This document shows, one piece after another, positions 1 through 25,567 of a stretch of 25,567 nucleotides of DNA; the first letter of the stretch is position 1, and the number at the start of each line of letters is the position of its first letter. The translations under genes were made by a program, and so were the position numbers. This stretch comes from a virus. Lineage: Duplodnaviria > Heunggongvirae > Uroviricota > Caudoviricetes. Location of the stretch: positions 1 through 25,567 of the IMG/VR virus record IMGVR_UViG_2925914267_000006; one strand, written 5' to 3'. The notes under the pieces were generated by a model. The model saw only the letters and a list, made by a program, of their open reading frames with translations. It ran no database searches and was not told the DNA's origin.

Positions 1-276
1 GTGGCTTCTGTTTCTATCAGCTGTCCCTCCTGTTCAGCTACTGACGGGGTGGTGCGTAACGGCAAAAGCACCGCCGGACATCAGCGCTATCTCTGCTCTC
101 ACTGCCGTAAAACATGGCAACTGCAGTTCACTTACACCGCTTCTCAACCCGGTACGCACCAGAAAATCATTGATATGGCCATGAATGGCGTTGGATGCCG
201 GGCAACTGCCCGCATTATGGGCGTTGGCCTCAACACGATTTTACGTCACTTAAAAAACTCAGGCCGCAGTCGGTAA
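1..276 (+). CDS. insA: IS1 InsA (transposition repressor / N-terminal part of the InsAB' transposase)
   Basis: The 91-aa ORF starting with GTG ([24 protein letters not shown]...) matches IS1 InsA as recalled. Confidence 0.92.
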
Positions 277-698
277 CCTCGCGCATACAGCCGGGCAGTG
301 ACGTCATCGTCTGCGCGGAAATGGACGAACAGTGGGGATACGTCGGGGCTAAATCGCGCCAGCGCTGGCTGTTTTACGCGTATGACAGGCTCCGGAAGAC
401 GGTTGTTGCGCACGTATTCGGTGAACGCACTATGGCGACGCTGGGGCGTCTTATGAGCCTGCTGTCACCCTTTGACGTGGTGATATGGATGACGGATGGC
501 TGGCCGCTGTATGAATCCCGCCTGAAGGGAAAGCTGCACGTAATCAGCAAGCGATATACGCAGCGAATTGAGCGGCATAACCTGAATCTGAGGCAGCACC
601 TGGCACGGCTGGGACGGAAGTCGCTGTCGTTCTCAAAATCGGTGGAGCTGCATGACAAAGTCATCGGGCATTATCTGAACATAAAACACTATCAATAA
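195..698 (+). CDS. insB: IS1 InsB reading frame (made as an InsAB' fusion by -1 frameshift)
   Basis: The 167-aa frame overlapping the insA 3' end matches IS1 InsB as recalled. The coordinates are those of the ORF track; the true product arises by frameshifting from insA. Confidence 0.88.
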
Positions 699-757
699 GT
701 TGGAGTCATTACCCTTCAGACAATACAAATCAGCGACACTGAATACGGGGCAACCTC

Positions 758-952
758 ATGTCAACGAAGAACAGAACCCGCAGAACAACAACCCGCAACA
801 TCCGCTTTCCTAACCAAATGATTGAACAAATTAACATCGCTCTTGAGCAAAAAGGGTCCGGGAATTTCTCAGCCTGGGTCATTGAAGCCTGCCGTCGGAG
901 ACTAACGTCAGAAAAGAGAGCATATACATCAATTAAAAGTGATGAAGAATGA
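758..952 (+). CDS. ylcI: Small 64-aa protein, likely the DLP12 YlcI homolog, with a ribbon-helix-helix-like N-terminus
   Basis: The ORF sits immediately right of IS1; its size and position match DLP12 ylcI. The segment IRFPNQMIEQINIALEQKG...FSAWVIEACRRRL looks like an RHH DNA-binding fold. The symbol is assigned from recall with moderate certainty. Confidence 0.55.
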   Translation: MSTKNRTRRTTTRNIRFPNQMIEQINIALEQKGSGNFSAWVIEACRRRLTSEKRAYTSIKSDEE

Positions 953-1116
953 ACATCCCGCGTTCTTCCCTCCGAACAGGACGATATTGTAAATTCACTT
1001 AATTACGAGGGCATTGCAGTAATTGAGTTGCAGTTTTACCACTTTCCTGACAGTGACAGACTGCGTGTTGGCTCTGTCACAGGCTAAATAGTTTGAATGA
1101 TTAGCAGTTATGGTGA

Positions 1117-1323
1117 TCAGTCAACCACCAGGGAATAATCCTTCATATTATTATCGTGCTTCACCAACGCTGCCTCAATTGCTCTGAATGCTTCCAGAGA
1201 CACCTTATGTTCTATACATGCAATTACAACATCAGGGTAACTCATAGAAATGGTGCTATTAAGCATATTTTTTACACGAATCAGATCCACGGAGGGATCA
1301 TCAGCAGATTGTTCTTTATTCAT
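1117..1323 (-). CDS. ybcW: 68-aa hypothetical protein, likely YbcW homolog
   Basis: A 68-aa ORF divergent from ybcV; the size and neighbourhood match DLP12 ybcW. Confidence 0.5.
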
Positions 1324-1608
1324 TTTGTCGCTCCATGCGCTTGCTCTTCATCTAGCGGTTAAAATATTACTTCAAATCTTTCTGTATGAAGATTTGAGCA
1401 CGTTGGCCTTACATACATCTGTCGGTTGTATTTCCCTCCAGAATGCCAGCAGGACCGCACTTTGTTACGCAACCAATACTATTAAGTGAAAACATTCCTA
1501 ATATTTGACATAAATCATCAACAAAACACAAAGAGGTCAGACCAGATTGAAACGATAAAAACGATAATGCAAACTACGCGCCCTCGTATCACATGGAAGG
1601 TTTTACCA

Positions 1609-2019
1609 ATGGCTCAGGTTGCCATTTTTAAAGAAATATTCGATCAAGTGCGAAAAGATTTAAACTGTGAATTGTTTTATTCTGAACTAAAACGTCACAA
1701 CGTCTCACATTATATTTACTATCTAGCCACAGATAATATTCACATCGTGTTAGAAAACGATAACACTGTGTTAATAAAAGGACTTAAAAAGGTTGTAAAT
1801 GTTAAATTCTCAAGAAACACGCATCTTATAGAAACGTCCTATGATAGGTTGAAATCAAGAGAAATCACATTTCAGCAATACAGGGAAAATCTTGCTAAAG
1901 CAGGAGTTTTCCGATGGGTTACAAATATCCATGAACATAAAAGATATTACTATACCTTTGATAATTCATTACTATTTACTGAGAGCATTCAGAACACTAC
2001 ACAAATCTTTCCACGCTAA
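1609..2019 (+). CDS. ybcV: DUF1398-family protein YbcV (136 aa)
   Basis: The 177-aa ORF contains an internal start ([13 protein letters not shown]...) that yields exactly 136 aa, as in DLP12 YbcV; it lies next to bor. Confidence 0.65.
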
Positions 2020-2309
2020 ATCATAACGTCCGGTTTCTTCCGTGTCAGCACCGGGGCGTTGGCATAATGCAATACGTGTACGCGCTAAACCCTGTGTGCA
2101 TCGTTTTTAATTATTCCCGGACACTCCCGCAGAGAAGTTCCCCGTCAGGGCTGTGGACATAGTTAATCCGGGAATACAATGACGATTCATCGCACCTGAC
2201 ATACATTAATAAATATTAACAATATGAAATTTCAACTCATTGTTTAGGGTTTGTTTAATTTTCTACACATACGATTCTGCGAACTTCAAAAAGCATCGGG
2301 AATAACACC

Positions 2310-2603
2310 ATGAAAAAAATGCTACTCGCTACTGCGCTGGCCCTGCTTATTACAGGATGTGCTCAACAGACGTTTACTGTTCAAAACAAACCGGCAGCAG
2401 TAGCACCAAAGGAAACCATCACCCATCATTTCTTCGTTTCTGGAATTGGGCAGAAGAAAACTGTCGATGCAGCCAAAATTTGTGGCGGCGCAGAAAATGT
2501 TGTTAAAACAGAAACCCAGCAAACATTCGTAAATGGATTGCTCGGTTTTATTACTTTAGGCATTTATACTCCGCTGGAAGCGCGTGTGTATTGCTCACAA
2601 TAA
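2310..2603 (+). CDS. borD: Bor lipoprotein (serum-resistance lipoprotein of lambdoid phages)
   Basis: 97-aa protein with a lipoprotein signal peptide and lipobox (LLITGC); the sequence matches Bor as recalled, and it is convergent with Rz as in lambda. Confidence 0.9.
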   Translation: MKKMLLATALALLITGCAQQTFTVQNKPAAVAPKETITHHFFVSGIGQKKTVDAAKICGGAENVVKTETQQTFVNGLLGFITLGIYTPLEARVYCSQ

Positions 2604-2609
2604 TTGCAT

Positions 2610-2635
2610 GAGTTGCCCATCGATATGGGCAACTC
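2610..2635. terminator. Shared hairpin between the convergent bor and Rz genes (bidirectional terminator candidate)
   Basis: Perfect 10-bp inverted repeat gagttgccca / tgggcaactc with a 6-nt loop, lying between the bor stop and the Rz stop. Confidence 0.5.
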
Positions 2636-3111
2636 TATCTGCACTGCTCATTAATATACTTCTGGGTTCCTTCCAGTTGTTTTTGCATAGTGATCAGCCT
2701 CTCTCTGAGGGTGAAATAATCCCGTTCAGCGGTGTCTGCCAGTCGGGGGGAGGCTGCATTATCCACGCCGGAGGCGGTGGTGGCTTCACGCACTGACTGA
2801 CAGACTGCTTTGATGTGCAACCGACGACGACCAGCGGCAACATCATCACGCAGAGCATCATTTTCAGCTTTAGCATCAGCTAACTCCTTCGTGTATTTTG
2901 CATCGAGCGCAGCAACATCACGCTGACGCATCTGCATGTCAGTAATTGCCGCGTTCGCCAGCTTCAGTTCTCTGGCATTTTTGTCGCGCTGGGCTTTGTA
3001 GGTAATCGCGTTATCGCGGTAATGATTAACCGCCCATGAAAGGCAGACGATGACGCAGATAACCAGAGCATAAATAATCGCGGCGACTCTGCTCACTGAT
3101 CTATCCCCCAA
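2635..3111 (-). CDS. rzpD: Rz i-spanin (start uncertain, possibly GTG near 3096)
   Basis: Has an N-terminal transmembrane segment and a coiled-coil periplasmic domain, and matches RzpD as recalled. It overlaps the endolysin stop and contains Rz1 in another frame. Confidence 0.85.
2694..2876 (-). CDS. rzoD: Rz1 o-spanin lipoprotein embedded in Rz
   Basis: 60-aa ORF lying wholly inside Rz in another frame, with a lipobox (VVVGC) and a proline-rich stretch ([13 protein letters not shown]). Confidence 0.85.
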
Positions 3112-3626
3112 CAGGCTAATGCGCTTTCCTGGTCACGACGAATAACCTGTCCATAGCAGTTATTTGAACGTATGCGGCAATCGCGCCCACCATCTTTTAT
3201 CCACCAGCGAATCGCCTCGCATGCACCTTTACGATCACCGGCATTCAGCCGCTTATAAAACGTCGACGGGAAACACTTACCGGGGCCAATGTTATAGGGA
3301 CAAAATGACGCGATACCCGCTTTCTGTGGTTCGGTCAGTGGCACTTTAATATTGCGCTCCACCCATGCCAGCGCCTTATCCCGTTCAATGGCGTTAACCT
3401 GGTCGCATTTTTCCTTCGACAGTTTCATACCGGGAAAAACGGGTTTTCCATCCACCACCGTGGCACCCCGACAGATGGTCCAGATGCCGGAACCATCGCG
3501 GTATGCCGTTGTGTGGTTACCTTCTTTTTCATCCAGAAACTGGTCGAGAATATCAGGCGCAGGCGCACCGACGGCAATCAGTGCCAGAACGGCAGCCGAC
3601 AGGCCGTATCTGATTTTTGCGTTCAT
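3093..3626 (-). CDS. rrrD: SAR-endolysin (T4-type lysozyme fold with an N-terminal signal-anchor)
   Basis: The N-terminal hydrophobic SAR segment ([15 protein letters not shown]) is followed by an E-x8-D-x5-T catalytic pattern ([16 protein letters not shown]). It lies between the holin and Rz. Confidence 0.88.
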
Positions 3627-3969
3627 GGATATTTATCAGGATTTATCGGTTTCTGAACCCTGGATATGTTTATCTGTCCCGGCCTGTTGAATCAGGCAAG
3701 GAATAGTTAAATACAATAGAGAGGATTGTTTATGGACAATAGCACCATTTCTCTACAGGAGTTGCTCGACTGCATTTCCAAGCTTCGGGATGATGTAAAT
3801 GCCCTTACTGTCGCATTTTAATATCTGGCATTCTCAATTCCCAAGGAACAAATGCAACCAACACTGGCATCGCTCCAGCTTGAATCACTCAACCCCAAAT
3901 GGTCCCAGCAACAACAAAATTCTTTCAAGTGGCTGGCGGTATTACTGGAAGAAAAATATGCTGGTGAAA

Positions 3970-4314
3970 TTACCATTTCGGCGGAGTCTTCAGAGAACCA
4001 GTAATTCTTCCCGGTAGCTTTCCTTTGTAGGTTATCCACACATTCTGCGCCTCTAAAATTATGGGGCGCTTTTCCGGCGACAGCTCATCCCCTTCACATA
4101 ACCCGGCAGCAACATCCAGGAAGACCTGTCTGATGCTCCTTCTGGCTGCTGCCTCATAAAACTCCAGCGCGGCACCTTCAACACGGTCCAGCGAGATGTC
4201 CAGGTCAAAAATTTCACCGTCAAAGCGTTTTTTGTCCCGTAACGCTAAAGTTACCGTAACTTTATTCTCAAAATTGCGGATCCCTTTCACAATCAGTTCA
4301 TAGTTTTGAGTCAT
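3970..4314 (-). CDS. Hypothetical 114-aa protein inserted between pinholin and endolysin, possibly DUF1327/YdfR-like
   Basis: The start lies 4 nt after the holin stop, with a GGGGAGAG ribosome-binding site. A comparable holin - ydfR - lysozyme order exists in the Qin prophage by recall; the family assignment is unverified. Confidence 0.5.
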   Translation of the reverse strand: MTQNYELIVKGIRNFENKVTVTLALRDKKRFDGEIFDLDISLDRVEGAALEFYEAAARRSIRQVFLDVAAGLCEGDELSPEKRPIILEAQNVWITYKGKLPGRITGSLKTPPKW

Positions 4315-4318
4315 TGAA

Positions 4319-4534
4319 TTACTCTCCCCGTGCAGCCTTACGCTTGTCTTCTTTAATCTTGAAATAAAGGTTTGTCAGGTACGTCAGCAGGCCAAATACC
4401 AGGCTACCCAGCACACCTATTGCTGCCCACTGTGAGGGCGTGACTTTATCGAGCAGCTGTAAAAACCAGTAACCGGCACTACCTGCTGAGGTGCCATAGG
4501 CGACACCCGTTGTTAACTTATCCATGGATTTCAT
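4319..4534 (-). CDS. essD: Class II pinholin (phage 21 S21-like) with a dual-start motif
   Basis: 71-aa protein [26 protein letters not shown]... with two transmembrane segments and a charged C-terminus; it matches S21/EssD as recalled. Confidence 0.9.
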
Positions 4535-4644
4535 AACCCCACCTCGCAGACAAAGCGGGTGTAAATTGAGGGAATACTACGAAACGTAACAGACTCGGAG
4601 TCAGTGAATAACTCAGGTATTGGGTTATCAGCTAATATCGAGAC

Positions 4645-4680
4645 TCAAAAAATGGAAAAACCCGCTCGACGGCGGGTTTA
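4645..4680 (-). terminator. Rho-independent terminator on the minus strand upstream of the holin (tR'-like)
   Basis: On the minus strand the stem aaacccgc / gcgggttt (6-nt loop) is followed by ttccatttttt, about 110 nt upstream of the essD start. This is the expected position of the late-operon terminator. Confidence 0.5.
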
Positions 4681-5107
4681 AGCTGTGTGACGAAGTAACC
4701 ACTCTTAACAGCATAACCAATTTTTTACGTACGTAAACCACAAAATGATATTTGCGAGAATGCTACCGAGTATTGAAAACACCACTACAAATACATAAGC
4801 AAATCTCAACAAATAACCAACAAATAATTTCCAGTGTTATTTTTAGCCGATTTAAATTGAACCTTCAAATTACAGAGCACTTATAAATAACAGCCGTTAA
4901 TATAAATTGGCTAATAGATTTATTTTTATTCAGCCAAGAGCCATGAATAGGATTCGATAGAAAAAAGTTCAGATAAAAATAGAGATCTACTTCACAAATC
5001 AAACGAGAAACCAAAACTTACATCTTGAAATAATCACATTGATTAGATGAATATTTATCGCGCAGTGACATCATTTTTTAATAATAGTTCAAAAAAAAGG
5101 GCTCACG

Positions 5108-6190
5108 ATGAAAAAATTAACAGTGGCAATTTCTGCTGTAGCTGCATCAGTACTGATGGCGATGTCTGCTCAGGCAGCTGAAATTTATAATAAAGACAGT
5201 AACAAGCTGGATCTGTACGGGAAAGTTAATGCTAAGCACTACTTCTCCTCTAATGATGCAGATGATGGTGATACTACTTATGCCCGTCTTGGCTTCAAAG
5301 GTGAAACCCAAATCAACGATCAACTGACTGGTTTCGGTCAGTGGGAATATGAATTCAAAGGCAACCGCGCTGAATCTCAAGGTTCCTCCAAAGATAAAAC
5401 CCGTCTTGCCTTCGCTGGCCTGAAATTCGGTGACTACGGCTCCATCGATTATGGCCGTAACTACGGTGTAGCATACGATATTGGTGCATGGACCGACGTT
5501 CTGCCAGAATTCGGTGGCGATACCTGGACCCAAACAGATGTATTCATGACTGGTCGCACCACAGGTGTTGCAACTTATCGTAACAACGACTTCTTTGGTC
5601 TGGTTGATGGCCTGAACTTTGCAGCTCAGTATCAGGGCAAAAATGACCGAAATGAAGTAACTGAAGCTAATGGCGATGGTTTCGGTTTCTCAACTACTTA
5701 TGAGTATGAAGGATTCGGCGTGGGTGCAACCTATGCTAAATCTGATCGCACTAATAATCAGGTTATCTACGGTAACAACGGTCTGAATGCTTCTGGTCAA
5801 AATGCTGAAGTATGGGCAGCTGGTCTGAAATATGATGCGAACAACATCTATCTGGCCACCACCTATTCTGAAACCCAGAACATGACTGTTTTTGGTAATA
5901 ACCATATTGCCAACAAAGCACAAAACTTCGAAGCTGTTGCACAATATCAGTTCGACTTCGGCCTGCGTCCATCCGTTGCTTACCTGCATTCTAAAGGAAA
6001 AGACTTGGGTGTTTGGGGTGATCAGGACCTGGTTGAATATGTTGATGTAGGTGCAACCTATTACTTCAACAAAAATATGTCCACTTTTGTTGACTACAAA
6101 ATCAACCTGATTGATAAGAGCGATTTCACGAAAGCATCTGGCGTTGCTACCGATGATATCGTTGCTGTAGGTATGGTTTACCAGTTCTAA
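5108..6190 (+). CDS. nmpC: Intact general porin of the OmpC/NmpC/OmpD family (prophage-borne Lc-type porin)
   Basis: 360-aa protein with a signal peptide (ending AQA) and the porin C-terminal ...VGMVYQF; it matches NmpC as recalled and is full length here. Its upstream region looks AT-rich by eye. Confidence 0.9.
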
Positions 6191-6327
6191 TTTGATTACT
6201 AAAAGATATGTTGTGGGAGGCTTTGCCTCCCCAACATATAAGTGGCTCCCTCAAGCCACTTCCTTTAGAAGCACAACCTTGCTTCTAACTATACAAACCT
6301 TCTGTTATATATTACCCTTTATTTTTG

Positions 6328-6352
6328 GGGGCGCTTCAACGCCCCATTTTTA
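6328..6352 (+). terminator. Rho-independent terminator downstream of the porin gene
   Basis: GC stem ggggcg / cgcccc with loop cttcaa, followed by atttttaat; it is the last of four tandem hairpins. Confidence 0.6.
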
Positions 6353-6386
6353 ATAACTTTTAGTAAATAATTGGCGTATTAATTAG

Positions 6387-7581
<1,195 letters not shown>

Positions 7582-7604
7582 TTAGTTGATTGTTATCTCT
7601 GACT

Positions 7605-7745
7605 TCATACTCCTGCTCCTGTCAGGGTTTTGGCGTAACTCTTCAGTATTCGGTAATCGGTCAAAACAGAACCGGGGAAACGATATAAGCGCAGGCGCAC
7701 CCAGCGGCGGCGAAGACGTTCTGCCATATAAGACTCAAACATCAT
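7605..7745 (-). CDS. ylcG: YlcG small protein (46 aa)
   Basis: Translated by hand from the minus strand as [46 protein letters not shown]. It follows the rusA stop directly and is absent from the ORF track because it is under 60 aa. Confidence 0.7.
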
Positions 7746-8104
7746 TCATCTCCCAGTTCAGTGATGGTCAGTTCCAGCTTCCCACCTTTGGTAACAGGCA
7801 TCTTCACAACGCGGTAATCAACGACCAGCTCATCATCCAGCCAGAAACCTGCTTTAGTGAGTGCGTCAAAAGCGGCTTTTTGCAGATTATCCAGGTCACG
7901 GCGACGGCGATCCGGCATGTGGCACTCAATGCGGATTTTCACAGGCATAGCCAGACCGATATCCAGCATTGAGCCTTTAATGATTCGGGCGACGTTATCG
8001 CGGTATGCCTGCCCTTCTGCGCTGATGTGCGTGCGCCCTCGATTATGGCGGTAGTAGCGGTTATTGCTCGGCGGCCAGGGTAGTGTGATGTGGTAAGTAT
8101 TCAC
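7742..8104 (-). CDS. rusA: RusA Holliday-junction resolvase
   Basis: 120-aa protein [26 protein letters not shown]... matching RusA as recalled. Confidence 0.93.
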
Positions 8105-8391
8105 GCCTTAATTACCCCCTCTTTCAGCCAGATAACCTGCGTTCTCGCCATACCTTCCAGCGCGCATTCTTTTGCATATCCAGCGTCAACAAAATGCGTG
8201 CGGCGGTCGATTTCGTCGTGGCAGGCAGAACATGCAATGGTGGCAATCAGGTCTGGCGGTTTCGTACCGGTGCCGCACAATCCAGTCAGCCGGATATGTG
8301 CCAGTACAGACGTTTCAGGGTTGCCATTACATACGCCAGGGATTCTTACCTGGCATTCCCGACCACGCGCTGCTTTTCTCAAATCAGCCAT
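8101..8391 (-). CDS. ybcO: YbcO (DUF1364 phage protein)
   Basis: An internal start ([28 protein letters not shown]...) gives a 96-aa cysteine-rich protein matching YbcO as recalled; the alternative start at 8430 is considered less likely. Confidence 0.75.
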
Positions 8392-8554
8392 GATTCCTCC
8401 TTGCTGCCAGTCGCAACCATTTTTTATCAACCAGGCTAGCGGTATATCCGAGCAGTGTTGGTATTTCGGATGGCTTCAGCTCAGGTTTACGCTTACGACG
8501 ATTTGGTACTTTGTAGATGTGTCCGTTCATGACACGAATAAGCGGTGTAGCCAT
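8384..8554 (-). CDS. ninE: NinE-family protein
   Basis: 56 aa from MATPLIRVMNGHIYKVPNRRKRKPELKP...; a small basic protein resembling lambda NinE and placed as in the nin region. Confidence 0.7.
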   Translation of the reverse strand: MATPLIRVMNGHIYKVPNRRKRKPELKPSEIPTLLGYTASLVDKKWLRLAARRNHG

Positions 8555-9013
8555 TACGCCTCCTGCTTGTCGCGCAGCAGCTGAAACTCGCAGCTCTGTG
8601 GAATAGTCAGGTGGCAACCAATATTCATCGCCCAGGCTTCAACCTTACACAGGAAGACATACATCTCTCCGGTATCAAGATCGGAGGTATGGCGTAACGA
8701 CTGGATAGTGGTGATATCACCGGTTACGACATCAACCAGGTCTTTGGTTTCATAACCGAGATATGTGTGTTTGAGAGCATCTTTTACCCAAGCTGGAGTG
8801 GCGAACGTTTTACCCTTGCTGATGAGGTATTCACTGATTTCGCTGTACCACATGTGGCTGAGTGCATTCTGGGAAAGACTGCGTCTCTCGCGCCACGGTT
8901 TAAGCACCATGCGAAAGCATTTGCCGTCCTCCAGATAAGGCTGGATCTGCCGACCAATAGCGGTGAAGTTTGAGGTGTACTGGCAATAGCGGACACTACC
9001 ATTTGTTCTTTTT

Positions 9014-9832
9014 TTAAGCAGCCATCTGATGATATTTTTCCCTGAAGGCTGCCGGGGAGATATTCCCCAGACGAGAGTGACGACGCTGACGATTGTAGAA
9101 AATCTCAATGTATTCCCGTATTACTGAGATGGCTTCATCCCGGTTATTAAAACGATAGTGGCTCAGGCTCTCATTTTTCAGCGTTCCCCAGAAGCTTTCC
9201 ATCGGAGCGTTGTCGTAACAGTTACCTTTACGCGACATTGATGTTTTCAGACCAAACTGCTCCTGTATGACCCGGTAATCGTATGCGCAGTACTGTGAAC
9301 CTCGATCAGAGTGGTGGATTAGCCCGGCAGGTGGGCGCTGGCTCCTGAGCGCCATAAACAGGGCTTTACCTGTCAGCTCTTTTGTCATGCGCTCTCCCAT
9401 GGCGTAGCCGACAATTTCGCACGTATAAACATCTTTGATGCCAGCGAGGTACAACCATCCCTCCTGTGTGGCAACATACGTCAGGTCCGCCACCCAGACC
9501 TGATTTGGTGCTGTAGGAGCGAACGTCTGGTTCAGCAGATTTGGCGCAACTGGCAGATTGTGGTTCGAGTTCGTAGTCGCTCTGAACTTGCGTTTCTGCT
9601 TACAGCGTAGCCTTAGCTCCTTACGAAGACGTGCCAGTCGGTCACGACCAACGATGATGCCATTCTCTGCCAGCTCCGTCTGGAGCCGCCGGGTTCCATA
9701 TGTTTCGCGAGTGCGGATATGTGCCACCTTAATCTCCAGTTTTAGCCGCTCATCACTTTGTTTTCTGTCTGAGGGTTCATGCTGTACCCAGTTGTAATAA
9801 CCGCTCCTGGATACACCAAATACCTGACACAT
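9014..9832 (-). CDS. IS3-family transposase OrfB (DDE integrase core)
   Basis: 272-aa ORF with typical IS3-family OrfB motifs (WVADLTYV, HHSDRGSQY, YDNAPMESFWGTLK). Confidence 0.88.
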   Translation of the reverse strand: MCQVFGVSRSGYYNWVQHEPSDRKQSDERLKLEIKVAHIRTRETYGTRRLQTELAENGIIVGRDRLARLRKELRLRCKQKRKFRATTNSNHNLPVAPNLLNQTFAPTAPNQVWVADLTYVATQEGWLYLAGIKDVYTCEIVGYAMGERMTKELTGKALFMALRSQRPPAGLIHHSDRGSQYCAYDYRVIQEQFGLKTSMSRKGNCYDNAPMESFWGTLKNESLSHYRFNNRDEAISVIREYIEIFYNRQRRHSRLGNISPAAFREKYHQMAA

Positions 9833-9867
9833 CGCTTCAATGGGAAATTGTTGTCGCCATTGTTCGA

Positions 9868-10170
9868 TTAACGCGTATTTTTCAGCGACTCCTGTGCAAA
9901 ATACGCTGTTGCTTTTTTTAATATATCTCGCTCAAGGCGAGCTTCATTTAACGCCTTACGCAGTTGCAGAATTTCAGATTCCAGTTCAGCCACCGTGCGG
10001 GAACCAGGAGTACCGAGCCCTTTTCTGGCGGCGGTAACCCATTGCCCTAAAGTGCCTTCAGGAAGAGATAATCGGGAAGCGCCTTCACTGATCGAAAGTT
10101 GATTTTCAAGAACCGTTCTGACAGCTTCGGCTTTGAACTCTTTAGAGTAACGTTGGGTTTTTCTGCTCAT
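9868..10170 (-). CDS. IS3-family transposase OrfA (HTH plus leucine zipper)
   Basis: 100-aa ORF with an HTH and the C-terminal LERDILKKATAYFAQE zipper typical of IS3-family OrfA; an A AAA AAG slippery site lies near its 3' end. Confidence 0.85.
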   Translation of the reverse strand: MSRKTQRYSKEFKAEAVRTVLENQLSISEGASRLSLPEGTLGQWVTAARKGLGTPGSRTVAELESEILQLRKALNEARLERDILKKATAYFAQESLKNTR

Positions 10171-10309
10171 TATTAGCTCCTTCTGATGCCATTCTATTTC
10201 AGGAAGGAGTGTCCGTTAAACTCAGGCTACCTCAGTTACCGCGATGCAGTTTGATGCCATCTTGTGGGAAGTTCACGCTTCACCTCCGCAGAGATCAAAC
10301 GCTGGATGC

Positions 10310-10420
10310 AAAAAAACGCAGGTGCATTTCTGCATCTGTGGCAAGGCGAGGAGTTCAACTTGTGGTCGCATATAATTTCCCAATCATATGCGCAGAAGTC
10401 ACCGCAGGGTGTTCAGGCCA
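10310..10420 (-). repeat. Copy A of a roughly 110-bp repeat with two conserved boxes; contains a minus-strand rho-independent terminator
   Basis: Box 1 (aggtgcatttctgcatctgtg) and box 2 (gcgcagaagtcaccg..gttcaggc) are about 50 nt apart. On the minus strand box 1 forms a stem with a GAAA loop followed by a run of seven T, just upstream of the ninB-like start. Confidence 0.55.
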
Positions 10421-10446
10421 ACGGTGACGGTATTATTGCTTATTGA

Positions 10447-10698
10447 TTATGATTTTTCAATTTCATCAATAACCTTGTGATAGACAATACCAGAAAGGCC
10501 AACAGACAGTGGATGTTCATGAAATATTGGCTCATTTGCATAAACCCAATGCCCGACAAATTCTTCTGGGCTTGATATGTATAACTCACGAAGAAAATGG
10601 AGATCCCTCTCTACAACTAATTTCGTATCGTCCAAGAGCGCTGCATTTACGCTAGTTTTATGGCTGTGCATTAATTTACATTTGGTGAAGGACATCAT
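10447..10698 (-). CDS. Hypothetical 83-aa protein
   Basis: ORF downstream of the Bro-N-like gene on the same strand; no family recognised. Confidence 0.4.
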   Translation of the reverse strand: MMSFTKCKLMHSHKTSVNAALLDDTKLVVERDLHFLRELYISSPEEFVGHWVYANEPIFHEHPLSVGLSGIVYHKVIDEIEKS

Positions 10699-10757
10699 GG
10701 CAAAAGCTCCTTTTTCTTATGAATCCATATGTTAGCTAAATTGGAGAGACACAGTAG

Positions 10758-11375
10758 CTAACGTTGTTTAATAACATTCTGACGCAAATGTGGCAATTGT
10801 ACTCGACTCCACTTATCATCCTGCCACGGCTGGAATTTTACATGTGCCGTTTCTCTGGCGAGGATTGCTCGCGCTCTGGTGAGTATCTGGGGATATTCTT
10901 GCTCGATGGAAGTGAAGCGACCAGCTTCACGATGCTCCGCAACCTGAAGAAGAGGAGTAACGTTCTGGCAGGCGGTTAACATCGCATCCCCAGCTCGCCA
11001 TAACCAAGCAAGTGTGCAAAGTTCGTTATCAGTGAATTGTTTTGTGATCGGGGATTGTTGAACTTCTCGATCGAGAATATCCAGAACCCAGCGGCGGAAC
11101 TCTTTGGCTACAGGAGTTCGTGCAAACATGGCGATCAAATGAGCTCCGCGAAGGCTAAATACTCGAGACTCCTGCATTCCACGAGGGGTGGTCACTTTGA
11201 CCACCCTTGTCATCATATCTGTAAATTCATCTGAGTGACGAGAGTAAATGCGCTGAACTGCTTTATCGTCCGCATATTCCAGAGCTAAACCAACTTCAGT
11301 GGCAGTAAGCCAAATTCTGTTATTGTGGCAAATTGGGGTAAACGTCGTTTTGTGGAATGCTAATTGAGTAGTCAT
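10758..11375 (-). CDS. Bro-N / antirepressor-like DNA-binding protein
   Basis: The N-terminal pattern (FHKTTFTPICHNNRIWLTATEVGLALEYADDKAVQRIY...RVFSLRGAHLIAMFARTPVAKEFRRWVLDIL) resembles Bro-N domains of phage antirepressors. Family assignment is from recall only. Confidence 0.55.
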   Translation of the reverse strand: MTTQLAFHKTTFTPICHNNRIWLTATEVGLALEYADDKAVQRIYSRHSDEFTDMMTRVVKVTTPRGMQESRVFSLRGAHLIAMFARTPVAKEFRRWVLDILDREVQQSPITKQFTDNELCTLAWLWRAGDAMLTACQNVTPLLQVAEHREAGRFTSIEQEYPQILTRARAILARETAHVKFQPWQDDKWSRVQLPHLRQNVIKQR

Positions 11376-11530
11376 AGTTTCACCTCATCAGGTTAACCAT
11401 CACCACCAACGACGCCAATCGACTGGTGGTGAACTGTGCAAGGTTGGCGTAACCGGCTACTCAAATCCGGCGCTCCCGAAGAAGCCCTCACACAGCCCAC
11501 CATAATTTGGGCGTAGCCGTGCTTAGCGCA

Positions 11531-11552
11531 TAAAAAAACCGCTTAACGCGGT
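11531..11552 (-). terminator. Weak minus-strand terminator candidate upstream of the Bro-N-like gene
   Basis: On the minus strand ccgc-gttaa-gcgg is followed by a run of seven T; the stem is short. Confidence 0.3.
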
Positions 11553-11638
11553 ATGCGTTGAGTAGTATTCCGGGACGCCAATCCCGTGTGCCGATTTTGC
11601 GGCAACGCACAGAATATATCCCCAGATAAATCATGTCG

Positions 11639-11728
11639 TCAACCCCAGTAAATGGACACCATGATGATCACAGCCATAGCTGCTACAACAGTTACAACTA
11701 CCTCAGGCCAAAACATAACGATTTCCAT
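11639..11728 (-). CDS. Possible 29-aa hydrophobic peptide (MEIVMFWPEVVVTVVAAMAVIIMVSIYWG)
   Basis: Single predicted transmembrane helix with an AGGTGA-like ribosome-binding site close to the ATG. It is the 3' end of an 82-aa GTG-initiated ORF and may not be coding. Confidence 0.3.
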   Translation of the reverse strand: MEIVMFWPEVVVTVVAAMAVIIMVSIYWG

Positions 11729-11794
11729 ATCACCTTTAGCCGCCAGACGAATAGAGACTCCCAATTCTGGCTGTCGAAGTAAAACACCGAATGT

Positions 11795-11902
11795 AAAAAA
11801 TCGTAGGTGCATTTCTGCATCTGTGAATGGAGAAGATAGGTTGGATTGTATGTGCGCATAAACGTCCCCGTTTAGCGCAGAAGTCACCGGAGTTGTTCAG
11901 GC
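11795..11902 (-). repeat. Copy B of the same two-box repeat with a minus-strand terminator
   Basis: Box 1 and box 2 are conserved with copy A at the same ~50-nt spacing while the intervening sequence differs. The minus-strand stem is followed by a run of six T. Confidence 0.55.
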
Positions 11903-11986
11903 TCCGGCTTATTAATATTGCCTACTTACAATTAATTTTTCAACTGTTAGAAACTTATAATTAGCTGTCTCTTTGTAACTATCAAT

Positions 11987-12217
11987 TTAATTATTTTTCT
12001 TTAACTTGAAATTTCTTCCCATTGCTAGTGTTCTTCGAAGATTCGAATCATAAGCTGGTTGATAATATCTATCATAAAAATCCTTAATTGTCTGATGGTA
12101 AGTATCCAGCATCAAACCATAAAACCCCATGACCTTAAGATAATCCACCAAGGGAAATAAATAATCATCAGTCTGAACATCAGTATCAACATTATTTTTT
12201 TTGTTTTTTAACTTCAA
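11987..12217 (-). CDS. 76-aa ORF overlapping the 3' end of the STAND NTPase gene; possibly its frameshifted C-terminal extension
   Basis: TTG-initiated ORF in another frame relative to the NTPase; the two frames cross within an 8-nt A tract (T8 on the plus strand at about 12191-12198). AT-rich by eye. Confidence 0.35.
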   Translation of the reverse strand: MKLKNKKNNVDTDVQTDDYLFPLVDYLKVMGFYGLMLDTYHQTIKDFYDRYYQPAYDSNLRRTLAMGRNFKLKKNN

Positions 12218-13919
12218 ATTTGTATAAGTTTAACTCACCCTTATCCATCGTGCATGAAAAAAGGTCGTCAAAAATCAAATCAATTTTTGTCATAGGAACT
12301 CGTTCTTTTCCAGACATTATAGGTAGAATATCAATACCTAAGAGCGAACCTAATACAAAGTCGTAATGAAGCGAAATCACTGAGTCATTCGATGTCGAGT
12401 TGCCTTTGATAAATACTCTACTTAGTGCCGAGTCAAAAACATTCTCAACTCTCTCTCTCGTCATGTTTGCGACATCTACAACCCCCATATCACGAGAAGC
12501 TTTTATTGTGATTTCATCTATAAATGCTTTGGAATCTAGTGAATGTAAAAACAACATGAAGTTATCTAACTGTTCAGAGCATTTAATAGCCACCATAAGA
12601 TTTTCGTATATATCTTTTTTATACTCAATCGGTAAATTTGCTACCGCAAAAGCAGCATAAAATTCTTGCACTGATTTATGCAGAAAAACATACCTATTAT
12701 TTCCCTCAGGTTGGATAAGGCAAGTTATCTCAATAAGATCATCTATAAAGTTTGATGCATCTTCTTTAAGATAACCTTCTGTTTCAATAGCATCTTCAGC
12801 ATATCTAAGCAACTCCTCTCCCCAAAACTCAAATTTCTCCTCAATCAGTGCGTTATAGCAAATAGCTGAAAAACACAATTTAGCTTTTTCACCAATAATG
12901 TTTGATTTTTTCTCGCGCGTATATACTTTTATTTTATCATGCCTTGCATATAAGGTGTCAAAGAGGCTTCGATAAAACTCTATTATATTATTTGGAATAT
13001 CATTCATATAAGGATAACAATAATACAAAAGAGTAACTAAAATTGGATTGCAAATAGTTCCCTCAAGTTCTTCTTTATCACATAGTAAATCCGCCAAGAC
13101 TTTAAACGAGGCATCACTACTTGAGAATCTGTCATTTTTCGATAAAGAATGAAGAATACAAATCTTATCAGAAATATTTAGCTTATCTATAAAAATATTA
13201 TACACATCAGTAGTATAACATATATCTGTATTTGGTCTCGTTGTTGCGATAATTGGTGTGTTAAAATGATAATGAATGTTTTTTATTTCATTCATCATCA
13301 TAGTTCGCTCTTCATGTTTAACCTCATCAAATCCATCCAACATTAAAACGACTCTTTGGGATTGCAGTAATATTTTCAAGCTATCCTCTGAACACCCCAC
13401 ACCAAATGAATTAAGAATGTCTGCCAGATAAGCAATAATATTTGCATTCTTCACCCTTCTTAATTCAATAAAAAAAGGTATCCGTTCTGATTTTTTTATT
13501 TCCTCGCTAAACAACTTGCGTAAAATAGTACTTTTCCCTTGCCCCGCTATACCGACTATATTTACAATACCATGAAATGGTAAAGTGACCCCATCTTTTA
13601 TAACGACCTTGTCTTTATTAGATGCCACCTCAACAGTTAACGGATAATAAATATCATCTAAAAAAATATCATAATCAGCGTTGTGCAAAGTTCTCATTTT
13701 CAGAGATGGTAGCACATGCTTTCTTAAATAATTTTCTCTCCCGAGGGGATCATTTAATTGTTCGAGTATAACCTTGCCTTCATCTAGGTCCCTAGCCCAA
13801 GGTTTAGAGAGCAATACTTCTGTTATTTTTTCCGCAGCTTTTCCTACTGTGCTATTAATAATAGTCGCAAGAAACTCATCCATTTTTTCACCACATTCAT
13901 TAACCAATACGTGGTGCAT
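12192..13919 (-). CDS. STAND-class P-loop NTPase (NACHT-like), candidate antiphage or abortive-infection protein
   Basis: Walker A (GIAGQGKST), Walker B of NACHT type (VVLMLDGFDEV) and a TTRP motif (IIATTRP) at NACHT-like spacing. Both the gene and its flanks look AT-rich by eye. The start is uncertain: ATG at 13919 or 13883, with the track's TTG at 13940. Confidence 0.7.
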   Translation of the reverse strand: MHHVLVNECGEKMDEFLATIINSTVGKAAEKITEVLLSKPWARDLDEGKVILEQLNDPLGRENYLRKHVLPSLKMRTLHNADYDIFLDDIYYPLTVEVASNKDKVVIKDGVTLPFHGIVNIVGIAGQGKSTILRKLFSEEIKKSERIPFFIELRRVKNANIIAYLADILNSFGVGCSEDSLKILLQSQRVVLMLDGFDEVKHEERTMMMNEIKNIHYHFNTPIIATTRPNTDICYTTDVYNIFIDKLNISDKICILHSLSKNDRFSSSDASFKVLADLLCDKEELEGTICNPILVTLLYYCYPYMNDIPNNIIEFYRSLFDTLYARHDKIKVYTREKKSNIIGEKAKLCFSAICYNALIEEKFEFWGEELLRYAEDAIETEGYLKEDASNFIDDLIEITCLIQPEGNNRYVFLHKSVQEFYAAFAVANLPIEYKKDIYENLMVAIKCSEQLDNFMLFLHSLDSKAFIDEITIKASRDMGVVDVANMTRERVENVFDSALSRVFIKGNSTSNDSVISLHYDFVLGSLLGIDILPIMSGKERVPMTKIDLIFDDLFSCTMDKGELNLYKFEVKKQKK

Positions 13920-14271
13920 TCTTACAAGACTCAGTAACAATTGTCAATCATAGGTTTTCGCATGATTGCAAAACGCCATAAACAATTGTAGCACCATAAT
14001 TTTAAACACTATATAATATACAACCTTCCTACAAGCATTCAGTACATCGCTTAATCACAGGGCTTGAATATATAGTAAGGAATCGATATTAATCACCTCA
14101 TCTACTTTAAACATCTTACACACCTATAATTTATAATAGTCAACACGAGGTCATCATATTAAACATGCAATTACAAACATTCATTTTTATATAAATTTTC
14201 ATGATTTAACCGTAGAGCGACGGTAATAAATTTCATATACAAGGATTTAAGCTCCCATACGTTTTCTATTA

Positions 14272-14451
14272 TTAAAAATAACATACCGTTCGCCAGACCT
14301 TACCATCAATGACCAGGATTCCTGCCCGCGCCATTTTTGCCGCAGCCTGATTTATGCTGGTTAATGTCACACCTGTTGTCGCAGCAACGTCCGGCGCACA
14401 GAAGCTCTTGTGCGTCCCCAGGTAATGAATAATTGCTTCTTTTCCCGTCAT
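14272..14451 (-). pseudogene. ren: Truncated ren (59 codons, lambda Ren is 96 aa)
   Basis: Hand translation gives MTGKEAIIHYLGTHKSFCAPDVAATTGVTLTSINQAAAKMARAGILVIDGKVWRTVCYF*, matching the N-terminal part of lambda Ren. The ATG overlaps the P stop, and the frame ends where the AT-rich island begins. Confidence 0.75.
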
Positions 14452-15149
14452 ACACTGGCTCCTTTCAGTCCGAACTTAGCTTTGATTTCTGCAATCTTCG
14501 CCAGAGCCTGTGCACGATTTAGAGGTCTACCGCCCATGACAGGAAGTTGTTTTACTGGTTCAGGTATAACCTCACCACGGTTAATTCTCGCAGTCATATG
14601 GGCAAGTTCATCGGCAGCCTTGCGCCGTAATTCCGAGTCAGTCAACGCATTAGCCCGCATGTTCTGATACAGGTTGGTAACCAGCCAGTAGTGCGCGTTT
14701 GATTTCCACGGATAAGACTCTGCGTCCGGATACAGGCCACGCTTCCGGCAATACTCGTAAACCATATCAACCAGCTCGCTGGCGTTTGGCAGTCCGGCGG
14801 TAACGGATGCTTCTTCCCGGCACCAGGCGACAAACTGCCCGGGTGATGGCAGGAATGGTCGATTCTGCCGACGGGCTACGCGCATTCCTGCGTTAACCTG
14901 TTCCATTGTGGTGATCCCGTTTTCCCGGAAAGCCAGAACCCACTGGCGGCGGATTTCGTTCAGTTCGTTCTGGTCCCGGTTAGCCAGGCTCGCCGGGAAA
15001 GTTGCCAGTAACTGGCTGAACACACCGTTGATGATCCGCGCTACCTGCTGTACCTGCGGCTTTTCGTCGTACTGTTCCGGCATGTTGTTGGCGATCCGGC
15101 GCATCTGCTCACGGTCAAAGTTAACCATCTGTGCGGCGATGTTTTTCAT
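14448..15149 (-). CDS. P: Lambda P replication protein (DnaB helicase loader)
   Basis: 233-aa protein nearly identical to lambda P as recalled (MKNIAAQMVNFDREQMRRIANNMPEQYDEKPQVQQVA...). Confidence 0.93.
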   Translation of the reverse strand: MKNIAAQMVNFDREQMRRIANNMPEQYDEKPQVQQVARIINGVFSQLLATFPASLANRDQNELNEIRRQWVLAFRENGITTMEQVNAGMRVARRQNRPFLPSPGQFVAWCREEASVTAGLPNASELVDMVYEYCRKRGLYPDAESYPWKSNAHYWLVTNLYQNMRANALTDSELRRKAADELAHMTARINRGEVIPEPVKQLPVMGGRPLNRAQALAKIAEIKAKFGLKGASV

Positions 15150-16075
15150 AAATCCACCCCATAAATCCAGTCAGTGTTTGTCAGGTCGAGTTTTGATTTT
15201 CCGGCTGTCACGCCAGCCTGTTGCTTGTTACGGTTGATTTCGAGTTGGGTCCACTTGTCGCGGAGTTTGGCCGGACTTAGCACGTTACCGGACCAGAAGT
15301 TGTCCTGGCATGCCCAGCGGAACAGCACGCACATGTCGCGGTGGTTACGTCCGTCACGTTCACGCATCAGGCGGATATCGTTAGCCCACCCTGCAAAATT
15401 CGGTTTTCTGGCTGATGGCGCGATGGTCTTCACCATGTCAAACATCCACTCTGCGGCGGTCAGGTCTTCTGCTGTCCCCCACCTGCTGCCGCTCTGAATT
15501 GCAGCATCTGGTTTCTCCACAGGAAGATCGTTTTCTGGTTGGTCAGAGGATTCGCCAGAATTCTCGGACGAAAAAGGTTTTATATTGTCTTTTGTTAGTT
15601 TGTCTTTTGTGTTTACCTGATTCGGGTAAACGCCTTTACCTGATTTGGGTAAACTTTTCTTACCTGATTCAGGTAAATTTACCTCTTTCAGGTAAACTTT
15701 ATTTTTCTTACCTGATTCGGGTAATGTTGACCATTCACTGACCACATTATTAATGCCGATATTCCGCCCGCTCTGAATAAGAATCCCACGCTTTACCAGA
15801 ACGCTTTTTGCAGCAGAACACTTGTGCGGCAATATCCCGGTCAACTCGGAAAGTTGCTCGTTGCTCACCCAATCCAGTTTTTTATTAAAGCCATATGTTT
15901 TGCGCATGACAGCCAGGAAGACCAGAAGCTGGTGCTGTGTTAATCCGGCCAGCATCACAGCTTCCAGCAACTCATTTGCAATGCGCGTATAACCATCATC
16001 GAGATCTGCCACGCGCGGCTCCTTTTGTGCCGCATCCGGCACTGGAAAATTGAATATCTCAGCAGTGTTTGCCAT
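15146..16075 (-). CDS. O: Lambda O-family replication initiator
   Basis: The N-terminus (ADLDDGYTRIANELLEA...) resembles lambda O and iterons lie inside the coding sequence. The start is placed at the internal ATG (MANTAEIF...), which has a GGGAGG ribosome-binding site. Confidence 0.8.
   Translation of the reverse strand: MANTAEIFNFPVPDAAQKEPRVADLDDGYTRIANELLEAVMLAGLTQHQLLVFLAVMRKTYGFNKKLDWVSNEQLSELTGILPHKCSAAKSVLVKRGILIQSGRNIGINNVVSEWSTLPESGKKNKVYLKEVNLPESGKKSLPKSGKGVYPNQVNTKDKLTKDNIKPFSSENSGESSDQPENDLPVEKPDAAIQSGSRWGTAEDLTAAEWMFDMVKTIAPSARKPNFAGWANDIRLMRERDGRNHRDMCVLFRWACQDNFWSGNVLSPAKLRDKWTQLEINRNKQQAGVTAGKSKLDLTNTDWIYGVDL
15614..15726. repeat. Replication origin iterons: five copies of an ~18-bp repeat inside the O gene
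   Basis: tacctgattcgggtaaac (15614), tacctgatttgggtaaac (15637), tacctgattcaggtaaat (15661), tacctctttcaggtaaac (15680) and tacctgattcgggtaatg (15709); each is internally palindromic (tacc..ggta). An AT-rich stretch adjoins at about 15557-15612. Confidence 0.8.
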
Positions 16076-16161
16076 AATTCCTCCCGCAATGAGTGTGTTA
16101 CGATTTGCACCTGAAAGTCGGTTCTGTTCCAGCAGACCGGCTTTCGCCATTTCTGAACCTG

Positions 16162-16701
16162 TCATATCGCCCCCAGCATGGTAGTAACCATCGCCATCAA
16201 TGGACCAGCCAGATCTGGGTCCACACGAAACATCGACACAATACCTTCACTAATTTCCTTCAGTTTCTGGTGGCGTGGTGCGTTGAGAATGACAGCCTGT
16301 TTTGCCTCACTGAGTTCCTTTTCCATTTCAGCCAACCTAGCCATGAAGCTATCCTGCTCAACCAGGTAACCGCGATATTCCAGCGGTAGTACCGCCAGAA
16401 TTGCCGGGGTCAGTTCACGCACGTTATTTCGGTATTTTTCAGAATCGAATTTGTTATCGAGGAAGCGGAACAGCTTCTGGCGTGCACGGCTGACATCATC
16501 AGGGAAATCGATGGTGCCGCCGCCCTGCTCCCGATACTCATTCACAATGAGTGTGGCAACGACATCCTGGTTATCTACAGCCGACCAGGCGCGGACGGCA
16601 TCACGGATTTTTTCGTGGCCTGGCACCTGTTTTGTTTGAGAACGATTTATCACCGCAGTCGGGCTAAATCCGCTAGTCTGTTGGTATGTAAGTGGTTGCA
16701 T
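16162..16701 (-). CDS. YdaT-like protein in the cII position
   Basis: 179-aa ORF between the cro-like gene and O. Segments (IRDAVRAW, QKLFRFLDNK, LTPAILAVLP) resemble the Rac prophage YdaT as recalled. Confidence 0.5.
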   Translation of the reverse strand: MQPLTYQQTSGFSPTAVINRSQTKQVPGHEKIRDAVRAWSAVDNQDVVATLIVNEYREQGGGTIDFPDDVSRARQKLFRFLDNKFDSEKYRNNVRELTPAILAVLPLEYRGYLVEQDSFMARLAEMEKELSEAKQAVILNAPRHQKLKEISEGIVSMFRVDPDLAGPLMAMVTTMLGAI

Positions 16702-16770
16702 AATTGACTCCTTTAGTTTGAATTGACTGTTAAGTTGATTGCTTATTGTTAAAGAGCGTGAAATGGAAAT

Positions 16771-17001
16771 TTAAGCTGCGTTCTTTTCGGTGTGTGGAAA
16801 CAACTTCGGAAGATCCGGGCGAATCTGGTATGCCTTCACTACTCCACCAGTAGCCGTAACAATGCTGCCGACATGTTCAGGGGATACCTTTGCTTTGTTG
16901 TGAAGCCACTTATAGACGGCCTGCTGTGAAACTTCGCAAGCAGCGCCCAGTTTCTTTTGTGAACCAACGATATTGATCGCTGTTTTGATAGCTGGGTTCA
17001 T
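16771..17001 (-). CDS. Cro/YdaS-like HTH regulator in the cro position
   Basis: 76-aa ORF divergent from the repressor gene, with an HTH (GSQKKLGAACEVSQQAVYKWL) and a GGAGG ribosome-binding site. Confidence 0.7.
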   Translation of the reverse strand: MNPAIKTAINIVGSQKKLGAACEVSQQAVYKWLHNKAKVSPEHVGSIVTATGGVVKAYQIRPDLPKLFPHTEKNAA

Positions 17002-17105
17002 AACAACCTCCGTGGTTAATTTGAATCAAGATTAAAACTATGGTTGTTTTTAGTCAACAACCATTTTCGTTTGATGGAATAAAACCTTGGTTGTACATTT
17101 GGACT
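17002..17105. promoter_or_regulatory. Divergent immunity control region (OR / pR / pRM equivalent) with repeated AAAAC-N3-GGTTGT operator-like sites
   Basis: Intergenic region between the divergent cro-like and cI genes. It contains the 17-mers aaaactatggttgtttt (17035-17051) and aaaaccttggttgtaca (17081-17097) and the inverted repeat atggttgtt-N7-aacaaccat (17040-17064). Confidence 0.6.
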
Positions 17106-17795
17106 ATGAAAACAACACTCTCAGAAAGACTTAAAGAAGCCAGATTAGCGCGAGGCCTTACACAAAAGGCGCTTGGGGATTTGGTCGGGGTTAGCCAGGC
17201 TGCTATTCAGAAAATCGAAACAGGGAAAGCTAATCAAACAACTAAAATCGTGGAGATCGCGAACGCTTTGGGTGTGCGCGCAGAATGGTTATCTTCTGGC
17301 GTTGGAAATATGTCAGACAGTACAGTGCAACCAATACAATCAACTGTCAGCCATTCCAAATACTTCAAGATTGACGTTCTTGATATAGAAGTCAGTGCTG
17401 GGCCGGGAGTCATCAACCGTGAGTTTGTAGAAGTTCTACGCTCGGTTGAGTACTCGTTTGACGATGCTCGTCACATGTTCGATGGTAGGAAGGCGGAAAA
17501 TATCCGCATCATTAACGTGCGTGGTGACAGCATGTCAGGAACGATCGAACCAGGTGATCTGCTGTTCGTTGATATCACGGTTAAATCTTTCGACGGTGAT
17601 GGTATCTATGCGTTTCTGTACGACGACACAGCCCATGTAAAGCGCCTGCAAATGATGAAGGATAAGCTGCTGGTTATCTCTGATAACAAGAGCTACTCAC
17701 CGTGGGACCCGATCGAGAAAGACGAGATGAACCGGGTGTTCATCTTCGGTAAGGTTATTGGGAGCATGCCCCAGACGTACAGGAAACATGGATAA
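17106..17795 (+). CDS. cI: cI-type prophage repressor (HTH plus S24 LexA-like autopeptidase domain)
   Basis: N-terminal HTH (LTQKALGDLVGVSQAAIQKIE), Ala-Gly cleavage site (EVSAGPG), catalytic Ser (GDSM) and Lys (VKRL). The start is taken at the internal ATG (MKTTLSERLKEARL). Confidence 0.85.
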   Translation: MKTTLSERLKEARLARGLTQKALGDLVGVSQAAIQKIETGKANQTTKIVEIANALGVRAEWLSSGVGNMSDSTVQPIQSTVSHSKYFKIDVLDIEVSAGPGVINREFVEVLRSVEYSFDDARHMFDGRKAENIRIINVRGDSMSGTIEPGDLLFVDITVKSFDGDGIYAFLYDDTAHVKRLQMMKDKLLVISDNKSYSPWDPIEKDEMNRVFIFGKVIGSMPQTYRKHG

Positions 17796-17861
17796 TCAGT
17801 ACTGTGCTGATGAGTCGTTTAGGGGATAGTAAATTTAATTAGAATTAGACGAGAGCGATTT

Positions 17862-18725
17862 ATGGATTGTGACGCTTTACAGGATATAAAAATCTCTCTT
17901 AGGTATGACGGAAAAGATGCTTTAAATCATGAAATAGATTTGAACTGCCTAGGAGAATCCCTAAAGGGTTTTTCTAAAGTTCTCTCAACAGCAGCTTCTT
18001 TCTCTGTTACACAAAAATATAGTAAATACATTAATTATCAGGAAGTTAAGGTTTACGCACGCGAAGCAAAAGCTAACTGCTTTACTCTTGAAGCAGTTCT
18101 TAACTTCGCCACTCAGAACCAGTTGTTCTCGGGGATCGCCGCAACTATACTTGGCGCAATACTACAATATATTTTTGCGAGAAATTCTAACAAGAAAGAT
18201 GAAATGAAAGCTTTGCAGCAGTCACTTGAAAAGGCCATAGAGGCACTAGGAAACAAGGATGCTGGAACCATTGATAAGTTGATCTCTTTGATTGACCGAA
18301 TGGCTGTAGAGCTTCGCCCCTCTGTAAGGCAGGCAGTATCACCTATTGGTAATACTTGCGATCAGATAAGTGTTGCAACAAATGTTGACGGCTGCCTTCT
18401 AAAAGTTAACGAGAGAGATAAAGCTGAAATTGATAGGCTTGATGATGATGAAGTTCTCGGTCTTCGTGAGTATCGTGCTTTTCTTACAGAATTTGATGCA
18501 CAAAATATGACAGCTAAAATAATTTTAGATGGTGATGACTCAAAAAAGAGAATCACTGCTGAAATTAGCGATCCAGCTGCAGGAAAGAAGAATAACCCGT
18601 ATATTAGAGCTCTTAGTGCATATATATCAACCAAAGGTGATCCATCTGCAGTATTCACTATAACCGCAAAGGCTACTGTTAAAAAAGGCCAGATAAACAG
18701 GTTATTTATTGTAGATGCGAAATGA
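17862..18725 (+). CDS. Unrecognised 287-aa protein downstream of the repressor on the same strand (rex position), candidate exclusion gene
   Basis: Follows cI after 66 bp and is closed by a strong terminator. It has one central hydrophobic segment ([18 protein letters not shown]), no resemblance to lambda RexA/RexB, and looks AT-rich by eye. Confidence 0.6.
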
Positions 18726-18728
18726 TTT

Positions 18729-18756
18729 CCCCGGCCGTCGTGCCGGGTTTTCTTTT
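18729..18756 (+). terminator. Rho-independent terminator ending the repressor operon
   Basis: Stem cccggc / gccggg with loop cgtcgt, followed by ttttctttt. Confidence 0.75.
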
Positions 18757-18859
18757 GCCTCCCCTCATCACACAAACCGTTCAAAAAACCACCACGACCT
18801 CGCTTCAGTTATCGCTGTGCGATGCAAGTCACAAAATAAATCCATCCTAAATACAACCA

Positions 18860-18925
18860 GTTATATCTAAAACAACCAATAAAACAACTTTTGTTGTTGA
18901 TGATAAAACAACTATAGTTTTAAAT
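18860..18925. promoter_or_regulatory. Putative OL / pL region with operator-like repeats
   Basis: aaaacaacc (18869), aaaacaacttttgttgtt (18881-18898, inverted half-sites) and aaaacaactatagtttt (18905-18921). The last is the reverse complement of the OR 17-mer with one mismatch. Confidence 0.5.
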
Positions 18926-19202
18926 AAGTTCATCGCAACAACACAACGATACGGCAACTACCTGATTCACCGTTGCGATGACCGCTTAGATCCGCAGTTT
19001 GAATTTCAGCAGGCTTCGGGGAGTGCGAGGGGTGAAACGGACGCGTGAACGTCGGTGTGACCAGCTGAAATTAACTCAACATTTCATACCTTAGTCGCTT
19101 CAACGAGGCGGCTTAGTTATGACAACCGGCGGCCATCCACCGCCTGAATACGCGCAGAAGTCTCTATATGTTCAGCAGCCCAGCTTACGGGCAGGAGTTT
19201 TT

Positions 19203-19409
19203 ATGGTTCATCAACATTATGGAACGCAGACCGTTAATCGAGGTGCGGTCATGCCAGGAATGCTGGTCAAACACAAAGATGGTACCTGGACTGCATCAGC
19301 TAATTTACGCGGACGGCTTTATCTGCATCGCGGCATCGAGCGCACTTATACCCGTGATTTGCTCGTGGAAGTTTTTCTCGACGGACGCGGTAACGGCCTG
19401 AATCACTAA
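19203..19409 (+). CDS. Hypothetical 68-aa protein, first gene of the leftward early operon (kil position)
   Basis: ATG preceded by AGGAG with a 7-nt spacer, directly upstream of gam. It does not resemble lambda Kil, cIII or N. Confidence 0.45.
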
Positions 19410-19484
19410 TCCCCTTTCCTGTTTTCCTAATCAGCCTGGCATTTCGCGGGCGATATTTTCACAGCCATTTTCAGGAGTTCAGCC

Positions 19485-19781
19485 ATGAACGCTTATTACA
19501 TTCAGGATCGTCTTGAGGCTCAGAGCTGGGCGCGTCACTACCAGCAGATCGCCCGTGAAGAGAAAGAGGCAGAACTGGCAGACGACATGGAAAAAGGCCT
19601 GCCCCAGCACCTGTTTGAATCGCTATGCATCGATCATTTGCAACGCCACGGGGCCAGCAAAAAAGCCATTACCCGTGCGTTTGATGACGATGTTGAGTTT
19701 CAGGAGCGCATGGCAGAACACATCCGGTACATGGTTGAAACCATTGCTCACCATCAGGTTGATATTGATTCAGAGGTATAA
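19485..19781 (+). CDS. gam: Gam (RecBCD inhibitor), short 98-aa form
   Basis: [44 protein letters not shown]... is nearly identical to lambda Gam as recalled. Confidence 0.93.
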
Positions 19782-19786
19782 AACGG

Positions 19787-20572
19787 ATGAGTACAGCACT
19801 CGCAACGCTGGCAGGGAAGCTGGCTGAACGTGTCGGCATGGATTCTGTCGACCCACTGGAACTGATCACCACTCTTCGCCAGACGGCATTTAAAGGTGAT
19901 GCCAGCGATGCGCAGTTCATCGCATTGTTGATCGTCGCCAACCAGTACGGCCTTAATCCGTGGACGAAAGAAATTTACGCCTTCCCTGATAAGCAGAACG
20001 GCATCGTTCCGGTGGTGGGCGTTGATGGCTGGTCCCGCATCATCAATGAAAACCAGCAGTTTGATGGCATGGACTTTGAGCAGGACAATGAATCCTGTAC
20101 ATGCCGGATTTACCGCAAAGACCGTAATCATCCGATCTGCGTTACCGAGTGGATGGATGAATGCCGCCGCGAACCATTCAAAACCCGCGAAGGCAGAGAA
20201 ATCACCGGACCGTGGCAGTCGCATCCCAAACGGATGTTACGGCATAAAGCCATGATTCAGTGTGCCCGTCTGGCCTTCGGATTTGCGGGTATCTATGACA
20301 AGGATGAAGCCGAGCGCATTGTCGAAAATACCGCATACACTGCAGAACGTCAGCCGGAACGCGACATCACTCCGGTTAACGATGAAACCATGCAGGAGAT
20401 TAACACTCTGCTGATCGCCCTGGATAAAACATGGGATGACGACTTATTGCCGCTCTGTTCCCAGATATTTCGCCGCGACATTCGCGCATCGTCAGAACTG
20501 ACACAAGCCGAAGCAGTGAAAGCTCTTGGATTCCTGAAACAGAAAGCCACTGAGCAGAAGGTGGCAGCATGA
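19787..20572 (+). CDS. bet: Bet (Red-beta single-strand annealing protein)
   Basis: 261-aa protein nearly identical to lambda Bet as recalled (MSTALATLAGKLAERVGMDSVDPLELITTLRQTAFKGDASDAQFIALL...). Confidence 0.93.
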   Translation: MSTALATLAGKLAERVGMDSVDPLELITTLRQTAFKGDASDAQFIALLIVANQYGLNPWTKEIYAFPDKQNGIVPVVGVDGWSRIINENQQFDGMDFEQDNESCTCRIYRKDRNHPICVTEWMDECRREPFKTREGREITGPWQSHPKRMLRHKAMIQCARLAFGFAGIYDKDEAERIVENTAYTAERQPERDITPVNDETMQEINTLLIALDKTWDDDLLPLCSQIFRRDIRASSELTQAEAVKALGFLKQKATEQKVAA

Positions 20573-20685
20573 CACCGGACATTATCCTGCAGCGTACCGG
20601 GATCGACGTGAGAGCTGTCGAACAGGGGGATTGAACCGCCCCGGAAATCCTGGAGACTAAACTCCCTGAGAAAGAGGTAAACAGG

Positions 20686-21012
20686 ATGACTAAAAATACT
20701 CGTTTTTCCCCCGAAGTCCGTCAGCGGGCGATTCGTATGGTTCTGGAAAGTCAGGATGAATATGACTCACAGTGGGCGGCAATTTGTTCCATTGCCCCAA
20801 AGATTGGCTGTACGCCGGAGACTCTGCGTGTCTGGGTTCGCCAGCATGAGCGGGATACCGGGGGCGGTGATGGTGGGCTCACCAGTGCTGAACGTCAGCG
20901 TCTGAAAGAGCTGGAACGTGAAAATCGTGAACTGCGCCGCAGTAACGATATCCTTCGCCAGGCTTCCGCTTATTTTGCGAAGGCGGAGTTCGACCGCCTC
21001 TGGAAAAAATGA
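20686..21012 (+). CDS. IS629 OrfA
   Basis: 108-aa protein [42 protein letters not shown]... matching IS629-group OrfA as recalled. Confidence 0.88.
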
Positions 21013-21899
21013 TGCCACTGCTGGATAAGCTGCGTGAGCAGTACGGGGTCGGACCGGTATGCAGCGAACTGCATATTGCCCCGTCAACGTATTACCATTG
21101 TCAGCAACAGCGACATCATCCGGATAAACGCAGTGCCCGTGCGCAGCACGACGACTGGCTGAAGAGAGAGATACAGCGCGTATACGATGAAAATCATCAG
21201 GTGTACGGTGTGCGTAAAGTCTGGCGTCAGTTGTTACGGGAAGGAATCAGGGTAGCCAGATGTACAGTGGCGCGCCTCATGGCGGTTATGGGACTTGCCG
21301 GTGTTCTCCGGGGTAAAAAGGTCCGCACTACCGTCAGCCGGAAAGCCGTTGCCGCAGGCGACCGCGTAAACCGTCAGTTTGTGGCAGAACGACCTGACCA
21401 GCTGTGGGTGGCTGATTTTACTTACGTCAGCACATGGCAGGGCTTCGTCTATGTGGCGTTTATCATTGATGTGTTTGCCGGATACATCGTGGGGTGGCGG
21501 GTCTCATCGTCTATGGAAACGACATTCGTGCTGGATGCGCTGGAGCAGGCGTTGTGGGCCCGTCGTCCGTCTGGCACCATCCATCACAGCGATAAAGGCT
21601 CTCAGTATGTGTCACTGGCCTATACGGAGCGACTAAAAGAAGCCGGATTACTGGCATCAACAGGGAGTACAGGCGACTCGTATGACAACGCGATGGCTGA
21701 GAGCATCAATGGTCTTTACAAAGCGGAGGTAATACACCGTAAGAGCTGGAAAAACCGTGCAGAAGTGGAACTGGCCACACTAACGTGGGTGGACTGGTAT
21801 AACAATCGACGATTGCTGGGAAGGCTGGGCCATACTCCTCCGGCAGAAGCAGAAAAAGCTTATTATGCTTCCATCGGAAACGATGATCTGGCAGCCTGA
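21009..21899 (+). CDS. IS629 OrfB (DDE transposase core)
   Basis: 296-aa protein with IS3-family OrfB motifs ([31 protein letters not shown]). Confidence 0.88.
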
Positions 21900-22558
21900 G
21901 TTCACAGATAAAACACTCTCCAGGAAACCCGGGGCGGTTCAGATGATGCATGGCACAAATTACGGCTCGGCGTCATCACCGCTTCAGAAGTTCACAACGT
22001 GATAGCAAAGCCCCGCTCAGGAAAGAAGTGGCCTGACATGAAAATGTCCTACTTCCACACCCTGCTGGCTGAGGTTTGCACCGGTGTGGCTCCGGAAGTT
22101 AATGCTAAGGCGCTGGCCTGGGGAAAACAGTACGAGAACGACGCCAGAACCCTGTTTGAATTCACTTCCGGCGTGAATGTTACTGAATCCCCGATCATCT
22201 ATCGCGACGAAAGTATGCGCACCGCCTGCTCTCCCGATGGTTTATGCAGTGACGGCAACGGCCTTGAACTGAAATGCCCGTTTACCTCCCGGGATTTCAT
22301 GAAATTCCGGCTCGGTGGTTTTGAGGCAATAAAATCGGCTTACATGGCCCAGGTGCAGTACAGCATGTGGGTGACGCGAAAAGATGCCTGGTACTTTGCC
22401 AACTATGACCCGCGCATGAAGCGTGAAGGCCTGCATTATGTCGTGATTGAGCGGAATGAAAAGTACATGGCGAGTTTTGACGAGATGGTGCCGGAGTTCA
22501 TCGAAAAAATGGACGAGGCACTGGCTGAAATTGGTTTTGTATTTGGGGAGCAATGGCG

Positions 22559-22720
22559 ATGAAGCATCCTCACGATAATATCCGGGTAGGCACGATCACT
22601 TTCGTCTACTCCGTTACAAAGCGAGGCTGGATATTTCCCGGCCTTTCTGTTATCCGAAATCCCCTGAAAGCACAGCGGCTGGCTGAGGAGATAAATAATA
22701 AACGGGGGCTGTATGACTGA
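22559..22720 (+). CDS. 53-aa hypothetical protein of the exo-xis region
   Basis: The ATG overlaps the exo stop (ATGA) and the stop overlaps the methyltransferase start; translated by hand as [24 protein letters not shown]... Confidence 0.45.
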
Positions 22721-23270
22721 TTTCACCGGAAGCAATACTCCTGCCGAACATCGCGACAGCTGGCGCACACCACCAGAGATTTTTGCTGCGCTTAATGCAG
22801 AGTTCGTTTTTCAACTTGATGCTGCCGCCAGCGAAAAAAACCGACTATGTCGGCTTTTTATCTCACAGGAGCAGAACACATTAACCACTTCATGGCCTGA
22901 AGCAATGGGATATGCCTCTGGTTATGTCTGGTTGAATCCACCATACAGCAATATTTCCCCTTTTGTGAAAAAGGCAGCCACTGAAAACAAATTCAGTAGT
23001 GTGGGATGTGTAATGTTATTGCCTGCTGACACATCTGTCGGATGGTTTCATGAAGCGATACAAACCGCCAGTGAGGTCAGATTCATCACGGCAGGACGAC
23101 TGGCATTTATTAACCCACTCACTGAGAAAACCGTCAGTGGAAATAATAAAGGCTCGATGCTCATTATCTGGCACCCATACCCCCGTACACACTGCCGCTT
23201 TACGACCGTTGATCGTGGAGAGTTGATGGCGTTCGGCTCAAGGATTCTTGCCCGTCGGGAGGCTGCATGA
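22713..23270 (+). CDS. Phage-type DNA N6-adenine methyltransferase
   Basis: 185-aa protein with the NPPY catalytic motif (WLNPPYS) and an N-terminal DAAAS stretch. Confidence 0.8.
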   Translation: MTDFTGSNTPAEHRDSWRTPPEIFAALNAEFVFQLDAAASEKNRLCRLFISQEQNTLTTSWPEAMGYASGYVWLNPPYSNISPFVKKAATENKFSSVGCVMLLPADTSVGWFHEAIQTASEVRFITAGRLAFINPLTEKTVSGNNKGSMLIIWHPYPRTHCRFTTVDRGELMAFGSRILARREAA

Positions 23271-23350
23271 CAACCACGGAATGCATTTTTCTGGCAGCGG
23301 GCTTCATATTCTGTGTGCTTATGCTTGCCGACATGGGACTTGTTCAATGA
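23267..23350 (+). CDS. 27-aa hydrophobic peptide translationally coupled to the methyltransferase
   Basis: MTTTECIFLAAGFIFCVLMLADMGLVQ; GGGAGG ribosome-binding site 5 nt upstream; ATGA overlaps with both the upstream and downstream genes. Confidence 0.4.
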   Translation: MTTTECIFLAAGFIFCVLMLADMGLVQ

Positions 23351-23562
23351 CACCTCAGCAGGAAAATGCCCTTCGCAGCATTGCCCGTCAGGCTAATTCT
23401 GAAATCAAAAAAGCCAGACAGCAGTTTCCGGATAAAAACGTCGATGACATTTGCCGTAGCGTACTTAAGAAGCACCGCGAAACGGTAACGCTGATGGGAT
23501 TCACACCGACTCATTTAAGCCTGGCGATCGGCATGTTAAACGGCGTCTTTAAGGAACGGTGA
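23347..23562 (+). CDS. 71-aa hypothetical protein of the exo-xis region
   Basis: Starts at the internal ATG (MTPQQENALRSIARQ...) that overlaps the peptide stop. Confidence 0.45.
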   Translation: MTPQQENALRSIARQANSEIKKARQQFPDKNVDDICRSVLKKHRETVTLMGFTPTHLSLAIGMLNGVFKER

Positions 23563-23583
23563 ACATGAAAAGCAAAATCATCA

Positions 23584-23610
23584 GGGAGCTACAGGCTCCT
23601 TTTTTATTGT
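23584..23610 (+). terminator. Candidate rho-independent terminator
   Basis: Stem ggagc / gctcc followed by ttttttatt. Confidence 0.35.
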
Positions 23611-23660
23611 TCGCATTCATCCTCAAGCGTATTAACCAACAATTCAGGGATTAATGGAAG

Positions 23661-23879
23661 ATGGCAGACATCATTGATTCAGCATCAGAAATCGAAGAAT
23701 TACAGCGCAATACAGCAATAAAAATGCGTCGTCTGAACTACCAGACTGTATCCGCAACTCATTGTTGTGAGTGTGGCGATCCGATAGATGAGCGAAGACG
23801 CCTGGCTGTTCAGGGTTGTCGGACTTGTGCAAGTTGCCAGGAGGAGATCGAACTTAAGAACAAACAATGGGGACTGTGA
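23661..23879 (+). CDS. TraR/DksA-family C4 zinc-finger protein
   Basis: 72-aa protein with CxxC-N17-CxxC spacing (CCECGDPIDERRRLAVQGCRTCASC). Confidence 0.75.
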   Translation: MADIIDSASEIEELQRNTAIKMRRLNYQTVSATHCCECGDPIDERRRLAVQGCRTCASCQEEIELKNKQWGL

Positions 23880-23926
23880 TGGCCTCAAAGCAGCAAATTT
23901 CAACATCGTCCAACTGAGGTGTAAAA

Positions 23927-24205
23927 ATGTTCAGAATCATTTTTCCTAACACCTGGTACGTCGACCACCACGGCACTCCCTGCAAAATCCTGCGTTCTAC
24001 CCACAACAAAGTTCACTACATCCGAAAAGGCAGAACATGTATCGCCAGCATGTTCCGCTTTAATCATGACTTTGAACCTGTGAATAAAGCTGATGCAGAT
24101 CGGATAGCAGAAGAGATCGAAACGGCAGAACACATTAAGAAGTTACGTGACATGCGTTCAAAAAGCAGAGGTAACCATGGAATCATACAGCCTCACACTC
24201 GATGA
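23927..24205 (+). CDS. 92-aa hypothetical protein
   Basis: ORF with a GAGGTG ribosome-binding site; its end overlaps the xis start. Confidence 0.4.
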   Translation: MFRIIFPNTWYVDHHGTPCKILRSTHNKVHYIRKGRTCIASMFRFNHDFEPVNKADADRIAEEIETAEHIKKLRDMRSKSRGNHGIIQPHTR

Positions 24206-24548
24206 GGCCTGTCAGTTTCTTAAGATATCCAGACCAACCGCCACCAACTGGATACGAACAGGCCGCCTACAGGCAACACGTAAAGATCCAACCAAGCCAA
24301 AATCTCCTTACCTCACAACACGGCAAGCCTGCATTGCGGCGCTTCAGTCTCCGCTGCATACTGTCCAGGTGAGCGCGGGTGATGGCATAACAGAGGAAAG
24401 AAAATGTCACTCTTCCGCAGAAATGAAATATGGTATGCCTCGTATTCGCTCCCGGGCGGGAAACGAATTAAGGAATCTCTTGGCACAAAGGACAAGCGGC
24501 AAGCTCAGGAGTTGCACGACAAGCGAAAAGCAGAACTCTGGCGAGTAG
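24177..24548 (+). CDS. xis: Excisionase-like HTH protein (AlpA/Xis type); 3' extent uncertain
   Basis: [31 protein letters not shown]... is a typical Xis/AlpA HTH placed directly upstream of int. The frame runs 145 nt into int, which is unusually long. Confidence 0.6.
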
Positions 24549-25567
24549 AAAAGCTAGGGGATTTACCTGATGTCACTTTTGAAGAGGCCTGCCTAAGATG
24601 GCTTGAGGAAAAAGCTGATAAAAAATCTCTCGATTCAGATAAAAGCCGGATTGAGTTCTGGCTTGAACATTTTGAGGGTATAAGGCTTAAAGATATCTCG
24701 GAGGCAAAGATTTACTCTGCTGTAAGCAGAATGCATAACAGAAAGACGAAAGAAATATGGAAACAGAAAGTTCAGGCCGCCATCAGGAAAGGTAAAGAAC
24801 TGCCTGTTTATGAACCAAAGCCAGTATCAACTCAGACAAAGGCAAAGCATCTTGCCATGATAAAGGCCATTCTCCGTGCTGCAGAACGCGACTGGAAGTG
24901 GCTGGAAAAAGCGCCTGTCATCAAGATACCAGCGGTCAGAAACAAGCGAGTCAGATGGCTGGAAAAGGAGGAAGCAAAACGCCTTATTGATGAGTGCCCC
25001 GAACCACTGAAATCTGTCGTCAAGTTTGCGCTGGCAACTGGTCTGAGAAAGTCGAACATCATAAATCTGGAATGGCAACAAATCGACATGCAGCGACGAG
25101 TTGCCTGGGTGAATCCAGAAGAGAGCAAATCAAACCGCGCCATTGGTGTGGCGCTGAACGATACCGCCTGTAAAGTGTTGCGTGATCAAATAGGCAAGCA
25201 TCACAAATGGGTGTTTGTACATACCAAGGCGGCTAAGCGAGCAGATGGAACATCAACGCCTGCGGTCAGGAAGATGCGCATCGACAGCAAGACATCATGG
25301 CTATCAGCTTGTCGTCGTGCAGGAATTGAAGATTTCCGTTTCCATGACCTCAGACACACCTGGGCAAGCTGGCTGATTCAGTCAGGCGTCCCATTATCAG
25401 TGCTTCAGGAAATGGGCGGATGGGAGTCCATAGAAATGGTTCGTAGGTATGCTCACCTTGCGCCTAATCATTTGACAGAGCATGCGAGGAAAATAGACGA
25501 CATTTTTGGTGATAATGTCCCAAATATGTCCCACTCTGGAATTATGGAGGATATAAAGAAGGCGTAA
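24404..25567 (+). CDS. intD: Tyrosine site-specific integrase (DLP12 IntD-like)
   Basis: 387-aa protein with the catalytic signature region ([39 protein letters not shown]); the N-terminus [14 protein letters not shown]... matches IntD as recalled. The stop is the last codon of the window. Confidence 0.88.

Follow-up and report, generated by a model that had tools for sequence, protein, structure and literature searches.

In the classical lysis cassettes the holin and endolysin genes are adjacent. Phage 21 and the prophage DLP12 (S21-R21; essD-rrrD-rzpD) combine a holin of Pfam family PF04971 with a lysozyme and with an Rz gene in which Rz1 is embedded. The Qin prophage of E. coli K-12 (essQ-ydfR-rrrQ) carries an additional gene, ydfR, between holin and endolysin; its 103-aa product ends in a tail of its own, and the stop codon overlaps the start of rrrQ, which therefore leaves neither a gap nor a convergent gene at this point. 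A further point of reference is the moron – an accessory gene in the late region of a phage genome that has its own promoter and terminator – of which bor and lom of phage lambda are examples. YdfR itself is still classed as uncharacterised (PMC11551758), and a 2026 study reports that residues 1-72 of the K-12 protein bind the catalytic half of RNase E, and that RNA co-purifies with it (PMC13232886).

The DNA analysed here, hereafter the window, is a stretch of 25,567 nucleotides (positions 1 to 25,567 of virus record IMGVR_UViG_2925914267_000006, Caudoviricetes), and in its wider extent it represents a lambdoid prophage of E. coli that resembles DLP12. An initial annotation drew attention to a 114-aa ORF next to the holin gene, and to two small ORFs on the opposite strand in the gap ahead of the endolysin gene, which it took to be either spurious or an antisense module regulating lysis. 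The features themselves are real, but they were wrongly parsed: the annotation was right about YdfR and wrong about a two-ORF antisense regulator of lysis. Our data lead us, with a good deal of confidence, to a different reading, namely that a leftward DLP12-like lysis cassette with YdfR has a variable slot, that this slot holds a 292-bp cassette with one convergent 90-codon gene of PHROG 2411, and that this gene is broken here by a change of TCA to TAA at codon 30. Neither gene is new: both already have catalogue entries, and RefSeq records the pseudogene state for an identical sequence. The features on which the argument turns are these (coordinates are those of the window).

2310..2603, plus strand: bor, beyond Rz/Rz1 and on the strand opposite to late transcription
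2635..3111, minus strand: Rz spanin (Pfam PF03245, E 2.9e-54)
2694..2876, minus strand: Rz1 ORF embedded in Rz, 60 aa, with a Cys-bearing lipobox-like VVGC
3093..3626, minus strand: phage lysozyme (endolysin), 177 aa (Pfam PF00959, E 1.4e-24; 92% DNA identity to K-12 rrrQ)
3627..3969: gap between endolysin and ydfR, 343 nt
3627..3731: spacer from the endolysin start to the 90-codon gene, 105 nt, with a GAGGA Shine-Dalgarno sequence at 3721-3725
3683..3974: accessory cassette, 292 nt, holding the ribosome-binding site and codons 1-81 of the 90-codon gene
3732..4004, plus strand: pseudogene of the 90-codon accessory gene (PHROG 2411), 273 nt, convergent with ydfR, with an internal stop
3732..3821, plus strand: its N-terminal fragment, 29 aa and stop
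3819..3821, plus strand: the premature TAA at codon 30
3852..4004, plus strand: its C-terminal fragment, 50 aa from internal Met41, as given by the ORF list
3970..4004: tail-to-tail overlap of ydfR and the 90-codon gene, 35 nt
3970..4314, minus strand: YdfR-family protein (DUF1327), 114 aa (Pfam PF07041, E 4.1e-42; PHROG 406, E 1.5e-67)
4319..4534, minus strand: class II (S21-type) holin, 71 aa (Pfam PF04971, Phage_holin_2_1, E 2e-35)

The lysis cassette and its ydfR gene

The ORF list and Pfam together define a complete lambdoid lysis cassette on the minus strand, in the order S21-type holin, ydfR, endolysin, Rz/Rz1. Holin, DUF1327 protein, lysozyme and Rz all score above the Pfam thresholds, and the full phage 21-type set – a holin of the S21 family, an endolysin of the lysozyme family and Rz with its embedded Rz1 – is present; identical or near-identical copies of the holin go by the names EssD or class II holin in RefSeq. 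The N-terminus of the endolysin, rich in Ala, Gly and Leu, looks like a signal-anchor-release segment, and the true start of Rz, judged by its sequence and by the annotation of a related locus (L001), is likely to be the GTG at 3096, a codon overlapping the stop of the endolysin gene. A terminator-like hairpin lies upstream of the holin gene (4658-4679, minus strand), in the position expected of a tR'-type signal, and further features of the surroundings – bor downstream of the cassette, a porin gene upstream – fit a prophage like DLP12. The difference from phage 21 and DLP12 is that in the window ydfR and a broken convergent gene stand between holin and endolysin. By analogy with standard lambdoid biology, the cassette would be read leftward in a Q-dependent late transcript; the 343-nt gap would simply be transcribed through, and the endolysin would be expressed by read-through of that transcript.

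It is clear that the 114-aa protein is the product of an ordinary YdfR/DUF1327 prophage gene. An HMM search places it within DUF1327 with a score of 142.8 bits against a cut-off of 25, the match covering residues 1-112, and RefSeq names its orthologs 'YdfR family protein'. As the initial annotation had it, the ATG stands 4 nt past the holin stop (…GGGGAGAG TAA TTCA ATG…) and is served by a ribosome-binding site, of the GGAG type, within the 3' end of the holin gene. Its statement that Qin has a DUF1327 gene, ydfR, at this very spot is borne out too, the same 4-nt spacing being found in K-12. Likeness to Qin extends to the S21-type holin and to the endolysin DNA, and includes residues 1-74 of YdfR, which are 81% identical; the C-terminal tails are unlike. 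The resemblance of the window protein to the RNase E-binding protein of K-12 is thus a resemblance of sequence over those 74 residues. YdfR-114 found no match at E up to 1 among the PADLOC defence models and the named families of NCBIfam. Nor is the arrangement rare: a query of 1,101 nt, made up of holin, ydfR, gap and endolysin start, was at least 80% covered in 1,032 of 5,426 complete E. coli genomes (the gap alone was covered in 1,052), and what we see is a routine DUF1327 arrangement present in many prophages.

One gene in the place of two small ORFs

The gap ahead of the endolysin gene, initially put at 340 bp, is present and measures 343 nt. Its first 44-56 nt (3627 to about 3682), which are also the first part of the 105-nt spacer, form the endolysin leader; this leader is found in cassettes that do not have the 90-codon gene as well, and in many genomes matches are limited to positions 1-44 or 1-56 of the gap query. 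In alignments the spacer as a whole shows 84-100% identity between lineages.

The first of the two plus-strand ORFs is exactly as it had been described, both in coordinates (3732-3821) and in its 29-residue peptide, and has GAGGA 6 nt upstream of its ATG. The second does overlap the 3' end of ydfR, by 35 nt, but it runs from 3852 to 4004 and encodes 50 aa, where 3853-4011 and 52 aa had been given. Both share one frame (3852-3732 = 120), and all that lies between them is the TAA at 3819-3821 and 10 sense codons. Because the same stretch is a single 90-codon ORF in close relatives, the 29-aa and 50-aa ORFs are not independent. A three-way DNA alignment attributes the stop codon to a C-to-A change at 3820 in what is TCA (Ser) in the relatives; within the 273-nt ORF the window departs from L001 at two bases only, the change at 3781 being Arg17 to Lys, a common allele, and the change at 3820 being Ser30 to stop. 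A 60-nt probe centred on the lesion has an exact match in just 3 of 405 genomes, with the remaining 402 differing at one base or more, and the lesion is therefore recent and rare. RefSeq marks an identical sequence in strain EC1722-1 as a pseudogene ('internal stop').

Good ribosome-binding sites had been claimed for both ORFs. The claim stands for the first; the AAGGA before Met41, the supposed site of the second, is coding sequence of the intact gene. Gene callers have predicted the 50-aa C-terminal piece in other genomes also. In the window the 90-codon gene is non-functional: the 29-aa stub would be the sole certain product, and reinitiation at Met41 is conceivable though unsupported.

In relatives the picture is that of a gene. 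The ORF is uninterrupted at eight of the loci compared (L001, L002, L004-L007, L011 and L012), keeps its position and length even in lineages that share no more than 85-93% DNA identity with the window across the gap, and is also present in three phage genome records; strains with an intact copy include E. coli B (BL21, Rac region), E. coli C and CFT073. RefSeq annotates the uninterrupted 273-nt ORF as a 'hypothetical protein' (WP_000370550 and kin). Conservation in related prophages thus holds for the stretch, as a single 90-codon gene and not as two ORFs, and the suggestion that the small ORFs are spurious fails for the relatives, where the stretch is a conserved protein-coding gene.

Substitution patterns give evidence for selection at the protein level. 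Pairwise dN/dS, taken over the 79 codons outside the ydfR overlap, lies between 0.15 and 0.35 in 20 of 21 comparisons, the outlying value of 0.78 belonging to one close pair with 15 differences only; in the two other forward frames it is about 1 or above in most comparisons. Pooled pN/pS is 0.31 in the frame of the gene against 1.06-1.39 in three of four control frames. The fourth control, the antisense frame whose wobble positions coincide with those of the gene, gives 0.26, an expected by-product of that geometry; because this frame also scores low, the assignment of strand rests on the integrity of the ORF, on its start signals and on a paralog carried by plasmids. Within the overlap (3970-4004) selection follows the other gene, pN/pS being 0.36 in the ydfR frame versus 1.93 in the 90-codon frame. 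Purifying selection on the intact gene of the relatives is thus shown. Many frameshifted or truncated copies exist, which is to be expected of genes in prophages that are decaying, and selection on the gene in cryptic prophages is for this reason not strong.

The variable slot and the family of its occupant

Comparison with cassettes that do not have the gene sets the limits of the inserted DNA. Against the 116-aa YdfR variant (L034; ending '…ITGSLKTPPESQP') – a very common form with a 63-nt spacer before the endolysin – BLASTN breakpoints fall at 3682 and 3975, with 292 nt here in place of 19 nt there and with flanks that are 96-98% identical. Against variants of 176 and 183 aa (L037 is the 176-aa form) they fall at 3670 and 3978; here YdfR is extended, by some 62-70 residues, and a different convergent gene of 86 aa, PHROG 2572, is present. 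Against the 103-aa YdfR of K-12 Qin they fall at 3637 and 4108, with 472 nt in the window and 92 nt in Qin. A cassette of 472 nt including YdfR residues 75-114, as the Qin comparison implied, was dropped because in the 116-aa and 176-aa variants, which do not have the gene, the tail is retained up to '…KTPP'. The 116-aa variant was judged the better comparison and defines the cassette as given here, of about 292 nt. Homology to the plasmid paralog spans 3715-3971.

From these comparisons it follows that the junction of ydfR and endolysin is a variable slot, which is either empty or occupied by a small convergent gene, of which at least two unrelated kinds exist. The PHROG 2572 cassette occupies the same slot, with breakpoints a few bases apart, and its gene, too, is convergent with ydfR and overlaps the 3' end; its sequence, in contrast, could not be related to that of the 90-aa family (hhalign E 0.21). 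Kinship with other convergent genes in equivalent slots was also considered and is unsupported (hhalign E 0.005 at 7% probability for L028, E 0.2 for L031). In phage phiSTEC1575-Stx2k, what comes after the block of holin, ydfR and 90-codon gene is a relic of the endolysin start, and beyond it stands a second, unrelated lysis cassette.

Presence or absence with sharp boundaries, among phages that are otherwise collinear, is a property that the 90-codon gene shares with the lambda morons: like bor and lom it is a small accessory gene inside a late operon that similar phages may have or lack, and like bor it stands on the strand opposite to late transcription. The promoter and terminator that define a moron, by contrast, did not come to light. 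A consensus scan of 3400-4700, which weak or factor-dependent signals may escape, found neither a plus-strand sigma-70 consensus promoter nor an intrinsic terminator for the gene; the nearest plus-strand promoter-like site is at 3050-3078, some 650 nt upstream and inside the Rz/endolysin overlap. A candidate picked out by eye, TTGAAT (3687) and TACAAT (3712) separated by 19 nt, was rejected: the spacer is too long, a transcript starting there would be deprived of the Shine-Dalgarno sequence, and the first T is absent in L004 and L006. Rfam returned no family match in the region. Further, by eye, no signal peptide or lipobox is visible in the 90-aa product, in contrast to Bor and Lom.

The intact ortholog at L001 matches PHROG 2411 over its full length (1-90 of 90, E 1.6e-59). 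The copy in the window, with its TAA at codon 30, does not have the uninterrupted frame of a functional member and is a pseudogene of this family, that of WP_000370550. A paralog about 60-63% identical in protein and 73% in DNA is found on some 72 plasmids, where it lies downstream of an AIDA-type autotransporter gene and has no lysis genes nearby; conjugative plasmids make up 70 of the 75 matches. The family comprises 64 clusters at 90% identity, nearly all labelled Escherichia or Shigella, and it is a narrow one, since a profile run against 1.84 billion representative proteins yielded no more than 18 clusters. AlphaFold2, given an alignment of 29 sequences, predicts a three-helix bundle (helices 8-34, 38-52 and 59-77; mean pLDDT 81) followed by a disordered tail, and the predicted bundle had no informative fold or family match. 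Against Pfam the 90-aa protein gave sub-threshold noise only; it and the plasmid paralog had no match at E up to 1 among NCBIfam named families and PADLOC. Our search of the literature returned nothing on the 90-codon ORF or its family, expression included.

More distant homologs were recovered as profile matches with 31-38% identity in the family alignment, together with a Yersinia copy at 55%, and were placed on their contigs; a locus search based on a narrower alignment yielded a single locus, from Yersinia, in each collection. They lie in the following settings.

L018-L020: between tail genes M and L of Atlantibacter-type phages
L021: between tail genes M and L of another phage
L016: near terminase genes
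L027: in a Yersinia massiliensis prophage, adjoining a tail gene
L024: on a chromosome, between dinI and bssS
L015: adjoining a P-type ATPase gene

Since homologs are found in tail operons, on plasmids and on chromosomes as well, there is no specific tie of the 90-codon gene to lysis.

Rival readings and a possible pair

A critical issue is whether the plus strand of this locus has a role in the control of lysis. The proposal would be that the two ORFs, or the transcript that carries them, act as an antisense regulator, either by pairing with the ydfR/holin message or the endolysin message or by way of two regulatory peptides. The position of the locus in the middle of a lysis operon, the convergence of the ORFs with ydfR across the 35-nt overlap and the purine-rich stretches upstream of both ATGs all lend themselves to it. 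We nonetheless regard it as extremely improbable. The two ORFs are fragments of one gene, split by a nonsense mutation that 3 of 405 genomes carry, and the second purine-rich stretch belongs to the codons of the intact gene; scans of the locus turned up nothing resembling a promoter or terminator on the plus strand, and Rfam has no family that matches it; homologs reside in tail operons, on plasmids and at chromosomal sites that are unrelated to lysis; and lysis cassettes of the Qin and 116-aa YdfR types, which do not have the gene, are very common. Measured against an antisense-RNA regulator or a type I toxin-antitoxin locus, the plus strand again falls short: besides the promoter, terminator and Rfam match that the searches failed to find, it evolves as protein-coding sequence. 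Given that the 90-codon gene is non-functional in the window, no antisense module for the control of lysis operates there.

A doubt of the opposite kind is whether the plus-strand ORF is a gene even in the relatives, or whether its conservation reflects constraint on the minus strand – from the 5' leader of the endolysin, from the end of ydfR or from a mirror ORF. The failure to find a promoter for the plus-strand gene would agree with this, as would a minus-strand mirror ORF of 110 codons that is open in L001 and whose frame has a pN/pS of 0.26. A low value is, however, what coinciding wobble positions would produce in any case, and the mirror ORF shrinks to 68 codons in L007 and to 61 in the plasmid paralog, and it lacks both an ATG start and a conserved Shine-Dalgarno site; as a true gene it was ruled out, being broken in L007 and L010. 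The plus-strand ORF, on the other hand, spans 89-92 codons with its ATG and GAGG kept throughout, and the plasmid paralog keeps it with no lysis genes around. The predicted product of the plus strand also folds with confidence in the model. Constraint on the minus strand is thus a very improbable source of the conservation, and a protein-coding gene, intact in relatives and broken in the window, is the reading that we retain.

What the intact protein might do is a matter on which the partners of its distant homologs offer a clue. In all phage contexts the homolog is opposite in strand to the nearby late genes and is convergent with a small late-strand ORF, which it overlaps by 7-47 nt. The C-terminus of this partner reads …ITYKGKLPGRITGSLKTPPKW in YdfR-114, …SIKGNIFSDQIFGDLKKPPSY at L018, …VIKGGQLRYKRLTGDILIPLES at L016 and …GELYSEKITGSLFAPL… at L027, and a loose motif is common to YdfR and the partner tails (ITYKGKLPGRITGSLKTPP versus SIKGNIFSDQIFGDLKKPP, VIKGGQLRYKRLTGDILIP and ELYSEKITGSLFAPL). 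The codons for 'ITGSL' differ at four of five positions between E. coli and Yersinia. The small gene that separates M from L in the Atlantibacter phages joins a constant N-terminus of 47 residues to at least six alternative tails, and only the YdfR-like tail occurs together with a PHROG 2411 homolog.

These observations raise the possibility that the 90-aa protein and a partner of the YdfR type form a functional two-gene pair, in which the small protein would bind or control the C-terminal tail of the partner, convergent overlapping transcription would make the two mutually exclusive, and a late protein that binds RNase E might be modulated. The recurrent convergence and overlap, the shared tail motif, the differing codons beneath 'ITGSL' and a selection in the overlap that follows the frame of the partner are all in keeping with such a pair, as is the binding of K-12 YdfR, through residues 1-72, to the catalytic half of RNase E and its co-purification with RNA (PMC13232886). 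The weight of the evidence nevertheless leaves the pair doubtful. Cassettes in which this YdfR tail occurs but the 90-codon gene does not (the 116-aa variant) are very common, the tail is also found with an unrelated convergent gene (the 176- and 183-aa variants), plasmid and chromosomal homologs do without any such partner, and the motif was drawn up post hoc from five short sequences, with the partners at L021 and L022 fitting it poorly.

Stated in its widest form, the idea would be that the PHROG 2411 protein and the partner tail ('KG…ITGSL..P' in YdfR, with look-alikes in Yersinia, Atlantibacter and other enterobacterial phages) are a conserved and co-inherited pair able to settle at the 3' end of one or another small gene of a late operon, be it in a lysis, tail or packaging region, and that the small protein, which the lysogen would express from the antisense strand, controls a late partner that touches RNase E. 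This we think rather unlikely as it stands. Were it true, the pair would be an uncharacterised kind of regulatory or accessory module of phages, of which the window holds a dead copy only. For the intact relatives we tentatively picture a small, soluble three-helix protein that would be made from a plus-strand transcript of its own, opposite to Q-dependent late transcription in the manner of bor and lom, and that may perhaps work by way of its convergent partner's C-terminal tail.

The window itself matters little: its arrangement is common, and the odd pair of ORFs is explained by one nonsense mutation. Two modest by-products of the analysis reach beyond it. The junction of ydfR and endolysin in cassettes of the S21 type takes alternative small convergent genes, and one of these, the PHROG 2411 gene, is under selection at the protein level and is found on conjugative plasmids and in other phage operons as well. 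In light of the report that YdfR binds RNase E, a possible effect of the pair on lysis or on RNA decay is worth asking about.

The mirror ORF opposite the 90-codon gene

An open reading frame lies antisense to the 90-codon gene of PHROG 2411, in the window and in L001, a relative in which that gene is intact:

Window 3818-4039, minus: mirror ORF
L001 4208-4540, minus: mirror ORF

The two frames are in such register that their wobble positions coincide. The mirror frame runs to 73 codons in the window as against 110 in L001; one and the same C-to-A change, at 3820, puts a stop into both frames, giving TAA on the plus strand and TTA, read as TAA, on the minus. Because it is interrupted in L007 (a further relative with an intact 90-codon gene) and in the plasmid copy, we regard the mirror ORF as probably a shadow ORF.

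Hairpin and RNA elements in the window

Outside the lysis genes the window holds the following structures:

4658-4679, minus: hairpin resembling a terminator (stem of 8 pairs followed by a run of T)
11422-11507, minus: C4 antisense RNA (Rfam match, 72 bits)
11532-11604, minus: isrK Hfq-binding RNA (Rfam match, 61 bits)
20967-21083, plus: ALIL pseudoknot (Rfam match, 121 bits)

The hairpin lies upstream of the holin, between a porin gene and the lysis cassette – the position expected for a tR'-type late terminator – and is followed by an AT-rich stretch (approximately 4740-5100). The C4 and isrK matches adjoin each other, a pair typical of the P1/P7-type antirepressor control region within a prophage; the pseudoknot is where an IS3-family insertion sequence has its frameshift signal.

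Copies and comparable genes in other genomes

Genes related to the 90-codon gene, or similarly placed opposite a convergent ORF, were found at these loci:

L013 2006-3905: whole block from the holin through ydfR, the 90-codon gene and the endolysin to Rz (Rac prophage of E. coli B)
L012 1785-3803: two lysis modules in tandem (Stx2k phage phiSTEC1575-Stx2k)
L010 7001-7270 (plasmid pBCE049-1) and L008 1507-1785: paralogs, approximately 60-63% identical
L024 4001-4279: distant homolog of 92 aa, between dinI and bssS
L018 4261-4476, L028 3001-3216 and L031 3001-3177: small gene flanked by tail genes M and L (Atlantibacter-type phages)
L028 3182-3433, minus: uncalled 83-codon ORF convergent with the M-L gene

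The E. coli B block is intact throughout and adjoins trkG; CFT073 likewise has an intact, annotated copy (L014), and in E. coli C a 60-nt probe matches and the nonsense allele is absent, so that work on the gene can draw on standard laboratory strains. The first phiSTEC1575-Stx2k module consists of a class II holin gene, followed by ydfR and the 90-codon gene, and closes with what remains of the endolysin start codon plus a hairpin terminator. The second carries two more holins and an M15 peptidase.

The paralog is carried by 72 E. coli plasmids, the majority conjugative; both of the two inspected are IncF. It lies distant from any lysis gene; some 300 nt upstream of it is an AIDA-type autotransporter, accompanied by its heptosyltransferase. 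DNA homology between the prophage and plasmid forms of the 90-codon gene ends at the start of the ydfR overlap. The L024 homolog is chromosomal, in the rne-pyrC-dinI-bssS neighbourhood of an enterobacterium, its surroundings being without obvious prophage.

The M-L gene has an invariant N-terminus of 47 residues (MSLDNKVELLNIEIKELRG…) to which at least six unrelated C-terminal tails are joined, each paired with a different convergent ORF, or with none.

The junction between ydfR and the endolysin gene

Variants of this junction were recovered from two loci:

L037 2501-3239: slot variant
L034 2501-2914: slot variant

One variant combines a 116-aa YdfR with a 63-nt spacer; in another a YdfR of 176/183 aa is overlapped by a different convergent gene, of 86 aa (PHROG 2572). 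The ydfR-endolysin junction is a variable slot, and the breakpoints of all its variants fall within a few bases of '…KTPP'.

Follow-up and report, generated by a model that had tools for sequence, protein, structure and literature searches.

An intact and probably functional NmpC/Lc-type porin gene in a DLP12-type lambdoid prophage that has lost quuD to an IS5-like element

In the cryptic prophage DLP12 of E. coli K-12 the porin gene nmpC is broken, and a porin gene of full length in a prophage of the same type raises the question of whether it is a working piece of phage cargo or an open reading frame that has so far escaped damage. The stretch of viral DNA analysed here (25,567 nucleotides, IMG/VR record IMGVR_UViG_2925914267_000006, below called the window) is a DLP12-type lambdoid prophage, and the features that bear on the question are collected in Table 1. 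We think it very likely that the gene is an intact, probably functional moron, which is a self-contained cargo gene, of the NmpC/Lc type in a DLP12-family lambdoid prophage at argU/intD. Its expression in the present host, its pore properties and the phenotypes that it may confer would be those suggested by its relatives.

Table 1. Positions of the features of the porin locus in the window, and what each assignment rests on.
Feature	Position	Strand	Basis
essD (holin, 71 aa), which opens the lysis cassette	4319..4534	-	ORF; position as annotated essD in relatives
Intrinsic terminator on the late-gene strand, 8-bp stem then TTCCATTTTT	4658..4679	-	terminator scan
Distal CRP-binding site CTGTGTGACGAAGTAACCACT	4683..4703		21/21 = annotated site 1067-1087 of J02580.1
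Proximal CRP-binding site ATAGAGATCTACTTCACAAAT	4979..4999		21/21 = annotated site 1363-1383 of J02580.1
Candidate sigma-70 promoter, TTGAAA, 18-19 nt spacer, GAATAT/AATATT	5025..5055	+	best match of the relaxed scan
Porin CDS, NmpC/Lc/'OmpD'-type general porin	5108..6190	+	ORF, Pfam/NCBIfam profiles, solved porins, phage copies
Porin signal peptide, 23 aa	5108..5176	+	= annotated lc sig_peptide (69 nt) in J02580.1
Three consecutive stable hairpins	6206-6239, 6240-6261, 6265-6288		fold of 6188-6365: -64.9 kcal/mol, z=-9.8 vs shuffles
Intrinsic terminator of the porin transcript, GGGGCGCTTCAACGCCCC then ATTTTTAATA	6328..6355 (stem 6328-6345)	+	terminator scan
IS5-like (ISKpn26-type) element, 1195 bp, transposase ORF 6521-7513 (330 aa)	6387..7581	-	in place of quuD
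ylcG, 46 aa, intact, the IS's nearest gene neighbour now	7605..7745	-	stop-free translation; annotated ylcG position
rusA, 120 aa, nin-region gene	7742..8104	-	NCBIfam RusA E=5.3e-83, full length

The reading frame starts with ATG, runs uninterrupted for 360 codons and ends in VGMVYQF, as the initial annotation had stated. The Pfam profile Porin_1 (PF00267) matches it from end to end (E=3.6e-152, residues 29-360 against profile positions 1-337 of 337), with a score of 507 bits at a cut-off of 23.7. The solved structures of OmpK37, OmpC, OmpK36, PhoE and OmpF align with residues 24-360 (E of about 1e-120 to 1e-135), OmpK37 being the best match, and the chromosomal porins OmpC, OmpF and PhoE together with OmpK37 belong to the same family, presumably with the same fold and mechanism. 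Unlike the chromosomal general porins, the porin of the window is phage-borne and controlled through CRP sites. Cleavage of the precursor is predicted just before AEIYNKD, and it is at residue 24 that the mature chains of the solved porins begin to align. The protein has a Sec signal peptide followed by the AE(I/V)YNKD start of the mature chain, and its last residue is the Phe of the C-terminal beta-signal. A trimeric 16-stranded beta-barrel with channel conductance would be expected from the gap-poor full-length alignment to solved porins of about 65% identity.

The protein was aligned with Lc (protein 2) of the lambdoid phage PA-2 (J02580.1), with K-12 NmpC rebuilt by joining the two MG1655 fragments, and with K-12 OmpC. 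It is colinear with all three, and neither a frameshift nor an internal stop was found against any of them, so that the claim of an intact gene held up on careful alignment. The full-length identity is 330/360, or 91.7%, to Lc and to the rebuilt NmpC alike (90.4% to J02580.1 by tblastn), and the signal peptide is the same as in Lc. Lc and NmpC are 365 residues long, and the window porin is five residues shorter through two in-frame indels, one of 3 amino acids at RNEV---TEA, where Lc/NmpC have RSDFDNYTEG, and one of 2 in an 11-letter stretch opposite AGKVLPEVFASGK of Lc/NmpC. Most substitutions are gathered in the C-terminal half, in four short stretches that include both indels, and only about three are found in residues 1-180. 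The four stretches are variable in OmpC too, and from the topology of OmpC we take them to be the surface loops L4, L5, L6 and L8. With differences clustered in this way, the receptor or antigenic specificity of the window porin may differ from that of PA-2 Lc.

The 30 of 360 aligned positions that differ from Lc/NmpC, and the two indels, could point to a cryptic pseudogene of full length, disabled by missense changes or loop indels, with a product that neither folds nor conducts. We regard this as very improbable, as the changes lie mostly in the four C-terminal-half stretches where OmpC varies as well. Furthermore, in the alignment with K-12 OmpC the residues matching the pore-lining K16, R37, R74, R124, D105 and E109 of OmpC (numbering of the OmpC structure) are all kept, in the contexts LYGKV, YAR, KTR, TGR, WTD and LPEFGGD, as are the L3 motif PEFGG and the C-terminal signal. 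Exactly the same protein is also found on at least 1000 contigs and, with 100% amino acid identity, in the isolated and viable phages ev099 and ev243, which implies that the window porin carries no private damaging change.

A different origin is suggested by the NCBIfam 'porin OmpC' subfamily model, which the protein matches with 515 bits at a curated cut-off of 484, and by the RefSeq records that name the gene ompC: it could be a displaced chromosomal ompC paralogue and not phage cargo. Against this, the identity to K-12 OmpC is 64.7%, as compared to the value above for PA-2 Lc, and the gene has the holin on one side and the nin genes on the other, in a prophage whose relatives end in intD beside tRNA-Arg. 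The same gene is found at the same position in 42 phage records, among them PA-2, P7 and a 434 derivative. The prophage context of the gene refutes the chromosomal explanation, to which we assign next to no probability. The names given by depositors to the exact protein are 'porin OmpD', 'outer membrane porin protein LC' and 'porin OmpC', and the last of these labels, which comes from automated pipelines, hides the phage-borne NmpC/Lc identity.

By its sequence, the window allele is the 360-aa variant labelled OmpD, OmpC or LC, distinct from the K-12 NmpC allele. The cluster formed around it at 90% identity has n=2741. With the porin gene as megablast query, 2500 of 5426 complete E. coli genomes have a match of at least 80% coverage, and among all records matching the gene the best match is at least 99% identical in 227 and 95-99% identical in 830; in strain X14-3 the gene is 100% identical at the nucleotide level. 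The nmpC/ompD gene is widely described as present in E. coli and silenced by insertion in K-12 (PMC3333887). The window porin is the classical NmpC/Lc prophage porin in unbroken form; it is already known, annotated and common, and in this respect the finding has little significance beyond the correct annotation of the porin.

The gene order in the best E. coli relatives is nohD, ylcI, ybcV and bor, then rzpD, rrrD and essD, the porin, and quuD, ylcG, rusA, ybcO, ninE and ybcN, after which come replication, immunity and recombination genes and, at the end, intD beside tRNA-Arg. In the window the porin gene occupies the + strand and the late and nin genes, among them those for the holin and the lysozyme as well as rusA and ninE, the - strand, which agrees with the initial description of a gene running against the late operon. 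It lies between the holin and the place of the antiterminator gene Q, now occupied by the IS element. PA-2 lc has the same orientation and the same place between the lysis genes and Q. The Q-porin-holin layout with Q intact is found in ETEC1720, STEC17-190, ev099 and mEp332, and it is shared by ev243, Perceval and the PhiR-series phages, where the porin is again on the opposite strand (the Perceval protein is 94.2% identical); like ev099, these phages are viable and keep their Q. The window prophage differs from ev099, ev243, Perceval and the PhiR phages in having lost Q and in carrying several IS elements.

The interval between Q and the holin is not always filled by this porin. Ten other phages and prophages with the same holin carry alternative cargo there (L010-L019, at about 3900-5780 of these loci), and their homology to the window is lost 10-15 bp ahead of the holin start. 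The types of cargo seen in the interval are the 360-aa porin, the 365-aa allele, a DNA (N6/N4) methyltransferase, a SASA-type esterase, IS66, and a cluster of lipocalin, desulfurase and AraC genes. This pattern has the signature of an exchangeable cargo slot, and the interval would be a moron site. The Pfam family Phage_holin_2_1, found in related loci, is further evidence for the holin essD. The lysis module itself (3096-4331) is unlike that of DLP12, with a DUF1327 ORF of 114 aa (3970-4314) between the holin and a 177-aa lysozyme (3093-3626). DLP12 has rrrD directly after essD, and the arrangement with DUF1327 is common in other lambdoid prophages.

K-12 NmpC (b0553) is encoded at the same argU/intD locus, in DLP12, and shares the neighbours essD, ylcG and rusA with the porin of the window. 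In MG1655 the gene is annotated as a pseudogene, in fragments of 1040 nt and 58 nt parted by IS5B, so the disruption of the K-12 copy by IS5, as first described, is correct. The split comes after codon 346 and cuts off the last segment with the C-terminal beta-signal, and the 434 derivative has an IS5-split copy, annotated NmpC, in which IS5 follows the same codon. The insertion target in K-12 is CTAA within TTC ACT AAA, duplicated on both sides of IS5. The window has TTC ACG AAA there (6121-6132), and owing to the ACG codon the target tetranucleotide is absent from this place; seven CTAA sites are found elsewhere in the porin gene. Whereas IS5 sits inside nmpC in K-12, the element of the window lies downstream of the porin gene in the opposite orientation, and it is quuD that has been removed instead.

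The gap between the porin stop codon and this element is exactly 196 bp, the distance that had been given as approximate. The element has terminal inverted repeats of 16 bp (GGAAGGTGCGAATAAG and GGAAGGTGCGAACAAG), is 91% identical to IS5 of K-12 and 99% identical to a RefSeq copy of the 'ISKpn26 family', and its transposase matches the NCBIfam IS5 family transposase (E=6.9e-110). Compared to the IS-free locus of ETEC1720, where window position 6386 corresponds to position 4787 and 7582 to position 5226, the element replaces 438 bp (4788-5225), namely quuD (4780-5163) without its last 8 nt and 62 bp upstream of it. The remnant of 8 nt from the 3' end of quuD is kept at 6379-6386, and no Q gene was found anywhere in the window. 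TTAG is present on both flanks of the element (in the regions 6379-6386 and 7582-7604), and this is the reverse complement of the CTAA target at the nmpC IS5 insertion in K-12 (PMC11677980). Such flanks could have come about if two copies had inserted and then recombined with each other, or through an adjacent deletion mediated by the IS. Independent IS5 insertions have occurred nearby, inside quuD in STK39-3-E and as two copies in C600, and this interval is evidently a frequent target of IS5. The arrangement of the window was not found in one piece among the complete E. coli genomes, and the exact right-hand junction between the IS and ylcG was found neither in the genome-contig scan nor in 19 fetched loci.

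The replacement of quuD was not part of the initial annotation, which had placed the porin between a late terminator and the nin genes. The first half of this description stands, because a late-strand terminator separates the holin gene from the control region of the porin; it is conserved in K-12, PA-2 and ev099 and is presumably the one that was meant. The second half is true of the window only through a deletion: quuD normally separates the porin from the nin genes, and its removal by the IS5-like element has made them neighbours.

The control region of the porin is well conserved. The interval between the holin and the porin is 573 bp long and nearly identical to that of K-12, PA-2, ev099 and two further strains, and both CRP sites annotated for PA-2 lc are kept without a change. 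The porin-proximal part of the upstream region (4700-5100) has a GC content of 27-32%, so that it is indeed AT-rich, as first described. A strict scan for sigma-70 promoters found one on neither strand, and a relaxed scan gave the candidate hexamers TTGAAA at 5025-5030 and GAATAT/AATATT around 5050-5055. Transcription of the porin would then start near 5061-5063, and the proximal CRP site would be centred about 73 bp ahead of it, as is typical of class I activation. The candidate promoter falls within the segment that matches PnmpC (-199..-1) of K-12, from which the window differs by one extra A in an A-run of the 5' UTR; the run has 8 A's in the window, PA-2, ev099 and ETEC1720, and 7 in K-12. 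In K-12 the segment -199..-1 is an active nmpC promoter, and its deletion or blocking lowers the nmpC::IS5 transcript and the effect on IS5 transposition (PMC11677980).

Downstream of the gene there are three consecutive hairpins, also kept in K-12 and in the IS-free relatives, which could stabilise the mRNA or block transcription coming from the Q side. They are followed by an intrinsic terminator on the + strand, as claimed, which is intact, with 31 bp between its end and the IS. The IS has spared the whole porin cassette, from the control region to the terminator, and ylcG and rusA are intact as well. As far as sequence goes, the porin has a promoter region with CRP sites and a terminator of its own, as a moron should.

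No RNA family of Rfam was found in or adjoining the porin cassette, and no gene for a micF-like antisense RNA, of the kind located beside ompC in K-12, was seen adjoining the porin. In another part of the window Rfam matches above the gathering score were found to the C4 antisense RNA (11422-11507, - strand, 72 bits) and to the Hfq-binding RNA isrK (11532-11604, - strand, 61 bits). They adjoin a gene for a P22AR-type antirepressor, as in the antisense immunity module of the P1/P7 style. The prophage small RNA svsR (PMC12247714) was considered and set aside as unrelated to the porin region, since it sits in cI and targets lamB.

The lysis cassette may have a promoter very close to that of the porin. 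The published primers of a DLP12 lysis-cassette reporter are said to cover the segment from -121 to +650 (PMC7918800). One of them maps to 5161-5180 (- strand) in the window, and the other could be placed only approximately, with mismatches, near 4413-4430. Indirectly, this puts the '+1' of the reporter close to 5059 (- strand), a few bp from the porin start proposed above, so that the promoters of the porin and the lysis cassette would overlap and may be mutually exclusive. It would also put the late-strand terminator about 380 nt into the lysis-cassette transcript. In a relaxed scan for a late promoter, weak candidates came up at 4737-4710 and 6339-6309 of the - strand, and no promoter is annotated in the phage records that have this module.

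An overlap of this kind is one of the ways in which the porin gene could be intact and silent in its host, a neutral passenger on which no IS has landed yet. Silencing by H-NS on the AT-rich upstream DNA would be another, the GC content being typical of H-NS targets, and repression by a small RNA a third, as nmpC mRNA is reported to be a target of RybB (PMC3333887). With three or four IS elements in the prophage and Q lost, selection on it may also be weak. We still find it quite unlikely that the gene is silent, because the same control region is active in other strains. In the K-12 strain NCM3722, which has an uninterrupted nmpC, NmpC accounts for about 2% of the proteome, a 200-fold excess over the MG1655 background, and it goes up under carbon limitation, reciprocally with OmpC (PMC8144880). 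The nmpC::IS5 transcript is detectable even in BW25113 (PMC11677980), and in lysogens of AIEC strain LF82 the 94%-identical copy in prophage Perceval has a transcript level 10-fold above the local prophage background (PMC9928086). The perfect conservation of both CRP sites also speaks against a silent gene. The proposal that this is a gene of lysogenic conversion is thus supported by near-identical genes that are expressed in lysogens (PMC9928086, PMC8144880).

If the gene is a functional moron, it would be transcribed from its own CRP-cAMP-responsive promoter, opposite the late genes, to its own terminator. With such a promoter the lysogen would produce the porin independently of the lytic programme, and most of all when carbon is limiting. 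From what is known of the porin family, the precursor would be exported by Sec, cut after AQA at residue 23 and delivered to BAM, which would recognise the C-terminal signal ...VYQF. It would fold into the trimeric 16-stranded beta-barrel, with the pore narrowed by loop L3 and its PEFGG motif, and small hydrophilic solutes would pass through. By analogy with Lc and NmpC, its synthesis would shift the porin mix of the outer membrane, with less OmpC, and the altered mix may change the sensitivity of the cell to phages, colicins and antibiotics. Effects of Lc of phage PA-2 as a receptor and in exclusion were reportedly studied in the Schnaitman laboratory in the 1970s-80s, and a quiescent nmpC in E. 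coli B is said to have been described by Prilipov et al. in 1998.

The prophage around the gene is in decay. Apart from the IS5-like element, an IS3-family element at 8971-10233 (ORFs of 100 and 272 aa, - strand) lies in ybcN, as seen by comparison with the STEC17-190 prophage, and by the size of its ORFs it may be IS600. A second IS3-family element, at 20632-21941 (ORFs of 108 and 296 aa, + strand), is inserted in exo; it comes with an Rfam match to the ALIL frameshift pseudoknot at 20967-21083, and its ORF sizes are presumably those of IS629/IS1203. At the beginning of the window, ORFs of 91 aa (1-276) and 167 aa (195-698) occupy positions 1-713, the homology to an intact relative starting at 714. 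By size we assume these to be InsA and InsB of IS1, which probably truncates the prophage on the side of the packaging genes.

The deletion of Q and the other IS insertions imply a defective prophage in which the porin cassette is still whole. In an IS-rich host with a decaying prophage, the intactness of the porin could simply mean that it has not been hit yet. It is conceivable, but in our opinion unlikely, that there has been selective retention, and that the porin is a domesticated host gene kept whole in a disarmed prophage of an IS-ridden, possibly Shigella-like host. Only with low confidence would we see the deletion of Q by the IS5-like element, and the splitting of ybcN and exo by the IS3-family elements, as the disarming. 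If there was such retention, the loss of Q would also stop a Q-dependent transcript that runs back-to-back with the porin promoter into the lysis genes, and the surface-loop allele of 360 aa, as opposed to the one of 365 aa, would reflect diversifying selection by phages or immunity.

For the prophage, removal of the Q antiterminator by the IS means that the usual Q-dependent activation of the late genes would be lost, a point to bear in mind when its inducibility is judged. For the host, an intact NmpC/Lc copy can rank among the major proteins of the outer membrane when carbon is limiting, on the scale measured in NCM3722 (PMC8144880). This implies that the host may differ from K-12 in its porin-dependent susceptibility to phages, colicins and antibiotics.

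Follow-up and report, generated by a model that had tools for sequence, protein, structure and literature searches.

Two similar elements that bracket a small block of genes in this viral DNA are copies of a structured leader, roughly 190 nt long, that fronts the ninB-rusA-Q genes in K-12 and, overall, in roughly half of the E. coli genomes sequenced. The leader contains four hairpins (hp1 to hp4) and a small upstream open reading frame (uORF), and probably acts as a terminator or attenuator coupled to translation, with reuse at mosaic joints. It is not known to have been described as an RNA element, and Rfam has no family for it. The window referred to throughout is the whole stretch analysed, the 25,567 nt of IMG/VR record IMGVR_UViG_2925914267_000006 (Caudoviricetes), and the features discussed are collected in Table 1.

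Two copies of one leader in the window

A repeat search of the window returned a 44-nt direct repeat (10297-10340 and 11782-11825, 86% identity) and a second pair of 18 nt (10390-10407 and 11875-11892, 94% identity), with a start-to-start spacing of 1485 nt in both pairs. When the window was searched with an nhmmer profile made from 122 homologues that did not include it, exactly two leader copies emerged, both on the minus strand: copy A at 10280-10467 (E=5e-50) and copy B at 11773-11944 (E=1.7e-41). The two methods agree with an earlier note on this DNA, which had described two copies of a two-box element. Its boxes do recur at the same spacing, but the extents of the profile matches make the repeat units about 170-190 nt each, larger than the ~110 nt it had given. 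For the 19-nt core of box 1, chance would predict 0.01 occurrences; the window has exactly two, each on the minus strand. The sequence between the boxes differs between copies, as previously noticed, because they carry different, internally complementary hp2 alleles and different N-terminal uORF codons.

Copy A occupies the position of lambda tR2, directly upstream of ninB, and copy B lies upstream of the block that holds a hydrophobic peptide, a Bro-N gene and an 83-aa ORF; both placements had been proposed and both hold. The suggestion that the copies are structured RNA elements of the minus (operon) strand is likewise supported, since hp1, hp2 and hp3 covary in statistical tests. For copy A, the fold of the entire leader has an energy of -59.4 kcal/mol (z=-4.4), and the frequency of G.U pairs in the leader stems makes the structure specific to the operon strand. 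The boxes belong to a much larger family. Rfam 15 gave no covariance-model match to either copy, even at E<=10.

Table 1. Positions of the leader copies, their parts and the intervening genes in the window.
Feature	Position	Strand	Details
ninB/ybcN, first 14 codons	10234..10276	-	GUG start at 10276; from comparison with the uninterrupted locus of E. coli 2014C-4135
Copy A uORF, 32 codons	10273..10371	-	homologue of phage 82 orf33 and K-12 YlcH; from the ORF list
Copy A hp4	10275..10302	-	wholly within the uORF; -14.2 kcal/mol; in the minimum-energy fold
Copy A U7 run	10310..10316	-	directly 3' of hp3, from the sequence
Copy A hp3 (box 1)	10317..10340	-	CACAGAUGCA-GAAA-UGCACCUGCG; 8 pairs, two A.C mismatches, GNRA loop; inside the uORF
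Copy A hp2	10367..10392	-	11-bp stem CGCAUAUGAUU / AAUUAUAUGCG, GGGA tetraloop 10381-10378; -12.9 kcal/mol
Copy A linker, box 2 core	10390..10400	-	GACUUCUGCGC, invariant; 10393 is the equivalent of the K-12 RNA 3' end
Copy A hp1	10398..10428	-	stem GUCACCG/CGGUGAC plus inner pairs, conserved loop CCUGAACAC; -14.1 kcal/mol
Copy A promoter-like region	10432..10460	-	-35 TTGAAA 10460-10455, -10 AATAAT 10437-10432; 10/12 matches, promoter scan
83-aa ORF (cargo)	10447..10698	-	phrog_9613, E=1.2e-41; hypothetical in RefSeq
Antirepressor, 205 aa (cargo)	10758..11375	-	Bro-N PF02498 and P22_AR_C PF10548; PHROG anti-repressor Ant
C4-type antisense RNA (cargo)	11422..11507	-	Rfam RF01695, 72.4 bits
Promoter-like site, then isrK / c4-a1b1 RNA (cargo)	11532..11642	-	site 11642-11613, RNA 11604-11532 with its own terminator; Rfam and promoter/terminator scans
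29-aa hydrophobic peptide ORF (cargo)	11639..11728	-	MEIVMFWPEVVVTVVAAMAVIIMVSIYWG; phrog_4612, E=1.7e-16, uncharacterised family
Copy B degenerate uORF	11698..11859	-	frame extends to 53 codons; lacks hp4 and a coupled start downstream
Copy B hp3 and U6 tract	11795..11825	-	box 1 11825-11802, U6 11800-11795; -4.4 kcal/mol
Copy B linker and hp2	11854..11885	-	linker GACUUCUGCGC; 11878 is the equivalent of the K-12 RNA 3' end
Copy B hp1	11886..11908	-	7-bp stem GCCGGAG/CUCCGGU, loop CCUGAACAA; -10.7 kcal/mol, in the minimum-energy fold
Copy B promoter-like region	11914..11943	-	-35 TTGAAA, 18-nt spacer, -10 AATATT; 9/12 matches

The family is very common in lambda-like prophages yet uncharacterised. 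At least 120 IMG/VR contigs carry the leader with each of two independent anchors, and matches are present in 1318/5426 and 2825/5426 complete E. coli genomes, the larger count being about half. It is also found in prophages of Enterobacter, Citrobacter, Klebsiella, Siccibacter and Phytobacter and in HK639, while phage 82 (orf33) and phi80 have a single copy each and the homologue in the K-12 prophage DLP12 is ylcH. The sequences flanking the leader are mosaic on both sides.

Promoter-like region, hp1 and the linker

Conservation of the family begins abruptly at the -35 element, and the -10 varies only at tolerated positions (xATAxT); the profile alignment of copy B begins at 11944. The copy A region, which overlaps the stop of the 83-aa ORF, contains a partial TTGA..TCAA palindrome. 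The copy B region is more degenerate, and the ATCAA half of its palindrome is gone. These features suggest a sigma70-like promoter activity for the leader. The -10 lies only 2-4 nt ahead of hp1, so a transcript from this site would miss part of the covarying hp1 stem.

Within the family, hp1 presents 54 stem variants round one conserved loop. It is recovered by RNAalifold, its inner pairs are changed on both sides in 25-27 sequences, and its folding energy of -14 to -17 kcal/mol is that of a stable stem-loop. An RNA 3' end lies just downstream in vivo, as for a rho-independent terminator: Term-seq of K-12 (PMC7815308) places 3' ends at 572349/572350(+) in the ylcH homologue, at GACUUCUG^CGC, in two growth conditions, 19 nt upstream of ylcH and 5-6 nt past the hp1 stem. 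No proper U tract follows hp1, whose loop is 9-11 nt and whose stem runs into UUCUGCGC (UUCUG), so the mapped 3' end could reflect processing or an exonuclease stop instead of termination.

The linker between hp1 and hp2 occurs as three exact 11-mers in the window, all on the minus strand. Box 2, which the earlier note had treated as a unit, dissolves into the 3' arm of hp1, the linker and the base of hp2. The only available experimental RNA 3' end for a homologue, that of K-12, falls in box 2 after hp1 and not in box 1. Regarding the alternative pairing proposed between the boxes, they are complementary in 94.7% of cells, but covariation for it is absent: in the 7-bp linker:hp3 helix no pair is changed on both sides, and variants of the hp3 loop break the helix uncompensated.

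hp2 and the uORF

The GNRA-type loop of hp2 displays the Shine-Dalgarno sequence of the uORF (GGGGA), and the uORF AUG (10371-10369 in copy A) lies in its 3' arm. All six of the inner pairs covary (6/6) over 13 distinct variants, with 97.4% paired against 63.7% after shuffling (0/500 shuffles). Copy B has a different allele, GCGC-UAAACG-GGGA-CGUUUA-U-GCGC (-12.1 kcal/mol, AUG 11859-11857), and its linker and hp2 stretch is identical to that of phage 82 and K-12. In full leaders the uORF has 31-33 codons, and its frame is preserved in nearly all complete copies. PGAP calls the copy A uORF in an identical locus (WP_224083675), and the product matches no Pfam, NCBIfam or PHROG family.

hp3 is a covarying hairpin with a U tract

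Box 1 had been read as a GAAA-capped stem with a T run behind it, and exactly that hairpin, hp3, is backed by compensatory substitutions: it is 98.4% paired, and five of the eight pairs are changed on both sides (0/500 shuffles). An alternative hairpin in which the T run forms one arm is thermodynamically better but is not supported. A terminator-like scan also matches the copy A hp3 region in another register (10337-10314). Four to seven U occur in the 8 nt that follow the stem in 87/87 family members, although the tract is interrupted in many (AUUUUCUG, AUUCUUUG).

The earlier note called box 1 a rho-independent terminator. The hairpin and U tract stand, but a free-standing terminator is not supported, because the hairpin is weak and lies within a conserved, translated-type uORF. 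Copy A hp3 folds at -7.3 kcal/mol and copy B at -4.4, with a G-to-A change weakening the lower stem of the latter, and the family mean is -7.1 kcal/mol; with its two conserved A.C mismatches, hp3 is weak for an intrinsic terminator. In the Term-seq tables for K-12 no 3' end is listed for hp3, at a locus where signal is low and the tract degenerate (AAUUCUUUG). Termination at box 1 itself is a candidate activity.

hp4 and probable coupling to ninB

The 3' arm of hp4 contains the ninB Shine-Dalgarno sequence (GGAGGU) and extends to the start codon. Complementary versions of this hairpin recur across the family. Its 42 variants can be sorted by sequence into three types, and all form stems of 8-13 bp, with energies of -14 to -15 kcal/mol. 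In copy A, the UGA stop of the uORF overlaps the GUG start of ninB/ybcN (GUGA), and such an overlap (AUGA or GUGA) is present in 98/103 distinct leader-gene combinations, the five exceptions all being B-type copies. The gene behind the leader is a YbcN-type NinB, a lambda-type NinB or, at one locus, the Q antiterminator. Copy A has one mark of a coupling leader, a uORF with its own ribosome-binding site and a stop that overlaps the next start, which copy B lacks, and another in hp4, which sequesters the downstream ribosome-binding site in a structure that the uORF ribosome would cross. From this arrangement we infer translational coupling of the uORF to ninB. In the window an insertion sequence interrupts ninB/ybcN, and the remainder of the gene picks up at about 8969.

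A probable translation-coupled control point and its rivals

In lambdoid prophages of the phage 82/phi80 type the leader precedes the first nin gene and would act in cis, as a modular unit. A full leader would be read in the order promoter, hp1, linker, hp2, uORF, hp3 with its U tract, hp4 and the stop/start overlap with ninB. RNA polymerase that has not been modified for antitermination would be halted at hp1 and/or hp3. Ribosomes translating the uORF would open hp3 and so suppress termination there, and the same ribosomes, after opening hp4, would re-initiate on ninB, whose start overlaps the uORF stop. With a stop at hp1 or hp3 and melting by the ribosome, expression of ninB and the genes downstream would be gated by transcription read-through plus uORF translation. 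Ribosomes repress terminators that lie a short way past a translated ORF (PMC4824070).

An unlikely alternative is that each copy is an independent sRNA gene whose RNA of ~35-120 nt ends after hp1 or hp3 and acts in trans, with the uORF incidental or the RNA dual-function; one example of a target would be the kil 5' UTR of the leftward operon, paired by the hp1 loop and the linker. The -35/-10 conservation pattern is typical of promoters, hairpins plus a U tract form a small-RNA-like layout, and ylcH RNA has been detected in E. coli and is induced under microaerobic conditions (PMC8910356 Table 2). The two leader motifs without covariation are perfect complements, over 11+7 nt, of the plus-strand RNA at 19151-19176, which lies 28-53 nt upstream of kil and just past a PL terminator hairpin; HK639 keeps the 11-mer at the equivalent place, as does L036 with one G.U-compatible change. 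Against this, the near-universal stop/start overlap and hp4 bind the element in cis to the next gene, and it is not among the described prophage sRNAs (AgvB/AsxR, Pas), which belong to the late region. The kil-side site is present in only 10/27 leader loci with enough upstream sequence, and the carriers of leader and site are the same closely related phage set, so their co-occurrence is not independent evidence.

We regard it as distinctly improbable that the invariant single-stranded motifs (hp1 loop CUGAACA, linker GACUUCUGCGC) pair in trans with the leftward transcript near kil in addition to gating in cis. If they did, early-right and early-left transcripts would regulate each other, affecting hp1 termination or the translation or stability of the toxic Kil, and the RNA involved would be a widespread one, also present in E. 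coli K-12.

Could the repeats be mere recombination linkers or boundary sequences, similar through frequent exchange and with no regulatory role of their own? The abrupt start of conservation at the -35, the mosaic flanks on both sides, the presence of cargo between paired copies at eight or more loci and the likeness of the phage 82 leader to a B/A recombinant would all fit. Homogenisation, however, does not predict the compensatory changes in hp1 to hp3, the distinct complementary versions of hp4, loops that stay invariant while their stems vary, or a reading frame kept, with its stop/start overlap, across three different 3' ends. This reading has perhaps a slim chance.

It is very improbable that box 1 is conserved as the coding core (SQMQKCTC-FLH) of a small protein, YlcH/orf33, with the hairpins as by-products. 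In its favour are an ORF that stays open in almost every complete copy, synonymous variation (CUG, UUG, UUA, CUU, CUA) of the Leu codon that follows box 1, and annotation as a gene in K-12, phage 82 and RefSeq. Yet box 1 variants that keep hp3 paired (GCUGAAAAGC, GCUUAACGGC, CACCG..CCGG) alter two or three residues of the motif, turning QMQKCTC into QMLKSTC, QMLNGTC or PMQKCTG; since these compensatory changes alter the peptide, the RNA structure is what is conserved, and conservation of the peptide for its own sake is not supported. In the divergent copy from Phytobacter the frame survives, as does the stop/start overlap, while the motif is entirely gone, and among B-type copies a stop codon or a run-on of the frame is tolerated. 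Nearly every residue is under RNA constraint (hp2, hp3, the U tract, hp4 and the Shine-Dalgarno sequence), and the protein matches no family.

Almost no credence attaches to hp3 as a boxB-like nut site, whose GNRA-type loop an N-like antiterminator would bind with a boxA-like CUCUCUU upstream: the GAAA loop does sit on a short stem and 82-type copies have CUCUCUUC 11 nt upstream, but this boxA-like string is missing from the majority phi80-type copies, the loop can become UAAC, UAUC or UAGC, the element lies within a uORF, and the same leader is carried by HK639, where antitermination is RNA-mediated and N-independent.

Copy B heads a known module

Copy B is a 5' partial copy that retains the promoter-like region and hp1 to hp3, with a decayed uORF and no hp4. 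Each of the other B-type copies has a single defect of another kind, in one case a UAG stop within box 1. The cargo behind copy B is the already known isrK-C4-antirepressor module: matches above the gathering score to isrK (RF01394, 60.7 bits) and C4 (RF01695) are followed by the antirepressor gene, and the c4-a1b1 match (RF03163, 37.8 bits) is below its 46.7-bit gathering score. The 29-aa peptide ORF is cut to six codons in some relatives. In other loci with a B-type upstream copy, isrK and C4 lie directly behind it in 6/6, and a different locus has a bacteriocin cargo between leader-ninB and leader-Q. The phage 82 leader has a 5' half like copy B and a 3' half like copy A, the product that would be expected of recombination within box 1.

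Under the translation-coupled reading, the leader, being conserved amid otherwise unrelated flanks, would in practice also provide homology where mosaic segments join. Copy B would have arrived together with the hydrophobic-peptide ORF and the isrK-C4-antirepressor module, which would leave two copies bracketing the cargo. The earlier note had suggested, as one of two possibilities, that the block entered by recombination at a terminator element. The recurrence of bracketed cargo in other prophages fits a reusable junction, but the junction between the cargo 3' end and copy A is not homologous, so simple homologous recombination at the repeat is not by itself enough for the insertion.

Relation to known systems and significance

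Lambda tR2, like the leader, is directly upstream of ninB in the rightward early operon and consists of a hairpin followed by a U tract very near a translated ORF. It is, however, a single strong canonical hairpin (-17.7 kcal/mol, UUUUUAUUU) in the intergenic gap between ren and ninB, whereas the leader has four hairpins, a uORF and an overlapping stop/start, and its hairpin with a U tract is weak. The lambda ren-ninB spacer shares no sequence with the leader and lambda is absent from the blastn matches; position alone is shared. The closest relatives are the phage 82 orf33 region (X92588, 1996) and ylcH-ybcN of K-12 DLP12, members of the same family with hp1, a putative -35/-10, the small ORF and the orf151/ybcN overlap. 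X92588 annotates hp1 as a 'possible regulator-binding site'. These records hold one copy with descriptive annotation and assign no RNA structure, coupling hairpin or function, whereas in the window there is a second, partial copy, which heads a different module.

Gifsy-1 isrK-orf45-anrP and P1 immI (c4-icd-ant) are the known systems nearest to the cargo between the copies, which matches the Rfam models of isrK, c4-a1b1 and C4 and carries an antirepressor gene. Translation of the Gifsy-1 antirepressor depends on a uORF and translational coupling (PMC4825925), the same logic as we infer for the leader. The repeated leader lies outside the described isrK and immI modules, and Stx phages have the isrK-C4 segment without it. 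Leader-peptide attenuators of the pyrBI type, in which a ribosome that follows closely suppresses a terminator within the leader ORF, also have a terminator-like hairpin and U tract within a short ORF, so that ribosome occupancy would decide read-through. The leader differs from these in lacking a covariation-backed antiterminator pairing and evident regulatory codons, and its Shine-Dalgarno-sequestering hairpin and stop/start overlap suggest that the main output is translational coupling.

Morons and boundary sequences in mosaic lambdoid genomes are reportedly the subject of Juhala et al. 2000 and Clark et al. 2001. The leader resembles them as a short conserved island between unrelated modules, but here the island is more than a patch of homology, being a covarying, structured RNA that has a coding and a probable coupling function. 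The cargo is moron-like, with its own promoter-like and terminator-like signals and an insertion site in the ren-ninB hotspot. Duplication around a known isrK/C4/antirepressor module is in itself ordinary mosaic-phage biology.

Should the proposed mechanism hold, the leader would be the control point that takes the place of tR2 in the large group of 82/phi80-type lambdoid prophages. The rusA gene of K-12 DLP12 is reported to be silent unless an insertion sequence supplies a promoter downstream of the leader, and the mechanism would offer a testable reason for the silence of such DLP12 genes. The leader would also be a marker for ren-ninB, one of the most active cargo hotspots, with defence genes, antirepressor modules and bacteriocins among its contents; in PhiR26_1, PD-lambda-1 occupies the ren-ninB place.

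Two copies of one leader around the cargo

The repeats in the window are two copies of a widespread, uncharacterized leader that contains an upstream ORF (uORF), probably coupled to the next gene, and a putative terminator, and that has been duplicated around a known antirepressor module. A repeat search of the window found direct repeats of 44 nt (86% identity) and 18 nt (94% identity) sharing an offset of 1485 nt, and the 19-nt core of box 1, one of two conserved strings singled out in the earlier note, occurs exactly twice (0.01 expected). A profile HMM of 122 homologues, all from outside the window, matches exactly twice, at copy A (E=5e-50) and copy B (E=1.7e-41). All three approaches thus bear out the proposed duplication, with each unit measuring about 170-190 nt rather than ~110 nt. 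Minus is the operon strand, with the order P, ren fragment, cargo, ninB/ybcN, ninE, rusA and so on. Copy B heads the cargo and copy A directly precedes ninB/ybcN, where, as the earlier note had it, lambda carries tR2; that canonical terminator is unrelated to the leader.

Features of the window discussed in the text
Feature	Positions	Strand	Remark
IS3-family element	8970-10233		1264 bp; 3-bp target duplication; directly downstream of copy A
IS3-family OrfB	9014-9832	minus
IS3-family OrfA	9868-10170	minus
Copy A (profile HMM)	10280-10467	minus
Copy B (profile HMM)	11773-11944	minus
Direct repeat, 44 nt	10297-10340 / 11782-11825
Direct repeat, 18 nt	10390-10407 / 11875-11892
Equivalents of K-12 3' end	10393; 11878
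Palindrome TTGAT-N8-ATCAA	10441-10460
ORF from copy B box 1 to peptide end	11639-11809	minus	phrog_4612 (57 aa)
76-aa ORF	11987-12217		near NACHT-domain NTPase gene
NACHT-domain NTPase	12192-13940	minus	between truncated ren and copy B
Truncated ren	14272-14451
kil-side site	19151-19176	minus	within plus-strand PL operon
Linker 11-mer, third exact occurrence	19152-19162	minus
kil start codon (ATG)	19204	plus
Second IS3-family element, ORFs	20686-21012; 21009-21899		bet/gam recombination-gene region
ALIL pseudoknot (Rfam)	20967-21083	plus	121.5 bits; frameshift signal of IS3-family element

Leader architecture

Family homology starts sharply at a -35-like TTGATT, followed 17 nt beyond by a -10-like CATAAT whose A2 and T6 are kept in variants. 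This region may act as a promoter; the leader locus has no entry in the SMRT-Cappable-seq supplements. A conserved ATCAA pairs with the -35-like TTGAT, and the resulting palindrome, present in the window and in the family consensus, might serve as an operator or, in read-through transcripts, fold into an AU-rich RNA hairpin (hp0). FNR or CRP binding there was rejected, since its spacing fits neither consensus. One subgroup has ATCA-N11-TGAT instead, and in the phi80 variant (TTGATA...TATCAA) both halves are changed together.

Hairpin hp1 begins 2-4 nt past the -10 and comprises a stem of 8-13 bp (-14 to -17 kcal/mol by folding) that covaries, in 54 versions, around a conserved loop, YCUGAACAM. 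An invariant linker, GACUUCUGCGC, leads to hp2, which exists in 13 distinct versions with covariation at 6/6 inner pairs and pairs in 97.4% (63.7% in shuffles, none of 500 being as good). Its loop, GGGA in every aligned version (a single GGAA copy was found separately in L103, one of the comparison loci), is the Shine-Dalgarno sequence of the uORF, whose AUG or GUG lies in the 3' arm. The differing sequence between the boxes, rightly recorded in the earlier note, is another allele of hp2 with the first uORF codons, that is, covariation. Box 1 corresponds to hp3; box 2 is not a unit and is made up of the hp1 3' arm, the linker and the opening bases of hp2.

The uORF spans 31-33 codons, and a C/A-rich stretch separates hp2 from hp3. 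The 3' arm of hp4 supplies the Shine-Dalgarno sequence for the gene that follows and reaches its start codon. Complementary variants recur in hp4, whose 42 versions fall into three sequence types and without exception form stems of 8-13 bp with -14 to -15 kcal/mol. The uORF stop and the start of the following gene overlap (AUGA/GUGA) in 98 of 103 distinct leader-gene combinations; that gene encodes a NinB of the YbcN type or the lambda type or, at one locus, a Q antiterminator.

A covarying terminator-like hairpin within the uORF

The third hairpin, CACAGAUGCA-GAAA-UGCACCUGCG followed by a U-rich tract, lies inside the uORF. In this GAAA-loop form 98.4% of cells are paired, both sides are changed at 5/8 pairs, and none of 500 shuffles reached any of five measures. 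Compensated variants occur in Siccibacter (GCUGAAAAGC), in four viral contigs (GCUUAACGGC, GCUUAUCGGC, GCUUAGCGGC) and in one contig (CACCG...CCGG). They turn QMQKCTC into QMLKSTC, QMLNGTC or PMQKCTG while the pairs stay, and on these grounds box 1 was rejected as a conserved peptide motif. A longer hairpin, thermodynamically favoured (-13.5 kcal/mol) and with the U run as 3' arm, shows no covariation, is equaled by 109-215 of 500 shuffles and was rejected as the conserved structure. The pairing between linker and hp3 that the earlier note suggested may form: it is complementary in 94.7% of cells, with zero compensatory changes.

In form, hp3 is an intrinsic terminator: the tract is U7 in copy A and U6 in copy B, with alleles U7, AUUUUCUG and AAUUCUUUG and 4-7 U per 8 nt across the family. 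The hairpin is weak, at -7.3 (copy A) and -4.4 kcal/mol (copy B) vs -17.7 kcal/mol for lambda tR2. The only experimental evidence found is from the K-12 homologue, in which Term-seq places RNA 3' ends at 572349/572350(+), GACUUCUG^CGC (PMC7815308, supplementary files 1 and 3). These ends, detected under two growth conditions with low read counts, lie 19 nt upstream of the AUG of ylcH, the uORF homologue in prophage DLP12, and fall inside box 2, 5-6 nt past hp1. None is listed at hp3, whose U tract is degenerate in K-12. The proposal of a structured, terminator-like element is partly right. The mapped end belongs to hp1, which lacks a proper U tract, and processing may equally account for the stop; a terminator-bearing leader is plausible.

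A probable gate for the nin genes

A published study shows that in vivo the ribosome represses a terminator lying only a few bp from a translated ORF (PMC4824070); by this principle, a terminator inside the uORF would be a translation-dependent gate. We consider the leader to be probably a cis-acting gate for the nin genes. Polymerase in its unmodified state would be halted at hp1 and/or hp3, whereas ribosomes on the uORF would melt hp3 and hp4 and then pass to the overlapping ninB start. Conservation of the leader between unrelated flanks would also make it a recurrent recombination joint, so that partial copies come to bracket cargo.

That the leader acts in trans, or as a dual-function small RNA, is rather unlikely. 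A pure recombination linker is distinctly unlikely, since it is contradicted by the covariation. A functional YlcH peptide is very unlikely given compensatory substitutions that change its motif, and a leader carrying a nut-like site is scarcely credible.

Divergence of the two copies

Copy A has every part of the leader (fold -59.4 kcal/mol, z=-4.4), and the ninB/ybcN gene behind it is broken after codon 14 by an IS3-family element, which we take to be IS600-like. The identical locus in E. coli 2014C-4135 lacks the element, and its ninB/ybcN is uninterrupted. Copy B retains the promoter-like region and hp1-hp3, with a shorter hp1 and a weakened hp3, lacks hp4 and has a uORF extended to 53 codons. 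Other B-type copies have different single defects, such as a UAG stop within box 1. In phage 82 the 5' half of the leader resembles copy B and the 3' half copy A, the pattern expected from a crossover within box 1.

Cargo of the bracketed loci

Behind copy B lie, in order, an ORF for a 29-aa hydrophobic peptide, a promoter-like site, isrK / c4-a1b1, C4 RNA, a Bro-N/P22_AR_C antirepressor and an 83-aa ORF, a module of the Gifsy-1 isrK-orf45-anrP / P1 immI type. In 6/6 other loci where a B-type copy precedes a normal one, isrK and C4 directly follow the B-type copy; in Stx phages, by contrast, the isrK-C4 segment is present without the leader. The junction of the cargo 3' end with copy A is non-homologous, and explaining it would also take an illegitimate event or the arrival of a ready-made 'leader + cargo' unit.

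The hydrophobic peptide belongs to phrog_4612, a PHROG family without assigned function. The family's ORF runs from an AUG inside copy B box 1 (GAAAUGCACC) to the peptide end, with the result that gene callers join part of the leader and the peptide into a single product. Some relatives carry a peptide ORF cut to 6 codons.

At L103 (6840-11919 of that locus), a leader-ninB pair is followed by a tail-fibre-like gene, an S-type pyocin/cloacin nuclease, its immunity gene and another complete leader, in which the uORF stop overlaps with the start codon of a Q antiterminator gene. This arrangement shows that the leader can head genes besides ninB and bracket bacteriocin cargo.

The NACHT-domain NTPase occupies the ren-ninB cargo hotspot, where the relative PhiR26_1 carries the defence gene PD-lambda-1. 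PADLOC returned no match for the NACHT protein or the cargo proteins, so the NTPase may be an undescribed defence candidate.

Distribution and earlier records

Phages 82 and phi80 each carry one leader copy directly before a ninB-type gene. The phage 82 record of 1996 annotates a putative -35/-10, a ribosome-binding site and an 'orf33' that overlaps orf151 at its stop, and labels an inverted repeat 'possible regulator-binding site'. At least 120 IMG/VR contigs carry the leader for each of two independent sequence anchors. Among 5426 complete E. coli genomes, megablast matched 1318 with copy A as query and 2825 with copy B, K-12 derivatives included. At ybcN-anchored loci the leader occurs in Enterobacter, Citrobacter, Huaxiibacter, Siccibacter and Phytobacter prophages and is absent from Pantoea and Rosenbergiella.

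Rfam 15 gave no match to the repeats even at E<=10, and the uORF peptide has no family in Pfam, NCBIfam or PHROG. Identity with the AgvB/AsxR or Pas sRNAs was rejected, as those occupy late-region positions, either downstream of PR' or beside lysis genes. A literature search on ylcH, orf33 and tR2-like elements found a single mention, in an expression table. The ylcH RNA is reported to be about 4-fold up (log2 2.03) under microaerobic vs aerobic conditions, with ybcN not listed (PMC8910356, Table 2), a hint that the cryptic prophage DLP12 produces and regulates a short leader transcript.

A complementary site upstream of kil

The third exact copy of the linker 11-mer, GACTTCTGCGC, has CUGAACA 6 nt upstream. 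This site is on the leaders' DNA strand yet within the leftward PL operon, 28-53 nt before kil and just past a GC hairpin annotated as a terminator in HK639. The PL transcript consequently matches the hp1 loop and linker, the leader's two non-covarying motifs, with perfect complementarity (11+7 nt). HK639 retains the 11-mer at the corresponding position, and so does L036, another comparison locus, with one G.U-compatible change; spacers differ. As judged by sequence complementarity, RNA-RNA cross-talk between leader and PL transcript is a possibility. The site occurs in only 10/27 suitable loci, and the phages with it are the same closely related set as the leader carriers. Scanning the whole genome by RNAduplex with the entire hp1-linker region as probe gave no information, since part of that probe was paired stem. 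The site is not a third, diverged leader copy, being undetected by the profile HMM even at E<=100. Further along the window lie a second IS3-family element and an ALIL pseudoknot.

What the first reader, a model, noticed from the sequence alone, without database searches (positions are those of the whole stretch)
10447..11728. Cargo block: Bro-N-like antirepressor, an 83-aa ORF and a 29-aa hydrophobic peptide
The three co-oriented ORFs between the two repeat copies have no counterpart in lambda's nin region. The 205-aa protein has a Bro-N-like N-terminus. The 29-aa peptide is almost entirely one transmembrane helix and resembles small membrane toxins in general form only. The function of the block is unknown.
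Basis: inference. Interest (0 to 1): 0.45.

Follow-up and report, generated by a model that had tools for sequence, protein, structure and literature searches.

The report
RNA-controlled phage antirepressor cassette
The 83-aa gene is an unrelated passenger, and the 29-aa membrane peptide has no solid evidence of being a real gene or a toxin.

Summary
The three ORFs exist as described, all on the minus strand, between two copies of a ~110-nt repeat. The 205-aa protein is Bro-N plus P22_AR_C, so it is antirepressor-like.

That stretch holds a strong promoter, an IsrK/c4-a1b1 sRNA with its own terminator, and a C4 antisense RNA. Both RNAs score above Rfam's gathering thresholds. The order matches phage P1 immI (a1 b1 – c4 – a2 b2 – ant) and the Gifsy-1 isrK–orf45–anrP locus.

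The two free sites of C4 are complementary to decoy sites in IsrK and to target sites in the ant leader. One target covers ant codons 2–4. These three-way matches covary across 33 diverse loci, and no shuffle reached the observed score.

The best explanation is that C4 blocks Ant translation and IsrK titrates C4.

The 83-aa ORF is a real small β-barrel protein of unknown function. It occupies a hypervariable slot and is found elsewhere without ant.

The 29-aa hydrophobic ORF is kept open in most variants. It shows no purifying selection (pN/pS 0.7–0.9) and carries a stop codon in O157:H7. It has no antisense partner and is absent from other C4 cassettes.

Verdict: a new member of a known kind, of modest interest.

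The parts
11782..11907 (-). Repeat copy R2. It duplicates the leader of the nin operon of phage 82-type phages: part of a 29-nt inverted repeat, an RBS, and the start of orf33, here truncated and fused to module sequence.
   Evidence: alignment with phage 82 X92588 and phage 4A7; phage 82 annotation; PGAP calls the orf33 remnant a pseudogene in O157:H7.
11639..11728 (-). The 29-codon hydrophobic ORF (MEIVMFWPEVVVTVVAAMAVIIMVSIYWG). Its stop codon lies inside the -35 hexamer of the isrK promoter. Whether it codes for a protein is unresolved.
   Evidence: (C-terminal half of phrog_4612).
11613..11642 (-). Promoter-like site TTGACG-18-TATATT (P_isrK), collinear with P1 P1c4 and Gifsy-1 PisrK.
   Evidence: best site in the region, 10/12 matches; alignment with P1.
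11532..11619 (-). IsrK sRNA / c4-a1b1 element. It has two hairpins plus an intrinsic terminator (stem 11552..11538, U-run to about 11531). It carries decoy sites a1 GAUUGGCGU (11583..11575) and b1 CUACUCAA (11565..11558).
   Evidence: isrK 60.7 bits against GA 50; c4-a1b1 37.8 bits; terminator.
11422..11507 (-). C4 antisense RNA. It has a terminal stem and two hairpins. b' UUGAGUAG (11464..11457) lies in the loop of hairpin 2. a' ACGCCAACC (11450..11442) lies in the single-stranded stretch 3' of hairpin 2.
   Evidence: 72.4 bits against GA 45; no non-canonical pairs flagged; fold.
11393..11503 (-). A 36-codon leader ORF overlapping C4, the positional equivalent of Gifsy-1 orf45. Its stop lies in the 5' arm of a predicted hairpin that sequesters the ant SD.
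   Evidence: (length and end point are not conserved across the family).
11364..11420 (-). The ant leader with the C4 targets. a2 GAUUGGCGU (11420..11412) sits in the loop of hairpin CACCACC/GGUGGUG. The ant SD GAGGUGA is at 11386..11380 and the AUG at 11375..11373. b2 CUACUCAA (11371..11364) covers ant codons 2-4.
10758..11375 (-). ant: a 205-aa antirepressor-like protein (Bro-N + P22_AR_C).
   Evidence: (PHROG anti-repressor families, 5e-53).
10447..10698 (-). The 83-aa ORF with a strong SD (AAGGAG, 7 nt upstream). It is a small six-strand beta-barrel protein of unknown function and an independent cargo gene.
   Evidence: (phrog_9613).
10297..10460 (-). Repeat copy R1. It holds a promoter-like site (10460..10432), the inverted repeat GTCACCG...CGGTGAC, and an orf33-like ORF that overlaps the ybcN start. 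It is the native leader of ybcN/nin.

Best explanation
The core of the block (11642..10758, minus strand) is an immI-type, RNA-controlled antirepressor cassette sitting in the ren–ybcN accessory hotspot of a DLP12/phage-82-like prophage.

A constitutive-looking promoter (P_isrK) makes a short sRNA that ends at its own terminator. This is IsrK, equivalent to the a1b1 element of P1. Read-through transcripts continue into the C4 antisense RNA and the ant mRNA.

C4 has two free sites. Site a' pairs with a2 in the ant leader. Site b' pairs with b2, which here covers ant codons 2-4 next to the AUG. Pairing therefore keeps ribosomes off ant.

IsrK carries identical copies of both targets (a1 = a2, b1 = b2). 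It can therefore bind a'/b' in cis or in trans and relieve the block, as shown experimentally for Gifsy-1 IsrK.

Once made, Ant (Bro-N + P22_AR_C) would bind and inactivate a phage repressor. The a/b sequences define an immunity specificity, as between P1 and P7.

Shown here: RNA family membership, intact complementary sites, three-way covariation across the family, collinearity with P1 and Gifsy-1, and the Ant domain content.

Inferred: the direction of regulation, RNA processing, and the identity of Ant's target.

The 83-aa gene is an unrelated passenger in the variable slot 3' of ant. The 29-aa ORF is, at most, a lineage-specific add-on 5' of the cassette.
For: - Rfam gathering-threshold hits on the minus strand, directly upstream of ant: C4 at 72.4 bits and isrK at 60.7 bits. 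c4-a1b1 overlaps isrK.
- The best promoter-like site and an intrinsic terminator bracket IsrK.
- The window sites are a1 = a2 = GAUUGGCGU against a' ACGCCAACC, and b1 = b2 = CUACUCAA against b' UUGAGUAG.
- On 33 distinct loci from E. coli, Aeromonas, Yersinia, Vibrio, Haemophilus and others, a':a2 is 85.8% paired. Its covariation score is 0.564 against 0.175±0.02 in shuffles (0/500 reach it), and slid controls give ≤0.085.
- On the same loci a1:a' is 88.6% paired, with a score of 0.586 against 0.177 (0/500 reach it).
- The b' loop is complementary to its own b1 and b2 over a mean of 7.1 and 8.5 contiguous nt. Against other loci the means are 1.9 and 3.9. In most loci b2 overlaps the ant SD or start.
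- A C4+leader element abuts the ant homologue in 67 of 134 distinct upstream regions.
- The P1 immI annotation (a1, b1, c4, a2, b2, icd, ant) is collinear with the window at 74% column identity.
- Gifsy-1 has isrK, c4-a1b1 and C4 in the same order upstream of AnrP. There IsrK was shown to activate anrP translation 140-fold (PMC4825925).
- Ant domains are confirmed.
Against: - Nothing was measured in this strain.
- Single-locus duplex energies are modest, -10 to -14 kcal/mol. Three of the four are not better than shuffled targets (45-62 of 500 shuffles do as well).
- There is no icd gene, and the leader ORF is not conserved in length or end point. The P1 and Gifsy-1 coupling step may therefore not apply.
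- The window Ant is not homologous to P1 Ant; no P1 record appears. It barely resembles AnrP (E 0.003 over 59 aa).
- The prophage has an S24-type, self-cleaving repressor, so it does not obviously need an antirepressor.
- The prophage is IS-riddled, and the cassette may be idle.
Confidence: 0.85

Rival explanations
1. The 29-aa hydrophobic peptide is the business end. On this reading it is a small membrane toxin (type I toxin-antitoxin style) or an exclusion peptide, with the neighbouring RNAs acting as its antitoxin or regulator.
For: - The ORF is kept open in 12 of 13 DNA variants, including across an in-frame 6-nt indel. Its SD-like GGUGAU and AUG are invariant.
- Both alleles remain strongly hydrophobic. 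The chance of staying open and equally hydrophobic after the same substitutions is 0.064.
- G1/T2 codon periodicity appears only in this frame.
Against: - pN/pS is 0.7-0.9, the worst of the six frames. The 22 differences fall 6/9/7 over the three codon positions.
- TGG→TAG at codon 7 in the L038 group (12 loci) and in O157:H7.
- No promoter-like site on the opposite strand.
- C4 and IsrK show no complementarity to its mRNA. Duplexes are no better than shuffles and the longest match is 6 nt.
- Absent from Gifsy-1, P1 and Stx-phage C4 cassettes.
- Homologues exist only in E. coli-like sequences.
- The SD abuts the AUG directly, which is very short spacing.
Confidence: 0.07
2. The RNA control is as described, but the 205-aa protein is not a classical repressor-binding antirepressor. 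On this reading it is a Bro-N DNA-binding or host-takeover protein with another target, such as transcription, a defence system or another mobile element.
For: - Bro-N is a widespread DNA-binding module with diverse partners.
- The prophage repressor is an S24 self-cleaving type that needs no antirepressor.
- The protein is unrelated to P1 Ant and barely related to AnrP.
- It sits in a hotspot next to a NACHT gene and PD-lambda-1.
Against: - The C-terminal domain is the P22 antirepressor C-terminal domain (6e-16).
- The best PHROG families are annotated anti-repressor Ant.
- C4-type control is linked to antirepressors wherever it has been studied (P1, Gifsy-1).
Confidence: 0.15
3. The block is a decaying remnant in a defective prophage and does nothing now.
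For: - ybcN is split by an IS600-like element 200 nt away.
- ren is truncated.
- Other IS elements lie in the window (ALIL).
- The full block including the 83-aa gene is in only 8 of 5426 complete E. coli genomes.
Against: - All parts are intact: the ant ORF is full length, C4 and IsrK score above Rfam thresholds with no broken pairs, and the a and b sites match perfectly.
- The core is 97-100% conserved in over 100 genomes.
Confidence: 0.1

Closest known systems
Phage P1/P7 immI operon (a1 b1 – c4 – a2 b2 – icd – ant1/2; Citron & Schuster 1990; Rfam RF01695, RF03163)
   Same: The order and spacing match: promoter, a1/b1 element with a terminator-like hairpin, C4 RNA, a2/b2 targets and a downstream antirepressor gene. 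Column identity is 74% over 270 nt. Two free C4 sites pair with duplicated target pairs. The target sequences vary between relatives in a compensated way, like the P1/P7 heteroimmunity.
   Different: There is no icd gene; b2 lies on the ant start region itself (codons 2-4) rather than on the icd SD. The Ant protein belongs to a different family (Bro-N + P22_AR_C; no P1 hit). No C1-type operator was recognised at the promoter. The host element is a lambdoid prophage rather than a plasmid prophage. The divergent sim genes are absent.
Gifsy-1 isrK–orf45–anrP–isrJ locus of Salmonella (Hershko-Shalev et al. 2016, PMC4825925; Rfam RF01394)
   Same: The same three Rfam elements occur in the same order upstream of an antirepressor-like gene. 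The a specificity is identical (GAUUGGCGU / ACGCCAACC). IsrK has its own promoter and a leaky terminator. A leader ORF overlaps the C4 region.
   Different: - The b specificity differs (UCACCG against CUACUCAA).
- AnrP is only marginally similar to the window Ant.
- The leader ORF stops 15 nt before the ant AUG, not at an overlapping AUGA.
- No isrJ lies downstream.
- The cassette lies before ybcN, not after Q, so the antQ read-out described for Gifsy-1 need not apply.
Phage P22 immI (ant controlled by Mnt, Arc and the sar antisense RNA)
   Same: An antirepressor carrying the P22_AR_C domain is kept silent in the lysogen partly by a small antisense RNA that acts at the ant translation start.
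   Different: sar is a cis-encoded antisense transcript. There are no C4-like loops or decoy sites, and here there are no Mnt or Arc repressor genes.
Type I toxin-antitoxin peptides (Hok, Ldr, TisB, ZorO, DinQ)
   Same: Size and hydrophobicity of the 29-aa ORF only.
   Different: There is no antisense or complementary sRNA. There is no purifying selection. A major lineage carries a nonsense allele. No family match was found.

Membership tests
C4 antisense RNA (Rfam RF01695; P1/P7 c4) | Sequence and structure match above the curated gathering score | tested here: met
   72.4 bits against GA 45, full-length 1-87, no non-canonical pairs flagged. RNAfold gives a terminal stem plus two hairpins.
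C4 antisense RNA (Rfam RF01695; P1/P7 c4) | Two exposed sites (a', b') complementary to targets a2 and b2 at or near the ribosome-binding region of the downstream gene | tested here: met
   a' ACGCCAACC pairs with a2 GAUUGGCGU. b' UUGAGUAG pairs with b2 CUACUCAA at ant codons 2-4. Covariation is 0.564 against 0.175 in shuffles, 0/500. Own-locus b':b2 averages 8.5 nt against 3.9 nt across loci.
C4 antisense RNA (Rfam RF01695; P1/P7 c4) | Duplicate target sites a1 and b1 upstream of c4 on the same transcript | tested here: met
   a1 and b1 are identical to a2 and b2 and lie in the IsrK/c4-a1b1 element. a1:a' covariation is 0.586 against 0.177, 0/500. The c4-a1b1 model itself scores 37.8 bits, below its GA of 46.7.
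C4 antisense RNA (Rfam RF01695; P1/P7 c4) | Lies upstream of, and co-oriented with, an antirepressor gene | tested here: met
   C4 ends 46 nt before the ant AUG. The same adjacency is seen in 67 of 134 distinct ant upstream regions.
C4 antisense RNA (Rfam RF01695; P1/P7 c4) | An icd-like gene between c4 and ant whose translation is needed for ant expression | tested here: not met
   There is no icd. Only a 36-codon ORF overlaps C4, and its length (3-47 codons) and end point are not conserved in the family.
C4 antisense RNA (Rfam RF01695; P1/P7 c4) | Mature ~77-nt RNA cut from a precursor by RNase P; represses Ant synthesis in vivo | not testable with these tools
   Needs northern blots or RNA-seq and reporter assays.
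IsrK Hfq-binding sRNA (Rfam RF01394; Gifsy-1) | Sequence and structure match above the gathering score, with its own promoter and intrinsic terminator | tested here: met
   60.7 bits against GA 50. Promoter TTGACG-18-TATATT and terminator 11552..11538.
IsrK Hfq-binding sRNA (Rfam RF01394; Gifsy-1) | Complementary to the downstream leader (the 'orf45' region) of an antirepressor-like gene | tested here: met
   The MFE fold pairs the IsrK middle with the C4 a' region. Covariation is shown. Gifsy-1 has the same three Rfam elements.
IsrK Hfq-binding sRNA (Rfam RF01394; Gifsy-1) | Leader ORF stop overlapping the antirepressor start (AUGA), giving translational coupling | tested here: not met
   The stop codon ends 17 nt before the ant AUG. 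It does lie in the 5' arm of a predicted hairpin that sequesters the ant SD, so coupling is possible but unproven.
IsrK Hfq-binding sRNA (Rfam RF01394; Gifsy-1) | Hfq binding; trans-activation of antirepressor translation; growth arrest through the Q antiterminator | not testable with these tools
   Experimental properties reported in PMC4825925.
Phage antirepressor, Bro-N / P22_AR_C type | Bro-N N-terminal domain and P22 antirepressor C-terminal domain | tested here: met
   PF02498 at 4.7e-10 and PF10548 at 6e-16, both above their cut-offs. PHROG anti-repressor families reach 5e-53.
Phage antirepressor, Bro-N / P22_AR_C type | Binds and inactivates a phage repressor | not testable with these tools
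   Needs binding or induction assays.
Type I toxin-antitoxin (small hydrophobic toxin + antisense sRNA) | Short hydrophobic ORF | tested here: met
   29 aa with a maximum 15-residue hydropathy of 3.1.
Type I toxin-antitoxin (small hydrophobic toxin + antisense sRNA) | An sRNA antisense or complementary to the toxin mRNA | tested here: not met
   No promoter-like site on the opposite strand in 11500-11900. C4 and IsrK duplexes with the ORF mRNA are no better than shuffles, and the longest match is 6 nt.
Type I toxin-antitoxin (small hydrophobic toxin + antisense sRNA) | Protein-level conservation of the toxin ORF | tested here: inconclusive
   The ORF is open in 12 of 13 variants and has an in-frame indel. 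However, pN/pS is 0.7-0.9, O157:H7 carries a nonsense allele, and the chance of staying open and equally hydrophobic is 0.064.

The most novel reading that the evidence does not exclude
The 29-31-codon hydrophobic ORF may be a genuine small membrane protein. It would be expressed from the promoter-like site in repeat R2 on an mRNA whose 3' end is the IsrK sRNA, making one transcript both a message and an sRNA precursor. It could act as an exclusion or toxic peptide, a functional analogue of the sim superimmunity genes that flank c4 in P1. It would have been added only to the ren–ybcN version of the cassette and already lost in O157:H7.
Probability: 0.12. Interest if true: 0.5.

Novelty: new member of a known kind. 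Interest (0 to 1): 0.3.

Why it matters
The analysis turns an anonymous "cargo block" into a defined regulatory device. It is a second-immunity, RNA-gated antirepressor, with exact coordinates for every pairing site and directly testable mutations.

The comparative data give two broader points.

First, the Salmonella IsrK sRNA and the a1b1 element of the P1 c4 system match the same DNA, both in this window and in Gifsy-1. A 2025 review (PMC12197685) lists IsrK and c4 as separate entries without cross-reference. Findings from either system should therefore carry over to the other.

Second, the family carries dozens of distinct, fully compensated a and b specificities. It is also present in many Stx-converting phages, where antirepressor control bears on prophage induction and toxin release.

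The block also marks a hypervariable accessory slot between ant and ybcN, next to a NACHT gene. That slot is a useful place to look for new defence or counter-defence genes.

Tried and rejected
- NCBIfam and PADLOC gave nothing for Ant, the 83-aa ORF or the small ORF.
- tblastn of the 83-aa ORF against 50,697 phage records found no match. The word-indexed protein search found only near-identical E. coli copies.
- The small peptide was searched for in the supplements of two small-ORF surveys (PMC11188072 and PMC5597208), with no occurrences.
- The 57-aa and 82-aa extensions of the small ORF were rejected as the conserved unit. The upstream part has indels that are not multiples of three and stop codons in several variants.
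- Translational coupling through the orf45-like leader ORF was rejected as a family-wide feature.
- A type I TA relation between C4/IsrK and the small ORF was rejected.
- No isrJ homologue lies downstream of ant.
- I looked for a copy of the prophage's operator half-site near P_isrK and saw none worth pursuing.
The P1 annotation shows they correspond to P1's a sites, so the labels were corrected.
Full report
**Observation.** They are 83 aa (10698..10447), 205 aa (11375..10758) and 29 aa (11728..11639). The 29-aa ORF is the in-frame tail of an 82-aa GTG ORF. They lie between two copies of a repeat, at 10297-10340 / 11782-11825 (86% identity) and 10390-10407 / 11875-11892 (94%), spaced 1485 nt apart. 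A 21-mer of the repeat occurs exactly twice in the window, with none expected by chance. The 205-aa protein hits Pfam Bro-N (4.7e-10) and P22_AR_C (6e-16), both above their curated cut-offs. It also hits PHROG families annotated anti-repressor Ant, at up to 5e-53.

**What was missed.** The 260 nt between the 29-aa ORF and the 205-aa gene is not a spacer.
- Rfam finds a C4 antisense RNA on the minus strand at 11507..11422 (72.4 bits, gathering score 45).
- It finds an IsrK sRNA at 11604..11532 (60.7 bits, gathering score 50).
- A c4-a1b1 match at 11619..11567 (37.8 bits) overlaps IsrK.
- The best sigma-70-like site of the region, TTGACG-18-TATATT at 11642..11613, sits just upstream of IsrK.
- An intrinsic terminator at 11552..11538 closes IsrK.
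- The whole 247-nt leader folds much better than shuffles (z = -4.8). In that fold the middle of IsrK pairs with the 3' single-stranded part of C4.

**Anatomy, using P1 site names**.
- IsrK carries a1 GAUUGGCGU (11583..11575) in the loop of its second hairpin.
- IsrK carries b1 CUACUCAA (11565..11558) just downstream of that hairpin.
- C4 carries b' UUGAGUAG (11464..11457) in the loop of its second hairpin.
- C4 carries a' ACGCCAACC (11450..11442) in the unpaired stretch that follows.
- The ant leader carries a2 GAUUGGCGU (11420..11412) in the loop of a hairpin CACCACC/GGUGGUG.
- The ant SD is GAGGUGA (11386..11380) and the AUG is at 11375.
- b2 CUACUCAA (11371..11364) covers ant codons 2-4.

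So a1 = a2 and b1 = b2, and both are complementary to the two free sites of C4. The b' pairing falls inside the ribosome footprint at the ant start.

**Comparative test.** I collected 161 loci encoding relatives of the 205-aa protein.
- A C4-plus-leader profile matched immediately upstream of the gene in 67 of 134 distinct upstream regions. These came from E. coli, Aeromonas, Yersinia pestis, Vibrio, Arsenophonus, Symbiopectobacterium, Haemophilus, Actinobacillus, Mannheimia and others.
- On an alignment of 33 distinct loci (A2), the a':a2 helix is 85.8% paired. Its covariation score is 0.564 against 0.175±0.02 for shuffles (0/500), with 61 double-sided changes against 14.5 expected. Slid controls give ≤0.085.
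- The a1:a' helix gives 88.6% paired and a score of 0.586 against 0.177 (0/500).
- More than twenty different specificities are seen, each compensated three ways. Examples are GAUUGGCAU/AUGCCAACC, GAUUGGUAC/GUACCAACC and GGUUAGCGU/ACGCUAACU.
- The b sites shift position, so I scored them per locus. The hairpin-2 loop of C4 is complementary to its own b1 and b2 over a mean of 7.1 and 8.5 contiguous nt. Against other loci the means are 1.9 and 3.9. In most loci b2 overlaps the SD or start of the ant homologue.
- Within this one window the duplex energies are modest, -10 to -14 kcal/mol. Three of the four are not better than shuffled targets. The case therefore rests on covariation.

**Identity with known systems.** The fully annotated P1 immI region has promoters P2c4/P1c4, a1, b1, c4 RNA, a2, b2 (on the icd SD), icd and ant1/2. 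It aligns collinearly with the window from the -35 hexamer to the start codon, at 74% column identity. In Gifsy-1, the experimentally studied isrK locus shows isrK (79 bits), c4-a1b1 (48 bits) and C4 (69 bits) in the same order upstream of AnrP, with isrJ beyond it. Its a sites are identical to the window's and its b sites differ. The 'orf45' region of the Gifsy-1 paper is therefore the C4 region. That paper showed the following (PMC4825925):
- the isrK promoter drives anrP transcription by read-through;
- the read-through mRNA is translationally silent;
- IsrK in trans activates anrP translation 140-fold through base pairing with that region.

Neither that paper nor a 2025 review links IsrK to c4.

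**The Ant protein.** The protein is not conserved along with the RNAs. No P1 record appears among 89 tblastn hits. AnrP aligns only over 59 residues at E = 0.003. The RNA leader is thus a portable control module placed in front of different antirepressor-like genes. Leaders of this type occur in 262 phage records, including many Stx1 and Stx2 phages. In those phages the leader follows ninE and precedes an antirepressor.

**The 83-aa ORF.**
- It has a strong SD (AAGGAG, 7 nt upstream) and a PHROG (phrog_9613), but no Pfam, NCBIfam or PADLOC match.
- An exhaustive phmmer search found five further relatives of 54-80 aa at 34-59% identity, with nine invariant positions. It is therefore a real protein family.
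- With that alignment AlphaFold gives a confident six-strand β-barrel (pLDDT 84). It has no informative structural neighbour.
- Among ant loci this gene is present in only 6.
- The space between ant and ybcN holds at least eight alternative cargoes. These include a 169-aa protein, a HEPN pair with a weak PADLOC PDC-M28A hit, a HolE/theta homologue and others.
- Two relatives of the 83-aa protein lie just upstream of NinB or DUF1367 in other lambdoid contigs that have no ant and no C4.
- It is therefore an independent passenger, not a partner of Ant.

**The 29-aa ORF.**
- It is the C-terminal half of phrog_4612 (57 aa). All database relatives are E. coli-like.
- Across 13 distinct DNA variants, the part upstream of the 29-aa start has frame-breaking indels and stops. 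The 57-aa and 82-aa versions are therefore not conserved.
- The 29-31-codon ORF from an invariant UAAAGGUGAUAUGGAAAUC to a UGA inside the -35 hexamer stays open in 12 variants, including across an in-frame 6-nt indel.
- Between the two alleles, however, pN/pS is 0.7-0.9, and the 22 differences fall 6/9/7 over codon positions. By simulation an ORF this GT-rich stays open 53% of the time. It stays open and equally hydrophobic 6.4% of the time.
- The allele in the L038 group (12 loci) and in O157:H7 has TAG at codon 7.
- No promoter-like site faces it, and C4 and IsrK have no complementarity to it.
- The ORF is absent from the Gifsy-1, P1 and Stx-phage cassettes.
- I could not find it in two published small-ORF surveys.
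- Translation is possible but unsupported, and the toxin analogy has nothing behind it beyond size and hydrophobicity.

**Context and repeats.**
- The window matches a DLP12/phage-82-like prophage at 99.7% identity to E. coli 2014C-4135. The gene order is repressor, cro, ydaT, O, P, truncated ren, hypothetical + NACHT, the block, orf33-like, ybcN, ninE, ybcO, rusA, ylcG, quuD.
- The repeat is the native leader of the nin operon of phage 82. It comprises a putative promoter, a 29-nt inverted repeat annotated 'possible regulator-binding site', an RBS and orf33.
- R1 still leads into ybcN. R2 is a second, truncated copy in front of the cassette, and PGAP calls its orf33 remnant a pseudogene in O157:H7.
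- Phages without the cassette have one copy.
- The cassette core occurs in 307 of 5426 complete E. coli genomes. The full block with the 83-aa gene occurs in 8.

**Mechanism and its status.**
- Best-supported model: P_isrK makes IsrK, with some read-through into C4 and ant. C4 pairs through a' and b' with a2 and b2 and blocks initiation at ant. IsrK, carrying the same two sites, competes for C4, or opens the cis structure, and switches Ant on. Ant then inactivates a repressor. The a/b sequences set an immunity specificity.
- Shown here: family membership, intact sites, covariation and collinearity.
- Taken from experiments on relatives: repression by C4 (P1) and activation by IsrK (Gifsy-1).
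- Inferred: that these hold in this strain, whether the 36-codon leader ORF couples translation, and what Ant binds. The leader ORF's stop lies in a predicted hairpin that hides the ant SD, but such an ORF is not conserved in the family.
- The prophage's own repressor is an S24 type, so Ant may act on other prophages or on superinfecting or resident heteroimmune phages.

**Verdict.** The block is a new member of a known kind of system rather than something new. Interest is modest.

Noticed in passing
window 11532-11619 (-); L168 (Gifsy-1) 34240-34329 (-): Rfam families isrK (RF01394, no clan) and c4-a1b1 (RF03163, clan CL00128) match the same DNA, both here and in Gifsy-1. The Gifsy-1 'orf45' region is a C4 RNA match at 69 bits. 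The IsrK paper and a 2025 review do not connect IsrK with the P1 c4 system.
   Followed up: yes
window 8971-10233: A 1263-bp IS600-like IS3-family element (OrfA 100 aa, OrfB 272 aa) is inserted in the 5' end of ybcN. The flanks are 100% identical to an uninterrupted E. coli copy, with a 4-bp overlap that fits a target-site duplication.
   Followed up: partly
window 11900-14280, ORF 12192-13940 (-): A low-GC (27-40%) insertion that truncates ren carries a NACHT/STAND NTPase (PF05729, 3e-11) plus a small upstream ORF. There is no PADLOC match. In phage PhiR26_1 the same position holds PD-lambda-1, so this looks like a defence hotspot with a possibly undescribed NACHT system.
   Followed up: partly
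between the ant stop and ybcN in loci L002-L082 (equivalent to window 10447-10757): This is a hypervariable cargo slot with at least eight alternative gene sets. They include a HEPN protein plus partner (weak PADLOC PDC-M28A hit), a DNA polymerase III theta (HolE) homologue, and several ORFs with no family.
   Followed up: partly
window 10432-10460 (-) and 11914-11943 (-); inverted repeats 10402-10428 and 11887-11907: Each repeat copy carries a promoter-like site followed by an inverted repeat, the phage 82 'possible regulator-binding site'. On the plus strand the same hairpins, followed by a T-rich tail, score as terminator-like sites. Their function is unknown.
   Followed up: no
window 11698-11859 (-): The orf33 start in repeat R2 is fused to module sequence, giving a 53-aa ORF in a different frame that overlaps the start of the 29-aa ORF. 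Some phage records annotate this frame instead, for example PhiR26_1.
   Followed up: partly
window 20967-21083 (+): An ALIL pseudoknot (RF01497, 121.5 bits), the frameshift signal of an IS3-family element. It marks another IS in the prophage.
   Followed up: no
[not shown]
   Followed up: yes
L169 (VT2-Sakai) 1801-2590; L170 (Stx2a_F723) 1801-2746: Stx-converting phages carry an isrK–C4-like leader, about 70% identical, directly after ninE and in front of an antirepressor-like gene upstream of roi. The RNAs are not annotated in these records.
   Followed up: partly

Follow-up and report, generated by a model that had tools for sequence, protein, structure and literature searches.

The AT-rich segment that lies between ren and the nin genes of the prophage studied here raises the question of whether it encodes an unplaced two-gene defence system or a known one in an unfamiliar state. 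The window, meaning the whole stretch of 25,567 nucleotides that was analysed (positions 1 to 25,567 of IMG/VR record IMGVR_UViG_2925914267_000006), had been described in an earlier note as carrying a minus-strand STAND/NACHT-type NTPase gene with a small overlapping partner ORF, in an architecture that could not be assigned to a named system. We found that the gene belongs to the clade-14 bNACHT family and that its reading frame is broken by a single-base insertion. The complete reading, in which it is a single-gene cargo of the ren-to-nin slot, disrupted by an A7-to-A8 slip and most likely non-functional in this copy, is one that we regard as probable.

The cargo island and its NACHT gene

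The host prophage is a lambda-like, DLP12-like, defective element of E. coli with four IS insertions, and the bNACHT gene is co-oriented with its cro-like, YdaT, O, P, and ren genes, as had been proposed for a passenger of the pR operon. The GC content between 11917 and 14278 is 0.323, against 0.463 in the left flank and 0.502 in the right flank, bearing out the earlier impression of an AT-rich island. Similarity to prophages whose cargo differs (L010, L011) stops at 11906–11916 and restarts at 14279–14280, and ren, which is full-length in phage PhiR30_1, ends here exactly where the prophage homology ends, so that the truncated ren adjoining the gene was also read correctly. Other prophages with the same backbone hold unrelated cargo at this position, in agreement with the suggestion of a cargo slot, and bNACHT relatives at 61–66% identity occupy the same prophage slot in other bacteria or other lambdoid prophages. 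A tblastn search of isolated phage genomes returned no close homologue, only matches at 24–25% in Clostridium and Vibrio phages.

The island carries candidate signals of its own at both ends (Table 1). A sigma-70-like site upstream of the start codon would, to judge from its sequence, serve as the promoter of the gene; 21 sites of this kind were found in the AT-rich DNA, where 12.4 ± 4.3 were expected. In an alignment of the upstream region across diverged relatives, only the Shine-Dalgarno and start context aligned. The hairpin at the left edge of the island is a possible terminator or module boundary.

Table 1 Features of the cargo island and its borders, in window coordinates
Feature	Position	Strand	Basis or remarks
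AT-rich cargo island of ~2.36 kb; early-right operon of the prophage, ren-to-nin slot	11917..14278	.	GC content and homology breakpoints
ren, shortened to 59 codons by the right boundary of the island	14272..14451	-	ORF and homology break at 14279/14280
Best candidate sigma-70-like promoter, TTGACA - 18 nt - TGtAAGAAT, ~35 nt 5′ of the ATG	13918..13947	-	10/12 match, extended -10 TG
Truncated bNACHT CDS, 563 codons and premature TAA	12192..13883	-	PGAP CDS WP_164543894.1; Pfam NACHT 43.8 bits
Walker A / P-loop GIAGQGKST, K117	13527..13553	-	Invariant in 56 homologues; corresponds to bNACHT11 K115
NACHT-type Walker B VVLMLDGFDEV (D183-G184-F185-D186-E187)	13320..13352	-	D183, G184, D186, and E187 invariant (56 homologues)
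TTRP motif with R216	13233..13244	-	R216 and P217 invariant (56 homologues); R216 corresponds to bNACHT11 R214
A8 homopolymer with +1 insertion	12195..12202	-	A7 in 8/8 other E. coli copies
Out-of-frame remnant, residues 563–631 of the intact protein	11987..12196	-	Mechanical ORF 11987–12217, 76 codons
GC-rich hairpin at the left edge of the island, 80 nt 3′ of the intact stop codon	11887..11907	-	Weak T-tract on the strand of the gene; possible terminator or module boundary

All three NTPase motifs named in the earlier note are present, and the Walker B follows the NACHT pattern DGxDE, an Asp and a tiny residue ahead of acidic residues. R216 lies 99 residues after K117, the identical spacing to that of R214, which contacts ATP, after K115 in bNACHT11, and His402 of the WHD, in FLHKSVQEF, is invariant among the 56 homologues. 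Two of the checks that had been proposed, an HMM search and a fold search, supported the view that the protein is a NACHT/STAND NTPase from a family with antiphage function. Pfam NACHT (PF05729) scored 43.8–43.9 bits against a cutoff of 26.7 and matched all 56 of the aligned homologues, while the AF2 model (pLDDT 89, pTM 0.87) gave a predicted fold that matched NLRC4, NOD2, NLRP3, and NAIP (Foldseek E ~1e-12 over ~470 columns). A profile match to NLRC4 was also obtained (E=3e-10); searches of PDB chains by sequence and by profile returned only NLRC4, NLRP, and NAIP from a set with no bNACHT11 entry. A housekeeping ATPase was considered and rejected, as the best non-NACHT matches were generic AAA or ABC P-loop models below their own cutoffs.

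The closest characterised relative is bNACHT11 of Klebsiella pneumoniae (WP_114260439.1), a clade-14 NACHT+SNaCT protein (Robbins, Kibby et al., bioRxiv 10.1101/2024.12.17.629029). The match is collinear from residue 1, with 39% identity over 452 residues (E=7e-107) and, in a second comparison, 41% over 403 residues; bNACHT01, bNACHT02, and bNACHT12 are 35–38% identical (E=2e-89 to 7e-86), and all four are experimentally validated defenders. The published clade-14 architecture consists of a short N-terminal extension, NACHT, and SNaCT in a single gene, and the layout that had seemed unplaceable is this one, at 35–41% identity to four validated proteins. Neighbouring genes differ between loci, consistent with single-gene status. 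The PADLOC search suggested earlier gave nothing but P-loop-level noise (E ≥ 0.015), and P-loop noise was also all that PADLOC-DB v2.0 and NCBIfam returned when the 76-codon ORF and neighbouring genes were scanned along with the NACHT ORF. This null is uninformative for the query, because bNACHT11 itself has no PADLOC hit. The members of this family are single-protein, NLR-like abortive-infection sensors and, by analogy with them, the query subfamily would act against phages through Walker-A-dependent abortive infection.

One reading frame split by a homopolymer insertion

The ORF at 12192–13940 exists as reported, and its length of 582 codons is that of a mechanical reading from a TTG to the stop codon; translation from the ATG at 13883 gives 563 codons. 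We place the start at this ATG and not at TTG 13940, because the ATG has the conserved Shine-Dalgarno/start context GGTGA...ATGGAYGA and the family N-terminus, while the TTG falls within the spacer of the strongest promoter-like match. The stretch after the P-loop, put earlier at about 340 residues, comes to ~444 in that ORF. The truncated CDS comprises the N-terminal extension (residues 1 to ~61), the NACHT module (~62–435), and the first two-thirds of SNaCT.

An alignment of nine alleles placed one extra A at gene position 1683, in the A-run listed in Table 1. The intact gene has 631 codons and is uninterrupted in seven of the eight other complete E. coli genomes. The small ORF at 11987–12217, previously taken for an overlapping partner, is the out-of-frame C-terminus of the same gene, produced by the A7-to-A8 insertion. 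A two-gene system of a NACHT NTPase with a small partner protein would account for the overlap of a 76-codon ORF with the 3′-terminal part of the NACHT ORF seen in the window; we rejected it, and give it practically no credence, since the two frames form one continuous CDS in 7/8 of the other alleles, the small ORF aligns with the C-terminal SNaCT helices of full-length homologues, and the family is described as single-gene.

The frameshift could instead be an assembly or consensus error at the homopolymer, in which case strain 720632 would really have an intact 631-codon gene. One extra base in an A-run is the commonest type of long-read consensus error, and the exact product with I135 and A8 is on record from this genome alone: no called gene on record matched the 563-residue product exactly, and a cluster look-up returned this genome only. 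The same 563-residue truncation has, however, been deposited independently on the M135 allele, on two contigs (WP_074638485.1, OKV61166.1, HAN6358612.1), and eight contigs carry another homopolymer frameshift, from T7 to T8. These two observations indicate that real slippage mutations occur in this gene, and we consider a sequencing artefact unlikely.

Intact alleles are found on ~960 contigs, against three with the 563-residue truncation; an example of an intact allele is deposited as WP_024239936.1. A-runs are known slippage sites, and two of the four 7-nt homopolymers in the gene have gained a base independently. It might thus be argued that the A-run is a reversible switch, at which phase variation, or transcriptional or ribosomal slippage on A8, restores some full-length protein and keeps a costly suicide gene off or low. 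A8 is nevertheless shorter than the runs of at least 9 known for efficient transcriptional slippage, the KKQK tract is unconserved outside the closest alleles, and the presence of A8 on only 3 of ~960 contigs indicates that it is not a balanced polymorphism. We judge such a switch to be very improbable, and the window copy is most likely a recent pseudogene.

Predicted consequences of the truncation

In the intact allele, the C-terminus was modelled as a 196-residue alpha/beta domain at pLDDT 92; clade-14 SNaCT domains are short, free of repeats, and span ~160–195 residues. The stop at residue 563 of 631 cuts this domain after ~126 of its 196 residues, and the last 68 residues are missing from the window copy. 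On the AF2 model, the lost segment consists of one strand (E571–577), two helices (H578–584 and H588–624), and the C-terminal tail; the premature end interrupts a strand of the sheet, and the terminal helix lost with it, 37 residues long, packs on the domain in the predicted structure. The probable identity of the domain as SNaCT was approached through homologues. SNaCT1 (PF22710) is passed by 23 of the 56 full-length homologues, and a profile built from those SNaCT1-positive C-termini matched the query C-terminus at 30.5 bits (E ~1e-11 in a single-target search), of which 25.6 bits are carried by the out-of-frame remnant. The remnant also has a weak match to Pfam SNaCT1 (E=0.043). The query itself falls below Pfam SNaCT1, as does the positive control bNACHT11, and no Pfam model matched the C-terminal 250 residues of the intact protein or the first 120 residues at E ≤ 1.

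A tail of the bNACHT11 type is absent from the window allele and present in seven other E. coli genomes. In bNACHT11, deletion of the last seven residues (633–639) leaves no oligomerisation, no puncta formation, and no defence (bioRxiv 10.1101/2024.12.17.629029). Because this loss abolishes oligomerisation and defence in bNACHT11, the window copy, which lacks far more, is most likely dead. The importance of the lost segment rests on this analogy and on the predicted structure, since SNaCT has diverged too far from that of bNACHT11 for residue-level mapping. The 563-residue protein does keep its N-terminal extension and its NACHT module complete, along with roughly two-thirds of SNaCT, and these parts show no further lesion; I135M is the one additional coding change relative to the intact allele. 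Some activity might be imagined on this basis: a shift in specificity, dominant-negative interference with other bNACHT proteins, or constitutive signalling at a low level. The cut within the predicted sheet strand, the loss of the terminal helix, the bNACHT11 deletion, and the rarity of the truncated form in the population all argue against residual activity, which we hold to be improbable.

The N-terminal extension is unaffected by the frameshift. In clade 14 this short segment is the effector and opens with a motif resembling MDPIT or MEPIS. The query N-terminus MDEFLATIINSTVGKAAEKI aligns to MDPITNEILKIGIGETAKLI of bNACHT11, with D2 kept and P3 replaced by Glu, while most homologues begin with MDPLL, MEPLT, or MDPIT. 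Substitution of the conserved Pro (P3A) abolishes defence by bNACHT11 (bioRxiv 10.1101/2024.12.17.629029), yet bNACHT01 (MDII) and bNACHT12 (MDLV) have no Pro3 and defend against T4, T5, T6, or MS2 (Kibby et al.).

For the intact 631-residue protein, a mechanism can be proposed from the 39%-identical, collinear bNACHT11. The lysogen would probably make the protein from its own promoter, and the C-terminal SNaCT domain would bind at least one protein of the incoming phage. Contacts between NACHT modules, dependent on ATP, would then combine with insertion of each C-terminal tail into the adjacent SNaCT to build a wheel-like oligomer that gathers the short N-terminal “MD...” extensions, and this may disrupt the inner membrane and osmotic balance and kill the cell before the phage finishes its cycle. 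In the window copy, the stop at residue 563 would most likely prevent both proper sensing and oligomerisation. A further proposal, which we offer as doubtful, is that the intact form is a lambdoid-prophage-adapted branch of clade 14 with its own SNaCT sensor and an MDE(F/V) start, which is kept at the ren-to-nin position in prophages of Escherichia, Salmonella, and Enterobacter. Such a protein might be tuned to detect rival phages, some of them perhaps temperate, through their proteins and to disregard the prophage that carries it, and the slippage-prone A and T runs might provide a quick and possibly reversible off-switch for a costly suicide sensor.

Intact alleles and known systems

The locus that looked like a two-gene STAND system with no named counterpart is one frameshifted member of a single-gene family, for which a mechanism was recently established. 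Since the widely used PADLOC v2.0 and Pfam SNaCT1 models miss this family, including its best-studied member, such genes are readily mistaken for novel ones. Six RefSeq accessions of the query protein returned no papers in the literature searched and are absent from the Kibby supplementary tables. The useful lead is the set of intact alleles and not the window copy: they are prophage-borne and common, being found on ~960 contigs, and they share ~40% identity with bNACHT11 but have another sensor domain. They offer a natural test of how the range of phages detected shifts as SNaCT diversifies, and could show whether a suicide sensor that resides in a prophage escapes triggering by its own phage.

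Mammalian NLRC4, NAIP, NOD2, and NLRP3 share with the query the NACHT fold NBD-HD1-WHD-HD2, whereas the query has no LRR sensor, CARD, or PYD, and identity is 13–16%. The Avs/AVAST proteins follow a similar STAND logic of pattern recognition, in which the NTPase lies between an effector at the N-terminus and, at the C-terminus, a sensor for phage proteins, but they form a different STAND clade, and the match to Avs4 is weak (E=2e-5, TM 0.22). Membership in this group was rejected, as sensor repeats of the TPR or any other kind are lacking in the query, and so are nuclease, Sir2, and protease effectors.

bNACHT11 resembles the query in its near-equal length (639 residues against 631 for the query), its collinearity from Met1, its MD start, its NLRC4-like NACHT fold, its single-gene organisation, and its C-terminal alpha/beta domain of ~190 residues without repeats. 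The two differ in that their SNaCT domains are not significantly similar in pairwise comparison, that residue 3 of the query is Glu and not Pro, and that bNACHT11 is carried on a 4.2-kb ColE1 plasmid and the query in a lambdoid prophage. bNACHT01, bNACHT02, and bNACHT12 have the same single-gene architecture, with their identity to the query extending over ~400 residues, but lie in other genomic contexts (bNACHT01 near a CBASS system) and have other SNaCT sequences.

The island itself can be compared with the “morons” of lambdoid prophages, such as lambda rexAB and bor. While these encode other protein families and are expressed in the lysogen, where expression of the query is predicted, the resemblance extends to an AT-rich insert in a conserved phage operon, equipped with a promoter-like site of its own and followed by a hairpin, in a slot where unrelated cargo alternates from one prophage to another.

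A single NACHT gene interrupted by a frameshift

The island was compared across nine complete E. coli genomes, that of the window's strain and eight others. Seven of these eight carry a single 1,896-bp CDS of 631 codons with the same end point as the 76-codon ORF (11987-12217) that an earlier note had taken for a small overlapping partner of the NACHT gene. Base-by-base alignment revealed a run of eight A residues at 12195-12202 in the window versus seven in all eight other copies; the added A puts translation out of frame from codon 561-562, with a TAA after residue 563, indicating that the 76-codon ORF is the out-of-frame tail (residues 563-631) of the same gene. When a profile was derived solely from C-termini of distant homologues positive for the Pfam model of the C-terminal sensor domain, SNaCT1, it matched the intact C-terminus at 30.5 bits, 25.6 of them within the 76-codon ORF. 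A separate partner gene was rejected on the continuity of this ORF with the NACHT frame in the seven genomes and on the location of these profile bits.

A consensus error behind the eight A residues in the assembly of the window's strain, 720632, is improbable in our estimate. The gene holds four 7-nt homopolymers, two of which have been hit in separate lineages: strain 2014C-4135 has an independent T7-to-T8 frameshift at gene position 408, splitting the gene into ORFs of 139 and 488 codons. Contig counts are 8 for the 488-residue product and 3 for the 563-residue truncation, two in the M135 allelic background and one, the window's genome, in I135, compared to roughly 960 contigs with intact alleles, indicating that this type of frameshift is real, recurrent and rare.

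The gene starts at ATG 13883, which is preceded by a GGTGA Shine-Dalgarno sequence that is kept in relatives at 61-66% identity and yields an N-terminus (MDEFL...) aligned from residue 1 with the MD(P)... of the family. TTG 13940, rejected as the start, falls between the -35 and -10 elements of the highest-scoring promoter-like site, a plausible promoter of the gene as judged from sequence. In the representative of the 90%-identity cluster, from a Logan assembly, translation begins 12 residues further upstream, at an alternative ATG (window 13919) inside the -10 region of that site, and Walker A reads GQWKST rather than GQGKST. This start, which gives 643 residues, is used in many deposits (309 contigs). 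The earlier note was largely correct in its observation and misread the gene structure.

Features of the window discussed in the text
Feature	Position	Strand	Detail
IS1A	1-698
IS5/ISKpn26	6534-7513
IS600	9014-10170		in ybcN
Direct repeat	10234-10418 and 11782-11916		~130-190 bp, 75-85% identity
83-codon ORF	10447-10698		enclosed by the repeat
Bro-N/P22AR_C gene	10758-11375		enclosed by the repeat
Intrinsic-terminator-like hairpin + T-run	11538-11552	-	good; ACCGCGTTAAGCGGT TTTTTTA; between NACHT island and Bro-N gene
Promoter-like site	11613-11642	-	10/12; TTGACG, 18 nt, TATATT; between NACHT island and Bro-N gene
GC-rich hairpin	11887-11907		3' of NACHT gene; consensus-level evidence in AT-rich DNA
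TTRP	13233-13244		motif in NACHT gene
VVLMLDGFDEV	13320-13352		motif in NACHT gene
GIAGQGKST	13527-13553		motif in NACHT gene
Promoter candidate	13947-13918	-	TTGACA, 18 nt, TGtAAGAAT; consensus-level match in AT-rich DNA
287-residue gene	17862-18725	+	immediately 3' of cI-like S24 repressor
IS1203	20686-21899		in exo
Early-right operon		-	cro-like gene, YdaT-family gene, O, P, ren

Host prophage and cargo slot

The window is identical to sequence of E. coli strain 720632 (NZ_CP025842.1) and covers an entire defective prophage of the DLP12 type, which stretches from intD to an IS1 and is devoid of virion genes. Four IS elements are present, and in the flanks retrieved from the other carriers examined, no IS600 was found in ybcN. 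As claimed previously, ren is truncated, ending after 59 codons, and the island is AT-rich, with a GC content of 0.32 from the end of ren to about 11917 versus 0.46-0.50 in both flanks. In same-backbone prophages with other cargo, either a TagO-like lipoprotein or an acyltransferase and a lipoprotein, homology is lost at 11906-11916 and regained at 14279-14280, which defines an island of ~2.36 kb in a cargo-exchange slot.

Strains ANT and DAM do not have the module of Bro-N/P22AR_C gene and 83-codon ORF that the direct repeat encloses, and their NACHT island is joined directly to ybcN, suggesting that modules are exchanged via recombination between junction repeat sequences. The hairpin and promoter-like site between the island and the Bro-N gene may be a terminator and a promoter of the nin-region type. 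The 287-residue gene is AT-rich (GC 0.37-0.41) and, in the position of rexAB in lambda, matches Pfam DUF7946 (E=4e-55) and DUF7947 (E=1e-18) and, weakly, the PADLOC candidate model PDC-S42 (E=1.5e-4). Possibly it is another cargo gene that the lysogen expresses.

The gene has relatives at 61-66% identity in one genome of Enterobacter cloacae and on two metagenome contigs. All lie in this slot, between the replication genes and rusA/ylcG/Q, and share the orientation of the operon. A series of defence-like genes precedes the NACHT gene in the prophage of Enterobacter cloacae (841-7905); they encode an FRG-domain protein, a Ser/Thr/Tyr-kinase-like protein and, on the opposite strand, a 746-residue KAP NTPase. 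No close homologue was found in isolated phage genomes of the collection searched.

Membership in the bNACHT family

The NACHT motifs claimed earlier were recovered, and the Pfam NACHT model scored 43.8 bits against a cutoff of 26.7. Homologues retrieved from the database numbered 216, almost all of 620-650 residues, and many at about 44% identity and below carry precomputed NACHT and SNaCT1 (PF22710) annotation; in our scan, SNaCT1 was passed by 23 of 56 aligned full-length homologues. Among these 56, the NACHT-specific D-G-x-D-E of Walker B does not vary, nor does the winged-helix His (FLHKSVQEF).

Comparison sequences came from Table S2 of Kibby et al., with bNACHT11 reconstructed from plasmid pRYC492-4. 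The earlier note could not place the architecture, which proved collinear with bNACHT11 from Met1 (39% identity over residues 1-452, E=7e-107; 41% over the first 403), with K117/R216 corresponding to K115/R214 at identical spacing. Identity to bNACHT01, 02 and 12, all phage-protective in E. coli (Kibby et al.), is 35-38%. The defence reading was right in kind. The protein has no PADLOC v2.0 match and does not reach Pfam SNaCT1, which is not counted against membership because bNACHT11, the best-characterised protein of clade 14 and our positive control, misses both. Both libraries therefore under-detect this clade-14 family, which can make its members appear novel. By sequence, the gene is a new prophage-borne member of the known, mechanistically characterised bNACHT family.

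The bNACHT11 gene lies on a 4.2-kb ColE1-type plasmid of K. pneumoniae (NZ_CP127841.1) and is missing from its gene table because it spans the record origin; rotating the record gave the complete 639-residue sequence.

Predicted mechanism and comparison with bNACHT11

The SNaCT of bNACHT11 binds several unrelated phage proteins via beta-augmentation and a hydrophobic patch, and target binding with ATP leads to assembly of a heptameric wheel through NACHT-NACHT contacts and a C-terminal tail (633-639) docked in the SNaCT of the next protomer; once clustered, the roughly 45-residue N-terminal extension (MDPIT) kills the cell in a plasmolysis-type death (bioRxiv 10.1101/2024.12.17.629029). Without residues 633-639, oligomerisation, puncta formation and defence are all lost (bioRxiv 10.1101/2024.12.17.629029). 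In the predicted structure, the window product stops within strand E557-561 of the putative SNaCT sheet; absent from it are strand E571-577, the helices 578-584 and 588-624, the latter 37 residues long, and the tail. Given that a 7-residue tail deletion suffices to kill bNACHT11, the window allele is most likely non-functional, consistent with a prophage already full of IS elements, and the copy is probably a pseudogene of modest interest, leaving the intact alleles elsewhere as the worthwhile experimental target. As prophage cargo, the intact 631-residue protein would be expressed in the lysogen and, by homology, would follow the same scheme as bNACHT11, presumably with a different set of triggers, since its putative SNaCT shows no recognisable sequence similarity to the bNACHT11 domain.

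What the first reader, a model, noticed from the sequence alone, without database searches (positions are those of the whole stretch)
12180..12225. Homopolymeric A8/T8 tract at the junction of the NTPase ORF and the 76-aa ORF, a possible frameshift or phase switch
The NTPase frame ends ...FEVKKQKK* inside the minus-strand sequence gaagttaaaaaacaaaaaaaataatg. The overlapping 76-aa ORF reads the same nucleotides in another frame (KLKNKKNNVD...). Deleting one A from the 8-nt run would fuse the NTPase to about 68 further residues rich in Tyr and Asp. This could be a sequencing error at a homopolymer, a decaying gene, programmed frameshifting or slipped-strand phase variation.
Basis: seen in the sequence. 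Interest (0 to 1): 0.6.

Follow-up and report, generated by a model that had tools for sequence, protein, structure and literature searches.

The report
Frameshifted prophage NACHT defence gene
One extra A in a run of seven A's cuts the last 68 residues off a prophage-borne NLR-like (NACHT) anti-phage gene that is intact in every other copy found, so this is an ordinary inactivating frameshift, not a programmed one.

Summary
On the minus strand, 12202-12195 is A8. The NACHT ORF (ATG 13883, 563 aa) stops at TAA 12194-12192, and the +1 frame runs on to 11987.

The interpretation narrows to one option. All 16 near-identical copies found elsewhere carry A7 and encode one intact 631-aa NACHT protein. 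These are 8 complete E. coli genomes, 7 viral contigs and 1 metagenome contig. Homologues from 85% down to 32% identity are all about 620-650 aa. In the more distant homologues Pfam SNaCT1 runs from about residue 440 to the C-terminus, so the shift falls inside that sensor domain. The tail is under purifying selection in the fused frame (dN/dS 0.14, against 0.10 for the rest of the gene). The tract is absent from a 67% homologue, and long runs are not enriched in the gene.

The same truncation occurs in a second protein allele recorded from other assemblies. Only this run, out of 24 homopolymer runs in 14.4 kb, differs from the closest relative. I therefore read it as a real, heritable A7→A8 insertion in a decaying DLP12-type prophage and a probable loss of function, because a 7-residue C-terminal deletion abolishes bNACHT11 defence. 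A sequencing error remains possible. Programmed frameshifting and phase variation are unsupported. Interest is low.

The parts
12195..12202 (-). A8 homopolymer (T8 on the + strand). The ancestral state is A7, and the extra A is the frameshifting lesion.
   Evidence: for the sequence. Searches show A7 in 16 of 16 other near-identical copies.
12192..13883 (-). Truncated NACHT ORF of 563 aa plus TAA. The product is identical to WP_164543894.1.
   Evidence: Pfam NACHT PF05729, E = 3e-11.
11987..12196 (-). Out-of-frame (+1) remainder of the same gene: 69 codons (NNVDTD...KLKKNN) plus a stop. This is the last third of the SNaCT1-type C-terminal domain.
   Evidence: fused in relatives. (aligned through to the C-terminus in 29 homologues). 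(weak SNaCT1 match, profile 120-169 of 184). (dN/dS 0.14 in this frame; 3-12 stops in the other two frames).
13527..13553 (-). Walker A / P-loop, GIAGQGKST (residues 111-119).
   Evidence: Invariant columns G111, A113, G114, Q115, G116, K117, S118 and T119 in alignment A1.
13230..13565 (-). Core of the NACHT NTPase module (Pfam match to residues 107-218).
   Evidence: The model's best structural matches are NLRC4, NOD2 and NLRP3.
12197..12563 (-). The part of the SNaCT1-equivalent domain (from about residue 441) that is still in frame with the NACHT module.
   Evidence: Mapped through alignment A1 from homologues in which PF22710 covers residue 440 to the C-terminus.
13918..13947 (-). Promoter-like site, TTGACA-18 nt-(TG)AAGAAT, just upstream of the start codon. 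This is a consensus match only.

Best explanation
The window carries a mutant allele of a single gene. The gene is a prophage-borne 'short' bacterial NACHT (NLR-related) anti-phage protein of the bNACHT01/bNACHT11 type. It has a short N-terminal region, a NACHT NTPase module and a C-terminal SNaCT1-type sensor and oligomerisation domain.

Replication slippage added one A to an A7 run (AAA AAA CAA AAA AAT AAT). This created an immediate TAA stop and put the last 69 codons out of frame. The lesion is a real, heritable mutation carried in an E. coli lineage, not a recoding signal.

The 563-aa product lacks one beta-strand, a short helix, the long C-terminal helix and the C-terminal tail of the sensor domain. 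It is therefore most likely unable to assemble and defend. The gene is a young pseudogene in a degrading DLP12-type prophage.

Shown here: the lesion, the intact ancestral state, the domain position and the coding constraint on the tail. Inferred: that the mutation is real rather than a base-calling error, and that it causes loss of function.
For: 1. All 16 other near-identical copies have A7 and one uninterrupted 631-aa ORF. These are 8 complete E. coli genomes, 7 IMG/VR contigs and 1 metagenome contig, with tract lengths read and intact ORFs confirmed.

2. In the 90% protein cluster of 382 member sequences, of which 40 were read, full-length forms dominate: 643 aa on 309 contigs, and 631 aa on 60 and 57 contigs.

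3. Homologues at 85% down to 32% identity are 620-650 aa and cover about 100% of the repaired protein. In the more distant homologues PF22710 SNaCT1 spans residue 440 to the last residues, so the shift at residue 563 lies inside that domain. The 76-aa ORF hits SNaCT1 profile positions 120-169 of 184.

4. Against the 85% homologue, the tail has dN/dS 0.14 at dS 0.77, against 0.10 for codons 1-563.

5. The AlphaFold2 model of the intact protein has pLDDT 88.5. The shift maps to a low-confidence loop. The removed part is strand 583-589, helix 590-596 and helix 600-636, all predicted with confidence.

6. Evidence that the mutation is real:
- A second 563-aa allele ends identically in ...KKQKK but has M134 where the window has I134. 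It is P0009 (WP_074638485.1, OKV61166.1, HAN6358612.1), recorded on 2 contigs.
- Over 14.4 kb aligned to strain STEC17-190, only this one of 24 homopolymer runs of 6 or more differs in length.

7. Evidence of prophage decay: an IS3-family element sits inside ybcN at 8971-10233. The same NACHT gene carries an independent T7→T8 frameshift in strain 2014C-4135.

8. Evidence for loss of function: deleting only residues 633-639 of bNACHT11 abolished oligomerisation and defence (10.1101/2024.12.17.629029).
Against: No reads are available, so a homopolymer base-calling error in this one assembly cannot be excluded. The exact 563-aa sequence is recorded from a single 4.8-Mb contig. Loss of function is extrapolated from bNACHT11. 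I did not have the bNACHT11 sequence and so did not measure how closely it is related; by size I take it to belong with the 639-aa homologues at about 40% identity. The window protein itself does not reach Pfam's SNaCT1 threshold.
Confidence: 0.78

Rival explanations
1. Sequencing or assembly error. The strain really has A7 and an intact gene, and the extra A is a homopolymer miscall in this assembly.
For: A8 was seen in none of 16 other DNA copies. The exact product is on record from one contig only, a 4.8-Mb chromosome-sized contig that probably comes from long reads. Homopolymers are the classic site of long-read indel errors (general knowledge).
Against: The other 23 homopolymer runs of 6 or more in 14.4 kb agree in length with the closest relative, including five A7/T7 runs. 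The only other clean indel is an in-frame 3-nt insertion. A different protein allele with the same ...KKQKK end exists under three accessions from other assemblies. The window allele also carries three private substitutions (13740, 13479, 12190), so it is a distinct lineage.
Confidence: 0.12
2. Slipped-strand phase variation. The A7/A8 tract is a reversible ON/OFF switch for a costly abortive-infection gene.
For: At least two homopolymer frameshift alleles of this gene exist: A8 here and in P0009, and T8 in strain 2014C-4135. A 488-aa N-terminally disrupted product also occurs on a second allele background. In principle A8 can revert to A7 by slippage.
Against: The tract is short. 16 of 16 other copies are A7. 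OFF forms are rare among the 40 cluster members read: 3 contigs with the 563-aa form against more than 400 contigs with full-length forms. Long runs are not enriched over synonymous shuffles, and no run of 8 or more exists in the intact allele, where 0.9 is expected. The tract is lost in a 67% homologue.
Confidence: 0.06
3. Programmed or adventitious recoding. A +1 ribosomal slip on AAA AAA before TAA, or loss of one A by transcriptional slippage, restores a useful amount of full-length protein from the A8 allele.
For: A +1 slip of tRNA-Lys from the first AAA would re-pair perfectly and give exactly the wild-type ...KKQKNNV... sequence (read). A stop codon in the A site can favour +1 shifts (general knowledge, as in prfB). 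Rescue of poly(A) frameshifts by slippage is known in other systems (PMC1088944; PMC4256274, listed).
Against: No relative needs recoding, because all are in frame. The site is not conserved. In many bacterial genomes selection against A/T runs becomes evident at 9 nt (PMC1088944). The E. coli RNA polymerase reporter gave no rescue by deletion on the poly(A) runs tested (PMC6260861). The TAA is followed by T, which I recall as an efficient termination context (own knowledge, not checked here).
Confidence: 0.03
4. Two genuine genes: a shorter NACHT protein plus an independent 76-aa protein.
For: The 76-aa ORF has a TTG start and is open.
Against: The exact 76-aa product is not in a collection of 15 billion proteins. 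Its sequence is simply the C-terminus of the intact protein in all relatives.
Confidence: 0.01

Closest known systems
bNACHT01 / bNACHT11-type 'short NACHT' proteins (clade 14 of bacterial NLR-related proteins; Kibby et al., 10.1101/2022.07.19.500537; bNACHT11 structure paper, 10.1101/2024.12.17.629029)
   Same: The size when repaired is about 630 aa. It has a short N-terminal region with no enzymatic domain, a NACHT module with an invariant Walker A, and a variable C-terminal domain that homologues match as Pfam SNaCT1. It occurs in Enterobacterales, Vibrionaceae and Aeromonas. The predicted fold is NLR-like.
   Different: This copy is frameshifted inside the SNaCT domain and lacks the last 68 residues. 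The window sequence itself does not reach the SNaCT1 Pfam threshold. It has no PADLOC hit. Anti-phage activity of this particular subfamily has not been tested.
Intact alleles of the same gene (WP_024239936.1, WP_044862916.1, WP_047659229.1, WP_414776999.1: 'NACHT domain-containing protein', 631 aa) in DLP12-type prophages of E. coli
   Same: DNA identity is 99.5-99.8%. The position is the same, between a truncated ren and the P22AR-C gene, in the same type of prophage.
   Different: They have A7 instead of A8. The window also has private changes M134I, a change at 13740 (third position of a Gly codon, taken as silent) and I→V at 12190.
Frameshift rescue at poly(A) tracts (Citrobacter rodentium tssM, Shigella mxiE, Thermus dnaX, IS elements)
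   Same: A homopolymer lies at the junction of two overlapping frames whose fusion gives the functional protein.
   Different: Those sites have runs of 9 or more (IS elements of two other species have 8) and are conserved out of frame among relatives (PMC1088944). Here the relatives are in frame, and the run is 8 A's, on which E. coli RNA polymerase showed no deletion slippage in the reporter study.

Membership tests
Clade-14 bacterial NACHT (bNACHT01/11-like, short NACHT + SNaCT) | NACHT NTPase module with a Walker A lysine | tested here: met
   PF05729, E = 3e-11, 43.8 bits against a cut-off of 26.7. GIAGQGKST is invariant in 30 homologues. Foldseek matches NLRC4 at 1e-12, then NOD2 and NLRP3.
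Clade-14 bacterial NACHT (bNACHT01/11-like, short NACHT + SNaCT) | Short C-terminal SNaCT domain in place of repeats (LRR, TPR, WD40) | tested here: inconclusive
   Homologues that align end to end with the repaired protein carry PF22710 over residue 440 to the C-terminus, with E from 3e-50 to 4e-6. The window's own sequence gives only E = 0.043 on the 76-aa piece and nothing on the repaired protein. In the window the domain is split by the frameshift.
Clade-14 bacterial NACHT (bNACHT01/11-like, short NACHT + SNaCT) | No enzymatic N-terminal effector domain, only a short helical N-terminus | tested here: met
   Residues 1-100 have no Pfam hit. The model shows helices 15-73 (numbering of the 643-aa form) ahead of the NTPase.
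Clade-14 bacterial NACHT (bNACHT01/11-like, short NACHT + SNaCT) | Protects against phage by abortive infection | not testable with these tools
   Known only for bNACHT01 and bNACHT11 in the literature.
Programmed ribosomal frameshift site | The out-of-frame arrangement and the slippery site are conserved among homologues | tested here: not met
   16 of 16 near-identical copies and all more distant homologues are in one frame. The 67% homologue reads AATGTTAAGAGATCTCAG at this place.
Transcriptional-slippage recoding site | An A/T run long enough for the host RNA polymerase to slip productively | not tested
   Literature only. Selection against A/T runs becomes evident at 9 nt in many bacterial genomes (PMC1088944). 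The E. coli RNA polymerase reporter showed no detectable deletion slippage on the poly(A) runs examined (PMC6260861). The run here is A8.
Homopolymer phase-variable contingency locus | Tract length is polymorphic among close relatives, and mutable tracts are enriched or maintained | tested here: not met
   A7 in 16 of 16 other copies. Among the 40 cluster members read, the 563-aa forms sit on 3 contigs against more than 400 contigs with full-length forms. Runs of 7 or more are not enriched (P = 0.27), and the intact allele has no run of 8 or more.

The most novel reading that the evidence does not exclude
The A/T7 runs of this A+T-rich abortive-infection gene could act as low-frequency reversible switches. 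Lineages would then silence a costly NLR-like suicide sensor (A8 or T8) and re-awaken it by back-slippage under phage pressure. Alternatively, the tail-less 563-aa protein could be kept because it has its own activity, for example dominant-negative control of a second bNACHT. The recurrence of homopolymer frameshifts on more than one allele background is the only hint.
Probability: 0.06. Interest if true: 0.55.

Novelty: already known. Interest (0 to 1): 0.12.

Why it matters
It matters mainly for annotation. The 563-aa 'NACHT domain-containing protein' (WP_164543894.1) and the 76-aa ORF should be read as one frameshifted gene, and this strain should not be counted as holding a working bNACHT system. 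More widely, it is a small example of how horizontally acquired, A+T-rich defence genes in prophages are lost through homopolymer slippage, here alongside IS insertion elsewhere in the same prophage. If the tract proved to be a reversible switch, it would be a modest addition to the ways defence systems are regulated, but nothing here points that way.

Tried and rejected
- PADLOC models gave no hit for the repaired protein.
- GenBank phages (INPHARED) gave no megablast match to the gene.
- A PDB sequence search gave no hit. The bNACHT11 entry 9ORF named in the paper is apparently not in the copy searched.
- The scan of genome contigs with the family alignment returned only distant relatives (25-43% identity, mostly the NACHT module). 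It was no help for the tract.
- The look-up of encoding contigs found no record for the window's 563-aa product.
The 99%-identical intact representative P0002 was used instead.
- A -1 ribosomal frameshift on A_AAA_AAA was considered and rejected. The downstream ORF is in the +1 frame, so a -1 shift would not join the two (read).
- A terminator or promoter between the two ORFs was considered. Only weak consensus matches were found.

Full report
**1. The observation**

The minus strand reads ...AAA TTT GAA GTT AAA AAA CAA AAA AAA TAA TGT TGA TAC.... The run of eight A's is at window 12202-12195, which is T8 on the + strand. The large ORF ends ...FEVKKQKK with TAA at 12194-12192. The 76-aa ORF (11987-12217) reads the same bases in the +1 frame. 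Removing one A in silico joins the two into a 631-aa protein, against 563 aa for the truncated one.

One correction concerns the start. The ORF listing opens the ORF at TTG 13940, but homologues begin at MDEF/MDPL and RefSeq annotates the equivalent ATG, window 13883.

**2. What the gene is**

- The ORF has a NACHT NTPase module (PF05729, E = 3e-11) with an invariant Walker A, GIAGQGKST.
- A search of 5.8 billion proteins found homologues from 99% down to 32% identity in Enterobacterales, Vibrionaceae, Aeromonas and others. Nearly all are 620-650 aa and cover about 100% of the repaired protein.
[quoted passage not shown] In the alignment this maps to about residues 441-631 of the repaired protein.
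- The 76-aa ORF alone gives a weak SNaCT1 hit at profile positions 120-169, which is where the alignment puts it.
- An AlphaFold2 model of the 99%-identical intact protein is confident (pLDDT 88.5, pTM 0.87). It most resembles NLRC4, NOD2 and NLRP3.
- This is the architecture of clade 14 of bacterial NLR-related proteins (bNACHT01 and bNACHT11). In those proteins the SNaCT domain senses phage proteins and helps assemble a heptamer.

**3. Where the gene sits**

- The window is a DLP12-type lambdoid prophage, with intD next to tRNA-Arg and fimZ in the closest relative.
- The NACHT gene lies between a truncated ren and a P22AR-C gene in every locus.
- Other prophages of this type have a DUF4041 gene in the same place, so this is a typical accessory (moron or defence) slot.
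- The gene is 33% G+C against 46% for the window.

**4. Is the broken state the norm?**

No. Only 8 of 5,426 complete E. coli genomes carry the gene, at 99.5-99.8% identity, and all 8 have A7. A pattern that allows any tract length found 7 viral contigs and 1 metagenome contig, all with A7. Wherever the whole gene was present in these loci, the ORF was uninterrupted. In the protein cluster of 382 member sequences (40 read), full-length forms dominate: 643 aa on 309 contigs and 631 aa on 60 and 57 contigs.

The tail has evolved as coding sequence in the fused frame. Against the 85% homologue it has dN/dS 0.14 at dS 0.77, compared with 0.10 for codons 1-563. The other two frames of the tail contain 3-12 stops.

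The ancestral and functional state is therefore a single 631-aa protein, and the window carries a +1 insertion.

**5. Is it a recoding signal or a switch?**

- The 85% homologue keeps an in-frame A7-C-A7 sequence. The 67% homologue has no tract at all (AATGTTAAGAGATCTCAG). At protein level this position is a variable linker with indels.
- The intact allele has four A/T runs of 7 or more and none of 8 or more. Synonymous-codon shuffles give 2.8 +/- 1.25 and 0.9 respectively. Mutable tracts are not enriched.
- A -1 ribosomal slip would enter the wrong frame. A +1 slip is chemically conceivable but has no comparative support.
- In many bacterial genomes selection against A/T runs becomes evident at 9 nt (PMC1088944). 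In a reporter study E. coli RNA polymerase gave no detectable rescue by deletion on the poly(A) runs tested (PMC6260861).

I found no evidence for programmed frameshifting or for classical phase variation.

**6. Real mutation or sequencing error?**

Without reads this cannot be settled, but three observations favour a real mutation.

- The cluster holds a second 563-aa sequence that ends in the same ...KKQKK but has M134 where the window has I134. It is recorded under three accessions and on 2 contigs. The truncation is therefore not unique to this assembly.
- Over 14.4 kb aligned to strain STEC17-190 at 97.5% identity or more, the window has 24 homopolymer runs of 6 or more, and only this one differs in length. 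The only other clean indel is an in-frame 3-nt insertion. The assembly is not indel-ridden.
- The window allele has three private substitutions, so it is a separate lineage. It plausibly descends from the M134 A8 allele.

**7. Consequence**

The model places the shift in a low-confidence loop (residues 574-582 of the 643-aa form). The lost part is a beta-strand (583-589), a short helix (590-596) and the long C-terminal helix (600-636) with its tail. In bNACHT11, removing only the last seven residues prevented oligomerisation and abolished defence. By analogy the 563-aa product is probably inactive. This is an inference and was not tested.

The prophage shows other decay. An IS3-family element sits inside ybcN at 8971-10233. 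The same NACHT gene has an independent T7→T8 frameshift in strain 2014C-4135. A 488-aa N-terminally disrupted product is recorded on 8 contigs on another allele background.

**8. Verdict**

This is an ordinary homopolymer frameshift that inactivates, or appears to inactivate, a known kind of prophage defence gene. My confidence that it is a real heritable lesion is 0.78, with sequencing error at 0.12 and a switch or recoding together below 0.1. Novelty: already known. Interest is low.

Noticed in passing
window 8971-10233: A 1,263-bp insert is absent from the related prophages. It is an IS3-family element (orfA 9868-10170, orfB 9014-9832, minus strand). It lies about 40 nt into ybcN, and the two alignment blocks overlap by 4 bases at the junction, consistent with a short target duplication.
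   Followed up: partly
window 13470-13476 (equivalent site in L002, 6525-6532): E. coli 2014C-4135 has T8 instead of T7 at this run. This splits the same NACHT gene into 139-aa and 488-aa ORFs, an independent homopolymer frameshift. A 488-aa product on 8 other contigs (P0006) differs from it at 3 residues, so an N-terminal disruption also exists on a second allele background. Its DNA could not be fetched.
   Followed up: partly
window 10797-10799: There is an in-frame 3-nt insertion (CAA on the minus strand) near the 3' end of the P22AR C-terminal-domain gene (10758-11375). It is absent from all relatives compared.
   Followed up: no
window 14272-14451, and L001-L008: The ren gene is truncated next to the NACHT gene in every locus. 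Other DLP12-type prophages carry a DUF4041 gene at this position, which suggests an exchangeable defence or moron slot between ren and the nin genes.
   Followed up: partly
window 12190, 13479, 13740: Three substitutions are private to the window allele. 12190 changes I→V in the now untranslated tail, 13479 gives M134I, and 13740 falls at the third position of a Gly codon and is taken as silent. This fits a distinct lineage, possibly under relaxed constraint after the frameshift. The number is too small to test.
   Followed up: no
window 6386-7582 and 3095-4332: These segments do not align with the closest relative STEC17-190. The region around the Q antiterminator (ORF 6521-7513, 330 aa) and the part next to the lysis genes are mosaic replacements.
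   Followed up: no

Follow-up and report, generated by a model that had tools for sequence, protein, structure and literature searches.

We have found that a lambdoid prophage carries a broken copy of the phage gene ren, joined within codons 56-58 to an AT-rich cassette whose only long open reading frame (ORF) is a predicted NACHT NTPase gene. The prophage was studied in a 25,567-nucleotide stretch of viral DNA, which we refer to as the window; it runs across the window in reverse orientation, with the genes of the lambda rightward set on the minus strand (Table 1). We favor, at a probability of roughly 0.8, an explanation in which the remnant of ren (ren') is a dead 5' stump left by a single ancestral joint, the NACHT gene is the cargo of a moron-like cassette, the combination has spread by homologous recombination, and the prophage studied here has since begun to decay. 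The junction itself is an ordinary lambdoid mosaic junction, and both the truncated ren and the NACHT gene are already present in RefSeq annotation.

Table 1. Features of the prophage discussed in the text, in window coordinates.
Feature	Coordinates	Strand	Evidence or remark
cI-like S24 repressor	17040-17795	+	
cro-like gene	16771-17001		lambda rightward set
YdaT-domain gene, cII position	16162-16701		lambda rightward set
O	15146-16165		lambda rightward set
P, lambda-type replication gene, 233 aa	14448-15149	-	Pfam Phage_lambda_P, E = 2e-62; DNA 93-96% identical to lambda and seven relatives up to 14279; with ren', left homology arm of the cassette in lambda orientation
ren' remnant ORF, 59 codons	14272-14451	-	BLASTP, codon comparison, PGAP, PHROG
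Junction interval	14278-14285	.	comparison with intact ren and GC change-point
AT-rich cassette leader, 395 nt, GC 0.30	13884-14278	-	
Sigma-70-like promoter candidate	13918-13947	-	consensus scan only
NACHT NTPase gene, predicted bNACHT01/11-like	11987-13883	-	Pfam, model, alignment of relatives
A8 run inside NACHT gene	12195-12202	-	A7 in all five compared relatives
AT-rich 3' tail of cassette, GC 0.25	11907-11986	-	
Conserved linker, ~130 bp	11776-11906	-	similarity to relatives resumes here
isrK-like RNA	11532-11604	-	Rfam, gathering score
C4 antisense RNA	11422-11507	-	Rfam, gathering score
Bro-N/P22AR_C Ant-like gene	10758-11375	-	Pfam and PHROG
83-aa ORF	10447-10698		between Ant-like gene and ybcN/ninB
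Second linker copy, 74% identical	10297-10418		immediately upstream of ybcN/ninB
ybcN/ninB homologue (NinB family), split by IS600	10235-10276 + 8554-8970 (span 8554-10276)	-	
IS600, 1264 bp	8971-10234		within ybcN/ninB, about codon 15; 3-bp duplication AAC

The ren' ORF begins, as ren does in lambda, with an ATG that overlaps the stop codon of P as ATGA (14448-14451), and its product is identical to lambda Ren at 51 of 58 residues without gaps (88%; BLASTP, E = 2e-38). The DNA of P and of the 5' part of ren is 92-96% identical to that of lambda and seven relatives up to position 14279, with lambda itself at about 92%, and similarity to all eight of these phages and prophages, each of which has an intact ren, breaks at the same point, 14279/14278 (the set includes lambda, E. 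coli LR-50, UID2309220033 and 95-3322, and the phages PhiR30_1 and 4A7). At the break the intact alleles read ACG GTG TAT TAC CGG TTC and the window reads ACG GTA TGT TAT TTT TAA TAA TAG. Comparison codon by codon thus gives a Ren-derived part of 56 residues for certain and of 58 at most: homology is sure through codon 56 (GTA here, GTG in the intact alleles) and possible through codon 58, with 14285 the last base surely held in common with intact alleles and 14278 the last that could be. After Ren-homologous residues 1-56 (or 58) the product ends in C-Y-F and the stops TAA TAA TAG; codon 59 (TTT) and the three consecutive stops are foreign, belonging to the AT-rich island. The sequence-only reading, made before this analysis, had ren matching lambda for 59 residues; it was right that the ORF has 59 codons, but the homology covers 56-58 residues. 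In family searches ren' matches phrog_142 (Ren-like, over residues 1-58 only, E = 8e-21) and phrog_7054. Neither Pfam nor NCBIfam has a Ren model, and PGAP labels the identical ORF in E. coli genomes 'protein ren, incomplete, missing C-terminus'.

Base composition changes at the same place. GC content is 0.54 in P and 0.51 in ren', as compared with 0.30 in the 395-nt leader of the cassette and 0.33 in the NACHT gene, and the 200 nt on either side of the junction differ sharply (0.505 versus 0.275; chi-square p = 4e-6). The steepest step anywhere within 9000-17000 lies at 14285, where the GC content of 250-nt windows goes from 0.50 to 0.30. It had been proposed from the letters alone that the ren frame stops as AT-rich DNA starts, that this DNA continues into the NTPase gene, and that an acquired cassette has its right-hand edge, in window coordinates, at this point. 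The homology break and the compositional break, taken together, bear out all three proposals.

Intact Ren proteins are 95-100 aa long and are conserved to within a few residues of their end. At least 80% of Ren is covered in 165 of the 174 phage records with a Ren match and in 2472 of the 2813 complete E. coli genomes that bear ren, and from these counts we take the full-length protein to be ancestral and the form in the window to be derived. The conserved C-terminal segment of Ren, RFATREEREGK...FKECRQSAAMKRVL, is missing from the entire window; alignment with lambda ren recovered no full-length Ren-like frame, and a permissive tblastn search for Ren residues 57-96 found them nowhere in the window (best E = 1.2). 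A simple insertion that displaced the 3' end of ren is ruled out by this last result, since without a ren 3' part in the window the event must have been one of replacement or loss; the earlier claim that the 3' part of ren had been replaced therefore holds, at a cost to the gene of some 40 codons.

At the far end of the cassette, similarity to NACHT-free relatives resumes at 11906/11907 in four independent genomes (L003, L004, L006 and L008), which sets the limits of the cassette at 11907-14278, a span of 2372 bp with a GC content of 0.32. The linker that follows opens with the stem-loop CCGGAG-N9-CTCCGG (11887-11907), which scores as a terminator only on the opposite strand. Other prophages carry the linker in one or both of its two positions, at the end of the cassette and upstream of ybcN/ninB. 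Only strain ANT, which lacks the Ant module, has the cassette joined to ybcN via the linker, an arrangement which shows that the linker copies recombine. What separates the two copies in the window, an isrK/C4/Ant-like module and the 83-aa ORF, is common to intact-ren relatives (L003, L004 and L008) at 93-95% identity, and judged by these alignments the module is a neighbor of the cassette and not a component of it. This is where the sequence-only reading went too far: it had the insertion replacing whatever lay between ren and ninB, but the cassette ends at 11907, and the presence in intact-ren relatives of the module between that point and ninB means that the replaced interval was overstated.

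The NACHT gene is the only long ORF between these limits. No ORF in the leader (13884-14278) exceeds 37 aa, and no Rfam family matches it; the leader is ~99% conserved among the eight E. coli genomes that bear the cassette and is not conserved at the DNA level in the orthologous cassettes of other genera. The top site of a consensus scan is a promoter candidate 35 nt upstream of the NACHT start codon, with TTGACA, an 18-nt spacer and a TG-extended AAGAAT (10/12 plus TG, by consensus match only). On the coding strand, the stretches that follow ren' and the NACHT gene both lack a predicted intrinsic terminator. Neither end of the cassette has a recombinase gene, a transposase, terminal inverted repeats or a target-site duplication, features whose absence points to a single illegitimate joint, made once.

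The stretch between ren and the linker is variable. In lambda only 73 bp separate ren from ninB. The slot holds one small ORF in strain 95-3322, an acyltransferase and a lipoprotein in PhiR30_1, and, in LR-50, an 84-aa ORF together with a 472-aa gene on the other strand that has a PADLOC HEC-07 match. Phage 4A7 has EmrE and YbcK after ren, and matches the window through the P/ren arm only, not through the linker. The slot from ren to the linker is thus a site of interchangeable cargo in E. coli prophages, other candidate defense genes included.

The product of the NACHT gene is 631 aa in relatives and is split in the window by a +1 frameshift. Five E. coli genomes with the same DNA have the protein annotated (98.9-99.8% identity); it is 631 aa long in four of the five, and the version in L002 is split by a strain-specific extra base. 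Annotation of the relatives places the start at the ATG at 13883, not at the TTG at 13940 of the mechanically called ORF, and DNA similarity to NACHT orthologues from other genera begins at 13883-13893, matching the ATG. The ORF has a Pfam NACHT domain above the gathering score (E = 3e-11), with a Walker A motif, GIAGQGKST (GQGKST), and a Walker B motif, VVLMLDGFDEV (LMLDGFDE). About 200 homologues of 620-640 aa occur in Enterobacterales, Vibrio, Aeromonas and Pseudoalteromonas. Pfam SNaCT1 is matched by 20 of the 53 aligned family members (best E = 1e-88); the protein in the window is itself below the SNaCT1 threshold and aligns from end to end with one SNaCT1-bearing homologue, so that its assignment to SNaCT is by transitivity through homologues. 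No repeat domains (LRR, TPR or WD40) were found in the protein, and no Pfam domain was found N-terminal of residue ~105, where the model has helices only. An AlphaFold2 (AF2) model built on the homologue alignment has a pLDDT of 87.8, and its best PDB matches in Foldseek are the NACHT modules of NLRC4, NOD2 and NLRP3 (E about 1e-12); searches of the protein against PADLOC v2.0.0, NCBIfam and PDB sequences gave no match.

As predicted from these features, the architecture of the protein is that of the bNACHT01/bNACHT11 clade: the N-terminal extension is short and helical, a NACHT module follows, and the C-terminal sensor domain is short and SNaCT-like. bNACHT01 and bNACHT11 (clade 14, NACHT plus SNaCT) are bacterial NLR-related anti-phage proteins (Kibby et al., 10.1101/2022.07.19.500537). 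In bNACHT11, the SNaCT domain is the part that binds phage proteins, of which several are known, the assembled form is a heptamer, the short N-terminal extension triggers cell death, and the C-terminal tail helps the oligomer to assemble (10.1101/2024.12.17.629029). By analogy with these two proteins we infer that the gene in the window is an anti-phage gene, which would make it a new predicted member of a known defense family. Its full-length product might sense phage proteins through its C-terminal domain, oligomerize and kill the infected cell, and death of the infected cell would protect the lysogen population.

In the prophage studied here this function has probably been lost. The window has a run of eight A residues at 12195-12202 where all five compared relatives have seven. 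This one extra A, whether it arose by mutation or as a sequencing error in the homopolymer, puts translation out of frame past residue 562, with a stop at 12192-12194. The gene is thereby divided into an ORF of 563 of the 631 aa (12192-13883) and a remainder ORF of 76 aa (11987-12217), and the last 69 residues are removed; exact look-up found no record of the frameshifted product anywhere. The lost segment corresponds to a strand and a 37-residue helix that are modeled with high confidence, and this, together with the role of the bNACHT11 tail in assembly, suggests that the truncated protein is probably inactive. Other carriers have had the gene disrupted independently, by an added T (strain 2014C-4135), by an IS5-type insertion, and by an IS1 insertion with deletion. 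The prophage in the window is decaying elsewhere as well: in addition to the NACHT frameshift and the IS600 copy in ybcN/ninB, a second element, of the IS3 family, lies just downstream of bet, where relatives have exo. In this prophage, then, Ren no longer functions, and the NACHT protein probably does not either.

Of 5426 complete E. coli genomes, 8 carry the same junction, with ren called an incomplete pseudogene by PGAP in each one examined, and the exact 59-aa ren' product is indexed in 689 blocks of a large assembly collection. In 23 contigs that were read, the NACHT gene lay next to ren' in all 10 distinct places among the matches listed, and at least four different gene contents of the immunity region were found upstream of ren' among those 10 places. 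Such constant pairing behind differing immunity regions argues for one ancestral event followed by spread through homologous recombination. In one prophage, L011, 14 differences from the window fall within ren' (14314-14410) and only ~9 in the 2.4-kb cassette, a pattern that points to a crossover inside ren'. NACHT orthologues of 62-66% identity occupy the equivalent post-replication slot of lambdoid prophages in other Enterobacterales; these too are AT-rich, and one lies beside FRG, protein-kinase and KAP-NTPase genes. A blastn search in 'distant' mode did not find the cassette in 50,697 phage records or 72,556 plasmid records, and a literature search by RefSeq accessions and by ren, ninB and defense-hotspot themes found no paper describing the ren'/NACHT junction.

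We propose that one ancestral non-homologous joint linked a foreign AT-rich cassette of 2.37 kb to ren at a point within codons 56-58, and that the joint removed ren codons ~57-96 (some 40) along with whatever the variable slot between ren and the linker had previously held; a single replacement and an insertion followed by a deletion cannot be told apart. The cassette would be a moron-like single-gene unit, made up of the 395-nt leader with its promoter candidate and the gene for the 631-aa NACHT protein. The block from P through ren' and the NACHT gene to the linker would then have moved among lambdoid prophages by homologous recombination, with the conserved P/ren 5' DNA and the linker serving as its two exchange arms.

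It is possible, though unlikely, that ren' is no stump at all but a functional short protein, consisting of a winged-helix-like N-terminal domain of Ren and kept by selection, for instance because it acts as a small regulator or gives partial protection against Rex. All 59 codons remain open in the window, as they do in most carriers; in strain ANT, however, the ORF has acquired an extra nonsense codon at position 54, and the verdict of PGAP is that of an incomplete pseudogene. There is a second short form of Ren, of 57 aa (ending WRTFV and a stop), which occurs in 460 blocks and goes by the NCBI name 'MarR family transcriptional regulator', and PHROGs holds a 57-residue family, phrog_7054, as well as a 162-aa MarR-like family that has residues 1-59 alone in common with Ren. 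Yet the 57-aa form comes from a diverged ren allele whose codon 58 is a nonsense codon followed by a recognizable remnant of the ren 3' part, and an 84-aa read-through version exists; the short forms, moreover, have substitutions at positions that are invariant or nearly so in the full-length protein (for example G50R and N34K/T). A low-confidence AF2 model of Ren has N-terminal helices at residues 3-13, 19-26 and 30-42 and is least confident over residues 54-60, as would be expected of a domain boundary at that point, but the model of the full-length protein is poor (pLDDT 60.5) and unsuited to a fold search. Against a self-sufficient N-terminal domain, every intact Ren shows strong conservation of residues 57-92, implying that they are needed, and prophage copies of ren have been disrupted in many ways, by frameshifts, by an IS3 insertion and by nin5-type deletion, which suggests that the gene is dispensable in prophages. 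The diversity in the ren 5' part could have been imported by recombination with intact alleles, with L011 as an example. A stronger form of the same idea, in which the first ~56 residues of Ren are a winged-helix module kept on purpose, doubling as a homology arm for the exchange of defense cassettes at the ren-nin slot and leaving functional short forms, we regard as improbable; if it were true, both widespread short forms would be functional alleles and not debris. We note that the two short forms keep different cargo, the 59-aa form being found with the NACHT gene and the 57-aa form with VasI/TagO-like cargo. We also note that ren' has remained an open frame in most carriers, which counts against our main explanation in that an open frame is in itself no proof of a pseudogene.

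The way in which the cassette arrived can be read differently too. Three breaks fall within ~10 nt of one another, namely the NACHT junction (after codon 56), the point past codon 55 where the 57-aa form diverges, and an IS3-type insertion that follows codon 57 in one assembly, and could be taken to mean that codons 55-58 of ren are an insertion hotspot at which the cassette arrived by site-specific recombination or transposition. We consider this very unlikely. The cassette has no recombinase or transposase, no terminal inverted repeats and no target duplication, and on these grounds, with no end-specific repeats found, a transposon-like cassette was ruled out. A hotspot at codons 55-59 proved a weak candidate when the individual forms were followed up: the 57-aa form is a nonsense-bearing diverged allele with no cargo junction, a 62-aa form results from the IS3-type insertion, and an apparent 64-aa form ends in Nextera adapter contamination. 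Many other end points are seen among truncated and frameshifted Rens, and the forms compared had been picked by length, which biases them toward clustering. That the truncation of ren is an assembly or sequencing artefact of the window deserves next to no credence: the nearby A8 run makes single-base homopolymer errors conceivable, but nothing of the kind applies to the junction itself, which recurs in identical form in eight E. coli genomes finished independently of one another, as well as in hundreds of further assemblies.

Ren protects infecting or induced lambda from Rex exclusion and is a self-protection gene of the phage rather than a host defense. The sequence-only reading had suggested that at this site one defense-related function was swapped for another. 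As a statement about gene content in the ancestor of the module this is fair; as a functional trade it is only loosely supported, because rexA and rexB were both absent from the window (the rex position is occupied by a DUF7946/DUF7947 gene), Ren is self-protective, and the NACHT protein is a predicted defense protein that is frameshifted here and on which PADLOC is silent. The Rex proteins themselves (RexA/B) are reported to make two-hybrid contacts with Ren and with O (10.1101/2021.04.19.439022). The junction will not surprise specialists, since in lambdoid phages such mosaic junctions are the norm. What the analysis adds is exact limits (11907-14278) for a single-gene, NLR-like cassette, together with the arms on which it would travel between lambdoid prophages, and these may be of use when prophages are mined for defense genes or when an intact allele of this bNACHT sub-family is selected for experiments.

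Lambda Ren (96 aa; phrog_142, 'Ren-like exclusion protein') is encoded at the same site, directly after P and with the same ATGA overlap, and differs from ren' in retaining residues ~57-96, which all intact homologues conserve. The nin5 deletion, found in laboratory lambda and in DE3 derivatives, likewise takes away the 3' end of ren, and records of this type cover Ren only to residue 74-77; nin5 is, however, a laboratory deletion into the nin region that brought in no cargo, and its breakpoint is at codon ~74 rather than 56-58. Phages of the nin5 type are viable, from which it follows that a truncated ren is tolerated.

The predicted NACHT protein resembles bNACHT01 and bNACHT11 in being a single protein of ~630 aa with a short, effector-free N-terminal extension, Walker motifs and a non-repeat C-terminal domain. 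The likeness is one of architecture and runs through homologues, and the version in the window has no SNaCT1 hit above threshold, has no PADLOC v2 hit and is frameshifted at residue 562. The idea of phage morons, like that of lambdoid mosaic junctions, goes back to Hendrix and Juhala. The cassette departs from a moron in that one of its boundaries lies inside a gene, ren, and not between genes, and the textbook moron anatomy of promoter, gene and terminator is only partly seen, as no coding-strand terminator is predicted. Nevertheless, it is moron-like in being present or absent in otherwise collinear prophages, in its deviant composition, in the promoter-like site upstream of its gene, and in having a linker boundary that is common to many cargo variants.

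The NACHT NTPase gene of the cassette is disrupted in the window, where an A-run within it (12195-12202, minus strand) reads A8 as compared with A7 in five relatives, and the product accordingly ends at a stop after 563 aa instead of reaching 631 aa. No record of this exact 563-aa product was found anywhere. We note that the same gene has been broken independently in other compared loci, by an additional T in E. coli 2014C-4135 (L002), by an IS5-type insertion in L022 and by IS1 plus a deletion in L025. Because separate carriers have broken the same gene independently, it is possible that the NACHT gene is costly.

The interval between ren and the linker holds other candidate defence cargo in relatives. 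The slot of E. coli LR-50 (L004 4806-6224), in which ren is intact, carries on the opposite strand a 472-aa gene that matches HEC-07 in PADLOC (E = 1e-9), which suggests that the slot is often home to candidate defence genes. In Enterobacter cloacae (L015/L016 841-7905) a NACHT orthologue that is 62% identical follows the P gene, accompanied by an integrase fragment and by genes for FRG-domain, Ser/Thr-kinase and KAP-NTPase proteins, so that this prophage slot holds a small cluster of defence-like character. The first base of the linker, which starts with a CCGGAG/CTCCGG stem-loop, is the exact end point of many different cargos. The linker is present twice in the window, with one copy upstream of the Ant module and the other upstream of ybcN, and in strain ANT the Ant module has been lost through recombination between linker copies.

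Coordinates of annotated features (window positions unless a locus is named)
Feature	Position	Strand	Remarks
NACHT gene parts (ORFs)	12192-13883 and 11987-12217	minus
Linker copies	11776-11906 and 10297-10418; compared locus L005, 7698-7881		~130 bp
isrK	11532-11604	minus	Rfam match at gathering score
C4 antisense RNA	11422-11507	minus	Rfam match at gathering score
Bro-N/P22AR_C Ant-like gene	10758-11375	minus
IS600	8971-10234		1264 bp; matches annotated copies of IS600 at 99.9% identity
Second IS3-family element	20686-21899		programmed-frameshift pseudoknot (ALIL, 20967-21083)
DUF7946/DUF7947 protein	17862-18725	plus	287 aa

Short forms of Ren also arise in other ways. A second common form of 57 aa, ending WRTFV* and found in 460 blocks (loci L028-L035, 5001-5815), is a ren allele that has diverged and carries a stop at codon 58; its 5' part shares 93% protein identity with ren' of the window, and the two part ways no more than 3 nt from the ren' junction. 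Beyond the stop lie a ren 3' remnant and then cargo unlike that of the window, namely a 164-aa VasI/TagO-like protein and ORFs of 108 aa and 181 aa. A 62-aa form (L036 4150-4324) is explained by an IS3-type element inserted at codon 57 of ren. The protein collection also contains a 64-aa 'Ren' cluster (L037 1344-1411), which was rejected as a database artefact, its end being Nextera adapter sequence (CTGTCTCTTATACACATCT).

Insertion sequences have also entered the window. IS600 lies in the ybcN/ninB homologue at about codon 15, flanked by a 3-bp duplication (8968-8970 and 10235-10237), and the second IS3-family element lies just 3' of bet (19787-20572), at the position of the exonuclease gene in relatives, and probably disrupts exo. 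Directly 3' of the cI-like repressor, the position of rexAB in λ, is the DUF7946/DUF7947 gene, whose product weakly matches the candidate system PDC-S42 in PADLOC (E = 1.5e-4); no RexA or RexB homologue was found in the window. Lastly, the isrK and C4 antisense RNA matches sit directly upstream of the Ant-like gene, a layout that resembles the RNA-controlled antirepressor modules of the Gifsy-1 isrK or P1 c4-ant type.

Follow-up and report, generated by a model that had tools for sequence, protein, structure and literature searches.

A DUF7946-DUF7947 gene in an exchangeable cassette of the cI operon of a lambdoid Escherichia coli prophage: a candidate phage-exclusion factor

In phage lambda, rexA and rexB follow cI on the same strand, ahead of OL and pL, and are expressed together with the repressor; RexB has four transmembrane segments. 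Lysogen-serving cargo within a cI operon is of a kind already well known (Owen et al. 2021, PMC8585504), and the region between cI and N has been described as a mosaic hotspot, occupied by rexAB as well as by bstA, behind a cI promoter which is highly active in lysogens (PMC8585504). BstA, from the Salmonella prophage BTP1, is the product of a single gene of about 300 amino acids, found downstream of prophage repressors, often diverse ones; it is highly expressed in lysogeny and has a proven abortive-infection phenotype (PMC8585504). In phi80 the corresponding order is cI, 40A, terminator, OL/pL, and the 40A product (YP_007947967.1; WP_000432054.1 in DH10B and DH5alpha) is itself uncharacterised. 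Lysogens of phi80 block T4 and reduce P1 tenfold, effects for which no gene has been named, and they plate lambda, imm21 and imm434 normally; the phage is also noted for its hair-trigger induction (Rotman et al., PMC2885432).

The DNA stretch analysed here (the window, 25,567 nucleotides) is a lambdoid E. coli prophage, matching many complete genomes, e.g. TK3896, where the matching prophage adjoins a tRNA-Thr gene and proA. The features of its immunity region are given below, by coordinates and strand.

16771..17001, minus strand: cro-like gene of the YdaS/P22_Cro family, divergent from cI (Pfam YdaS_toxin E 4e-17, P22_Cro E 8e-5; RefSeq 'transcriptional regulator')
17030..17094, no strand assigned: OR operator region in the cro-cI interval, recognised by a palindrome and repeats; pRM and pR are expected there
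17106..17795, plus strand: cI-type repressor with HTH_3 and Peptidase_S24 domains (Pfam Peptidase_S24 E 1.5e-18, HTH_3 E 6.5e-13)
17796..18729, plus strand: exchangeable cargo cassette, consisting of a 66-nt leader and the gene (alignment with PhiR5_1, PhiR47_2 and PhiR34_1)
17862..18725, plus strand: 287-aa gene of the DUF7946-DUF7947 / phi80 gp40A family (RefSeq WP_000340376.1, 'DUF7946 domain-containing protein')
17892..18434, plus strand: DUF7946 part, aa 11-191, an N-terminal strand/helix head with a Y15-G17-A20-H23-S33-G36 motif, followed by a helical region (Pfam 187 bits; 107 diverse members; AF2 model)
18123..18179, plus strand: hydrophobic Gly/Ala-rich helix, aa 88-106 (KD 1.85)
18462..18722, plus strand: DUF7947 part, aa 201-287, an OB-like five-stranded barrel with conserved D237-P238, N245, Y247 and K270
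18730..18757, plus strand: Rho-independent terminator ending the cI operon, a backbone element (homology with the cargo-variant phages resumes at 18730)
18847..18923, no strand assigned: OL operator repeats, complementary to the OR site; pL is expected there

The repressor starts at 17106 according to RefSeq, the longest ORF beginning at 17040, and its stop codon, ending at 17795, is separated by 66 nt from the ATG of the 287-aa ORF (17862..18725 on the plus strand in the ORF list of the window). Scanning the plus strand of this gap revealed no terminator-like site. The terminator, CCCGGCCGTCGTGCCGGG at 18730-18747 followed by TTTTCTTTTG, has a stem of six G-C pairs and a folding energy of -12.1 kcal/mol. 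Upstream of cI, OR contains a palindrome with 9-bp arms (17040-17064) and direct repeats at 17030-17047 and 17077-17094; an inverted copy of the 19-nt site is found at 18905-18923. The OL repeats, containing AAAACAAC, are found at 18847-18859, 18869-18878, 18879-18895 and 18903-18923. Located between OR (17040-17064) and OL (18847-18923), the gene is thus part of the immunity region. A YdaT-family gene accompanies the cro-like gene on the side divergent from cI.

The order cI, gene, terminator, OL/pL along the cI strand is the layout of rexAB in lambda, so that the rex-like position proposed in a preliminary description of this locus is borne out. Since the gene follows cI and precedes the terminator of the operon, it should be cotranscribed with cI from pRM in every lysogen, and its product is therefore probably made in all of them. 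The same description ended the gene at 18756, a limit which takes in the terminator, the ORF itself ending at 18725; it also called the gene AT-rich, in agreement with a GC content of 38.4%, versus 47.0% for cI and 46.3% for the window.

The 287-aa protein had been regarded as unrecognised. This holds for its function, none being assigned to it, but not for its sequence, which is catalogued under two Pfam families, a PHROG and a phi80 gene. DUF7946 is matched at aa 11-191 (187.2 bits against a cutoff of 27 bits, E 4e-55, profile positions 1-183 of 183) and DUF7947, C-terminal to it, at aa 201-287 (67.1 bits against a cutoff of 27 bits, E 1e-18). PHROG 5147, an entry of unknown function, matches from end to end, and phi80 gene 40A is 62% identical over 99% of the length, as measured by tblastn. 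The sequence family is thus already known, as the phi80 40A family, and the gene is no novelty as a sequence. The phi80 product shares with the window protein both Pfam domains, the slot and the reported identity; it differs in being associated with another cI allele and in following it after a gap of 136 nt, against 66 nt here.

The family comprises 88 close relatives of the 287-aa protein and 495 clusters at 50% identity (E<1e-3), nearly all of them 265-310 aa long and colinear. Both DUF7946 and DUF7947, and nothing else, were found in all 59 diverse members tested. Conserved residues were scored over 107 diverse members: G17, S33, G36, P161, G163, D237 and Y247 are near-invariant, while Y15, H23, P238, N245 and K270 are conserved in over 80% of the sequences. 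The window protein has all of Y15, G17, H23, S33, G36, P161, G163, D237, P238, Y247 and K270. No catalytic motif was found among the conserved residues.

The window allele and a Klebsiella allele, 90% identical at the amino acid level, give a dN/dS of 0.06, and the reading frame is intact in 11 out of 11 lineages examined. The number of relatives, the number of clusters and the low dN/dS show that this is a real gene and not a chance ORF, and settle in the affirmative the question of conservation raised previously. Within E. coli the distribution is patchy: of 5426 complete genomes, 77 contain the window allele, with an identity that never falls below 99%, while 2211 genomes match some part of a 2-kb query including cI, the gene and the downstream flank. 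Two of these 77 copies are interrupted by IS1, and the window prophage is riddled with IS elements, as might be expected for a functionless or decaying passenger ORF. Such a reading is hardly credible, and can be considered effectively refuted by the conservation data, that is by the dN/dS, by the frame preserved in all lineages, and by 495 clusters with a colinear full-length architecture and near-invariant residues.

Comparison with other phages defines the limits of the segment carrying the gene. PhiR5_1, PhiR47_2 and PhiR34_1 have cI genes 97-99% identical to that of the window at the nucleotide level; in all three, homology with the window breaks off at 17791-17795 and is restored at 18730, the base that opens the terminator stem. 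Between these points, PhiR5_1 carries a HipA_2 kinase together with a DUF3037 protein, and PhiR47_2 carries 'GevT/GevA', while in PhiR34_1, whose record describes a complete phage genome and names MG1655 as the host, the slot is empty and only about 125 bp long. The shared junctions, at the cI stop codon and at 18730, therefore identify 17796-18729 as an exchangeable cassette and assign the terminator to the backbone; consequently, any insert in the slot is read through from cI. The strong terminator previously described as closing the gene is indeed present, starting 4 nt past its stop codon, but it is a backbone element, outside the cassette of the gene. The interval between cI and pL can thus be described as a plug-in socket, with fixed junctions at the cI stop codon and at the operon terminator, in which cargoes are swapped.

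The HipA_2/DUF3037 and 'GevT/GevA' cassettes share with the 287-aa gene the slot, the junctions and the cI allele, but they are two-gene, toxin-antitoxin-like modules and encode unrelated proteins. The former matches the PADLOC candidate PDC-M66 (E about 1e-15) and the latter PDC-M11 (E 2e-133 and 7e-52), PDC families being defence candidates and not proven systems. A literature search on GevT/GevA and on the PhiR phage names returned nothing relevant. Of the earlier suggestion on defence or conversion cargo, the hotspot itself and the defence-candidate nature of its alternative contents are supported.

The occurrence of homologs beside repressors elsewhere was evaluated on 87 loci, obtained from 73 IMG/VR loci and individual look-ups (locus L016 having been added), by searching upstream ORFs on the same strand with a profile for which eight cI proteins were used. 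A cI-type repressor was found upstream, on the same strand and usually as the adjacent ORF, in 79 loci; the association looked for is thus confirmed, and it involves 17 repressor clusters. Dereplication leaves 12 gene clusters and 17 repressor clusters (<60% identity), which pair in 28 different ways, 23 of them with the repressor upstream; the allele cluster of the window alone pairs with six different repressor clusters. The hosts of repressor-linked homologs span Enterobacterales and Neisseriales. The homolog directly follows an S24 repressor in Vitreoscilla (49% identity), in three different Morganella prophages and in Neisseria, follows an HTH-only, RacR-like repressor in Klebsiella, and is separated from the repressor by two or three small ORFs in two metagenomic prophages. 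Homologs located in the slot are followed, within about 50 nt, by a GC hairpin and a T-run (phi80, Klebsiella, Morganella, Vitreoscilla, Neisseria and others), and no such hairpin/T-run terminator was found downstream of homologs outside the slot. The latter are represented by one prophage of Helicobacter, by one of Chromobacterium with the gene on the opposite strand, and by two loci close to integrases or transposases. The GC content of the gene is lower than the local one in all 11 loci tested.

The variety of repressors, the low GC content, the terminators and the placement, taken together, point to a mobile cassette on which selection acts for its expression by lysogens, and not to a co-evolving partner of one repressor. 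An obligate coupling to an S24 repressor was considered and rejected, since there are repressors of the HTH-only type and since the slot may also be empty or filled by other cargo. The idea of a conserved partner gene was likewise rejected: small convergent ORFs are present downstream in phi80, in Klebsiella and in locus L008, but they are mutually non-homologous, and the window cassette has none of them. On this sequence evidence, the gene is very probably the last one of a prophage repressor operon, carried as a single-gene cassette which is cotranscribed with cI from pRM, dispensable for the switch, and part of a compact, widely transferred family under strong purifying selection, which has come to occupy this slot repeatedly behind unrelated repressors.

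An accessory role in the lysis-lysogeny switch or in induction, exerted on repressor stability, on RecA-dependent cleavage or on the Cro/CI balance, would fit the very tight and repeated linkage to repressors, and in lambda RexA has been reported to modulate the lysis-lysogeny switch or induction. An OB-like domain could bind DNA or ssDNA, and the hair-trigger induction of phi80 (PMC2885432) could be viewed in the same way. However, the same cI allele is found with other cargo or with an empty slot, and the immunity switch therefore does not need the 287-aa gene; moreover, the partners belong to 17 unrelated repressor clusters, some of them devoid of an S24 domain, and some family members are located away from any repressor. 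A regulator of this kind is accordingly regarded as quite improbable. Should the gene prove not to be a defence gene, its tight repressor linkage would nevertheless point to an accessory role in lysogeny.

Alternatively, the gene could be a lysogenic-conversion factor, providing the host with a benefit unrelated to phages, in envelope or stress physiology or in colonisation, and simply riding the best-expressed slot of the prophage. The slot guarantees expression in the lysogen, the low GC content has a moron-like character, and conversion-type genes are found nearby, iss in the related prophage of TK3896 and a porin gene in the window. On the other hand, the protein carries no export signal and bears no likeness to known conversion factors, the alternative cargoes are toxin-antitoxin or defence-candidate modules and not virulence genes, and a distant connection of the family with PDC-S42 exists, as described below. 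Conversion is thus an unlikely explanation.

Homology to the described systems of the cI operon was evaluated directly. As anticipated, no likeness to Rex was found: hhalign assigned a probability of 0.2% to homology with RexA and the same value with RexB, searches in Pfam and PADLOC gave no Rex match, and RexA is absent among the structural matches of the 287-aa protein. The two loci have the same place and orientation with respect to cI, OL and pL, and are alike in the expression with cI expected here, but Rex consists of two genes, for a sensor and a multi-pass membrane channel, whereas the cassette at 17796-18729 holds a single one, whose product has one hydrophobic segment. BstA is a parallel in organization, being also encoded by a single gene of similar size behind diverse prophage repressors; no homology to it was detected, the only PADLOC match being PDC-S42, and the KilA-N domain was not found by Pfam.

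No PADLOC family of validated defence systems matches the 287-aa protein. The match to PDC-S42, a single-gene defence candidate, is weak and partial, with an E of 1.5e-4 and a score of 19 bits, residues 9-127 being aligned with positions 4-113 of a profile of 302; among family members, 14 of 59 match the same profile, with a best E of 3.2e-8. The similarity involves 110-120 N-terminal residues of proteins of comparable length (302 aa for PDC-S42), which indicates a remote relative of PDC-S42, and not a member of it. No published validation of PDC-S42 was found in the literature, nor was any demonstrated phenotype for a family member of DUF7946, DUF7947 or 40A. Within NCBIfam, only a sub-threshold N-terminal match to LAPAL_fam was obtained. 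The label 'acetate kinase superfamily', present in the phi80 record, was rejected: neither Pfam nor NCBIfam gave a match to acetate/sugar kinases (ASKHA) at E<=1, no such fold is present among the PDB matches, and the label thus finds no support in the Pfam, NCBIfam and fold searches.

The structure of the protein was predicted by AlphaFold2 from an alignment of 22 sequences, with a mean pLDDT of 78.9, ranging between 47 and 82 in the N-terminal third and between 82 and 92 from residue 100 on. The model begins with a short strand at aa 11-16 and a long helix at aa 27-50; after two more short strands come the hydrophobic helix, at aa 92-108, and a helical hairpin of amphipathic character, at aa 112-158, and the chain ends with a beta hairpin at aa 168-183 and a five-stranded barrel at aa 197-287. 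In the model the C-terminal barrel is closed and matches known OB structures, the closest ones being the periplasmic OB proteins SilF/CusF and YgiW. When the model was compared with the PDB by Foldseek, no match at E<=1e-3 was obtained, and a profile search of PDB sequences gave no significant match; a structure search of BFVD matched three uncharacterised phage proteins.

The single central hydrophobic segment noted in the preliminary description was found at aa 88-106, the sole strongly hydrophobic stretch of the protein, with a Kyte-Doolittle mean of 1.85 over 19 residues. The same position is hydrophobic in all 22 close relatives (KD 1.5-2.5), with Gly, Ala and Ser as abundant residues. 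Hydrophobicity peaks at position 88 also in the family at large, but only 48% of 107 diverse members reach a KD of 1.6, the threshold usually applied to transmembrane segments, and some of them carry charged residues inside the segment. A constitutive transmembrane helix throughout the family is therefore unsupported; for the same two reasons membrane insertion is regarded as no more than possible, perhaps conditional, and aa 88-106 as a borderline membrane-spanning segment in the family as a whole. Judged by the charge bias, the C-terminal half would preferably lie inside the cell, a topology which would place an 87-aa N-terminal domain, devoid of a signal peptide, outside of it, and is in this respect awkward.

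These features bear on the possibility that the protein is a superinfection-exclusion factor, acting in the manner of SieA, HK97 gp15 or Ltp, which would be anchored by its helix and would block DNA entry at the inner membrane, for a subset of phages using a particular entry route, with no killing of the cell. The predicted expression in lysogens, the single conserved hydrophobic helix with small-residue motifs, and the periplasmic OB proteins SilF/CusF and YgiW as nearest structural matches of the barrel would be in line with it, as would the apparently narrow spectrum, considering that T4, T5, T7 and lambda plate on DH10B (see below). On the contrary, the 287-aa protein has neither a signal peptide nor a lipobox, its charge bias would rather put the C-terminal half inside the cell, half of the family has only a weak hydrophobic segment, and the known Sie proteins are unrelated, none of them having been found in the PADLOC, PHROG and fold searches. 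A block at the entry step is on balance improbable.

Some indications on the activity of the family are provided by phi80. Its cI-40A segment is 100% identical in DH5alpha, DH10B, TOP10, JM83, XL10-Gold and EPI300, and DH10B retains the whole phi80 early and immunity region at 100% identity. DH10B is a plaque host for T4, T5, T7, lambda, N4, EdH4, MM02 and SUSP1 (Adler et al. 2022, PMC9712115). Since a strain with intact cI-40A plates T4, as the wild type, along with T5, T7, lambda and N4, a broad exclusion by the phi80 allele is unlikely, and 40A in its native operon is insufficient for gross exclusion of these five phages. The normal plating of lambda, imm21 and imm434 on phi80 lysogens also argues against broad exclusion. 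For the same reason 40A alone is unlikely to be the cause of the T4 block exerted by phi80. 40A may nevertheless have modest effects, have other targets, or need a prophage function missing from phi80dlacZdeltaM15; the window allele, being only 62% identical to 40A, may have a different specificity.

The reading preferred here is that of a phage-exclusion factor of narrow spectrum, expressed in the lysogen. We infer it from the slot, from the cargoes competing for it, from the pattern of mobility and selection and from the link to PDC-S42, and hold it as a tentative assignment, with a serious but less than even prospect of being correct. As to the mechanism, a sensor-effector contained in one polypeptide can be imagined, a scheme which is speculative and, as a whole, rather unlikely. 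In such a scheme, nucleic acid or protein of the superinfecting phage would be recognised by the OB-like barrel at the C terminus, perhaps together with the conserved head at the N terminus; recognition would free the Gly/Ala-rich helix (aa 88-106) and the amphipathic hairpin (aa 112-158), which could then associate or oligomerise at the inner membrane, and the infection would be aborted or blocked, a Rex-like outcome with no Rex-like proteins. Exclusion through a membrane effect is here modelled on Rex, and both the sensing and the membrane steps are read from the predicted model.

The family is found behind at least 17 repressors in two orders of bacteria, and the purifying selection on it is strong; as a candidate for a new exclusion mechanism it is of high value. 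If defensive, it would represent a new route, because its combination of family and fold has no characterised relative. A more ambitious proposal, which must be considered unlikely, is that DUF7946-DUF7947 constitutes a new single-protein abortive-infection or exclusion system for prophage repressor operons, and that 40A, perhaps together with a late-region function missing from phi80dlacZdeltaM15, explains the T4 block and the P1 interference of phi80. If this were true, DH5alpha, DH10B and TOP10 would carry an unrecognised phage-defence gene. The family is unusually easy to test, as an allele is present in phi80, DH5alpha, DH10B and TOP10, and the T4/P1 phenotype of phi80 lysogens is unexplained. 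In an old phi80 entry (X13065) the gene is split into two parts, 40A and 40B.

Behind a cI allele shared with the window, the cargo slot is differently occupied in three phage loci, and the family member is followed by further genes in two others, as listed here together with the phi80 locus of a cloning strain.

Loci with cargo in or beside the slot
PhiR47_2 (L020), 1465-2893: 'GevT/GevA' (PDC-M11), same cI allele
PhiR5_1 (L019), 1519-3092: HipA_2 kinase and DUF3037 (PADLOC PDC-M66), same cI allele
PhiR34_1 (L021), 1397-1517: empty slot of about 125 bp, same cI allele
Vitreoscilla (L003), 7661-9274: SIR2_2-domain protein, just past the family member
Neisseria (L009), 4019-4564: HigB/HigA pair, just past the family member
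DH10B (L018), NC_010473.1 1358581-1360294: phi80 cI-40A segment

GevA carries an ASCH domain; no publication on the GevT/GevA names or on these PhiR phages was found in a literature search. The space just past the family member in Vitreoscilla and Neisseria holds additional defence-type cargo. DH5alpha, DH10B, NEB5-alpha/10-beta, TOP10, JM83, XL10-Gold and EPI300 all carry the phi80 cI-40A segment at 100% identity, and a member of the 40A family, within an intact repressor operon, is therefore present in the standard cloning strains.

Features of the window
195-698: IS1 transposase gene
5108-6190 (+): general porin gene (Porin_1, E 4e-152)
6521-7513: DDE_Tnp_1 (IS5-like) transposase gene
9014-9832: rve-type (IS3-like) transposase gene
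10758-11375 (-): Bro-N/P22_AR_C antirepressor-like gene
11422-11507 (-): C4 antisense RNA (Rfam)
11532-11604 (-): isrK (Rfam)
12192-13940 (-): ORF of 582 aa, NACHT/STAND NTPase domain (Pfam, E 3e-11)
18204-18206: codon 115 of the 287-aa gene
19203-19409: kil
20686-21899 (+): IS3-family element with two ORFs, just past bet
20967-21083: ALIL frameshift pseudoknot of this element (Rfam)
21999-22562: exo remnant (YqaJ domain), beyond this element

Several cluster representatives of the family (P0153, P0165, P0170, P0184 and others) are only 160-173 aa long, and their first residue is exactly the Met matching M115 of the 287-aa protein, which never varies among close relatives and is found in 49% of the diverse members. 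Truncated gene calls could account for these representatives, or they could point to an internal start that yields a product devoid of the N-terminal head and hydrophobic helix.

The NACHT/STAND ORF lies within a 30-37% GC island, flanked by replication genes on one side and by the nin region on the other. A PADLOC search gave no match for this ORF, which probably occupies a second cargo site of the prophage as a bacterial defence gene of the NLR-like kind. The prophage-borne porin gene is typical lysogenic-conversion cargo. The antirepressor-like gene adjoins the C4 RNA and isrK, and together the three resemble a secondary immunity module of the P1/P7 C4-ant type within a lambdoid prophage. 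No N-like ORF was found between OL/pL and kil (18924-19202), whereas both phi80 and lambda carry N there.

Of exo, only a remnant with a YqaJ domain is left beyond the IS3-family element; the recombination module is defective, as probably is the prophage as a whole. The other transposase genes, located on its late and nin side, are consistent with a decaying, cryptic prophage, in which the immunity operon is still intact. Among the 77 E. coli genomes with the window allele, two (H81 and H112) carry an IS1 insertion that splits the 287-aa gene.
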